Shown: positions 1-64,000 of the stretch, piece by piece
Numbering within the stretch: the first letter of the stretch is position 1
Layout of the letters: each line of letters starts with the position of its first letter
Assembly: GCA_964035545.1 (NCBI GenBank)
Contig: OZ037767.1
Span: 10,116,581-10,180,580 of the forward strand
Source of the DNA: Bugula neritina
Lineage: Eukaryota; Animalia; Bryozoa
DNA: 64,000 nt
Direction: 5' to 3'
Notes under the pieces: generated by a model
Told to the model about the DNA's origin: nothing
Databases searched by the model: none
What the model saw: the letters and a program-made list of their open reading frames with translations, nothing else
Made by a program: the position numbers and the translations under genes

Positions 1-121
1 CTACATAAGCAGATAGCATTTTGTATCCAGGAATTTTACAGCAGCTATAAAAATTAAAAAGAATTTTTCATAAGCACCTGCTATGCTAAATAATAATAGT
101 AGGTTTAGAATAAAGACTTAC

Positions 122-3100
122 AGAGCCTTTCTTCAGGTTTACTTTTGTCCCCTGTATCCCCACCTGATCAGAATGAACATCCATGTCAGGCATATTTACC
201 CAATGACCATACGAATTAACAGCACTCAATCTCACTCTTAGATTTCCCGGATTGCCATGTTTTGGTTCTCTACTCCATGTAGCTTCAAGCATTTCATGAA
301 TCACCGTAGTTCAGATGAAGGCAAATTCAAAAACTAATTATTCAAGACATGATAAATAAAATTGTTTACTTAAAAACAGCTCATTAAATCTACAGTCTAA
401 AATAATATCTCTAATTTTGTACATTCCTAAAGAGTATCTTTAAAAATTAATACTAGTGTAAAAAAGTCAACGTATAAGTATAACCTGAAAAAAACTTTAA
501 GGTTATAAGACTATCACCATTTTCAAAATTTGATTTTAAAGCCAATCTACTAAGCACACACTTTAGATTATCTAAAATAAAATCTACAAGTGCAATTTGA
601 GCAGCCATTTAAAAATGTCAACAATTTCAAAACAGATAAACATAATAATAGGGTTTAGAATCCTGCATTTAGTAAAGCTTTTCGGCAGGAGATGATCATT
701 TGGATAAATTATTGAAAGGTGCAAAAAGAGATTATCAATTTGGAGTTGTCTATTTAAAACTATTAGATGACTGAATTAGGTTTTAGCCTTAGTTCACCAT
801 AACAGTGCTTACTAGTTGGAATAAAACCTCTTCAATTACCTGGCACCCCCTTCTTCATGTTAGCCCAGTGGCCATACAGAACAGCTCTATCACCATGGGC
901 AGTCTTGATTAGCATTGCCCTTTCCCCAGATGACTTTTTTAAAAACAAACAGGAGCTCAGGTTCTGAATCTGTTAACAAATGAACTGCATATAAAATAAT
1001 AGCTAGCACAGTAAGTTGACATGTACAGCAATGGTTTCCTGTCAATGGATTTCACATTATGTAGTATAAACACTCTAGTGGACGTGGGCATACATCATGC
1101 TACCCCTCCCCAACATAATGACATAGCCTATCAAGATGTTTCCCACAGCAGGATATTTTAACAAATGAGTGCCAAGCCTTAAATGAAAAGAGTTGTATAA
1201 ATTCTATAAAAATCATTAGAAATCTAAGCAAGTAATACATCCAGTAGAAGGAAATAATTCATTTTGTACTGAAATATAGCTTTAATGCATAAACTTACAA
1301 AATACGTACTACTAACACAATGTGCTGTAGTGATGAAAGAAAGTTCTAGTCAACTGTGTGAAATCATTCTATAATCTGTTGCAGTAAAGTTATTTCTATC
1401 TGGCTGTTGATAACCAGCAGAGACACAACCAAATGTTTTACAATTGAATTAGCAATAAAAAGTAGTAGTGCATCGTCCACGAACCCTGGCCCAGATAAAA
1501 TGCAGTTCCCAAACCCAGTCTAGTGCAAAAACTTTACATATTCTATGATAATAATTCAATCTAAGAAAATAACACATTCAGCCTACACACTATTAAAAAG
1601 AAAATTACAACTTTTGTACTGGGATGTAGTTTTAATGCATAAACTTCCAAAATACATGTTACCAACGTAATGAAAGTGATGTGAGACAAGTCTAATCAGT
1701 TACATGAAATCATTATATAATCTCTTGTAAAATAATTTTTATCTGGCTGTTGATAACCAACAGAAACATAACTTGAAAATTGGCCAAATTAATGAATCAT
1801 GGCAAGTCGTGCAACTACAATGATTGAGGTGACAATCACCATCACCAAATGACCATTTAAATAAAATGCTTGCTAAGAGGTATTTCAGCCAGAAAATATA
1901 CAAACCACAGAGGAGTGTGAGTCTGGAATCTGGTCTGTGCCTACAAGATGTGATACTGCCATCATCTGATCTCTCAGGAACACCTGGACACAAGACATTA
2001 GCAAAGGCTGGCTGTGAACAACTCTAACTGTAAACATCGCTGTCTCGCTTCCTGGTACCAACAGCCTAAAAATGTATATGCAAATGCAATTTCATTACCA
2101 ACTAAATAGGTTTTACCTTAAAAAAAAAAACATATTAGTCCATTTCACTAATAGTGAAAAGTCATATATTAGGTACTATAGTTTATATAAATTACTGCTT
2201 TGAAAAATATTATAAATATTGCTCAAAATCTAGCAACAATTTAAAAAACATGGCAAAATTCATAAAAGATATTTCTAGCATCTAGTTAACTTTAGAGTAT
2301 AATTGAAAAGCAAACTCTGTTGATTCAAGATCATCCAGTATTTAGCTTACAACTACACAGCTTTAGGACTACTATCTGGAAAAACAAAACTTTAGACAAA
2401 CAAGATTGGTAAATGCTGAACAGAACTCTACTGACTCAAATACAGTCTTAGCTGCTTCAGACTCTACAAACTACTCATTATTACATACTTGTGATTAGCA
2501 ACTGTGCAGTGATTAACAACTCCTGGCGGAAGTCTTCCCAGAGGAACCGGACCCCAGAGAGACTCTACAATCTCTGGCATCACCACATTAGAGAAGAGCC
2601 CAGCCTGTAGCTTTAGTACCACTTTACCCAGTTTGCATGGAGAAACATGTCCTGAAATATAGCAGTTCCATAGAGAACGTAAACTTTAACAAAATCCGAA
2701 GAAGCATAAGCTAGTGGCACAAGGGTCTGTATACACCTTTTAAACTCAGAACATAGAATTTGCATTTTGTAATGTTGAGTTTACTCAGTGGCCCCTGTGG
2801 TGTAAATGATTAGTAAGTCTGTTTGTGAGCAGGTCCCGGGTTAGAATCCCAGTTAGGGCAAAATTATTTTACAAGCTATTTCGGCCTTTAGTGAAGTGTA
2901 GTAGTACTTTGAAGAAGTTGAGAGGTCCAGGCAGCCTGAAGACCAAAGGAGTAGTAGAGAGGCCAGAGAAGTTTTAAGAACTGGGTGGAATGTAGTGTTG
3001 AGTATGCTCAGTAGTCCTTGTGGTGTAATGGTTTTTGTGCTTGGTTGCAAGCTGGAGGTCTCGGGTTTCGAATCCTAGTGAGGGCATCATTATTTTGCAT

Positions 3101-6100
3101 ATTTAGGTGCAGCAGTAGAAAAATTAAGATAGTCTGGGTGCTTTAATTAACTTAATAAATTCTAGCTCGAGGTTATACGGGGTTGAAAATCCTTAAAACG
3201 GATTGAAATTTTCGAGGGACCATATGAAATGGACTTTGAGAGTTGTCATCACTACAAAAACTTCTAGTAACTATGTGATTCATTACTATAACACTTATGG
3301 TGTGTCTTTTTGAATGCTGTAAAGTTTATAGCTAAGCTTTTGGCGTAACTTTCTAATGCTTTAAATATTGTAATTATTGCTGAGCTTTCCGAGTAGTGAA
3401 TAGTTTATTCATATTTTAATTTACGACTGCACACCTTTAATTTTGTTTCATTTTTGCTTACTCATTGCAAATCAGTCTCGGTCGAAGTTCGGCTTGTCAG
3501 TTGACCGACATTCCAATGTCGGTCACCCAAAACTCCGACATTCCGAACTTCTGCCGATTTTCAATCAAAGATTCTATAGAATGTCCTTTGTGTTAGTAAA
3601 AAGGAGGCGAGTTTCAAGCTAGTAAATCAGTTGAAGATTGGAGCTCTTACTAGAAGAAACTATGCTACATAATAAATCTCACTTTTATCGCACCACACAA
3701 GACTCTCTCATCTCTTACCACTTGCAAGGAGTTATATTATCTGGTATGATTACATTAAAACCCACAAGTTACTACACATTAATTCTTTTGCTACATTTCT
3801 TATCTAGAACACATGTTTTTCCTAAATTTCTCTATTACTGCACCTATAAAATTGAAATTTATAGTAACAAATTATTACTATTTCAATCTCAATTTCAGTT
3901 ATTAATAATGGAAAGTGAACAAACCCATACCATTAACAATAAGTGATGAATCCCCCAGATTTGCGTTAATATTGATCTTATAAGGCTCTACTCTTTCAAG
4001 ACTCATGTACCGAGCGAGGTCGATAGTTGCACGTCCCAATTCGTCAGCAGATTGGCGGGATCCCTTTTTAGATCGAGTGAGAGATAACGTGAGCTTTTTC
4101 CCGTAATCTTCATGTGAAGTGAACACTCTCTAAACAGGATAGATAGCATTGGTTTTGGCATATATTACCAAACTGTAATAGTAGTTATACATTATCAAGT
4201 TTCATTGCCATATAAAAATTGCTCAAATTGACCCACAACAGAATTACCTATCACCATTATTTAAACAAGTTTTGTTATGTCAACATTATGATGGTGTTCT
4301 ACATTTTCTGAGTACAAGTTGACAATACTTCTACATTACAATATGGTAATGTTGAGAGGACAACTACTACTCTAGCACAGTTAGTACTACTCTTCAATTT
4401 AATTTGCAATTATAGCTATTTCCCCAGCTTCATTTTAGGCTAGAATAGAGATCATATTGTAAATTTGCATATAAGTTTTTGCAGTTATGTTAAATAGTAC
4501 TATAAGATTTGACGCATCAGCTTAATAAAAACCACCATGTTTTTTCAAGTATAGTTTTGAAAGTAGCTTAGAAATGGTGCTTTGTAGTGTCAAAAGTGAG
4601 CATGTAACTACTACAATAACGCTATTTCAATGAAAACTGGGCGTAACCTAACATGCATATAAAACAGGGGTGTCCAGCCTCTTTAGACCGAAGGCAGCCC
4701 TGATATAAAATAGGTGAAAGCCTGCTGGGCAAGATGTATTTTCCTAATAGCAGTTAGTTGGTGGTAAACACTAGAATATTACATATGATGATGCAACAGG
4801 AAACATTCTCACCTTGAAAGGTTGAAAATTGAACTCATTGCTGGAAGCAGTTCGCGTTGCTTTTAGCTTCATAATCCCTTCTCTTTCCAGATAAAAATCA
4901 ATGTACATTTTTTTAGCATATTTGCTGACAGCTTGAAGGTTGTTTAGCTCCATTGTAAACAGAAGATTCGCCCCAACTACATTCTAGAAAAAAATTCCAG
5001 AAAGAACATTCTAGAAACATATAGGACACTTAGCATGCGCCAAGTTCTCACTGAGACACAGTTAAAAATAAAACCAAAGAATTCGACTATCAGTAATAAA
5101 ATAGTCTGATCTTTGAGACCAATGAATATAAGAGTTCAGAACAAGTGTGTAGATTATTCATGTCAACTAATGCACCTAGTAGCTGCATTATACTCCTGTG
5201 TGCCATTTTTAAACTTTTTATTATATCAAAATCCAGCTCAACCTCTAAGTATAGGCATCTGTTATACCTACTTGTAAGAGTTGTCTAAAGTTTGGTGAAC
5301 CCTTGTGATATATTCTTTAGATTTTGAATATAGTTTGAAAATCATGAAGAATTACGAACTGAGGTTTTTTAAATTTAATATGAGATCAAAAATTGCAGCT
5401 CCCAGCTCATATGAATTATAAGGAAATTATTATATAAACTTGGTTAATAAATTATCTAATGTTGACCTTGGCTGCCATTCCTTACAAACTATAATACTAT
5501 ATAAAGGCTAACAAGTACACAAGTACAGCCACCCATTCAGGACTACAATAAGAAAGGTAAAGAACAAAGACTAAGGAGTGTAATAACATGTAACCGAATA
5601 TATTTACATCCTGTGGAGCCAAGACAGCGAGTTTACCAGCTGGAGACACACCCCGGTACATGGCACCACTCAGTCCAAAGGGCTGATCATACGTTTGCTG
5701 CCACAGCTGTTTAGTTGTCTCTTCAGACTGCGTAAGGTGTGAGTCAGCACTTCTATCAGTAAGATTGTCATCATGGTTGAATATCTACACATGTAAATAC
5801 AACGATGAATGATAGAGACACAGATGTGAGTATATGGAAATAGTAGTGTTATATTTACTATAACTATACTGGAATATTAACCAAACTGAAACTCTACTGT
5901 TTGGAAAAACAGACTAGCCTATTTTATCTATATAACAAGTTAGACATTGCTAGTTGCAACTAAAACACATGGTAATCTTAAATATAATATTTTTAGTTAC
6001 TTGAGAGCAACACAAAATCACACTACATGTCCGTGATTATGATCAACATCAAGTGGTACAGCATTGATGCACACAGAAAACAATGTTTCTATCTGTTTGG

Positions 6101-9100
6101 AGACGGTACACTCAACACACTTACTCTGCCAAAGTACTGCGTTGTGTCCTTCTTGTATAAGTGAGGATGCAGCTGGTGGGTGTGCCATGCCAAGTCTATG
6201 TCATAGCAAGGCACCAGAAAAGCGTTGGGGTGAAATGTTTTAAGCTGTAGCATCATCTACAAGTACACAACATCATGTTTCTGCGTGAGATTAGAGCTTC
6301 TTCATATACAATCTCAATATGAAGTTGAGAAACGCCTGTGTTCTAGATTAGAAATGTAGCATAAGAAGTTATGTTCTCAGGAGAATTTCAACCCTCGCCC
6401 CAAACTACAATTTGATGATAAAATTAAAGAACTTAGGCTATCTCAATTTCTCTACTACTGCATCCAAATGACTTAATTCAGCAGAGGATTTAGGCTAATA
6501 GCCTTCTGGAGTTTGTTATTGCTGTAACATGATTGAGTAAGTATGCGGGAATATGAAGGCTTAGAGTGAGCCAATCTGTGGCATGCAACATGAGAAAACT
6601 AGGTTTAGCTGTGGTTCTTTGAAACATGACTGCACATGTATGTAGATTAGTTGGAAGAAAAACTTCCTTAAATTTCATGAAAAACATAGGTACATAAACA
6701 TATTATATATCCAGTACAATTTTCTTGACTTGAGTGTAGGCCTATATCACAGTGAATACTATAGATTGTAATAGTAAAAGACAAATATAAAAAATCAATA
6801 TTACATTACCTTATATCTGTGTATAGCATTAGAGAGGAACTTCCAGTCATCATAATGAGGTAAACTGACATTGTAGTAGAAAGTTCCCTGTCTCTCAGCT
6901 GCTCCAACCAAGTCGTATGAAAGTTGTGACTTATAGCCTGAGGAATCATTAAACTCAGTCACAACTGTGGGGTTCAGCTCCAAGGGCTCATCCTGCAATT
7001 ATGAATCAGTGCTATTTCCTTACCAAATTTCTCATGTGTGTTAGGAATCAACTAAAAAGAGGTGCAAGTCATTAGAGTGGTGAACTGCATGCTGAGTGAT
7101 AATCATGTGATAAAGCGATCCTTCACTAAAAACGTACTTCGTTTAATTAATTCTTGCTGTAATGTGTTTGTCACCACACCGACAGTAACAATAATGTCAA
7201 TTTAAACTCAAAATTTTTGTTTTGTTAGTTATTTTGCATAAACTATTAGAGTTTCTCATTTTCAAACTTTACTTGCAAACTGTAGTTTCGTTCCAGTTTT
7301 AAGGTCAAGTAGTTGAAACTGTTTATTACATCATAAACATAAAATAAACACAATTATAATACTTTTAACTTCCTTGAAATAAAATTGGCCAGGTATAACT
7401 TAAATTCATGAACACAGAAGAGGTAATTTAATTATAACAATTTTAAGTTCGACAGGATAAAGCTTAACCATGAGCAAAATAGCAAAATATATCTAGCACC
7501 AACCATGAGTACAGCCAAGCACAATTTACAATAAACAGGTTGCACTAAACAGGCATTTGTAAAAGAACTATTGTAAATTATGAAAAGATTCCATTCTGGT
7601 ATTATGTAAAGGAATTATATGTATTGTGAATTATTATGATGGAGCATTTGTAAATTGATCAGCTATTATACTATTAATAAACTGTAAGTCAACATACATG
7701 TACTAGCAATCATATTACAATCACTACATCTGCATGCTTCCATTATGTAAACAGATTTTTTATACTTGCAAATGTTTCATTCCAATGAAGCCTCAACCCA
7801 TAGGGTAACAATTCATCAAAATGGTTCTTTAGAATGAAAATGGCAGATAGCAGTGGTTATAGTTACATATATAATTGGTGCGAAATGTAAGAAATGTAGT
7901 AATATAACAATATAAGTATATATGAATATTTTATATTCTATAAGTTATAGCCTACAGCTTGAAATTCGTTCAATTGAATATTGGCCATGTTTGTTTACAT
8001 TTACTGCATCCCAACGCTTCCCATTATCCAATGAATATTTATTTGATGCATTGAGACAATGTGAATCAAATGGAACTACAACCAAAACCCTTTTTTAGGA
8101 GCATATAATCCTGCATGGATCCATTCGTAGCATGGGAACCCAGTGACTAGGATGCAGTAACCGGATTGAACTTATGGCTAGCAAATTTCAAGGGGTGAAC
8201 AGTTTGAAATTGCTATCTTTTAAGAAAAGACAACTTTGTATGGATGGATCCTAGGAACATGTGGTCTTTTATTAGGATGTAACCCATACAAGAATCCATT
8301 CAATGTATGAAAACATAGAGAATAAGAAATTCAGTTGCAGCTTAGTTATTTGTAGAAATGCATGTATTTTGTTTTTAAAGCTTCTGTCACAAGTTAAATA
8401 GATGAAGTTACTCCAAGAATTGTTTAAAAAAGAAAAGTGTCGTATGATTTAGGAGAATATCGCAGCAAATATTCAATGTGTGTGAGTTTTAATTTTGAAA
8501 AACTTTGTTCACCCAAGAAAGAAATTTTAAATTTTATTGTCTTGGCATAGATTTAAAATGTGTGATTTTCATTTTTCTTTTGAGCTTACCTTTGGGGCAA
8601 ATTTTTCCCACATATTTCTGATCTCATCAGATATTGCATAAGATCCATTTATGAAAACATTCGGTTGGTATAACATAGTATGATCAGGGATCATACCAAT
8701 TACTTCTTCACAGTCTTTGTGGTAAGCCAATGGTGCAAGCATATGGCAATGCCATACCCACTCTATATCTATGGGAGCACCTTGTATGGGATGCTTCGTA
8801 TTCGAACTTTTGATGGCAGGTAAAAATATTTTTTCATACCTATACAAGCCAAACAGTGAAACATTAAATAACAGCTAGTGGTAAATTACTATGTTGAAAT
8901 ATGTCAGTAGTCCCCTAGTGTAATGGCTAGCATGATAGCTTGCAAGTTGTAGAACTATAGTTTGATTCCTGGCAGGAAATTATGTAAGGAAACATAAAGA
9001 TTGGGATAACTCTCTAAACTTCTCTAAACTTATTTTAAATGGCTATTATAGAACTTAAATCTAGTTACAGTCAACTGCTCTACTAATATCTTGTATTTGA

Positions 9101-9317
9101 AAAATGTTGAAAGACTCAAAAACTTTACACTGTTTTACCTTAATTGCTTTTCTCACCTACGAATAGCATTCGTCAAGACTGGTCCAGGTGTGAACAGTTT
9201 AGGGTACTTGGATATGATTTTTAAAAACAGTAGCTCATTTCTCATAGCCACAACATGATTGTTGTTTGTAAGAGACAATGGCACTTGATGGGCTCTATCA
9301 ACATATGGGTGAGTCAT
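122..9317 (-). CDS. Glycine-rich domain-containing protein-like gene (GRDP/DUF1399 family), at least 11 coding exons, 3' end uncertain or off-window
   Basis: Exons join in frame at about 9157-9317 (MTHPYVDRAHQ...NAIR), 8590-8839 (RYEKIFLP...PIDIEWVWHCHMLAPLAY), 6810-6993 (LVGAAERQGTFYYNVSLPHY...AIHRYK), 6125-6256 (FLVPCYDIDLAWHTHQLHP..Y), 5608-5784 (NHDD...GAMYRG), 4813-4983, 3931-4129, 2489-2651, 1905-2065, 840-970 and 122-283. The twin P.D..W.H.H.L.P..Y motifs and GAMYRG are DUF1399/GRDP hallmarks. Confidence 0.85.
1248..1775. repeat. Local diverged direct duplication (about 180 bp units) in a GRDP intron
   Basis: 1248-1430 and about 1598-1775 share ttttgtactg..., tttaatgcataaactt.caaaatac, tgaaatcatt.tataatct and tatctggctgttgataacca.cag. 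Confidence 0.8.
2785..2872 (+). mobile_element. tRNA-derived short repeat, family 1
   Basis: cagtggcccctgtggtgtaaatg (A-box-like) ... gggttagaatccc (B-box-like) ... agggcaaaattatttta; homologous to copies at 3009, 8906, 23123 and 46159. Confidence 0.6.
3009..3098 (+). mobile_element. tRNA-derived short repeat, family 1
   Basis: cagtagtccttgtggtgtaatgg ... ttgcaagctggaggtctcgggtttcgaatcc ... gagggc. Confidence 0.7.
3466..3563. repeat. Nested foldback/inverted repeat (about 100 bp)
   Basis: Perfect inner hairpin tgaccgacatt-cc-aatgtcggtca; imperfect outer arms tcggtcgaagttcgg / ccgaacttctgccga. Confidence 0.75.
6325..6470 (+). repeat. Dispersed repeat (MITE-like), with related copies at about 29130-29270 (+), 41980-42050 (+), 3100-3190 (-) and 36545-36595 (-)
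   Basis: Shared ctgtgttcta.attagaaatgtagca.aagaagt.at.ttctca..agaattt.aaccct.gcc.caaac ... aacttaggctatct. Confidence 0.7.
8906..8978 (+). mobile_element. tRNA-derived short repeat, family 1 (decayed)
   Basis: cagtagtcccctagtgtaatggctag...agcttgcaag...agtttgattcct. Confidence 0.5.
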
Positions 9318-10399
9318 TGTATACAGTCAGAGTCCTGGACGATATTCTGCAAATTACATCATATTATCCATGGAACATATGAGTCATTAGATAACCATGG
9401 TTTCAAGTAAAGAAGTTAACATTTCTAAAGGAAGCATGTAGATGAAACCAGAGGTAACTTAGCTAAATTTATAATGCAAAAGTTATTGCTTTGTACACAA
9501 ATATTAACTTTAATTGAAATAAAAGCAAATAAAATGGAGCATTTGCACCAATTGAGTAATTTAATGATTAGGTTCAGGTTTACGGTGTGTTCTGTGTGAC
9601 CGGTACTATCAGTATCACTGTAACCTATATAAAGTCTCAGTTTGTTGCTGGTTAGTTATCAATTCTTAGTAAGTTTACAAAACACAATGTGTACAATAAA
9701 GTAATATAAAAGTAATACATACCCGATAACTTACCATTTTATTGATAATATTATTATCATGCTTATCACAGTAGCCATTCAAAATAGCTAGCATTATAAT
9801 TATTATTTAGATCACCACCAGTTTCACTAATACCAATACCTAACATCGTAATAAATTTAATACAAGTGATGTGATTACATTAGTTTCAAGTTAAAATAAC
9901 AAATTCAAAATAGTAAACATACATACCTATATAGTAATAATTACACATACACTCTCATTTCTGTTATTTGAGTGAGGTACCAGTAGCAGCTGCTAGACCT
10001 AACCCAAAGGTAATAAAGTATTGATGTGTGTAAGTTACTTATAGAGCTCTGTAAATATAAAATGAATTCAAGCTATAGCTCAATAGCATGGATGAAGCTC
10101 TTATTGTTTTATTGAAACAAAAAGCTAATTCAAATTTATTGGTTGTACAATCATGAGTAGAATAATGCCTGTTGAAAGAGTTTATTAATTGCATCATAAG
10201 TGTGCATGAAACTTCCTGTTACGCTGAAGTATAAACAAATGTAAAAGAAATAAAGATGAATAAAATGCACTGTAGTATCATTCTAGGTAGTCCTGGAGCC
10301 ATAATGGTGGTTTATGAGCTCTAGTAGACCCTCTGTAAATCTATATTCTATACTGTCATCAGTTGATTCAAGATGGACAGCTGGCGCTGTTAGTTCTGT

Positions 10400-11600
10400 T
10401 TGCTTGTCACCTGCTATGGTATCTGCTCACACTTCAACATGGCCAGGTTGATGAAAAGATCTGGTGTCATTTCAATTGCTATGGCTCTTATTGTACAGCA
10501 TATTATGATCAGAACTTCTTTTCTGCAACACCTTCTTGACACCTGCGCCTGTGATTGTTCAAGTCCCAAACCAGGACTGGCTGTCTATGTTGAAGAATTT
10601 TGATAGATATTTTGCTGACTTACTATATTGAGATTGTAACTTCTTTTTTCTAGCTTTTATATATCTTTGATGAATACTATCTAACTGATCAAACAAAAGT
10701 TGGGGTAATGTTGTCCTGGTTGAACGTCCAAGAAGTTCTTGTATTGCTATAACTGTTTTAAGTACTTTAGTATAAGCAAAATAGTTAATTACCTAATGGC
10801 TTAGCTTTAAGTTGGTAATATTTACTGTAAATAAATAGCAATAATAGATTACCTTTTTTAAAGTGTAATCGGCCAGAGAACAGGTATTTTGGCGGCTGTC
10901 TACTCTGAAAATTTCAGTTTCACTTTTTCTCTTTAAAATCTAATTTTAATGATCTTCTAAACGCTTCGTCTGTAGATATATATCCAAAAAGAGATTTAGT
11001 AAACAGAGTAAGCTTTTGATCCAGTACTATAAAAAGAGGAGAAGGTTGGGGTTACAGTCTATGTGTATATAGTATGTTTTCATCCAATAATAGAAAGAGG
11101 AGGTAGCCATGCATAAACTTTATTGATGTGTATCATATTACATAACTACTCCTGTAATAATAGTAGTAGATAGTCTTTCATTGTTGGTAGGCTTTGTTGT
11201 TCCTGTCATCATCAGATGAAATGTATTTCAAATTATCTCTAATCATTTTTCTGTATTTTAAAAGTTCTGATTCCGGGTCTCTACATCTGCACAAATGTGA
11301 TTAGCAATTTTTACAGCTAATTGTACAAGTTCATGTGGTGAGCTACTTGTATGCTTAAAGTTCCAAGTTTTGCTGAATTTAAAGAATAAGGATAGCACAA
11401 TTTCCAGAATGCCCAGCCTACAGCTGATGTATTTTCTCAACCTATTACTAATTTTCACTGTTTCTTCACTTTGTAAAATTTCATATTCAAAATTGCCAGC
11501 AGCTAGTATAGTCTACTGGAACTAGAAAATGGCCACCGCATTGTTCCAAAAGATTCACATACAATGAGATCATAATGTTTCTGTTGGGACTTTCGATGAT
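10400..11600 (-). mobile_element. Degenerate Gypsy-type LTR retrotransposon integrase remnant
   Basis: Minus-strand fragments RLGILEIVLS and FSKTWNFKHTSSSPH (Gypsy integrase F...W.F.H..SSP motif), and ELLGRSTRTTLP at about 10705-10745; interrupted by stops and frameshifts; boundaries approximate. Confidence 0.6.
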
Positions 11601-12856
11601 CATTGAAAGCTTTTGCTACATTATGCTCTAAAAGCGTCTGCTGGTATAATTATAAGGCTAGACTTGTCAAAGTATAGTAGTTATTTAGTATTAGTTAAAA
11701 TTTTCTTCATTCAGATGATCAAACACAGTCTATTGGTCAGTTCCTCAGTCAAATCCTTCGTCTAGCTTGGGCGGAGTAGTAAACCTTTAACAGCTTCATC
11801 ATAAATGTACTATCTAACACTTTCCTACTTTTTTCATCTATGCATCGTGGGTAGTAGCTGCAGCTGTAGCATCACACCAGAGTTTTATTACCTCAATTCC
11901 GACATTCTACTGACTATTTTCCATTGAGGTAGGCTCGTCACCCCCAAGTTTTTAAATGTGTTTTACTAGTTTTATCTCTCTCCTTTTCTTATTTTATACA
12001 CACACATGTTTGCACACACAAAATTGATTAATGAGTAACTGTCCATCTTGGATGGTGCAAATTATCTGTTTTTTTTTTATAAATGTGTAGATCGTTACTG
12101 AAAATAGATATTATAGACTTTACCAACACATAGTCATTTACAGTGGAACCCATTTTGACTTGCTATTCTACATTTAAATTACAAAAACAAAATTAAATGT
12201 CAATAGCCTAAGTATTTTATTTTTCTGCTGTTTTGAAGCAGCCAATTCAAGTCTTGTGAATGCATAAACTTCTTTACGTACATCAGGGAAAGCACATATT
12301 AATTTTTTTTTCAAATTTCTCCTTCACTGCCCTTATAAACCTCTGAGTGTAGTTTTGAAGAATCATGTTGGAAATTGTTTTCAACGTGCCTGGTCAGAAG
12401 CACCTGTGGTAGATAAACGCAGCATGGTAAACATTGGCCAAACATCAGATTGCAAATATATTTACGTACGTAAACCATCATTATAAAATTGGTCACCTCT
12501 TATAGAACTCATGCAGGTAACAGCAAAATAAACTTGAATTTAATTAGTTTTTTATTTTAATGTAAGAAAATATCAAATATACTGTTTTTGTCAGTTCCCA
12601 TATAACTTGATGCAACTGTAAATTTCTTTTACAAAAAACTTGTAAATTATAAATAGTATAAAACTGTCTACTTACGATTTAATAAATAACACAATATACT
12701 TTGGCATAGATTGGAGATAAAAAAGATTGAATTTACAATGATTGGCTTCAATTTTAACAAAACAATATCCAAGTATTTTGGCAGCTAACGAACATATTTT
12801 TTCTAAATCCTAGCGTATTTTAGTGAGTCAAGTTGGAAGACTAGAAACTGTCTTTG

Positions 12857-15800
12857 TTAATAGGACTCGCAGAGTCTTTCTGTTTCGTGGGGTTGTCCGC
12901 TCTGTTGTTTCACAACTTTGGCCTCAGCATACGGCCGGTATCTTTTGAAGAAACCGCAAAGCCATAATACTATTATGATGATGATGAGCAGGAGAAAACC
13001 ACAGCCAACCCCTATGGCTATCCACTTCCAGTCTATAGGCTTGACTACCTGCAAACCAAGGTAATACAGAAATTGATTTATTTCAAGACTAAGGCATTTT
13101 TGCATATTTTTATATTATATAACTGTAATTAGACAGAGCTTCAAGAAAACAACAGCATGTATTACTATCATATATATTGTATGCTAATGTACTCACTACT
13201 GGTGGTTTGTATTTTTCAAAGAATGATGTGATAGTTGAAGTGTCAGAAGAATAAATACTCGGTTTCACAGCGTATGGAACAGAGAGAACTTTTACACTAG
13301 CAGCGCTGCTAATAGCCAGTTCCGTGGTGTAGTTGTTGGTCAGATTGTTCGTGGTGGAGCCAAGCCATAAGAAAGAATATATCTACAATACCATATGATA
13401 TGCAGGGGATAGATTATACACATCAAACACACCTGGCACCCACGTGCACGCACACATGGCCACACAACCACATATAACCACACATGCATGATTAAAAATT
13501 TGATTATTAAAATAACTTTTTGCTTCATGTAAGTTAAAATTTAGGCTATTTGGAAATATTTTGTAATCGGTGAATACAAAATAATTCCCCAATATGTTTT
13601 GGCCTGCTTGAAACTTGAGAAATAAGAAGACAACTACTACAAAACAAATTGAATGTACATTCAGCAGACATAATACTGCCTAGTGTAGTTTGCAGCTCTC
13701 ACTAAACAAGCTATTGGAATCAGGAATATTGGAATTGAAAAATGATAATAAAATGTCTAAAAATAGAAACAAGAAACAACCAATCAAATGTCAGCTGAAT
13801 AAGTCAGTCTGTTTAGCGACACCAACTGAATCATGGCTCATATTTAATATTTCTAAACACAACTTCTACCTGCTACATAACAAAGTAGCACTGCTTTATG
13901 AGAACACAACTCCTTCTCTAACAAGATGAAAGCTGCTTGTAATCAAGAAAGCTTGTGCTTTGCAGCTAATATCAAATAGAGCAGCCTTGGTCTAGGGGTT
14001 AGAGCGTTTGCTTAGTAAACACGAAGCCATAGGTTTGAACCACGACAAAGGCCATTGGTGATGTTAGGAAGAGCATCCAGTCATAATTGCTCCTGTGCCA
14101 TATATGAATAAATCCTTAGCCCGATTTAACAAAAACCTCTTCCATCAGGGGTTTGCTCACAGGGATGGTGACTATAAACTTGTGTGAGTTTTGTAGCTAT
14201 AATCAAGTTAGTCGTTAGTATTGTTTTGTGTTACCTTAAGAATGACTGTTTCTTCGTTCAGGTTGGGTAATGTACAGGTGAGTTTTGCACAACTGGCTTT
14301 ACCATTACTACAGGTAAGCTGTTCTGTTGGGGAGTAATCTCTCTTGTACCTCGCTTCATCTACACTAACATTCTGAGGATTCACAAATCGGGTGGGAACT
14401 TCACACGTTGCTTCACCTAAACATGTACCAAATGAATCATTAGATCAACATAATGTCATGAAAAGCCACTTGGATTAGTGATGCTGACTTAGAGAATTTG
14501 CAGTGCGTTTGGCTAAGTGTTACGCTGCTTATAATAATTGACTTGAAAATTTTATTTTCTCCAGCAAAAATTAATTTACAGTCAAGCAGTATTTAATGTT
14601 TTATATGTAGCATAACAAGCATTCAGATCATAAATTTTTTCATTTTGAAATAATTTCCAGATATCTTGCGTATATTGGCCATGAATTCAGCTCTTTTTAT
14701 ACCCAACTACTATATCAAACAGCAATGATAGCATAACAATGCAAGATTGTAAACTGTGAGTCAGAAAAGTTTGGGCTCGAATATTTGTCTTCCAGTCATA
14801 ACTAATTGAGACAGAGTATCTTAGAACTTGTTGTGGTGTATTTCAATTATAAGTTTGAAACCAGCTATCAGGGTAAGAGTTTCAGAATTAAGAACAACTC
14901 AAACAAATGCTCACTGTGAATAGTGACTGGTACGTTAACCCTGTGCCATTTGCTAAATAACTCTAGCAAGTATTGTGCTCCCTCGTTATCTCACGGTTCC
15001 ATATCTCACAAATTTCCTTAGGTCGCCACTAGAAGGGCTTGGACCTTGGCTTATGTATGTGTGTATAAGGAAAAAATGGCTAAATTTAATGGATTCATGA
15101 GTTAAATCTGGGATTTCACTATGTCACAAATTGAAGTTTTGGAACTCGCAGCTTATTGAGATACGGAGGGAGCACTGATTTGCAAATTTATTCACAGGAG
15201 AAGACAACTGCTAACCTTGAACAATGTCTATATCTTTATAGACGTATAAGATGTAGTCATCCTTTGCAATGTTATAGAGTGGCCAATCAATTTCTACTTC
15301 ACATTTTCCAACCAAACTTGGGCCAGAGGTATAGATTACATATCTGTAAGTACAAATGAAATGTGACAAAAAAACTTAATGCATTTTGTAATAGGTTGTC
15401 ACAGCTGTCGGTGCAATTGCTGCCAGAAACACTCATGTTGGCAATACGATAGCTGCTAGATAAAGAAATGCTATGAACTGGCAACCAGTAAATTTCGCTG
15501 TATTATATATTCTACACACCATACTGTAGCAACCATACATTAAGTCTATTGACTTATACAACTACACTAAACAGGTATATTAAATCCCATAGGATTTATA
15601 TATTTATATATTTATTTACTAGTTTTTATTTTGAACTCAGTCAACTAACTTGTGTTCAACCAAAGGTCCTTGCTGGAGAAAAGTGTTACTCCGGTTATAT
15701 GTGATGATGTCATCAGGTGTGGAAGTGCCACTGATATTCACGCTTGTTTTGACTTGCAAAGGAATTGATAAGTTAAAAGAATTATCTTCTGGGAAGCTAT

Positions 15801-18800
15801 CTTGGGCGTAGTTACTGTAAGCATTGATTGTAAACAACAGCTCTGTTTCGTCAGACTGCTTATTTCCATCTAGCCTCAGTTCTATGGTAAACTCAGATTT
15901 CTTTAGGCTGGGAAATGGATTGCCCACATCACAGGTGATATGATTAGATGCTGTTTCGTTGACCAACTTCTAAATATAATAACCATGGTCATAAAAATAT
16001 TGACAAAGCGAAATTCTTATATATACTGCTAACAGTTATTATTAAAGAAATTGAATAGAAAATACATTAACTCATGCTGTTATAATTGTTTCAAAAAGTT
16101 TTGATAAAATAAAGAAATTAACTGGAAGCGCTGTAACTAACCTGCTGACATGATATAGGTAGACACTCATCTTTATCCAACACCACATGGACATAAGAGA
16201 CATCTTGAGGCAAAGAAATATTAACACTCGTAATGTAGGAGTCTTCACCTTCGTTGGATAACTTTACAGTAAGATTTATTTTCTCTTCTGAACCCAGCAG
16301 GTAATACCGAGATGGTGTCGAGGCTGCATGGCAAAAATAGATTGAGTTGAGCAAAACAAAATCCTTTTTAATCAGTTTAAAACACGACTGTTTTCGTTGG
16401 TGTCCGGTAAAAGTAGCATGGGTAAAAGTGGCACAGGTAGAATGGCACGGGTAAAAATGGCACAGGTACTAATGGCACAGCTAATAATGGCAAAAATGGC
16501 AAAGTAGGTAAAAATGGCACTTTTTAAAAGGTTTAGGTGAAGGGTTTGGGGTTTGAGAAAATTTAACATCAGTGAGCCATTACTAACCGTGCCATTTTTA
16601 CCTAAAATTATTTTTGTTATATAAACTTAATGTACTGAATCCAAGTGCAATAGTGCAAGCAAGTGGCAATGTAGTAGGCTTATAAACAAATCCAACACAA
16701 TTTACTACTGCAATTAGTTGTAAATTTTTTACAATGATGACCAAATTAATTATCTATACTTGCATGCACAATTAGAGTAAAACTATCTTTTACAGCACAT
16801 GAATTTCTCTTCAAATAGGTATTAAATTTTAATTATTTTGTTGTAAATCACCTTTAATAAAGTAATGAAATAACTGCAAAAAGCTATGTATTCTATTTTT
16901 AGTAACTCTACTAACCAGAAACCTTTAGATCAGGAGTACAGAGGTCGCAACTCTTAGTGAATCTGATCTGTACAGGAGACATGGGAGGGCGCAGGTGGTT
17001 GATGATGGGGCCGGGAGAAAGAAGCCTGCTGGAGGAAACATTTATCAAGTGAAACTCCATGCTAATGTTCAAAGGGGAGGTCTTATCTCTTATTGTAGGC
17101 TGAACATATCCTGCAACAAATAAAACTTATAATACTACTCAGCTATCAGCCTCAAATGAAGCAAAAAACGGTTTTTAACACAAAAATCAAGCAAAAAGGA
17201 AATTAGTCTATTATCATTAGTAAAAAATAATAACTTGCCAACAATGATTTAGGATGTTGAGTATAATGTGTTGGGAATAAGTTCTATCATTATGAATCTT
17301 CTTGTAAAAAATTTATCACAAAGCTTTTAAATATGTAATTGTGAGTTGTAAACATCTGGGGTCTATGTTGTCAATCATATTATCTGAGTCAAAGTGAGAC
17401 TCTCACTCAAATATAGTTTCTCCAATATAATGAAGAGTTGTGTCCCCAGCCTACTGTAGATCTCTTTCAGCTAGCCTACTGTGCATTTCTCAACCTACTG
17501 CATGTCACTCAGCCTACTTTAAACCCGTTACATTTATTATATCTTATCAAGATGATATTCTGCTAAACTTTTTATAATTTACCCTTTTATTTAACCCGCA
17601 ATAAAAAAGTCAAATTGTATGCTGATTTACAACTAAAATGTCACTACAGTTTTCAATCAGTAAAGAACTTCCATGTTTATCTACAATAGTTTTGATACTA
17701 CTCTAGTTGTGTAGCCACAAATAATGTACATCTGTTGAAAATAAACATTTATTTATTTTGTTATTATGATGAAAAGGAAAGTGCATTTTAAAATATTCAG
17801 CATTGGTAAAAGTTGGCATATGAAATTACTATTGAAGTATAGCTAGATTAATTGCTTAGGCAATAGACTGAAACACAGTAGTTTTGCCCAAACATTTTTA
17901 TTGCCTGTAGAGTGTGTCCATATTTCTTTCTGCTGTTTACTTTAAAGAGTAAATAAAGGTTTTTAAAGGTTGTGGTTCATAGTCTATAATATAGTCTGTT
18001 CTATGAAATTTAAAAAAATGAAGATAATTAAATTTGATTGTCTCAGTTTATCAAATTTTTTTATGCAAATAACTTCATAATTATTACATGATGTATTCTA
18101 AACCTAAACTGTTGATGTGACTGTTAAAGTACTCAACTAGTGAAGCACACTAACCAATCACAATCACTAATTCTAATTGAATGAAGAAAGAATAATATTG
18201 GACACTCTACAGCTTTGTGTTATCACAGATTCTGAGCAGTAGAACTATTACATCAAATAGACTGTGATACTTACTCTGACCTTTGTTTACATGATTTAGA
18301 AATAGGAAGTTATTGGCTGTTGCTATGGCTATGTGAATCAGTATAACAATAACTTAATTGCAGCTTCTAGATACTGTACTAACATTTGGTTTAATGCTGA
18401 GTCAGCAACACTCAATTATCTGTTTGAAATAACACTGCTTTGTTTTCTCGAAAGGTTAAAGTTTATAATTCATGGATGAGTCAACATGAAAGTCTCGGAA
18501 GCTACCGTCAGCATTCACAAATTAAGCTGACAAGCAAACATTCCTACCTTCTACAGTAGAGCACAATGCTTCATCACCGGCAACAAATTTCTTTAAGCTG
18601 AACTCAAATTGTTCAACACTTGTTCCTGATTTTGCACTAAATCCTCTTTTAGTCTTGTTGTTGGCAGAATCAAAAATCATAACTGCCTGTTGAGTAAAAC
18701 AGAAAAATAACAATAGAAAACGAACTATTTGAATTTACAGCAACGGAAAAAGTTCAAGGTTTTGGCAATTGGATATTTGCAGACATACAATTCATCAGAT

Positions 18801-21800
18801 AAATTGTGTAATAAATACAAGTATCTACAAAAGAAAATATGTTTTTAAAATATACTTTAATGAGAATACCAATTACAGCTAAGCAGTTACTACATATTTC
18901 AAACAATCTTAATCATTGTTATTGTGATTACAAATAATTCTAACTTGAAGGTAGATTTCCTCGGGTTCAAGCACAGCTTCGTAGTGAATGCAGAAAGTTA
19001 CAGCGAATTTCAGGTCGTTTAGTGACCAGGTCTGGTTGTTATCTGCACATGCTACGGGCAGCTGAATCTCATCATTATCAACTGTAATGAAGTTAGAAAT
19101 TTATACACTTATAATATAATATAATAGTATTTGGAGTTATTCTCTTTTGACTGCATGAGGCTCCATTTTCAATACGGCAAACAAAACAATCATGAAATAT
19201 TTAGGCGTTGGATTATTTCATGACTCATTTTTATAGAATAAATATTGTTTAGCCACAGACCAACATAACAAAAAACTGATGTTTTAAAGATCACATTCTT
19301 TAACAAAATGGAACTGTAATATCAAAACCTAATGAGTCTGTTCAATGCAGTTTAGCGATAGAATAAGCAATATAAAAGTTTCATACAGTACATTGGAAAG
19401 GTGTATTAAGACAGATACACTGTTCACAACACACAGAGGAGCATCACAGGTAGCGTGATACTTACTTTCCAGACTACCAACAAGGTTGATAAGAGGACGG
19501 GTTTTGAAGAGAAAAGCTTGGTTAGATTTGTAGGCACCTATTGCAACGTCATCGTAGCTACAAGTAGAGATATCAAGAGTTTACAAATTATACATGTTAT
19601 ATACATACATTAGTCATTATCCAAATGGTTATATACTGTTGAGTAGGTGAAGTACGAAATCCAGTTAATTGGCTGGCATTATATGAAGTAAATGATTAAA
19701 GTTTAATTTTTAACTTTTTCCTGTAGTTCATTGAAACTATTTACATTGGAAATTGAAGGAGGTCAAAACATTAAGAGATGCTCTTTCAGTGTGGTATTTC
19801 ATGTAGGCAGGGAGCTGTGAGTATTCTTATCATAATATATCTTATTATTTAAAATCATCTAAATATATCGTATTATAATTACATTTTATACCATAATATA
19901 CCATGCAATAGCATGTTATGTTATAATATATCATATACTCACAGGTTACTGTCAATATCTAACTTCCCGGTGATTGACCATCCAAAAGTATATGGTGGGT
20001 TAGCAGCTGACACGTCTTCTGCGTATATAACCTGCAAGACATGCTTTGGATGTTTATACAGTATACATATTACAGTATACATATACAGTGTACATATATA
20101 GTGTATATATACAGTGTACATATACAGTGTACATATTACAATATACATATACAGTGTATAAATACAGTATACATATACAATGTACACTATATATGTATAC
20201 TGTATATCGTGTGTATTTATAGTGTACATATTACAGTATACATATACAGTGTATGTATACAGTGTATACTGTATATAGTGTGCATATACAGTGTATATAG
20301 AGAGCAAAGAATACACAACATGTGTGGATACAGTACAGATAAGCCTCAGGTATGTGTGCGTCATATCGCAACATCCACATCCACACAAATCTTTATACAC
20401 TCGCATCTGTATACACATATTATATCTATATACACATGTCTCTATATACACATATATCTATCTATATACATCTATAAACCTCACCTGAACTGGTGTTGTT
20501 ATCAGGCCAGTCTCAGACCCGTGATACAAGAAGACAACTCCTCTCTTGTCAGGACCGCCATAAGGCGCAGACACCATCAGCTCGTCAAACCCATCTTTGT
20601 TCAGATCTCCAACATTTGCCAGAGCTAAGCCGAATCTACCGTAAGCGTCTTCACCTGCATTTCAACAAAAATAACTTATCTTAATATATTATATAAAATC
20701 TTCATCTGTTGTTATTCTATATAGTGAGCAATTTATAGATTATTATGTTTCAGGCTATGTGTTTGATAGATTGACAAACTTTTCCTCCTGGTATTCTTTC
20801 ATGCAGACTCTTGACATGTTTATGTTTCAAAGAATTCAGACAAAAATAGAAGCTGCTTGAACTACTAAACATCCACATAATATTTTTGAACACAAATTTT
20901 TCTGCCGGTTTCATGGCTTTATTCTAAGTTCAGGAACCTTGTAAACAACCTTTCAAAAACAATTGTTCTAGTAACTAATTGATTGATAACATAGATTACT
21001 TTTGATAAAATTCTTGATTCATTGCTAAAGTTATTTTGGGTAACATAATAAATTGAGAACAATATAAAACATGGAAGAGAGGAATTTTTTGTCCTGGAAA
21101 TGATACAAAAGTGCTGAGTGGAGTAATTGTGCTGAAACCCTTGTTCTGAATACAATATTTTGTTTGGTGTTCAAGTAAAATAGACTGGGGTCTTATAAAA
21201 GTGAATATAAAGAAGAACTTAAGCATGAAATAATGCCAATAACTTATAAGACATGAGTGCAGAGGCTGATTTAGAAGGTTAATCAATCAACTTGTATTTT
21301 TAGTTGTATTTCCTGTGACAACTTCCAAGAAAGTAAACCTCTTAAAATATTTTACTTTAAACCATGACGACCACATAGCTTGAGGACTTTCAATTGATAG
21401 CAGAAGAATGTTTATGACTAGATTCCCTTTCTGACATTACTGATAATTCTGTTAAGATTTAGCTGCTAACATAACACTATGTGTATCACATTAGATCAGT
21501 GACCGAATCAAGGCCATCTCAGGGCACCCATTTCTAATTGACGTGATTTGATTTAATTCAATTTATTAATTGATGCCATTTAATTTTTTAATTGCCAAAA
21601 ACTGCAAGTAGTCTACTGGCTGCTACCTTGTAAAAATAATTAATTCAACATTCTAATTTGAAAAAAAAGGCATTTATTGCTGTAATAAATTTATTTAATT
21701 TTTTATTCAAATGCACATAGTTGTTGAAAATGACGTTTTAAAATTTAAACTATGCTATAATATGTTTCAAATAAATTTTATGCACAAATTTGTATATTTT

Positions 21801-24800
21801 CAACAACAAGTATTTTGGCATGCGGACACATTTGTTATAGTACGCCAGGAGTAAACACACAAATCAAGTAACAAACAAGCCAACTATAGAAGTGCAGAGA
21901 ACTTTTTGAAACCAAATTTTAGTAGAGTATAGACTAACCTGTCATTTTTGCTGACTGAAAGAATACTGTTTGACTAGTAGACATATTATGACAGAAGACG
22001 GTAACTTGACCAAGTTCTGACATGTCAGCGTCATAGTTGGCGTACAAAGGTGCTGACACAACAATGTCATCATACTTTCCACCTGACTCACCTATAAGAA
22101 CAGTCACTGAAACTCAGTAAGGCAAGTTGGTAATCATCATTTACAGTATGCAAGGCAGAACTTTGTAACCGGAGTATTGTATAGAAAGATCACACAATAA
22201 AGCACAGCAAAAACAAAATCACATGGCCCAAAGGATGTTATAAGAACATTTCCTCTGCAGAATAGTCTTTGGCTGTTAGGGACTTACCATTAAACTTGCC
22301 AACGGCTATGCTGTACCCAAAATAGGCCCCCGACTGCTCTCCAGATATATTGACTACGGATCTGAAACTATTGGTTGCAGTTTTGGTCCAGAGCAGAATT
22401 TTTCCTACAATGATTTCAGTATCTTCACTGTTAACAATGATTATGTTACATCACATAAAATAAAGTTCTGATGAGGGATCTAGATTGAACTTAGATTATC
22501 ATTTCCAAAAAAGAACTTTATAATCAACTTTGGTTTAACTTTAAAAGTTATTTTGAGTGTTCAGTTTAAACCTATTTTGCAATATTTATTAGTACCGTAA
22601 ATAACATATATATCTACTAAAATCTACAGCAATGCAGCCTGCAAGCAGTATATAAAAATTTATCAGCAAAAATCTAGAAGCAAGCAGATAGTCCAGAATA
22701 AACTGCATATATTTGGTAGTCCTACACCAAATAGTGTTAAATTTTTCCAGAGAGATTATCTAACATGAAGAAGCAAAGGTGCTAAGCAATTGAAAAACTT
22801 CATTTCTAAAAACTCTTTGCAATTGACCTACCAAACAGTGTGCTAAACTCTTACATGTATAGCCCTGAATAAGTCTGTGTCACTCAAATGTTGTTTCAAA
22901 TTTACAAAACTTTAACACAGCCTTGTTTAAAAATGACTTGTTGGAAAGTGAAATACCGAAGTACCTTTCAACATGTTAGCTCTTGGTGCAGAATTCACGT
23001 AGTCAACGGTTGTGTTGTCTCCATCAAACTCACCAAACTTTAGATCCCATGACAAGTAGTTGTTGTCATCTGATGTGGGCCCATCACCTGCAATAAAACA
23101 CTAGTGTAAGTTCCAGATTACCCAGTAGCCCTGTGGTGTAATGGTTTATGTGCCAGCTTGCAAGCCAGAGGTCTCGGGTTCGAATCCCATTGAGGGTAAA
23201 TCTTTTACATAAGTGTTGAGTAATTTACACATGCGGACACTCTACTCTACTAATAAAACATCAAAATACCTCGACTAAGCATAATTTTAAAACTGATAGA
23301 TAAAATGCTTCCGATAAGATACTTCTAGTTACTGACGTATTTAAATGTTAAGTTACAGTGCACTAATTGGCTCTAACTGACATATTTAACTTGTAGAACT
23401 AGAGGAACTAACGTGTAGAGATGAATCTCAGATAGTCATTTTGAGGATTTACGCTGTACAATGCGCCATGGAAATAGTAGTTGCCAGGAGCTCCGATTGC
23501 CAACTCATTATCAGGACCCAGAGCCGCAGAAAATCCGCACATCCCGTGTCCGGTCCTGTGGTAACTCGCCTACAATACAGCCATAGTTTCACTTCTTGCT
23601 TCACTGATGCAAAGGCATGCAGAGTTAGTAAAAAGTAAGAGAAATATGTGTTGATACTATAGGAGGGGTTTTTAACTGGGGGGGGGGAGTATACTAGCGC
23701 CTCCAGGGGTTTTTGGAAATGTTTATGGGTATTTTGTCAATACTCCTCAGCTTAGTACTATACTGTGTAAATCATTACTATAATATTGAGCACGAACTAG
23801 TAGGGGGTATTCAGAGTTTTGAGAGAATATAAAAGAGCACACAGATTAAAAAGGTCAGGGAACTATGAGTATTTTACTTTTTTTAATAGACTATTTGTTT
23901 TCTATTAGTTTATAACTTTTGTCATTGTAGAAATAATTGTGTGTATTATTACTCCCTAAATTACGAACAACATAACAAGAGTAAATAGTAATTTATACAC
24001 ATTAATTAGGTAGTGGGTTTTTCTTTAGTGCAGAAGGTTGGTGGTTAACCGAAATAAATATTGTTTACCGTAGTGTTACATATAATATTATTATGGCAGG
24101 TTAGGCAATTTATGGTCAGCTATAATTCTATCAAAACCCTGAAACTGTTTTATGATTTATTTTAGGAATCATAAAAAAGAAACCTTAAAAAATTTCAATT
24201 TAAAATAATTAAGTTACCTATTTTATCATGTATAATATGATATTATATCTACTTGTATACTATAAATACCTACATTGACATCTATTTTAAGAGACACTAC
24301 TGTATAAATATTATTATAATTGGTGGAAGTAGAATTCATAGGCTTCGTGAATACAAGGTTTCAATTTACGGAAAACCTTATAGCTAGAAATTATGCTCCT
24401 GTGCCTCATTCAAATAAGTCCTTAGCCCGCTTTAACGAAAACACTTTCTATCAGGGGTTTCTCACAGGGATAGCGACTATAAACTTGCGTGAGTTTTTTG
24501 TAGCTAGAAATTAGTCCGTATACGTTGTATATTAATCCTTGTCACTTTAATGGCTGTATTGTCTGTACAGCTGTCTCTTATACATGAATGGTTTAACTTT
24601 GAAGTATTCGTTCAGCATGAGTTGGAATAAATTATGTATTCTATTTAAGTGTGGTTTTGTTTGATTACTGGGAATTTCCTTTTTTTCAAAAATTATTTAA
24701 AAAAATAGAAATCTGAATATTTGTGTACTTATTTATCCTGTGCATACAAAGCATACATAGAGTAGCTGTAGCTCTGCACTGTGGAGAATTGAAAGATTCA

Positions 24801-25578
24801 CTCACCCAACCCTTGTCTGACGATACATTCCCGTAAGCAGCTCTATAAAAGGCATCAAATTCACGTAAACAAGGAGAAACTCTACTAAAACTGCCGCCAA
24901 GATCTTTGGATACAAAGCAGTCTCCAGTTGGTTCACGCTTATTTCCACGCGGCCCAAACGTTACGTATAATGGGGCGCAAGCAGCTATAACCGACCCGTC
25001 CCGACTTGATGCAACACTAGCACCAAAGAACTGTTTACTACGATCTTCACCCGTTAAATTTTCATAACCTGGATAATCTGTGAGTTGAGTGGGCCGATCA
25101 TCCACTGACACCACACTGCAAGTTACCGAATCTAAAAAATACGGGCAGTGAATAAAAAAGTGGTGCTCATTTGAATCAATTCATATTTAAATTTTACTTG
25201 ATTAGTTTGAAATAAAGCTTATCAATTTGAAGCATTATTAGCACTAAATTAGCAGTTGAGAAATATGCAAACGTTTGTCATAAAATATACTGTACGATAA
25301 CCCAGCTGTTGTGAATACATACCAATTTCACAACGATATATGGCACCACTATTGGTAACATTAAACCTTGAAAGTGCATCAGTAGTCGCTTTGGGAGCCC
25401 CAATAATTAACTTGTTCCCTCTAAAACTGTTGATGGAAAGAGCTACTGAATATCCAAAGTAGGAGTCGTCATCTCCATTGTACGTGATTCGAGAAGACAA
25501 GTCCACATTTAACAACTGATTCATAGGAGAATGTATTAGGATTAGTATTAGAGATAAAGTAAAGTAGGGTGTAAACAT
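12857..25578 (-). CDS. Integrin alpha subunit, complete, 18 coding exons, no alpha-I domain
   Basis: Exons at 25323-25578, 24806-25131, 23413-23569, 22965-23087, 22288-22404, 21939-22091, 20485-20654, 19943-20031, 19466-19557, about 18946-19081, 18548-18686, 16916-17110, 16142-16324, 15650-15969, 15215-15343, 14235-14417, 13197-13382 and 12857-13048. They encode a signal peptide, FG-GAP repeats (YFGYSV..IIGAP; YFGYSIAVG; RFGLALANVGDLNKDGFDE; FGWSI...DIDSNLYDDVAIGAY), C..DL, NEGEDSY, CDVGNP, an RYKR furin-type site, a transmembrane segment and CGFFKR. Confidence 0.95.
13980..14202 (+). mobile_element. tRNA-headed SINE, family 2
   Basis: Head gcagccttggtctaggggttagagcg...ggtttgaacc, body tgatgttaggaagagcatccag; 3' part matches 24390-24510, 5' part matches 38988-39110 and 39690-39725. 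Confidence 0.75.
14973..15177. mobile_element. MITE (Tc1/pogo-like TIRs)
   Basis: TIRs gtgctccctcgttatctca ... tgagatacggagggagcac. Confidence 0.65.
16400..16602 (+). mobile_element. MITE-like element with ggtaaaaatggcac subrepeats; inverted copy at 44385-44591
   Basis: gtgtccggtaaaa...(ggtaaaaatggcac)n...aaaatttaacatcagtg; the reverse complement occurs at 44385-44591, ending ttttaccggacac. Confidence 0.75.
20055..20300. repeat. Degenerate minisatellite (catatacagtgta-like) in integrin intron 7
   Basis: Repeated tacatatacagtg units; source of spurious Y/I/V/C-rich ORFs. Confidence 0.85.
23123..23208 (+). mobile_element. tRNA-derived short repeat, family 1 (best-preserved copy)
   Basis: A box tggtgtaatgg, central cttgcaag, B box ggttcgaatcc; the anticodon stem does not pair canonically. 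Confidence 0.75.
24390..24512 (+). mobile_element. 5'-truncated SINE family 2 copy
   Basis: tgctcctgtgcc...tccttagcccg.tttaac...tcaggggttt.ctcacagggat..gactataaacttg.gtgagtttt matches 14088-14200. Confidence 0.75.
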
Positions 25579-26864
25579 TCTCGTAAATAGTTAAAAGATA
25601 ATTTGATTTTAGTTCCCGCATTGGAGCCAATTGGTAAAACTCAACGGGCTATAAATATATTCCATCAGCTGTAAATAGTCTTTACGTTGAGCAATTTTTC
25701 ACTATTTCGTCAGCCATAATATTCTCCAAGGTGAAGCTGGTCCTAAAAGCAGCAGATTTAAACATGTGTTAGTTGATGACCTGAAATAAGATTGTGATAC
25801 ATGTAATAGTGACCACTATCTGCTATAGCACTATGAGAAATAACTTATTTTATTGTATTACAGTAGAAGAGCCCCAGTTATAGATATGCAGGTTATAATT
25901 GAGCCAACTAATAAGATTCGGGTATGCATATACTATAAAACTATAACTACACATTACAGAACAACTATTATAATTATAATCAGTAATTAACAATCTATTA
26001 TTTTGGGAGGAACAAGGAAACACAACATCCAAAACTGTACTGATGCAGAATTGAATAGATGGCGTAGTAATATCTGCAGACTTAAGTTCCTGAAAGTTGA
26101 TTGATCAAACACTAGCTACTAGCCTAATTTCCATTAAAATACTAAGTCAATGTTACGCTGATAGGACAAGAGCCTTTTCGAAGTGGTGAAAAGTGAAGCG
26201 ACAAAACAAAAACAGCCCCGACTTCAAACCATGAGTCATAATAGAAAAAGCTGCATCGGCAACAGAACATCAATTTATCAAAGTTAGTAGAAGATATCTA
26301 GAGTGTGCTGACAAGAGAGTCAGCCATAAATGTCAATAAAATAAAACTCAAGAGTTGCCTGCACATGCATGCTAAAGTACACAAAGTTATTTGTAACCAC
26401 CAGTTAACAGTGGTCTGCTAAATAATTTAGTATATATGCACGACATGTATTCACATCACCACATGAATAGTTCCAACATTTATTTATGTTGGTTCATGCA
26501 TTCCATTATATTATGAACACTGAACTGTACTGATATATTACTAATAGTGTATAGTCACTCAGGGTACTAATATATAACTAATAGTCATTCAGGTTGCTGA
26601 TATATAGTAATAATAGCAATTATTTAGATTTTAGAACAACAATTTAGAATTTGCACCTTCTTAAAATTAACATCTAGGCTACAGGTTAACACAGCAGAAA
26701 TTACTTGTATGTTTTAATTTGACAACACAAGTCATTTTAATAGCAATTATAATTAAAATTGTAACTGTAGGCTTTGAACAGTGGTCACATCTACCACTGT
26801 GGATGTCACATAAATTTAGATGCAAATTCAAATCCAGGCTTAAAGTAGGAGATTAACTACTAGA

Positions 26865-27050
26865 AGTAATACTGCTACTGCTACCACTACTACTACTGTT
26901 ACTGCTACTGTTATTCTTGCTGATACTGCTAATTTTACTGCCACTGATATTGCTACTGGTACTCCTATCACTACTGCTACTGTTACTGCTACTGTTCCTG
27001 CTACAGTTACTGCTACTGTTACTCCAGCTGATACTGTTATTGCTACAAGT
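26865..27050. repeat. Degenerate (ACT/GCT/GTT) trinucleotide repeat
   Basis: actgctactgttactgct... repeats. Confidence 0.8.
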
Positions 27051-29759
27051 TATGGCTAATCAAAATCATCATTTACCAAAAAGAAGAAGACGAGATATGT
27101 TACAGTAAGACTAAGAGCAAGTAAGAGTAATAGAAAATCTAAAAAAGCCTCTAATCTAGATGAGAAGTCTCACAAGAGAAACTAAGTTCTTATAATACTA
27201 TTAACAACTATCATTTCAAACTACAATTCATGAAAACAGAATTTGAACTATGAGCAAGAGAAAACCTTCTTTCACTAAATTTCGTACCTCTATACTTTAT
27301 ATTTATATTATAATATAGGAAGGCCACACTGTGTAATAAAGCAGACTATGGTTATAATAAATTTATTATATTGTTATATCTAAATATATAGGTAACGATT
27401 ATTCACTAAATTAAATTTAATGTATTATAACTATAGGCCTATGCCTTGTTTCGTGATTAATTAATAGTTGATATGAATAATTACAGATTTATATAGGTAA
27501 CAATTCATACAATACTGAATACTCATACTAGTTCACACACAGTGAGTATAGTAACACTGTTGGTTAAAAAACATAAATTTAAACAGTAATTGACTAATTC
27601 TTACTTATAAGTCTAAGTGTTAAGTTAGGTAGAATAAATAGTAAATCAAGATATATACATGATAATTCCTTTTCAACAGTCATGTAGATGTAACCATTAT
27701 CAATCCAAAATCAAATAAAAATGTTCAACGGTAAGTGTACCTTTGAGCAAAATACTAAATTTAATAGTACTAAAAAGTATAGTATCAGTATGACTACGAG
27801 TTGAACACTGTAACAGTAACTGTAATACTAAAACAATGTGAGAATATCAGTTATTAGTGTTACCAGCAAAAGTAGTGTAGGTGAGTCAATGAGATTATTG
27901 CCTGGTATTTAGCTGGTACGACTAGCTAGCTACTAGAACACTACTTCCACACCCTGCAGTCACATACCATTTGCCAATAGGGAAACCATACCAGCTGTTA
28001 AATCAATCACCCGTAACAACGAACAGGGTTCACGGCTTTCCTATTAGTCTGGCAAATGCAGTTGTAATGCTAGCCTTGTAATTATCAACTTTTCCATCTC
28101 GTGAAATTTATGACAGCCTGTTGTGTGGAAAATGTGGATATGGAAATGGTTTTGTAATGTGACAGGAGCCAATAATATTTACTATCAGCTACTGCACTTG
28201 TGTTATGATGAAATCATAGAAACTGCTACTACGTGTTGTGTGCAGCAGCAGTAGGCCAACAGCCCTGCTATATAATGTAGTCTTTCATATTGCATAGCAT
28301 ATGACAAAATGAGTTGTGGATATTACGTATAGCTATCAGTACCTATAACCCATACAAGTGCAAAAAGACACGGCTAGCATAGGCACAGGCTGTAAATAAA
28401 AACAAAATGATTTATTTTGAATAATTACTAATAATGATGAAGATGGTTATTGAAACACATTCGTAAAGTGTTTTTAAATGCTACCGTTACTGAGTTTACT
28501 TTTGTTTTATATATTCACAAATTTATCTAAAGATTCAAGCATTGAAATACCCCAGTATGAGCTGCAGAATTGCAACAGCTTTTAAAACTCTTTCACTTTC
28601 CTTTCCAATTTTTAAAACTTTTTGGGGATAAAAATTGATTGAAATAACTTCACTAAACTTTCGATTTTAGCTTTGTGCTAATGTAGTCTAAACTTTATAT
28701 CTATTAAAGTATTGTCTAGACTCTAGTTCTATTGAAGTATCTTCTAGACTCTACAGTTGACAATGTGTGGTGTAATAAATTAAGAAGAATGGGACAATAA
28801 GTTCACACTCTACACTGTCACAGCTATATTACTGTAAGCAGAGAGCTCCACCAATCATAATGTATAGACTCAATAGGATTTTGTAAAATGCAGCATTCAA
28901 TCCAATAAATAAATGATATAATGATTAACAATCTAAACAAAATCGGCAAACTTCTCAAAATGACAATTCGGCATAAAAGCCTAGCCACAGGAACTGTTCT
29001 ATAGAAAACCCAAACAATGTGATAACAGTCTACTGAAACAAGAGTATCACGTGACTTGCAGACTAAACTAGATGGTGTCTGGTATGTGCAGGTTACGTAT
29101 TTGCTGAGGTAGGTGCAGACGTGCAGTAATGGAGAAATTGAGAAAAGTCTGTGTTCTAAATTAGAAATGTAGCAAAAGAAGTGATATTCTCACAAGAATT
29201 TTAACCCTTGCCTCAAACCAAAGTTTAATAAAAACATTAGATAACTTAGGCTATCTTAGTTTCTTCACTACCATGCTCCTAAATGTATGGGTTTTAATCT
29301 GGCATTAAGATTGTAGAGTTCAGGTTAAAAGAGCATTGCTTCACTTAGCCTTCTCTTCACTGCAGGTACATAATAATGTACTGCTGCTCATGGTTATGAT
29401 ACCCAAAATAGCAAACAAGTGATCCATTTGTTTGGACTTTAGAGCAGAATATCGTGCTACCACTTTCTACAAAATATTTGACCATGTTGTTCAAAATTCT
29501 CTACTCATTCCAAAGGAATTCAACATTGTTTACGCTGTTGTTATGAGTAATTCAGCTATGTAGCTGTAGAGATACAATTTTATCCTAGCTTGTGTTTATT
29601 GCTACATGATTTCTTTATCTTATAGTCTGGTAATCTCTTATGCCACAAAGCTCTGCTAGAAACTAGCTATCAGTTCTGTAACCACATCAAGTAGTAGGTA
29701 AAATAATATATGAGTAGCTAAAATATGAACACACATACATTTCCTAACATATGCTAAGG

Positions 29760-30097
29760 CAGGGGTGTCCAACCTTATCAGAGGGAGGCCCACTGAAAAG
29801 GAATATTTTGTGGTGAGGGCCACATTGTAAACTTTAGCTTGTGCTGGGGGCCACAGCGTCAGTATTTTTTACATTATTTTATTCCAAATTCTTATGAGTC
29901 ATTATACAATAATTAGTGCCAATAGTTAATGCAGGCTGCATGTTTTGTAACATGTGTATAAATAGGATAATTAAAAGGGGGTTTCACTCTAATTCATGTC
30001 AAATGTGAAAAAAATTTGAGTTTTATGCCTTTGAGGGCCACATAAATCTATGCTGGGGGTCACATCCAGCCCTGGGGCTGCCTGTTAGACAGGCTTG
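29760..30097. mobile_element. hAT (Charlie-like) MITE
   Basis: Starts caggggtgtccaac, ends gttagacaggcttg, has internal gggccaca motifs, and an 8-bp TSD tgctaagg/tgctaaga. Confidence 0.75.
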
Positions 30098-30714
30098 TGC
30101 TAAGATTATATGCATACTGTATATAATACGTTATATACTGTAATATAATATATATAGTATGTATAGAAGGCATAGATACTATATTATATTATACTTGATA
30201 ATCTATAATTATACTATATTACTACATTACTATACCATATATGTTATATACTACATATGTTATATAATAGGCCTATATACATGGATTGTTAAACTAACAA
30301 TTTGTTGAGTCTAGCTCCACACTAGAACAGCAACCTGCAGGGTTTCAGAGTCAATAGCTTGGCTAGTTGAGATACTATTGGAGTCCCTATGACTAAGTCT
30401 TAAGTCTGCTAGAGCTATAATTCACCAATTAGCATTCATTAGTTTTATTATTCACTGCCAATTAGTAGGTTAATGTATCTAGTTATTGCATTCCCACCAA
30501 CAAACTGTCATTATATTTGATATTTCAAAATTAATTATACCTATGGTGGTTGTAATATAACTTGCCAGCACTAAATTGGAAGAAGAAATTGCAAGAGTTG
30601 CTGACAACTAATTATTGAAACAATTCAGGAATATCTTCTGTTACATAACTACTAATATAGTATTTTAGTAATTATAATAATAAACAATGTTGTGTATTAA
30701 TTATATGATAGGCC

Positions 30715-30834
<120 letters not shown>

Positions 30835-32932
30835 TTTTATTAATTGTAATATTATGTATAACATACAAAATGATATATCAATATAAAATAATAAATAATA
30901 TGTAACATAATATATTATATCCTTACCATGACCTTACACTCTATATTACAAACCATACATCATACAGGCATCATAAGTCATCATGTATATATATTATTAT
31001 ATAAGTATTATAAATATTTTAAAACATCTACTATTACTTGATCCAACAAATATCAATTGAGATTAATGTCAGTGTTTTATATATTTTATATATTTAATTG
31101 GCCAGCATCTTTCAAATCCACTTTGTTTTCAATGTTGCAATGACAAACAATGTAATGTTTCATGACAACTTTTCACACAAACAAAGATTCTACATTGAAA
31201 ATTGTAGGCTGCCCTATGAGTGTTATACAGTATGACCACATTTTACTTTGATGGTAAAGCTTTGATCTCATATATTCTTTGTTAAAAGCAAGATTGATGC
31301 CTGTGGTTATAGTCAAGAAGGTGATAATGAATTTTTTAGGTGTTTTATGAAGTATTTTCAAGCATTCATTTTCTAAGGAGTGCAAATGATGACCACAAAA
31401 CCTTAATCACACTCTAGCTGTTAGAATTTATATTTTCTGCCCAGTGCCTACAATTTGCAGAAATTACTTGAAAATACACTAATTATTGTTTATTTCAGAA
31501 TTGTTATGGTTTTCATTTAAAATTTACTTCAGTTTTATTTGAATTTGCGAAAACTTAATGCTGGTAGTTTTAATGCTACATAGATCACACGCCTAGTTCA
31601 CAACTTGACTAACATCTACATCTTCGTACAGTAAGTATATGTAAGTACATACAGACAATGAGTTCCAGTACATACATCTTCTTCTAAAAAGCATAATTGT
31701 CAGTGCATCATACATTTACTGCAAATGGCATGTATATTAACATACATCTATTTACAATGAGAATGTACACGTTAACAAGATTGCTAAATGATAACTAGTA
31801 ATAACTTACACTAAATACTATACTAACTCTGGACTCCTAAAGCTCTTAGTATAAAACATCTATATGAATTGTTTCTGGTGGACTAAAGTTGACTATCTCA
31901 TACTATTAGCTACTTATACAGTATTGATAAAATAGAAAGCATCAAAGAGCTGTATTGGCCACAATAATAGCTGCTAATTGATGTCCATCAGCTGAACTGA
32001 GAGGTAATTAGTTGCTGCCTGTAGCAAACAGCTCGGCAGCAGAATTTATATGGGGGAGGAAATCCATTCAAAAACTAAGACAGAAATTCACCTGTAATCA
32101 CCTGCTTGCTTCTAAAAACAATTTTATATCCAAAGAAGCAAAAATTCAGGTGCAGTAGTAAAAATTTCAATAGCCTATAATTTCATCAATTTGTTATAGA
32201 TTTTGGTTTAGTGCATGGGGTTAATTTATCATAAGAAAATGGCTTTTTTGCCACATTTCTATAATTGAGAACAAAGGCTTTTTTCAATTTCTTCATTGCC
32301 CCACCTATACCTTGAAACAGGCTTTATTACCAGAGATACATCTGAAATCTACTTACGTTATATGAAAATGAATACATTGAAGTTTGTACACTAAGAATTT
32401 TGGTAAAGCTAAAAATACTTCATCTAACCAAGTTGAGCACTTCAGCTTGGTAACTCTTGAACAATAATAACTGATAATAATGTACAACTATATCAATTAG
32501 CTCTATCTATCTCACCATCATGGAAAACCAATCAGGCAACATAGCTTTTTCAGCCTCTCTAACTATTATATATATAAAATATTTTATTTTTAGTTCAGAT
32601 TATAGTGTTGGAAATGAAAATAAATTAAATCACCCAATTGAAGCATCCAAATAAAGATTTCATTTCAATGTAAATCATTATATATCAAATTGTAGAATCG
32701 ATCAAACATTATAGCAGTACATGATTATCATTTATGTGATAAAATAATGTTATAGTTAAATGAACTAACAGGCCAGTAGTGGGGTTCAAATCAGGCAACA
32801 CTATATTATCAGTATCGGTCAGCCATTATCTATCTGACTAGTTCTGTTCATTTCTAATCCCAATGCTGACATGTTATTTTCGTTTAGCTAAAAGCTATTA
32901 TCATTATAGATTATGCACTATGAGAGCCTATT

Positions 32933-33133
32933 GCAGTAGTGATGAGATAATATTAGCTATAATATTATAATATTACTGCTAATATTATAATATTAGCAGT
33001 AATATTATAATATTAGCACGTACTAGCATGCATTAGCACATATTGGCATATTTTAGCACATATTGGCATATTTTAGCACATATTGGCATATATTAACACA
33101 TATTGGCATATATTAGAATGTCATCACTACCAC
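32933..33133. repeat. Composite element: short TIRs, 56-bp perfect palindrome, 20-bp tandem repeat
   Basis: gtagtgatga ... tcatcactac ends; palindrome 32960-33015; (agcacatattggcatatttt) x about 4 at 33034-33115. Confidence 0.75.
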
Positions 33134-34314
33134 TATATGTTAGCTCACTTTAATACTAGTTTCAGCTAGCTCAGTTCTTATTAGTGACTTGCTTTGCTTC
33201 ATAGTTGAGCAAAATTATTCTGTATCTTGTAATAAAGTGAAAAGAATTACATTCCCCTAATAGTCAATGGGGTGTGTTACCAATACATTAGCCTGGTTTC
33301 TTTAATCAATTTGAGAACAATCATTTGAAAGGGTATTCATCTGTATACCTGCTAGTACAGAATGGTACAAAGTTGACTCCTAACAGCTCAAACAAAATAA
33401 ATCCATCATAGAGGACTACTATTCTGTTTTTCAAAAACTTTCAAGTTTGTGAAGGGCATTGCTTTAGTGCATATAATAGGTACTAAGGTTAAAAAGTGGT
33501 CATTTCTATTTGGCAGTAACTGCCTCTTATACCAAAGCACAGAATGAAAAACAAGCAAGATGATAAAGAATAAACTGAAACGTCATAACAGACAGCACCT
33601 GAGTATGTTGGGCCCCATTATGGCTTACATGTAATCTACCAACAACAATAGCTTCAGCAAGTCACTGAAACTAGACTTAGATATAAAACCAACAAATTTG
33701 CTCACCCATAGGTTGATTCTTGGAGTGAAGAAATGATCACCAGTATCGCTACATCACTGCAGCTACACTATGACACACCTGATTACAATTCACCTTGAAA
33801 ATGCTGGTATTTATCAAAAAGATCCCTACTTACACAGCAACATCAATCTTCGGTCCATGGGCACCACATCAAGGCAGCTTTAGCACATTTACTTATTGCA
33901 GGAGACCACAGGATGTTGTTGTTTACGGAAATGCAACATTATTTGAGTGCGAGTGGAGGACAATGAGCTGTGTAGCAGGCTCTGTTGACAGCTGAAACAA
34001 AAGAAGCACCGGGCATTGCTTGTCACAGGCATGCTATATATTTTAGTGTACTCTGCTTTTAATTGATGAATCAATAAAACAATCATAAGTTCACACTTTA
34101 TACATAAATATGCTGATAAACAGAGTTTTTATTTTTTTAGAGAAAGTAGGCTAATAATGAAGTGTGCTTATGCAGCAAGCAAATGAAAATAAAATAACAT
34201 TTGCATAGTCAGCATAATTATATTACGGATACTTTCTAAATGTAAATAAAGTATACTAAATATTGATTTCATTAAATTAACAGGTTGCTATGGACAAAGC
34301 TACTGTTGTGAATC

Positions 34315-34572
34315 TATTAATAATGGGTATTGGTTATGATTCAATTATTAATAGGTAATGCTTATGAGTAAATTAAAAGTGAGTAATGGTTGTGACCCAA
34401 TCAATAATGGGTAATGGGTATGAGTAAAATAAAAAGGTGTAAAGGCTTTGAGTCAAACAGTAAAAGTAATGGTAATGATTTAATTGATAATAGCTATAAT
34501 GGCTATGAGTCAAATTACTAATGAGGTAGTGGCTATGGGTCAACGAATAACGGGTAAGGTTTATGATCAAAC
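34315..34572. repeat. Degenerate minisatellite (about 27-bp unit)
   Basis: Repeated taatgggtaatgg.tatgagtcaaat-like units. Confidence 0.7.
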
Positions 34573-35554
34573 TACTTCATACACATTCAGTAAAACTTAT
34601 AAACTATTCAATAAAAAATGAAAAAAATAATTAAATCAATGATAATAATGATAATAATGATACTAAATATTGGTTATTCATGAAATTGTTACCACTAATA
34701 ATTATTTTATAATTAAGTGGTTATCATTAAAATTAGCATTTTTGAAAAATCTAGCAATAAATATAAAATGATACTCACCAGCCCTGGCTGGCATCATCAG
34801 AGATATAAACAAGGTAGGAGAGCTCGGACATTAATTCGACAGAAATTAGCTAAATATTTTTGTTGTGTTAGCTGGTAGGAGCTATCTAAAGCAGCCAATG
34901 TATCTAGATTTTACAGATATTACTTTTATGGTAGTAAAGTAGAGTGTGTATCAGTTATTATACGTATACTTTTACTTCGCTAAACCATCAACAAACTACA
35001 TGCATGACTCAAATTGGAAGGGATATTATGAATGTAGTAAAATCTGCTATAAAGCCAAATCTTATTTGCTGCTTTTATTTTAGCTTTAAAAAATATTCAT
35101 TTGAAGTTGCTATTTGTAAGTTATAAATTGTAATATATGATATATGTTTATTTTGCACCGGTTTGTGTAGAGTTGAAACCTTCTGATGAAAATTGACAGT
35201 ACAAGTAGCTCTAAACTGCCACAATCACTCATTCAGCTAAGGAGCTGTTTCTATAGCAATTATCCTAACATAAATTGATTTACATAATGATATGCATGTA
35301 GTATCAATAACTAGTTACTATAAGTATAAAGTATGAATGGATGACATTTATTTACACATGCTTGAAATAATAAGGCACATGCAAATGTAATCATGACAGG
35401 TGAATTAGGTAATGAGCAACCATTATAAATACAAATAGTATAGTTATATAAATGATTAATTGTAGCAAATGTTAGGCTAGTCTACAAATCACATGTTGCT
35501 AATTATTATATAAATGTATATGCAATATATGTGCAGCCACAACGTAGAACCTAC

Positions 35555-38500
35555 CGAGGAATCATTTCTCAGAGTATGCAGGAAGTACTTTTGGTAGAAA
35601 GCCTTGTACTCATCCTTGCACGGTGACACCTCTGTGAACTGAGAACTATCTTTCAAGATGCTGCCATAGTAACACTTCCCTGTTGGTTCTACCTTGTGTC
35701 CCTTTTTACTCTGTCATCAAAATAAATAAATAAAATAAATAAATAAACAAATAAATTACATTTGTAAGTCGTTTTTAGTAGAATTTGGGTCACATGGTTT
35801 GATGTATTATAAAGATGAGGACAGACAAACTGTTAGCACAGAAATAAGAAATGTTGAAGAGTAAGATATATAATATAAAGTGTAGGCAACTACATTCTGG
35901 CATACATAAATGACCTAATAATTATCATACTTGTAGTTATTATGTGAGAGCCTAAACAGCAGGGTAGAACGTATAGCCAACAAAGTTTTAGTTAGACACA
36001 CAATCTGCTTATTTTGAATAACTAATACATCATAGTTTTGACAGGTCAATTTGTTTTAATTAGTTTCTGACAACTTTTTTCTCCAACTAGCAGGAATTAT
36101 TTTACACTTTTCAAGCTGCACTAAAATTATTAACATAATAATTTATACGACTCATACACAGGAAGTGTGTAAACTTGATGTGGAGACATGTTGCCAGTAT
36201 CATATACTAGACATTCAGATCAAAAAGCTTAGAGATCAATGCTTGTGTATCACCAGACATCTGTCATGGATTAAGACGTTTGTAGTATACCTTATAACCT
36301 TTGTTTCATTATTCACCTCTTTTAAAAGATATACTGGTTTATAATATGACATAATCCTTGTTTAGTATATATGCTCAGGCATTCTAAATATGTTAGCTAA
36401 TAAAACGTTAAGCTTCTCCACCCTATTCCTTTAAGTGCAATAAAAAAGAATCTTTAATAACCCAAATTTTTAATTTTTCTACAGAATTTTTGATTTAGAA
36501 CAAAGTGAAAATGTTGCAAATGCCTATACACTTCTTTTGCTGAATTTTTTTCTAGAACACTGACTTTTCCCAATTGTTCTCCTATACTACACCTATAATA
36601 CTTAAAAATTCATTCTACATATAATGTATACAAATGGTTTCAATGGTTTCATTTATTGTAGCTTTGGTTTAGTAAAGTACTAAATAGCAAAATAAACTTA
36701 TAACAAAGTGTTTACTGGAAATCAAGACTGATGGATGAAAACACTGAACCTAATAAAACTTGTACATTATGCATGTTTATAGCTGGTGACAAACTCTGTT
36801 TATAATAGAATTGTCACAGCATGTCACAGCATGTCACGCCTTGTATCAGCACGTGCATGTATCTTGTTAGTCAATATTCAAATCATGTCATTCAGCTTAA
36901 GTAAAACATTTCCAGACAATTCAAAGAAAAAGAAAAAATGTTTTGACAAGTTTTCAAATTCATGAACTTGTTTTATAGAAAAGTGTTAATGTCTTTACCT
37001 ACCTTTAAATCAATACTGTACACAACATAATAATTATGGTTACGCACACGCTATGAACAGCCATAACAATTTATTTAAAACTTTAGCTCTTAAATTGCTG
37101 TCAAATGTACTAAGTTCAGCATAATAAAGTAAAATGATTCATCACGAAAATGCAGCATCTAAGAGAAAGACAACTCTAAAGCTAACACATTGCAATGAGG
37201 TAGTTCTTCTATTCGTTTCGGTATGGACCTTTAGAAAAGTAATCTCAGTTTAATTCATTGCATATCGTCTAGAAAAGCGCACGCGAAAGATATTTAGGTT
37301 TACTCTACAGAACAGAATATAGTTTTAGCACATGCTTTTGGAACTAGCCATCGCATAGTTTGAGCATGCAGCGTGTGTCGTAACCTTAGGTTGTCCAAAA
37401 TTCATGCTAGGCTTATTGTTGGAACTGATAATATAAAATAGAAAGTTGTTTTCAGCTTCAACTCTTTGCAGCATACTGTTGTAGTTGAACTCATAATGAA
37501 TGAAAAAGGAAGGGATTTGCATAATAACTATGAGTCACTAACAATCATCAGTATGTCGAAATCATGTGCACTAAACTCCAACAAACATTTTATTTGATTT
37601 ACGCATTTTTTTATAAAGCCTGTTGCACTTACATGAAACAGCAGCAATCATTTTAACAAGCAATGACAGACCCACACTTCAATCACACAGGAATGGCAGA
37701 AGATAAGAACATTATTTAATTTGCATTTTATTACCTTTTATTAAAACAGATTTTGAGTCAAGCAGGATATTCAATTAACTCACTGAATCCAGCCACTGCA
37801 TCAAATGAGCAAACTTGAGTTAAATATAGCCTTACTGTCGCACTGATCTAAAGTTCCAACCTTCATTCATATAGCAGAGTCGGGTTTTCATGAACCATAA
37901 GAAGTTGTCCCACCACACTCACCTTGTATATATATCGAGGTGCACAGGTGAGCACAAATCCCGAATTCGGTTCTGTAGATAGTGTTGCTCCGAGCCACTG
38001 CCTAGTCTTGTTCTCTATAGGGTCAAAGTCGAAGTCTATTGTGGCTAAAAGTATAGTCATTTCATTATTATATTGTATACTTGTTAAGCTGGTTTATTGC
38101 ATACATCTTAGCTAATCACACACACAGTACACGCTAAATACTGATACCAATAAATATACCCATAACATTATTATCAATGAACTAAAACTTCCTTATAGGT
38201 TATAGTTCAATGATTATTATCATTATGATAAATTTCTCAAAATGTTCCTTAAGTCTGAAGTGAGTTTTGCCTTAGAATTGGCTACTTCTCTAAACTACAG
38301 TTTGTTTGCAGGATTTATAGGATTAAAAGTCGGTGAGACAATTCCTAACTCAAATCATAACATATTATTGTGAAAAAGTGGCTGGGCACTGTTTTTTCAA
38401 TTTTTGAATCATACTTACTAAGCTTTCATAATAAAACACTGGACTAAAACAAATTTTATATACCTACTAGATGCTCAGGTATCACATAGCCACATAATCT

Positions 38501-40552
38501 ATATGCGAGTAAACCAGAATGATTGAATGACAATCAAACCTTTTACTATTTGGATTTATCTACTCATCTGTTGTTGCAGCTAAATATCAGTTCCAAAAAC
38601 GAAGAGTACGAAAAAATCATATTAACATAATTGTAGTATATTATCATTAATATATTGAGCATATTGGTATCAGTACTAATAACATATATTATATTATATT
38701 ATATATCAGTATTACGGCATTACCTATATTATTAGGCGAGTCATCTATCTGTAACAAGCTACACTCGTTTGTAGAGCCGCTGTCTGACAGCGAACAGGAG
38801 TACACTCCCCCTGGCTCTATGATGTCATCATATCTGCTGGCATTGACTCTAGGAGCTCCAACAAGTAGAGTGTCGTTGAGGAACGAGACAGAGTAACCAA
38901 ACATCGTAGTTGTCTGCTCTGATAGTCTCCCATCCAGGTCACTAAAATAAGTAAGTTATATGGAGTCAGTAAATACGGAGCAGTAGCAGCCAGCCGTGGT
39001 CAAGTAGTTAAAGCACTGACTTAGTAAATAAAAGATCAGTGGTTTAAATCCAAATAAAGGCCATTAGTGATGTTAGGAAAGGCATTCAGTCGGAATTGCT
39101 TTCCCGTCACAATATAGAAAAGTATTTGGCTCGCTTAAAAACTGCCCTTTTTATCAGATGACCATAAACCAATGGGGGATTTTTCAAATATATTAGGGAC
39201 GTAGGTTACCCACCCCTACTGTAGATTTAGGTACTTAACTAAGGCATAGAATTATAGTTCTAATACGGGCTTGCAATAACACAGCTGAGGTCAGTAGAAG
39301 TTGGAGTAGTTGTAATATCAAGATACATAAATATTTATGGTATAATTAAATCAGCATATCAACATGTAGATAAGGGATCTAGTAATATGAAAGGGCTGTT
39401 CTGCATTATATAAAAGATGCATATCTATACAGCATGGCTTACAAATAACTAGTAAGATGAAGCAGATATAAAATATACACTAGTCATTCATTCATATAAA
39501 TGCTACTAGCCCAATGCTGCTCCGTGGCAGCATTTTCTATGCTCTTATATAACTCTTGGAAAATCTGTTAGAAATGTTCTAATCTAATTAAGCAACTGTT
39601 TTTGAAAAACAGTTAATATACTAAGCCATGTAATATAACTAAAATCTAGTCAATTCATTCAAAGCAGGTCAATGGTTTGAGTTCATGATTCAGGAAGAGC
39701 ATCCAACCATATTGATCCTGTGTCACAGTAAAAGCTATCAAACATGGTGTCAGCATAGTGAGAGGCACAGCCCATAGACTGCTTCAAAACCAATGCCATC
39801 AGTAATGGAGACTTCCAATGAGCGTAGCCTTACATAATTGCTAAAACTGTAGGTTTTTAGGCTGTTCTGGAACCCACCCCTAACCCTTTTGTATTCAAAA
39901 ACTTGAGCCATATACTCTTTTGAATTTGCAATCCTATAACTAGGGAGTACCTGATAGCATGTGCTCTTTGTTAGTCACTGAATGCTTACTAGATCATTAC
40001 TATATTGCAGAACCTATCTTTTATAAGGTTCTGAGTCTATGACTACCTTCCTGTCTACACTTGCTTCTTTGTTTTAATAAATACGATTTCAATTTCTCTT
40101 AAAATAAATTTGTATTGAAACTGCCATTAAAGGAGGTGATGTAATCAACATTCCTTGAGTCATCCATTAGCACAGTTAGGCATGTGTTCCTACATTAGTG
40201 TGAGTCATATATCAACATAAGTAAATATTACAGCACAACTGTTCGCAATGCTAAAGTCATTGTCAACTCATAGCCCATAGGTATAAAGCTGATTGCAGAC
40301 GGAGTCCATGAAATAACTTTTGAAATTAGGTCAAGGTCAAAGGTGAATTTTTCTAAATCTAGAAAAGGGTCTGATTTTTTCATTAGTCCAATTCAGCTAT
40401 TGTAAGGAATAGCTACAAAAATTATGTTGAAATATTATATAATATAAAGGTAATCCAAACCTGAATATTCTAACGGAATCCGTGTCTAATAAAAAGCCTG
40501 TACACACGGCAACCAGTTGGGGAAGGAGCTGCCATACGAAGTGTGACCTCAT
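35555..40552 (-). CDS. Second integrin alpha N-terminal module (signal peptide plus propeller blades 1-2; 196 codons, open at the 3' end)
   Basis: Exons 40461-40552 (MRSHFVWQLLPQLVAVCTG/FLLDTDSVRIF), 38724-38941 (MFGYSVSF..LLVGAP..GGVYSC), 37923-38044 (ENKTRQWLGATL...TCAPRY) and 35555-35710 (EPTGKCY...SPCKDEYKAFY). Phases 2/1/0/0 are compatible and there are no stops; no further integrin exons were recognised before 25578. Confidence 0.85.
38988..39112 (+). mobile_element. SINE family 2, 5' part
   Basis: cagccgtggtcaagtagttaaagcac.gacttagtaaa...aaaggccattagtgatgttaggaaaggcattcagtc matches 13980-14090. Confidence 0.7.
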
Positions 40553-43230
40553 TTCTTTAATATATTGTCAGGAAAGCTTTACTTGAAAGTTCCTTCTGCA
40601 AAACAAATAATAATATAATATTTGATCAATGAATCATTTTTAAGTTCTCTATTTTTCAACCTGTAAGTAGAGGAATTAAAAATCAATCAGAAGTAATCTT
40701 TAAAAAGCAGATTTGACTAAGCAGATGCAAAAGGATTGTTAAACCATATCTTATTTCAGTTCCTAGTGCCTGTTATTTTATAAGTTAAACCTCATAGTAG
40801 ATTGCGTTGATAAAGTAATTTCTATTTTATGCTAACATTCAGATCACACCTGTAGAAATTTACAGGAGGGTTGTTTGACCAATAGATCTCATCCTTACAT
40901 TGAGCTATTTTTAACACGCATTTTCAGTAGCTAATTTAATTGTTGTTGCTAGTTAGTACAAATATTGTTATACCAGCTAGCAACATACTTTGTCTGTTTG
41001 AATCTGGTCATTTTCAAAATGTTATTCTTTAAATCAGCAGAAGCTTGGAAAGCATGAAAAGTTAATGAGTGTACTATTTACAAATATACCACTGTCACCA
41101 TTTAGGTGTATGAACTTGTTCCAATAACCGAAGCCATTTAATTGCCTTTACAAACTCTGTTTTTAGACATTTCTTAAATTACTTTGCTATACTCATCATC
41201 TAGAACTCAGGTTCCTCCATTACTGTTCCTGCCTCATGATCACTACTGTCTCAACTTTGTAATTAAAGCTGATAGTGTTATAATTGGTTGAAGAGCATTG
41301 ATTATTCAATCAATCTTGGACAGCAAATGTTTACACCCGTTGTACTAATTTTTTGAAAAACAATCCTTCTTTTGTTCTAAAAATCTTAGAAACTGTGCAG
41401 CGATCACTTGCTTTGTAGAAAAATCAGTATAGAAAATGCATAATCATGCAAAATATGAAGATCACTTTCTTAGTCAGAATGTAAATAAGTAACCTGTTTT
41501 ATTTGTCCACCATATCCTACATTCTGTTCCATATTACTGAGGACAACTTTCACAGCTAAAATTTGCATATTGGAAATAAGATTTGTGCATTAGATATCTT
41601 GTATTTAGTATTATATTATTATTTATTATTCAAGTTAACCCTCTTGGGGTGCTAAAGGTACAGTATATACACCTGCTTCTACTCATGCTGTTGTGCCATT
41701 ATGCTAAGTTACTAAATGAGAACACAAAGAGGCATATTAAACTAATTAATGGATTATGTTTTATATTACTAATCATGTAAATCAATGTTTATTAGATTAA
41801 TAAACAGTCACAGCTCTTTTCAGCTCAATTCAGATTCCTAGGTTTATAGGTTTCACTGTCGTAATAACCATGTCACAAAGAAAGAATGAAAGTTAAGGCT
41901 GCACAAGAACATTGCTATATACTCAAGAAGTACCAGCTATAACCTCTACATTTTTCTTTTTACGTTAACAATTTTGAATGTAGGAGCAATAATGGAGAAA
42001 TTGGAAAAAGTAGGTGTTTTAGATGGAAAAATGTAACAGAATAAGTTATTTTTCCAACCTGTTCACCAGACTAAAGATAAAGATTATTTTTCTACACCTA
42101 TAATAACTTGATAATAAAATTGGTGGATTTTTACCTGTGTTTCCATGCAACAGCTACAGTAAAAGTTCATAGTGCAAAGAAAATAAACATCAGATGTTAA
42201 CACCAACACATCATTAAATGCATTTAATTCCTTAAAATTGAGAATTGAAAACTTTAGAAAGTTAGTTGTTGTAAATCATTACAACGACATGACTACAAAC
42301 ATACAGTGTAATATATACTATTTTAGTTAACCTAACTTGTTGGTTTTACCATCAATTTTTACACAAGTTTCCAGAATAGTCTAAATTCTAGAACATACAA
42401 TCGTCTAGAAAATATAATATATAACTAAAGAATGATTGTAGAAAAGTTTACTTTGGTGCAGCCATGCAGAGACATCAAAATTTGTTCAGTGTGGGTTTAC
42501 AACTTTTGGTTTTGCTTCTAATGCTACATTCATGGACCAGAGCTAGTTCTAGCCAGAAAACTGCAACCTCAATGAGTTACAGATAAGAAGTAATGGAGAG
42601 TGGTAAGATACCCCTACTCGACCAAGGTTGAAAAGTTTACATATTTAATTTATAGGAGACAGACATGCATAAACTAAATTTTGCCTAAATTCCAGAAATA
42701 TTCTAGCCTACAGTGGTAAGGCATTGTCTAGTCACCATCTCCAGCCAGTTTGGTGAACTCATAGTTCTGACTGAAACTTCACTGTTGAGATCTACTGATA
42801 CTACAAGAACTAATATTACTAATTATGCAATTACTTCATATCAACCGACATCCCAGGAAATACTGGCACAAGACATAAATGTAGCCTGAAGTTCACATGG
42901 TTGTTGGTTGCTTAAAACAAGCCAATTTACGGGATAGAAAGATGTCACTATACTGTGAAATTGTGATTGTAGTCCAGTAAAGCCTGTTACGGTTAACACA
43001 AAGCTAGCTGCATATACATATTTGTGTTGTTTACCAATACTACATTATAACTACACTGTCTTATGTCTATTCTATATCAACAATGCTTCTAGTCACATTG
43101 TTTCAACTGTTTATTTCCATCACACTTTGCAGCTGCTATATTTGTCAATTAATTAGTTTTTGTAAACTTTTAGAAGTTATAGCCGTCTTAGGCTTTTATT
43201 AATTAGTTTCTACAAGGCGGCTATGTCTGT

Positions 43231-43444
<214 letters not shown>

Positions 43445-44384
43445 AGAGCTAAACTTAATGTATGTACATGTAATTGTCCTAGTTGTCTAATACAACAGGT
43501 AAGAGGGTAAAAAACTAAAGCATGATAAAATAAAAATCCAGCAATATATCTTAATAAATGTTACATAGCTCTACTGAGCTTTATTCTGATTATATAACTA
43601 TTACTTACTTGCTGCGATGTAGAGACTTACCTCCTGAAACAGAGAAAGTGTTTGAACTGAACAAGGAAGTCACGTACTATGGAAAAATTGACTTAGTATA
43701 TTATACCTGATTAGTCACTCCTTCTTTATAAAGAAGATTGAGCTTACAAATTGTGTTTAACTGACTCAGTTAGTCACTCTCACTAATGAAAGTTTTACAC
43801 AGCTGTCTTAACTACTAAGGCTATATAACCCAGATAGCATCTAATGGGTATACATTTCATAGCTTAAGGTTAAAGGTTAGCCATAGATTACATCAGTGTG
43901 TGAAGCCAGCAGCACCTCAGATATAAGTGGCAGCAGCTGCATGCTATACATCATGTCTAATATAAGGTATAAAGTCATTTCTCGAAAGGTCTGACACCCC
44001 CTCCTTAGCAAGCTCCTGTTCTTTTTTTATTTTAAGACTAAAGGTTATTTAAGTATTCATACATTTTAAAGTAAGCTCATCTTAAGAAATTATTATCCTG
44101 CTTCCATCTTGTGATCACTTATATTATTAGTCTATGACTCAACTTCTGTTAGTCACAAGTCATAGTGGTTTCTTTGTATAGTTTACATAATAGCTAGCTC
44201 ATAAGTGTGGAGGCAGTACCAAAACTATCAGCAGATTCTATAAGTCATTTAACTTTTTACCGGCCAAGAAAATATTTTTAGGTGTAAAAAGGAGTGGGTA
44301 GAAGTGCTGTGATGCTTTTATGTCTAGTTGTTAAAATGATATCTTGTTACTTACAACCTGTATTCACTGATTTTAGGTCAAGAT

Positions 44385-44591
44385 GACACAGGTAAAAATG
44401 GCACACTGATGTTAAATTTTCCCAAAACCCCAACCCCGAACTCAAACCCCCATTCCCTAAACCTGAACCCCCATTCTAAACCTCCTAACCCCCCCCCCAT
44501 CCCAAAGTCCAAATCCTAATATTAAAAATGTGCTAATTTTACTTATTTTGCCATTTGTGCCATTATCACCTGTGCCATTTTTACCGGACAC
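44385..44591 (-). mobile_element. Inverted copy of the 16400 MITE-like element
   Basis: Reverse-complement similarity to 16400-16602. Confidence 0.75.
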
Positions 44592-46158
44592 AGTATTTAC
44601 TTTGTTCAACTACTTTGAGATCACTGGTGATGAAATACTATACTGCATTGAAGAGTTTACAGTTTGTGCTTTTTTATTTATACAAAATAAACTATAGAAA
44701 ATGTAGGTGGCGACCATGGGGCACCGGTGACCATAACATAGACTTTAATGTAAAAATACTACAAGCTTTAGAAACATGTTCAAAACAATCACAAAAATTA
44801 TGACATTTCTAAACTATTTTGCAAATTTTCAAATGCATTAAATTAAGCCACTTGAATAACTATAAAGTTAAAACAGTGCCCAGTTTGATACTTCAAATTA
44901 AATTATTGCAACTTAATGGGTGTACAGCACCTTCAAACATTCAACTGTTTCTACAAGCTTTCACTTTACATCTTATTTTGTCTATCTCAAGACCTTAAGA
45001 AGGTGTATATTTAGAAACTATACCTAGTTGTAGATTAAAATGCAATTATAATTTCACTGCTGTTGTGTTTTCGTATATAGAAATATTTATTGCCGCAGAC
45101 TGAAAGCAAATAGCAATAATGTGAAAACCATTGCATCATAAGTTATAAGTGTAGTTGCAAGTTGCAAGTGACAAGTGTAAAGATAAGTGAAAATGTTGGG
45201 TTTTTATACCAGTTAAAAAAGTTAGCTATTGTGTAGTAGCAATAATGAGTGTAGAAAAAGCATAATATAGCGGACATAGCTGTGGTGACACATGAAAAGC
45301 TATAATGAATTAGAGACAAGCTTTCCCAACTCCTGTAATGTCCCAACAACTGTATACGGAGTAATAATGGTATTTTTGATATATTACTAAATATAGTTAG
45401 TAATTGTACGCCACTATATATAAAACATACACACACAATGGACAGCAAAGCTGATGGAGAAGGGAGAGTGTTCATGCATTTAATTATAAACTTGTAATCT
45501 AACAATTTATATTACTGGATAAATCACGTATACATTTAACTTTAGCATCATTTTAATCTCAGAGAATTTAAATAATTTTTTCATGAATATGTATTTTGTA
45601 ACACATTTAATTCAGAGCTATTATACTCAATATGCTTTTTGTATATACTCTTGACAAAAGAAGTCCATGACAAAGTTAAAGTTGTATTTGAGTTTTAATA
45701 TAGTATAGAAAACTTTGATATTTACTCTTAAACAGCTATATACAGTAGATATAGTATAGGTGCTGTACTAGCTGCCCCATTTCATGTATTAGTTCTAATC
45801 AATGTGATCTAAAATATACTTGTACTACAATACTGCTGTCAAAATTAACGTCTGCCAACACAAAACTAGATTCCCACAATTAAATTAGGTGTTGTGGCAT
45901 CACAATGTATAGAGTTTCATCCACAAGTTTTACGCATCACGTGACAAGGTGAAATGCTCATCATTAACTAGGTTGAATGCTGCTTCTCGTGATAACAACA
46001 GCAGCAACAGTTAAGATGCTATCTTGTATATTGTATAGAGTATAGACAGTCCTGTTGTCTTTGTGTTCCTTTGTATGATATAAATTCAGTGTTATTCAAC
46101 ACTGGAAATTCTACTCCGAAGTACAGTCATTAGTAATGAGTATAGCATTGAGACTACC

Positions 46159-46245
46159 CAGTAGATCCTGTGGTGTAATGGTTGGTGCACCAGTTTGGAA
46201 GCCGGAGGTCTTGGCTCGAATCCCAGTGGGGGCAAATATTTTACA
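46159..46245 (+). mobile_element. tRNA-derived short repeat, family 1
   Basis: cagtagatcctgtggtgtaatgg...aagccggaggtcttggctcgaatcccagtgggggcaaatatttta. Confidence 0.7.
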
Positions 46246-46803
46246 ATAATAGTAGTATAGGTTTGGTCAGGCTATGCAGGTGCTGCTACATGAAAGTGGG
46301 TCCTACCTGCCACACACCATCCGCTAGCTGCAACTAAAACACTAATTAGATAACTATAACAAGAAATTTCGCAGTATTCGTTCATCATTTTAACTTCATA
46401 AAATTTACACAAAACAACCTTATTTTGGTGCCTATGTGAAATTTTCAATTTCAGCTTAATTTGACTATAAATATACACTTAAATTTGACAGCTTTGTAGT
46501 TTCTATAAATCGGCAAAAATGATTCCTGTGATATTGAAATGATTATCGCCAATTATGGATCATTTTATTTTAGCTATTGTCCACAAAAGTCACTTTTATT
46601 TACATGATGCTATTTAAACCATGTTTGTGGTTTCAATTTTTAATAAATATAATATTTTAATAAATTTATCATGCACAATCACACCAAATGACGTATTAGT
46701 GCATGTATTAATATTAATATATTCACTGATTACTAATAACCAATTGAATAATAATGATTTTAGTATATTAGAAATATTTTATTAGTTTACATGATAGATT
46801 AGT

Positions 46804-46810
<7 letters not shown>

Positions 46811-46871
<61 letters not shown>
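46811..46871. repeat. (AT)n microsatellite
   Basis: Pure AT run. Confidence 0.98.
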
Positions 46872-46875
<4 letters not shown>

Positions 46876-48243
46876 TGATACACTATATACACATAGGACA
46901 TAAACAGAAAGAACAATGACATGCATGTATACTAGATATTAGATAATAATACATATACATCTTATTTTTCTGCCAAATTTTCATAGACTTTGCTATATGT
47001 ACACCAGACCTTGGTAGGAAATATCTCTAATATATATTATTAAATTTTTAATAGAAATCACATAGCTGCCCATGTTTAAAGGTGAAGCATGTCTTAAAAA
47101 GTTATCCACCACTTTTGAATAGTTTTTCCCTTAAAGCTCTTGGAGTCACAGTACCCATGAGGTATCTATTTCTGGTATAACATGAGGCATACAAGTGATG
47201 AAAGATTAAAGGGTTGTCTTCTTTCTTTTACAAGTACAGATAACTTCAAAATTACTCTACTCTGTGATGTTCTCTAATCTAATCTAATCTAATGATATTT
47301 AAAATAACTTTATCAAAATCATTGACACCATTATCTAACCCACAACTTTCCACAGTCCTTTGTACTCTTTGAATAAATATTTTCATATTAATTTTATCTG
47401 CATATCTATAATTATATTCAATGACTTGATTTTTACCTTTCAATATAAGTTAGAAATATAAAAGTTCTATGAGCTCTACAAACTTAAATTGACACTTACT
47501 TTTATAAAATATATGATCAGCATGTAATCAATAGCCTACTATCATTTTTTCAAACCACTTAGTGTACTCATGCATGTAGTTATAGTGGATGTATACATAA
47601 CATAATTATAATTTTGTAAATTAATGCAGTTGAGAAATGTTTCTCATTTCATTCATATTAATTAAGTTTTTAGGCAGCTAATTATTTGTGGTACACAATT
47701 TTGTTCAACAAGCAAAAACAAGTCTTGTCTAAATCATCATGTTCAAAATATATGCCATGCAATGTTCTGGACAAGTTGGTATAGTTATTTATGTGTGGAG
47801 AAGAGACGAAAAATACAAGGGAAGAGGAGTTATGAAGTTGGAGTCACTAAGAAAGAAGAAAAGAAAGATATGACACAAGAGAAGCTTAAGAAAGGTGATT
47901 ATTGTTGTTTAAAAAAAGCTAATGCTGAGGTTGCATGATCCTTAAAATTTTTACAAAAATGAGTTTTCAATACATAAATAATCAAACTGTATACGACGTT
48001 TATATGTTAAGGTGCAAATTAAAGCTATAATCCCATACAAAATACATGCTTTTGGAGGCTTGTTGAAACTTAGCACCTATAATGTAAATAGCTTTGAAGG
48101 CTGCGTGCAAGTTGTAAAAAAGCTATTTTTGCTTTAAAACTTGTGTTTGTAGAATTTGTGACTCATTCATTAGCAGCAGAGATTGCAAATTCATACTTTG
48201 AACTATTCTAAAAGAACTGAAGTTGCTGTAACTATAAGTAGAA

Positions 48244-50994
48244 ATGAGTGCCAAAGAATCACCAATTGTAAGTTTTTTTTTCGAGGTCTTTTGTTTCTAT
48301 TCTATTGTATCGAAAGTTTATTCTTCATTTTAATCAATGTGTATGAAATTTAGACCTCTATTACATAATGCTTGATTATTTTCAGCCTTTCAGCATCTAT
48401 GTAGATAAAAAAAATAGTTTTAAAAATAACTAATTCTTGTAAAGTAGAAAAATATTTGTTAGTTCCCATTAAAAATTTGATGTTTTGACAAACATGGATT
48501 TAGTGCTCCCCTAACAGATACAATGTTATAGTTTAGATTTTATGCCGTGTCTGTAAATAATTGCGTGGGGCATGCTATTTCTTTACCTGTTACTTGTGGT
48601 ACAGACCTAGCTAAATTAATGTTTTTGAATTTAGAAAAGTGATATAGAAGAGGAAGAAAAGGAAATGGAAGTACCAGAAAATAAAATAGAGCTTGAAACG
48701 CCTAGAGCATCTGCCGATCTTGGTGAAAATCTTAATTTTGTCAAGATGCCCAATTATCTATCTGTTGAGCCAAGACCATTTGATCCCGAACAGTATGAGA
48801 CAGAGGTTGGGGAAGAAGAGGTGATGGATGAGGAAGGTAGAGCCAGGCTAAAGCTGAAAATAGAGAACACCATCAGGTAAATTAGTGGATCACCTAACAT
48901 ACAGTAAATGTCTGATAGTATGTAGATACAGTATAATATGTATGTATGATGATATATTATAATAAACTGATGTTCTGGTAAAATATTAACTACCGACTAT
49001 ATGCTGCAGGTGGAGATATGTCAAAGATGAAGCAGGAAAAATAATGACTGATGAATTTGGTGAGAAGATCAGAGAAAGCAATGCCAGGATGGTAAAATGG
49101 TCAGATGGATCACTTTCTCTCCACGTCGGCTCAGAAATATTTGAAATATCCTCTGTGCCAATAAAAGAACATCGTCACTTGTACATTCGCCAAGGTGCAG
49201 TTCTACAGGGACAGGCTGTGTTTGAAAACAAGTTGACATTTAGGCGAGTTCTATGATAGTAATTATATCTTGATATACTCAATTGGTTAATGCTTGCCCT
49301 GTTGCAGATAGTTTATAATATTATGTTTTCTGTGTTTCTATATATTCTAAGCTGAGATTCAGTCAAATTATAGTAAAACTTTTACCATATTTTATGCTTC
49401 CAGGTAAAGTTTAAAATCATGTAGAGTGCAGTGGTATTGTTATATAGATTTCTAAAGCTCAGGTAAAAGCTTTTATTACTGTAGATTAAGTAATGCTATT
49501 CATATATTCAATAACATACTGCATATTACATAATGTGTAGTGCGTAAAAAAGAGCAATAATATATGTATTTTGTAACACTTGCAGACCTCACTCTACAGA
49601 CTCATCCACTCACAAAAACCTGTCCACGTCTTCAGCTGAGAAGCTCGCAAATTTATCTAAGACCAAAACACTTTCAGCTGCAGGTAGAGACAACTTTGAA
49701 TAACTATTTTAAATTAATCTAAATTTAGTAGTCGTGCACTTTTCTATAGTCTGTTCTACGTAATCACAAGTTTGTCCATTCGAAGATAGTGCAAAGTATA
49801 CACTTACACTGTTTGTATATTCAGGTGCTGATCCAGAACTCTCTAAGACTGGTAGCAATAAAAAAGAAGAAGATCATCGGATAGATGCTTCCATTCGTAG
49901 AGCAGTTCAAGAGAGAAAAGCACGAGGAAAATTAGCATCTAGCGGAAGTAGCCAAGACACTAGCTCCCTTAAAGATGGAATGAATGTGAGCATGGTAGCC
50001 GTAAAAAATAAGGACAGGGTTAAATTGAGAAACTTTGATTTAATACTAGGAATGTGTTAGCCAGTAAATAACTGTGATAATGTATAGGCATTTGGTAGTC
50101 TGTCTTTGCTGCTTTTTTGCCCATTGGTTGAGTAGTTTGCTCCATTCAAATGACTTACCCATTATTTGCACTTTGCAGTATCTTACGCCGTAGCATAAAA
50201 TGTCAGCCATTTTTAATGTGTCTGGGCTGAAGTTTTCAAGATCCACTATATTAGGTACGATCTATTACACTTCATTGGACAATTATATCCAATGAGTTAA
50301 TGCAAAAGTTTTTCTGTCAAATAGGAGCCCGCTGCAGCATGCTTGAATCAAGCAGTGCTTGATCCTAACATACAGGAAGGTCAGATATTTTTAAAAATGG
50401 CTGATATTTTACAGCAAAGTGTGAATGAGAGGTTAGTTGTTGATTGTAGTTGTACAAGTTCCCATCATGAATTTAAAATATACTTACCTGCCCGCGAAAG
50501 AGTTGTCTAAGTAAAGTATTCTAAGTATAAATACCTGAAAGTATGTAAATCAAGTCAAAAGAGAGTATAGGAAAAAACTTAAGTTGCATTAGACACTGTC
50601 ATGACTTTAGTGTACAATTACACCCTCAAGTTATTAAGCTCTCTCAAAAATCACCATCTGTCTCTTGTACAAATCAGATCTATTAGTTTACCACCTTTTG
50701 CTAAATTACGGCTTATTTTTAAGATTTTGGTTCTGTCCATACCTTCCTCAGGGTGTTGTATTGTATGCACGAGTATCTCTATCTGCACTTTGTTGGTTTA
50801 TTACTCAATTTCTGTATTAGAAATTGGGTATTGGTAAAAAAAGAATATCAAGGCTGCCCTCTTCTGCTGAAAAAGACTACGAGTCAGAAGAAGAAGAAGA
50901 ATGGAAGAGAGAGAGACTACAGAAGGCAAAGAAACTGGCAGATTCAGATGATAACAGCAGCAGTGCTGAACAGGAACCTTCCGCCAGTCAATAG
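48244..50994 (+). CDS. LEO1: RNA polymerase-associated protein LEO1-like, short paralogue 1 (about 321 aa, diverged)
   Basis: Exons 48244-48267 (putative start), 48635-48876, 49010-49243 (GC donor), 49586-49683, 49825-50018 and 50821-50994. Motifs [61 protein letters not shown]. Confidence 0.88.
50169..50421. mobile_element. MITE with CACT ends and 2-bp TSD (CACTA/EnSpm-like), in LEO1 copy 1 intron 5 only
   Basis: tg|cactttgc...aaaatgtcagccatttttaa ... ttaaaaatggctgatatttt...gcaaagtg|tg. Confidence 0.6.
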
Positions 50995-52402
50995 CACTTT
51001 TAGTACTAATACTAATACTACTTCTACTACTACCAGTGCCACTATTATACAAACCATTGTTTAACCCACATATTCTCCTTGTACTCTTTTGATTACTATG
51101 TTTATATAAATTTCATTTGAAGATTCACAACTACAGTATATTTATTAACATGATTTGACAATTCACTAAAACATGGCTAAAAATATATAGCAACATATTA
51201 TTAGGCTTTATGAATTCTTAAGTTTAAATTACCACAAAATTTCATCACATAATGTTATTTCAAACCATTTGGAGTATTTTTGTGAATATATAGTTGCTCA
51301 TTCTATATTTTCTAATTATATCTATTTAATCACCCGAAATAGACTGTGACATGGTAATACAAAGTAGGTAATAACTAAACTAGCATTTATATTGTGGGAA
51401 AAAACTATGAGCAACCATAAGCCTTTCAGAGTATTTTTACATTGCCTGGTGTAATAGTCACAATAGTTAATTGGCATTATTACATAAATGTGCCATTCCC
51501 GGTTAAAAATAGCATTTTATATATGTAGACAACTAACTATCTATTCATAATATTTTCCAAATTGTCTAAATCATAATATTCAAAATGCTTGCCACAAGAA
51601 TTATTTATGTGTGGAAAAGAGATGGAGAATACAAGGGAAGAGGAGTTATGAAGTTGGAGTTACTAAAAAAGAAGAAAAGGAAGATATGACACAGGAAAAG
51701 CTTAATAAATGTAGTGAAATATGTTATGAAGCTAGGAGCCAAGACTACAGTTACATAAAAAAAACGAAGTTGGAAAAGTTAAAAAGGGAAAATCATATGC
51801 AGTCATTAGATTAGTAGTTAGTTTTATTAAAAAGGAGTTTTCTACCCATTGTGCCAGCACGGGTGCCTATGTTCTGTGATTCCCTTAAAGAAGGTTTAAT
51901 GGATGGAGGACAGAACTCAACCATTTGCCTAATGTTAGCAGTTTATATTTATTTCTCACAAAACTGTAACTATTATTTGGGCAATAAAATTTACGTTCCC
52001 TGTACTGACTCATCAGACAAAAGCTACCAGTAAAATGCTATTGCAAAAGCTTTCACAAAAAGCTTTCATCAAACAATATTTTACTTAAAGCTAGAAAAAA
52101 AGCTCTTGCAACACCCATGCATATACACAAAAATATTCTAACTGCATTAAATTTATATTGTGATGAACATTAATTAGGCTGTAGTCCTATTGTTAAAACA
52201 TTGTTAAAACTTAGTATCTAGCTGTAAAGGCTACAAGCTATAGAAAGCTATTCCTTGCTTTAAAAAAGAAGAAAGCATTTGCTTGAATTGTAAAAGCTTG
52301 TGCTTGTAGAATCTTTAGCTTGTTCATTTGCAGCAGAGATTGAAAACTCATACTTTGAATTATTTTGGAAGAACTAAAGTTAATTACTATAACTTTGCAA
52401 AG

Positions 52403-55400
52403 ATGTGTACTAAAGGATCACAAATCGTAAGTTTCTTCACAATCCTGCATTTCCATTGTATTGAAAAGTTGTGATTTTAATCAGTGCGAGGAAAATTTAA
52501 ATCTCTATTACATAATGTTTGATCATTTTTAGCATTTTATAGCATCTATAGTTAGAGTTGACCAATTAGAAAGATAGGAAGGGGTGTAGTGCTAGTGCTC
52601 CCCTGATATATATATATACAGTGCTGTGAAAAAGTTTAAGGACGCCTCCCTGTTTTTCATAATAGCAATGTTCCAAGCTAATTTAAAGACATAACTAAAG
52701 TATTTCCATAGACATGGTGCCTATCAAAATGATCCTTAAGATCTCCTTATTTCATTCATATAAATTATAAGTGTCTCCTTTTAGATCCTCCAAAAATTTG
52801 GGTGAAACAATGAGATACTATCCGTTTATGGGAATTATTCGATGCTCTCACAATTTGTGGGTACTGTATAACATCAGAATATTTTACTTAAAATATAGAA
52901 AAATATTATATGTGATTTGTTATACACCTTATAGCAGCATTGCAACACACAGTGCACTCAATATTAGTATCAATATTTTGTTGGCCAGCCTTTATTCTTA
53001 ATCACAAGTCGGCAGTGACGAGGCATCGACTTGTACAGCTTCTTCAACTCGTCTTCAGTCACAACATGATGCCATGCATGAATTACAGGCTCTATGAGTG
53101 TCACCTTGGTTGTTGGCTTTTTTGAGGAGACTATTTTAGCCATGCTTGACCATAATTTTTTTATAGGGTTCAAGTCAGGGCTTCGTGTTGGCCAGTTGAC
53201 CATTGAAACTATCTGCTTTTTCACCCACTCTTCAATAGTCTTCACCAGAAGGCATGGTGCATTGTCATCTTGAAATATGTAAATTTTATTTTAAAAAAAG
53301 CTTTTCATAATTGGAAGAAGTTTAGCATTGAGATTATCTATATATTTGTGGGTAATAACATCATTCCAGAGCAATTAATAGGCCTACTGAGTCAACCTGC
53401 ACTTTTTTATGTTATACAACCCCAGAATAAAACACTGATTATAGGGTGCTTAATTGTTGTAAGTATACATTGACGGCTATGTTTCTCTTACTGGTATCTT
53501 TTAACACAACAGTTTTCTGCATGATTGTTCACATTAAATATGGATTCATCTGAAAAAAATACTTTTTTTCTAATCATTCACTGTCTAATTACCAGGCTCC
53601 CTGGTCCACCGTAACCGGCTTTTTTGCTGCTTCTCGGTTGGTTATAGAGGGTTCCTCTTGCTTTGCGGCCATGTAAACCATGGCTCAGCAATCTTGCCTT
53701 ATGAGGGATGTCGAAGGTGGTGTTCCTGTTGATTCTGACTATTCCTTGCCTACTCAAGACTTGTTTTATGGCAATCTTTCTTGCTGATCTCAATGAAAAC
53801 CTTGTCATCTCTGGGTGTGCTTATTTTTGGTCCTCCATTTTCAGGTCCATCTGCTACACTACCAGTGTCCATAAACTTCTTGATAATTTGATGTACAGTT
53901 GTCTTTGCTTTGCCAACCTTTTCAGATATTTTCCTAATTGAATAACCTTCTTTGTGCAAGAAAATTGTTACAAACTTTGCCTCTGAAGGAAGATTTACAG
54001 CTCTCATTTAGTCTATGCGCAGCACCCAAGTGGACACCATGTAAAAGCTCACAACTAAATGTTATATTTCAAATTATAAAAGGAAGTCTTACTTTATGAT
54101 ATCATGATGCCATGCACAGAGTCAAATTTCACTATTTAGCCTTTTGTGGTTATAAAAGTCGATAAACTTTGGTTACATAAAAATACAGGAGTTGCGCTTC
54201 CCTAGCTGCTTGTGCAGTTGGCCCAAAAATGGATGAAAAACATCACAACAATAAAAATTTATAAGGTGGAAATTGTAGAGCACATTCTAAGGGTCATTTT
54301 GATATATAGAACATGCAGGAAAATATTAAGAACTTACAAGAAATACTTATTAAACAAGATACATAGAAATTTCTGCAAGCGTCCTTAAACTTTTTCACAG
54401 CACTGTATATATATATATATATATATACACAATGGCATATAGTTTAGAATGTGTAGATTGCATGTAAATGATAGTATATGGCATGCTATTTCTGTATTAT
54501 TTGCCCAGTTAATTACCAATACCACTGTATAATTTTTTGTATAGTACCAACTGTTTATTTGATATTAGCTTTATAGAACAAACTTAAATTGCAAATTGAT
54601 CGGTCATGCCAAGGTTGCCATCCCATGTGGAAGTTCAACATGTCCTAATGCCACTTGAAAAATGTATATATGGTAGTTTTCCTCACAGTTGAATAGTTTA
54701 AGCATGGAAGAAACTTGTAATACATACCTAATTAAAATGTTTTTAAATTTAGAAAAGTGACGAAGAGGACAAAGAAGTACCAGAAAATAGAATAGAGCTT
54801 GAAATACCTCGAGCATCTGCCGATCTTGGTGAAAATCTTAATCTTGTCAAGCTGCCCAATTTTCTGTCTGTTGAACCAAGACCATTTGATCCAGAACAGT
54901 ATGAGGATGAGATTGATGAAGACGAGGTGATGGATGAAGAAGGTAGAGCCAGACTAAAGCTGAAAGTAGAGAACACCATCAGGTAAGTTAGTGGATCACA
55001 GTACATGTCTGACGTTATATAATATACAGTACATGTCTCAAGATATATTATATACAGTACATGTCTGATGGTATATAATACACAGTACATGTCTGATGAT
55101 ATATACTACACAGTACATGTCTGATATATAATATACACGGTACATGTCTGATGATATATTATATACAGTACATGTTTGATGATATATTATATACAGTACA
55201 TGTTTGATGATATATTATATACAGTACATGTCTGATGATATACAATACACAGTACATGTCTGATGATATATTATATACAGTACATGTTTGATGGTATATA
55301 ATATACAGTACATGTCTGATGATATATTATATACAGTACATGTTTGATGATATATTATATACAGTACATGTCTGATGATATACAATACACAGTACATGTC

Positions 55401-57815
55401 TGATGATATATTATATACAGTACATTTCTGATGGTATATGGTATACAGTACATGTCTGATGGTATATAATACACAGTACATGTTTGATGGTATATAATAC
55501 ACAGTACATGTCTGATGGTATATAATATACAGTACATGCCTGATGATATATTATATACAGTACACGTCTGATGATATATTATATACAGTACATGTTTGAT
55601 GATATATTATATACAGTACATGTCTGATGATATATAATATACAGTACATGTCTGATGATACATTATATACAGTACATGTTTGATGATATATTATATACAG
55701 TACATGTCTGATGATATACAATACACAGTACATGTCTGATGATATATTATATACAGTACATGTCTGATGGTATGTAATACACAGTACATGTCTGATGGTT
55801 TATACTATACAGCACATGTCTGATGATATATAATAAACTTGTGTGCAAATAAAATATTAACAACTTACCATGCAGGTGGAGGTATGTCAAAGATGAAGCA
55901 GGAAACATACAGACTGATGAATTTGGTGAGAAGATGAGAGAAAGCAATGCCAGAATGATAAAATGGTCAGATGGATCCCTTTCTCTCCAAGTCGGCTCAG
56001 AAATGTTTGATGTGTCTTCTATGCCGATAAAAGACCATAGTCACTTGTACATCCGTCAGGGTACAGGTTTACAGGGACAGGCTGTGTTTGAAAACAAGTT
56101 GACATTTAGGTGAGTTCTATGATAGTAATTATATCTTGATATATCTTATTATAGTTAGTGATGGTCCTGTTGCAAATGGTTTATAATATTGTTATCCATG
56201 TTTACATATACGCTGAGGTGAAATTCAGTCAAATCATAGTAAAACTTTTGCAGATTTTTTCTGTTCTCTTTATGTCTTTTGGTATCGTGCTAATGGCTAA
56301 TCCTTGTACCCATTCCTTCAACTGTGAAGTTATAAAGTTTAAAGCTTGATTTACTTAGCGAGTCATTTTGGTAAAGAAGCTTCAAGGAAAGTTAAAATAA
56401 GCCACATCACAATGACGTTTTATATAGATTTTTAAAGTTTAAGTAAAAAAGTGTAATACTGTTGATCAAGTAATACTGTTTATATATTCAGTTGTACTGC
56501 ATATTATGTAATGTGTAATAATGTGTTATATAATATGTAATACTGCAGATTATGTAATGTGTAGTGCATAAAAAAGAGCAATAATATGTATTTTGTAACA
56601 CTTGCAGACCTCACTCTACAGACTCATCCACTCACAAAAAACTGTCCATGTCTTTAGCTGACAGATCTGCAAAGTCAGCAAAGACCAAAGTACTTCCAGC
56701 TGCAGGTAGAGATTAACTATTTCAAATTAATCAAAATGTAGTTGTTGTGACACTTTTCGGTAGTCTGTTCCACATGCATGCATGCATCTGTGAGTACAAG
56801 TTGTATCATTAGAAGATAGTGCAAAGTATACACTTACACTGTTTGTATATTCAGGTGCTGACCCAGAACTTTCTAAGACTAAAAACATCAAGAAGGAAGA
56901 GGAGAGACTGAAGGCATCAATTCGCAGAGAAAATCAACAGAGACGGACACGAGAAAGGGCATATAACCGGAGCAGCCTAGACACCAGCTTCCTTGAAGAT
57001 GAGATGGATGTGAGTTTGGCAGCTATAAAGAATAAGTTCAAGGTTAGACGAAAAAACTTTGATTTGGTGTCCTAAATGTTAAGGTCAACTAATACCTCAT
57101 CCAACTTATTTTCATTATAGTAATTAGTTGCCATAATGTGTATACATTTGGTAGCCTATCTTAATTATGTTGAAGTCATTACCACTTTCTGCTCATTGGT
57201 TATGTAGTTTTTCACTCAGTTGACTTAGTTGAAAAGATTATAAAGATTTCTGTGAGAGTTATAGAGTTTGAGAAAATAAGCAGTTTTTATGCAAATTGAA
57301 TTAATTAGAATCAATCAAAGAAGAGCTATATTATATTATGTGTAATCGCTGTGGTATTACTGAGTATATATAGAATTTTATTTGATTATCAATACTTTGA
57401 AATATGTCAACACAACAGAAGCACAAGCCGTTTTGATATACCATTGCTGTCTAAAATCTTCGTTTTCTATATTCTCAGAAACTCCTTATTAACCTCTCGT
57501 GTGAAGATTCACTAATTTACTGTCTTGTGCTGAAGCTTGTTGTTTTAGAATCGTGGTTACTGTCTATACCTTCCTCAGAGTGTTGTGTGCTTGGGTATCT
57601 CCATCTGCACTTTGTTGATTTAATACTCAATTCTGTATTAGAAATTGAATAATGCCAAAGAAAGTAATTCGGAGTTGTCTGATTCCGCCGATGAAGAAGA
57701 TTGGAGGAGAAAGAGGCTACAAAAGGCAAAAAGACTCTCAGACTCAGATGATAATAACAGCAATGCGGAACAGGTTCTTTACTACTACTGCTACTGCTGC
57801 TGTTACTACTGCTAG
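52403..57815 (+). CDS. LEO1: RNA polymerase-associated protein LEO1-like, short paralogue 2 (about 315 aa, closer to canonical LEO1)
   Basis: Exons 52403-52426 (putative start), 54753-54982, 55876-56109, 56608-56705, 56855-57042 and 57642-57815. Motifs [88 protein letters not shown]. Confidence 0.9.
52619..54405 (-). mobile_element. Tc1/mariner DNA transposon, full length, transposase inactivated
   Basis: Perfect 27-bp TIRs cagtgctgtgaaaaagtttaaggacgc flanked by TA. Minus-strand transposase 52970-54007 has an HTH ([16 protein letters not shown]), [22 protein letters not shown] and ends GWPTKY; it carries a stop, frameshifts, and the catalytic E replaced by K. Confidence 0.95.
54998..55832. 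repeat. 28-bp minisatellite, about 30 units, in LEO1 copy 2 intron 2
   Basis: Unit atacagtacatgtctgatgatatattat with a few recurring variants. Confidence 0.95.
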
Positions 57816-58172
57816 TGCTACTAATGCTACTAGTGTTATCACTGCTACTAGTGCTACGGCTACTGCTTCTATTGCTGCTATCACTAGTCGCTATCGCTTC
57901 TAACTGCTACTACTAATACTGCTACTACTATTACTGATACTATTAATACTGCTACCACTATTACTGATACTACTCTTATTGCTACTGCTATTACTGCTAC
58001 TACTAATACTGCTACTACTAATACTGCTACTACTATTACTGCTACTACTGCCACCACTGCTACTACCGCTATCGCCGCTATCACCGCTACGACCGCTACC
58101 GCCGCCACCACTTCCACCACTGGCACCACTGGCACCACTGCCACCACTGGCACCACTGCCACCACTGCTACC
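57780..58172. repeat. Compound trinucleotide repeat (TAC/TGC grading into CAC/CGC)
   Basis: actactgct... then ccaccactgg units. Confidence 0.9.
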
Positions 58173-58363
58173 GTTTGTGATGCTATTATCATCATGTTTG
58201 AGCTATTATTACTGGTGTGTAGGCTGCTAGCTCTAAGCATGTCAAGAAATACCCTATATGTACAAATACAAAAATTACGTAATCTTTCATACGAATAGTT
58301 CTGCGATTTGAATTGCAGGGCGCAGGTGGTGAAATGGCGGCAAGTGATGAAATGGCGGAGCAA

Positions 58364-60946
58364 CCAGAAGTTACACAGTTAGTTTAAGGTCATTACTTTC
58401 CAGATTCAAGCACTGCTTTATGTTATATATAAACGGTTTCCAGGGGATAGCTCGAACAGTTTTTGTCTCACATTAACAAATTTTACATGAAAAGATAGCT
58501 CTTGCATTCCTCTTTCATATACTTTTTTAATTTTTCAATAAAAAATTTTCTGAGAAAGTTGTTGCATAATAAGTAAAATTTTACACCCTCCATGTTCCAC
58601 TGCTGTAGCACAGGGGATTCATTTTATAAAGTCTAAAAGTTAAACTTGACATTCCTTGATATGTTTTCTCTAATATACTTTCTTTGTTTTTTGAAATTCT
58701 GTTTATGCTCTTCACAATTTGGTAAAAACATACACCATTTTGCAAGTTTCACTGCAATTTTCTAAATTCTTCATATGGTGGTTCTAGCTACGCTCCTGTG
58801 ACTAATTATAACATTCCTAGTACGTTTGCCGCTCTGCGCTATCACAATAACATATAGCACCCTCTCGCACAAATTGGCAATCTATTGGATTTCTGCCAAT
58901 ATAATGTTCCCTGTTTTACATTAGCGCTTAGCTGAATCATCTCACTATGTTACAATAATATTATATTGAAAATGCCTCAGCACAACATAATTCTTTGTTT
59001 GTTTGGCAGAGTTAATTTCAGCTAAATCACTTCACTTTGCAGTCTTGTCAGCAGGTGTACTTTCAGTTTCTCTAATTCGCATATGATTATTTTAAGTACA
59101 TTGTATTCTATAAGATCAATTTAAGGTTTAATCCAGTGTTCAGTATCTAATTATTATGCATGTATGTTGTCTTACTGTTGAACAAAAGTTGAAAAAAAAC
59201 TTTACAATTATAGCCATATTTATTATACATGCGTAGGATTTGCATAAGTTGATAAAAAAAATTGCAACAAAACAGGGTTGAACCATGACCAACCAACTCC
59301 TCGCTGACGCCTCTAACCACTGGACCACACAGTCATCGATATTACAAACGCGCACTATATGAGTAACTATGATTACATGGATATTTCGCGCGCAAATGGG
59401 TTATAATTATTAGGCTGTCAATTGATGCTGATAGCAGTCAACTGTTGCAATAGTCTCAGGTTACTAGCAAAGCTAATGGTTTTGAACAAATAACCCAAAA
59501 GTTTAAAAAATAAGTAGCTTGCGTAATGCTAGCTACAAAAACAGGTCTGAAAATAGACTGGTAAAGCAAGCTCTTATTGTAGAGTTTGCAGATGTGCTCT
59601 AAAATAAAACTTAAACTGTATGCTATTACATAAGTATTTGTATGCGAGAGATAAATGGACATTACTGAGTTCCTGGAAAACAACATACTTGAAGTTAACT
59701 TTGACAATGGTGTGTTATTTTCATCATACACTAGCACAGATAGGGCCTATAGCATAAATCTCTAATCATATGAATCTTTATGAAGCCCACAGCTCATGTA
59801 AGGGTGGCAAATGTAATTTGAAACTAAAAATTGTGTTGCTGCATTGTGTCTAAGGTATATTAGAGAGCAGAATTTGGTTTTACTAGCCTACCCCAACGGC
59901 ATTCTACAATGCAGCTTATATGCTGGCAGTTGTAATAAGTACTGTCAATAGCAAGGTTACTATCACTGCTAGCTCTGTGCAGTATGTAACCTCTTGAATA
60001 ATTGCGCCAATTTTAAACTCTTGGAAGTTGGCCAAGTTATCATATCGCAGCCAGCCACCGGAGACAAAGCATCAGAGCTATTCATATAATATTATACTGA
60101 TGCACTTGGTAGCAGAGTGGCTAATCTAATATAGTTCATAGTTCAACACCCTTTACTTTGGGAATACAGCCTCTTTTTTTAGGTTTACCTTACAAAGCAT
60201 GAACATATCTAAACTGATATTCTGATAATTTAGAGGTACATTTTGAAAACTAGGTTAATTGCACTTGTTTGCACAACAACAATAATAAAATAGATATTAT
60301 GCAGTATAATAAAAACACACATAATACTATATAATATATTATAATGATAATAATATAATATTATAAGTACCATTACTGCATTTTATAAATCACATGGTTG
60401 CCAAAAAAATGTATCACAAATTTTGTAATTATACATCAAAAATAAAACTATAGCTAGGCAGCAGGTTAGAATAGAGTAAATTTTTAAAACATGAAATCAT
60501 GATTTGACTATATTGTTTTATTTAGGCTAACCAACCTAGGAATACAAGATTGGGTTTTAGCTGACAGTTTATAACATTTAGCTTTTGAGCCAGCAGCACT
60601 GGCACTTGTGAAGTATAGGCAAAGTTAGTGAAGCGAGACTAACTAGCACTCAAATACAAGGCATATTGAGACGCAATAACAAGTCAGGAGCGTATAAATT
60701 GAAAAGAATGTGGAAGGGGGACTATGTTTTTCAACAAGCTATAACTTAAACATGAATTGGTTTTTGAAAAAAATAAAAAAGTATATTGGAGAACATAAGT
60801 TTCTTTATCTTTTCATATTTTTTTTGTTCCTGTGACATTCAACCTGTTCGAGCTATCAGTGGAACATTGTTCATATAGAACATAAAGCACCTGGCAAAGA
60901 GCCAGAAAATGAAAAGTGTGACCTTAAACTAACTGTGTATGCCTGG
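58364..60946. mobile_element. Non-autonomous DNA transposon with long imperfect TIRs (about 230 bp)
   Basis: tacacagttagtttaaggtca (58372) is the exact reverse complement of 60919-60939; similarity continues inward (gctttatgtt.tatat, gatagctcgaacag, tgaaaagata, atatacttttt). No transposase ORF; ends are either TA-flanked (58374-60937) or AA-flanked (58364-60946). Confidence 0.8.
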
Positions 60947-62255
60947 AAGTGATAGTGAAGTAGTAGATGTCTAATTCTATGTTCAGAGATGCGAATGTAT
61001 TGAGGGAGCAAATTCCCCTTGCGTCGAATTTCGCTAAACTACACCTGCACAGCTTCTTACATATAATAATATTATGATGACAGAAGTAAAAATAGCTTTT
61101 CAATAATTGTTATATTATACACATAAAAAACTTTTGAAGGCATTTTTGTTATTTAGAAGTTTTCTTCTCACTATGTTCACAATTATATTAGTCAATAAAT
61201 ACCTTAAGTTTATATAATTATCATCTCTTTAAATAACTATTACCACACATGCATATGATTCAATACTGCTATTGCTGCAATGTCAAGTACAAACCCTTAT
61301 AGTGGGGGTGCCAACATGCAAAAATGGGCGGGTGGAGCACATCAATACTAACCTTTGTTGCTATATATCACTGCAAAGCTAACATTCTACTGATCTCAGA
61401 TCTGCAAGTACCTTTTTTGTATCTGGGGGGGGGGGTTCTCTCGTGAGAGGGGTGGATATACAGGGGTTCAGCATTTTTCAAGGGGGGACTATGGAACTCT
61501 AAATATTTAATTTTCTGAGTAGTTTAAGTTTGACATTAAAAATATTTTCAAGGAATGTTGTACACATATGAAACTTTCTCTAACAAAAGTTTTGACCAAA
61601 AATAAAAAAGTGGGCGGAGCCTATAATATGACAAACTACTTTTTTGCATATACCGGATATTCTCTAAACTGCTACTTTTCTGTTCTAGCATTTAGAATGT
61701 TGATTTTTAGTATGAAAACACTCTATTGTGTTCTAATAATGCTCTCCAGTTTTCATTACATTCTGAACTATATAACTTCTTTCCCAACCATGACAAATAA
61801 AAAACATAAAACGGGAGTTATCTCCTCCGTTATAAATTATTGCATTTCTACCCAATAATATTGCTCTTTGCTGATAGGAACAACATCAGCATGATAAAAA
61901 TGTATTCTTAGTGTATTTATATTAGCTTATTGACTTATTTTGAATAACTGATTACAATCAATACTATTAATATTCAATATTTACTGTATAAATTGAGTGT
62001 CAGCAATAATTAACAGACCACTAATATTCCATTTTTTATCCATAAGGATAGTAACATAAAATATGGTTCATAAAAAAGTAATATTATGATTTCAGCATCA
62101 CAAGCAATTACTATGCTCTTTTATATCAGATATTGGTAGACATTTTAATTGTATTTATTTATAAATAAGATGGTATTTAAATTTTAATTTACAATAGATC
62201 AAGCTTTATTACAAAGTTTTGTTATCTCTAGCGTTTATATACCAAATTAAATATA

Positions 62256-64000
62256 TTATAATTCTTCATCAGAACTGTGTTTGTTGCCATCATCATCATA
62301 ATCAGGCTCTTTGTTTGAAAAAGAAGACTGGCCACTTTTGTTGTTGCAATCGAAACATTCACATAAACCACAGCATTTCATCATCAGGCGCTTGCATTTG
62401 CATGCTTTACTCTTGCAGCCTGCTTTTTTGTATTTACATGCTGTTAAAATCACATCTGCATTGCTCTCAAAATCATATTTTATTGGAGTCAAGCTAATAT
62501 CCCAACCATGGTCAAAAATTGGCTGATGAAGTAAAATAGGTGTTAAAGCAAATTGCCAAAGTGTAACTTGATAGTTGGCTCGTTTCACGTGATATTCTAG
62601 GGAATTCCTGCTAGGTGGTAGCTGTGCTTCACTGGAGACATTTTTTAAAGCCAATATTTTATATCTTCCTTCAGTGATATCATCATAGGCACCGTATAGG
62701 TTGGAGACAAACCGTTCACACTCTAAGTATGTTTCATCTGATAATGGGGACCAATCATCAGAACCTAAAGACAGATTATAGCGTCCCTTTTCAAGTACCT
62801 CCAAAGCACGCTTTTTAGATATTCGGAAGATAGAACTTACTGAGTCCCAACCTGTAAGTGCATGGAGTGATAACAGATTCTTGAGAACTTTTTGTGGAAT
62901 TTTTTTGGCTAATTCAGAAAAAGATATACATCTTCTGTGACTCCATATTCCAATAAAGATTACTACATCTTTATTAGCCTGCTCAGTTAAAACATTACTA
63001 AGATGATGTTAAGCGCAATAATAGCAACATCGGTATCTACTGATCTTATTACTACCAAATCGTAATCACTCAGTGCATCAGCTGCGTGAAGGATTAATCT
63101 CGTGTCTGCTTCATCATGATTGGATTTCAATTTGTTACAATTGTAACGATAATGGTTTTGCAGAACACAGACTTCTTTGGCGCTACACACTAAAAATGTA
63201 CCAGCTGGAATTTTCTCAATATGTCTACTTCACACCTTCACTATGTAATCTACCAACTCATTTTTGTTGTGAATATTGCTCAGAAAAGCACTCCAGTTTT
63301 TGGGAACAGGCACGTTGTCATGAATAATGGAAATAGAGCACATCTGTTGGGCACCCCGTCTAATACCCTCTTGTGCTTTAATTGATGTTTCAGAATACAC
63401 GTCAAACACTACATCAACCCTTGTATATCCTTTGCCACATTCAAGAAATACTTCCAACATCTTCAGAGCGTAGTTATAAAAAGTGCCTGATGTTTTTGTC
63501 GAGTGAAGTATGCACATACCGTCAATAATGACCGATTTGTTGGTGGACAGTTGACTATCATCATTGGAGACCCTGTTTCCAAGATATTTCTGTTCCAAAA
63601 TATGCATTAGTTGCGATTTGCATATTTTTCTCATCTGTCCGTTTTCAGTAAATAGAGCAAGAGGAATGGGACCAATTTCTTTCTCTAGAACTGTATGCAA
63701 ATCTACTTCTCGGCTTTTGGCGCTTATGAGAAGTTTAGCAAATGATATTTTAGGAACATTTGGTTTAATGGCCGGTTGAAGTGGTTTAGCCACAAAGTCA
63801 AAGGAAGGAATTTTAAGCCAGTGAATAGCAGTGTAAAATGGTTTTATTGCATTCAAAAGTCTATCTTGAATAAACTTTTGAGCCGTGTCTGCTCCCTGAG
63901 CCGGAGCGGTCACTATTGACAAGGAGGTCTCAGCATCGGGACTTACTCCAGTAGCAATATTAATAAGTTCAGTTGAATTATTGCTAAACAACTTAACATC
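62256..64000 (-). mobile_element. Academ-like DNA transposon ORF (XPG/PIN-like nuclease plus C-terminal CXC cluster), frameshifted, 5' part off-window
   Basis: Motifs IIDGM, RVDVVFDVY..SIK..E..RRG, NW..FL....NK.EL, HDEADTRLILHA, VVIRSVDTDV, HALTGWDSVS, LPP....L..H..RA.YQ..W and a Cys-rich tail; split over several frames. Confidence 0.7.

What the first reader, a model, noticed from the sequence alone, without database searches (positions are those of the whole stretch)
23413..40552. Integrin alpha locus with two interchangeable N-terminal modules feeding one constant region (variable-first-exon architecture)
Seen: module A (25578-24806, 194 codons) and module B (40552-35555, 196 codons) each encode their own ATG, signal peptide and blades 1-2. 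Both end at a phase-0 GT donor exactly 21 residues after the SPC motif (A: SPC-LREFDAFYRAAYGNVSSDKGW; B: SPC-KDEYKAFYQKYFLHTLRNDSS). Exon 3 (acceptor 23569, ASYHRTG...) is phase 0 and accepts either in frame. B has no stops despite heavy divergence from A (by eye roughly a quarter to a third identical), and I found no blade 3-7, leg or TM exons of its own in 25.6-35.5 kb. Inference: alternative promoters yield two integrin alpha chains that differ in blades 1-2 and the blade 2-3 loop, next to the ligand-binding face, like protocadherin or UGT1A variable exons. The integrin alternative splicing I know (alpha6/alpha7 X1/X2, Drosophila PS2 m8) swaps single internal exons, not whole multi-exon N-termini.
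Basis: partly seen in the sequence, partly recalled or inferred. Interest (0 to 1): 0.88.

Follow-up and report, generated by a model that had tools for sequence, protein, structure and literature searches.

The report
Two-headed integrin alpha gene
In the bryozoan Bugula neritina, one integrin alpha gene carries two very different, conserved front ends that probably plug into the same body, so one gene could make two adhesion receptors with different ligand-facing surfaces; I found no report of this layout in any integrin.

Summary
Observation confirmed. A minus-strand RGD/PS2-type integrin alpha gene of Bugula neritina has two 5' coding modules: A (2 exons, 194 codons) and B (4 exons, 196 codons), 35% identical. 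Each encodes a signal peptide, propeller blades 1-2 and most of the blade 2-3 loop. Both end at a phase-0 donor that fits exon 3 of one 853-aa constant body.

Mis-assembly is excluded: an independent assembly of a sister lineage is collinear from B to A. B is under strong purifying selection (dN/dS 0.10, against 0.24 for A), and the constraint stops at its donor. No private 3' exons and no orphan body were found. NCBI's separate 190-aa 'if' gene is module B cut short by a 1-nt assembly error.

RNA shows A spliced to exon 3 and, in two runs, a branch exactly at the exon-3 acceptor. The B-to-exon-3 junction itself was not seen (about 85% likely). Correction: an acceptor precedes each coding start, so these are probably not first exons, and alternative promoters are inferred only. 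The layout matches chelicerate sDscam 5' cassettes; I found none described for integrins. The scan noted other variable-head loci in this genome, unchecked.

The parts
43609..43658 (-). Candidate non-coding leader exon upstream of B (initiator-like motif, two alternative donors at 43631 and 43609)
   Evidence: Both donors conserved in the sister assembly, scores 10-12 on this gene's own donor matrix; use in RNA not shown
40461..40595 (-). B exon 1: acceptor at 40595, ATG at 40552, signal peptide, N-terminal strand
38724..38941 (-). B exon 2: blade 1 (FG-GAP)
37923..38044 (-). B exon 3: blade 1-2 loop and first half of blade 2
35555..35710 (-). B exon 4: rest of blade 2, SPC, 21-residue loop, phase-0 donor
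   Evidence: intact 156-nt exon and donor in three Illumina assemblies
26500..28000 (.). 6-nt-phased A[C/G]T tract upstream of A; probable first intron or outron of an A-specific promoter near 28 kb
   Evidence: also in the sister assembly; link to promoters taken from earlier AI notes, not tested here
25323..25742 (-). A exon 1: acceptor at 25742, 164-nt UTR, ATG at 25578, signal peptide, blade 1
24806..25131 (-). A exon 2: blade 2, SPC, 21-residue loop, phase-0 donor
   Evidence: (A1-A2 joint in 4 runs; A2-exon 3 joint in run X3)
23413..23569 (-). Constant exon 3: end of the blade 2-3 loop and blade 3; shared phase-0 acceptor; single copy in the genome
22965..23087 (-). Constant exon 4: Asp aligning to alpha5 D227 / alphaV D218, blade 4
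19466..22404 (-). Constant exons 5-9: blades 4-7
12857..19081 (-). Constant exons 10-18: thigh, calf-1, calf-2, TM, GFFKR tail, stop

Best explanation
An old partial tandem duplication of the 5' part of the single PS2/RGD-type integrin alpha gene left two heads on one body. Transcripts started upstream of B splice B1-B4 to exon 3 and skip A inside a 12-kb intron. Transcripts from a second promoter near 28 kb receive a short upstream exon or leader at 25742 and splice A1-A2 to exon 3. The products (1047 and 1049 aa) share blades 3-7, the RGD-binding Asp, legs, TM and tail, but differ in signal peptide, blades 1-2 and 21 residues of the blade 2-3 loop, the region that tunes ligand preference in alpha5. 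Shown: anatomy, selection on B, the A junction, a branch at the exon-3 acceptor. Inferred: the B junction (about 0.85 on its own), separate promoters, different ligand preference.
For: B dN/dS 0.10 (27 syn / 11 nonsyn, Fisher p 4e-11), A 0.24, exons 3-4 0.14. The last 14 codons of B4 show 5 synonymous and 0 replacement changes; the 21-codon read-through past the donor shows 2 and 4. The donor is conserved in four sister assemblies. The sister long-read assembly is collinear over B-to-A, 95% of the gap aligned. No conserved coding exon in the gap, while the same scan ranks B's own exons first. Genome searches find only one other alpha body, which has its own head. In runs X7 and X10 (two studies) the exon-3 contig begins exactly at 23570, the A contig overhangs exon 3 by the k-1 overlap, and no intron-covering contig is laid. 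Mature B folds confidently (pLDDT 86.7) and matches alphaV/alpha5 heads. A phased tract lies between B and A.
Against: No read or contig showing B4 joined to exon 3 was displayed, and B expression was not tested, because the single read-laying run covered A and exons 3-7. The branch at the acceptor could come from an unlisted intron-retention tip; run X1 shows a break at A's 3' end with no listed partner. The depth step in X7 (24.9 to 51.4) is also what 3' bias gives (X3: 33.7, 60, 107). Promoters were not mapped. Genome searches are lower bounds (searches missed this gene's own tail and calf exons).
Confidence: 0.63

Rival explanations
1. Same two proteins, but the head is chosen at the RNA level from one promoter near 43.7 kb. 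A short leader exon splices either to B1 or, 18 kb further on, to A1; or spliced-leader trans-splicing at 25742 releases the A form from a B-initiated pre-mRNA.
For: A1 and B1 both follow conserved acceptors. X7's A contig has 18 non-genomic nt plus AG in front of 25742. X1's contig starts exactly at 25742, as expected if its upstream partners differ in their last base, as the two donors at 43631 and 43609 do. An earlier AI note (s1-481163) reports leader replacement in this species.
Against: The 18 letters were not displayed. A strong phased tract lies 0.8-2.3 kb upstream of A1, with conserved donors at 27992 and 27968 above it, pointing to an A-specific promoter. Paper search found no report of trans-splicing in bryozoans.
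Confidence: 0.21
2. B is a separate small gene whose transcript ends locally (read-through of the B4 donor or an unrecognised terminal exon), giving a secreted or membrane-tethered two-blade fragment.
For: Read-through gives 21 hydrophobic codons and a stop at the same place in both lineages. NCBI annotated B as a stand-alone 190-aa gene.
Against: The read-through evolves as if neutral (2 syn / 4 nonsyn) while the codons before the donor are invariant. The NCBI model rests on a 1-nt assembly error. No conserved terminal coding exon (a very short one would be missed). Two blades of a closed seven-blade propeller are unlikely to be stable alone (own knowledge).
Confidence: 0.08
3. B is the head of a complete paralogue whose body is missing through collapse or lies elsewhere.
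For: Genome searches score only the best candidates and missed some exons of known genes.
Against: Two independent assemblies of lineages about 15% apart in introns agree across the interval. A 30%-identical annelid query recovered exons of this body and of the distant C5 gene but no third body.
Confidence: 0.04
4. B is a recently silenced relic of a whole-gene duplicate that lost its 3' part.
For: B is the longest branch among the heads. One assembly shows a frameshift in B4.
Against: dN/dS 0.10 across a split of dS about 0.24, all splice sites kept, and the frameshift absent from three short-read assemblies of the same lineage.
Confidence: 0.04

Closest known systems
Chelicerate sDscam 5' cassettes (Yue et al. 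2016, PMC4835542)
   Same: Cell-adhesion receptor gene with tandem 5' cassettes of two or four exons spliced to common constant exons; sDscam-beta6 has just two cassettes, each with its own promoter.
   Different: Ig family and homophilic recognition; cassettes encode whole Ig domains and mostly form large arrays. Here the cassette is two blades of one seven-blade fold that must close with shared blades; the two cassettes are 35% identical with different intron positions; promoters unmapped.
Vertebrate clustered protocadherins and UGT1A (Pcdh as described in PMC4835542; UGT1A from own knowledge)
   Same: Variable N-terminus with signal peptide, one constant 3' region, phase-compatible junction.
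   Different: There each variable unit is one large first exon in an array of many; here two multi-exon units preceded by acceptors.
Integrin alpha7/alpha6 X1/X2 and Drosophila alphaPS2 exon 8 (PMC12564407, PMC2148222)
   Same: One integrin alpha gene yields chains that differ in the propeller; the isoforms differ in ligand preference (alpha7 X1/X2 laminins; PS2 m8 versus exon-8 forms).
   Different: Single internal exons under one promoter; signal peptide and blades 1-2 are shared.
Oyster integrin alpha-8 isoform X4 (XP_034310650.1) versus its cluster mates
   Same: PS2/RGD-type lophotrochozoan alpha chain with two versions of the blade 2-3 loop.
   Different: The swapped piece starts after SPC and is internal (about 30 residues); blades 1-2 are identical between isoforms.
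Human integrin alpha5 / alphaV heads (PDB 4wk4, 3vi3, 8vs6)
   Same: Closest solved structures by sequence and fold. The module spans alpha5 residues about 1-159, including Glu81, Glu124, Asp154 (PMC3317794) and Trp157; the Asp at 227/218 is in the constant part.
   Different: One head per gene; the Cys-to-Cys blade 2-3 loop is about 12 residues, against about 30 here.

Membership tests
Integrin alpha chain, no I-domain (RGD/PS2 type) | Seven FG-GAP blades (2 in the module + 5 constant) | tested here: met
Integrin alpha chain, no I-domain (RGD/PS2 type) | Thigh/calf Ig-like legs, TM helix, GFFKR tail | tested here: met
   PF20805 hits, model, weak PF00357 hit
Integrin alpha chain, no I-domain (RGD/PS2 type) | Asp equivalent to alpha5 D227 / alphaV D218; nearest relatives alpha5, alphaV, alpha8, PS2 | tested here: met
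   (weak E-value, consistent register)
Integrin alpha chain, no I-domain (RGD/PS2 type) | Pairs with a beta chain and binds RGD ligands | not testable with these tools
   needs expression and binding assays
Variable 5'-cassette / constant-region locus (sDscam, protocadherin, UGT1A type) | Tandem paralogous 5' coding cassettes, each with ATG and signal peptide | tested here: met
   two cassettes only
Variable 5'-cassette / constant-region locus (sDscam, protocadherin, UGT1A type) | One shared constant region with a phase-compatible first acceptor | tested here: met
Variable 5'-cassette / constant-region locus (sDscam, protocadherin, UGT1A type) | Every cassette is spliced to the first constant exon in RNA | tested here: inconclusive
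   A yes (run X3); B not displayed, only a branch at the acceptor in X7 and X10
Variable 5'-cassette / constant-region locus (sDscam, protocadherin, UGT1A type) | Each cassette has its own promoter | tested here: inconclusive
   acceptors precede A1 and B1; phased tract above A; contigs cannot show starts
Clustered protocadherin / UGT1A in the strict sense | Variable unit is one large first exon in an array of many | tested here: not met
   2- and 4-exon units, two copies
Integrin X1/X2-type mutually exclusive internal exon | A single internal exon is swapped; the N-terminus is shared | tested here: not met
   each module has its own ATG and signal peptide

The most novel reading that the evidence does not exclude
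An integrin alpha gene that swaps the whole specificity-bearing front third of its propeller through multi-exon 5' cassettes, a route to ligand diversity not described for integrins, in an animal with only two detectable alpha bodies. The duplication may predate several bryozoan lineages, and head choice may be made from one promoter by leader splicing or trans-splicing rather than by separate promoters.
Probability: 0.25. Interest if true: 0.8.

Novelty: new variant of a known kind. Interest (0 to 1): 0.63.

Why it matters
Integrin diversity is normally built by whole-gene duplication, alpha/beta pairing and single-exon swaps. Here two heads only 35% identical appear to close the same propeller on identical blades 3-7, with an identical tail. 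This is a natural version of the alpha5/alphaV chimera experiments: ligand choice is changed while signalling stays fixed. It gives a direct test of how much specificity lies in blades 1-2 and the blade 2-3 loop, and would add integrins to the adhesion families (protocadherin, sDscam) that converged on variable-head loci. It also corrects a public annotation and suggests that short 'integrin fragment' gene models upstream of alpha genes in other invertebrates deserve a second look.

Tried and rejected
Mis-assembly: rejected. Real frameshift in sister B4: rejected as an assembly error. Third module or orphan body: none in the window, 40 kb upstream, or the genome. The C5:406-410 kb FG-GAP cluster gave no integrin head or leg match. 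B4 spliced to A2 or to the 25742 acceptor hits a stop after 2 or 10 codons. RNA depth as proof of a second input: rejected, since 3' bias explains it. Dating B by tree: B falls as sister to the four A-type heads (90/71; 97 SH-aLRT without the loop), but AU tests reject neither B+A of this species (p 0.5) nor B+Capitella (p 0.53), so the age is unresolved. B orthologues in other bryozoans: none found; the contigs of relatives reach at most 8.1 kb upstream of A1, whereas B4 lies 10 kb away here. Single-sequence AlphaFold was useless (pLDDT 35). Rfam: nothing. Paper searches found no two-headed integrin alpha and nothing on Bugula integrins; the library is incomplete.
Full report
Organism. The window lies on a 32-Mb contig of a 216-Mb, 321-contig genome. 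Module B is 94% identical to a protein that NCBI names 'if [Bugula neritina]' in GCA_010799875.2. The window is thus from the B. neritina complex, from a lineage about 15% different in introns from that assembly.

Observation. Module A has two exons (25578-25323, 25131-24806; 194 codons). Module B has four (40552-40461, 38941-38724, 38044-37923, 35710-35555; 196 codons). All introns are GT-AG and there are no stops. Both modules end in phase 0, 21 residues after SPC. They are 35% identical, far above shuffled scores, and keep five aligned cysteines. Their internal introns lie at different places, which points to an old duplication. Exon 3 (23569) opens 16 constant exons encoding 853 aa: blades 3-7, legs, TM and GFFKR. 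The two possible chains are 1047 and 1049 aa.

Not an assembly artefact. The independent assembly is collinear with the window from upstream of B to 370 nt before A's ATG, with 95% of the B-to-A gap aligned. Exon 3, exon 7 and B2 are single copy. FG-GAP, leg and tail profiles and a 30%-identical annelid query find only this body and one other integrin alpha on C5 (11.244-11.263 Mb), which has its own signal peptide and blades and looks PS1-like by motifs (my reading). Head profiles find only A and B exons. These searches are lower bounds: some missed exons of known genes.

B is under selection. Against the sister lineage B has dS 0.24 and dN 0.025 (ratio 0.10, p 4e-11); A has 0.24 and exons 3-4 have 0.14. 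The NCBI model ends early because of a 1-nt deletion in B4. Three short-read assemblies of the same lineage have the intact 156-nt exon and its donor, so this is an assembly error. The last 14 codons of B4 carry five synonymous changes and no replacement; the 21 codons read through past the donor carry two and four. Constraint therefore ends at the donor, so the donor is used. A two-lineage scan for spliceable, indel-free open frames ranks B's own exons first and finds nothing with a coding signature in the gap. A's acceptors put B out of frame within 2-10 codons. Exon 3 is the first in-frame acceptor and the only one that completes the propeller. The mature B head folds with pLDDT 86.7 and matches alphaV/alpha5 heads, TM-score about 0.75.

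RNA. Four runs (assembled contigs, sister lineage, three studies) were laid on 20100-26000. A1-A2 is spliced in all four, and run X3 has one contig through A1, A2, exon 3 and exon 4. In X7 and X10 the exon-3 contig starts at 23570, the one base that A, B and the intron all share, and the A contig overhangs by the assembler's k-1 overlap. Bin depth is fully explained by the exon contig, so no intron-covering contig was laid. That pattern means a second sequence enters exon 3. Its letters were among the loose ends not shown, and an unlisted intron tip cannot be excluded. Depth steps are confounded by 3' bias. The B junction is therefore inferred, at about 0.85.

How the head is chosen. A conserved acceptor lies at 25743|25742, 164 nt before A's ATG. 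X1's contig begins exactly there. X7's has 18 letters in front that do not match, although the 21 genomic bases upstream are identical in both lineages. So A1 is entered by splicing in at least some transcripts. B1 also has strong conserved acceptors (40595, 40660), and a candidate leader exon with two conserved donors sits at 43658-43609. A 6-nt-phased A[C/G]T tract occupies 26.5-28.0 kb, is present in the sister assembly and exceeds shuffles. Earlier AI notes tie such tracts to first introns or outrons behind promoters and report leader replacement in this species; I confirmed only that the tract is here. My best reading is two promoters (about 28 kb and 43.7 kb). A shared leader or trans-splicing is the main rival.

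What differs between the chains. Alignment to solved structures puts the module at alpha5 residues about 1-159 and exon 3 from about 160. The variable part includes the positions of alpha5 Glu81, Glu124 and Asp154, the last of which sets the fibronectin preference (PMC3317794), and of Trp157 (Humphries 2000, cited by title there). Blocking-antibody epitopes of RGD integrins cluster in loops of blades 2-3 (PMC4563375). The Asp at alpha5 227 / alphaV 218 is in constant exon 4. I infer that both chains keep the RGD pocket but differ in secondary specificity. The Cys-to-Cys blade 2-3 loop is about 30 residues, against 13-25 in the other alpha chains retrieved. The 21-residue part and the phase-0 intron are shared by B, A and A-type exons of three other probable bryozoans. 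This shared derived feature ties B to this gene. Trees place B as sister to all A-type heads, but AU tests do not fix the age.

Comparison. Variable-head, constant-body loci are known: protocadherins, UGT1A (own knowledge) and, closest, chelicerate sDscam with 2- or 4-exon cassettes and their own promoters (PMC4835542). Known integrin ectodomain variants swap single internal exons: alpha7/alpha6 X1/X2 (PMC12564407) and alphaPS2 exon 8 (PMC2148222). An oyster alpha-8 isoform swaps the segment just after SPC, suggesting this loop is a recurrent target. I found no two-headed integrin alpha in the searchable papers. The scan lists several other candidate variable-head loci in this genome (unchecked), so the layout may be common in this species, which tempers the surprise.

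Verdict. A real, selected feature and very probably one gene with two functional heads: a new variant of a known kind of locus, apparently new for integrins. Interest 0.63, limited by the unseen B junction, unmapped promoters and only two cassettes.

Noticed in passing
window 47800-50050 and 51600-57100 (+): Two tandem LEO1 paralogues (76-91% nucleotide identity in matching blocks), transcribed away from module B; the other assembly has LEO1 at the same place.
   Followed up: partly
window 26500-28000, 50960-51500, 57500-58500, weaker 42500-44000: 6-nt-phased A[C/G]T tracts, above shuffles; also near the C5 integrin gene.
   Followed up: partly
window 25742-25744: 18 non-genomic letters at the 5' end of an RNA contig in front of A1's acceptor: an upstream UTR exon or a spliced leader.
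   Followed up: partly
P0140 versus P0009 (oyster integrin alpha-8): Apparent mutually exclusive segment of about 30 residues covering the blade 2-3 loop and first strand of blade 3.
   Followed up: no
G000:C5:11244107-11263432 (+), L058-L060: The only other integrin alpha gene found; complete, PS1/laminin-type by motifs.
   Followed up: partly
L036:14969 (GCA_010799875.2, VXIV02002733.1): A 1-nt assembly deletion produces a false stand-alone 190-aa 'if' gene model.
   Followed up: yes
P0016, P0026, P0008, P0028, P0079: Several annotated 200-240-aa invertebrate integrin alpha 'fragments' end shortly after SPC; probably split models, but some could be extra heads.
   Followed up: no
window 22091-22083: Exon 6 has a second in-frame acceptor 9 nt downstream, and RNA contigs break near this junction; possible 3-residue variant.
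   Followed up: no
window 55015-55958: 28-bp minisatellite (24 or more copies) inside the second LEO1 copy.
   Followed up: no
window 62256-63991 (-): Two ORFs of 182 and 253 aa with no Pfam match at the window's end.
   Followed up: no
window 23101-23189 and 24394-24499: Short interspersed repeats with very high RNA depth in introns; no Rfam family.
   Followed up: no
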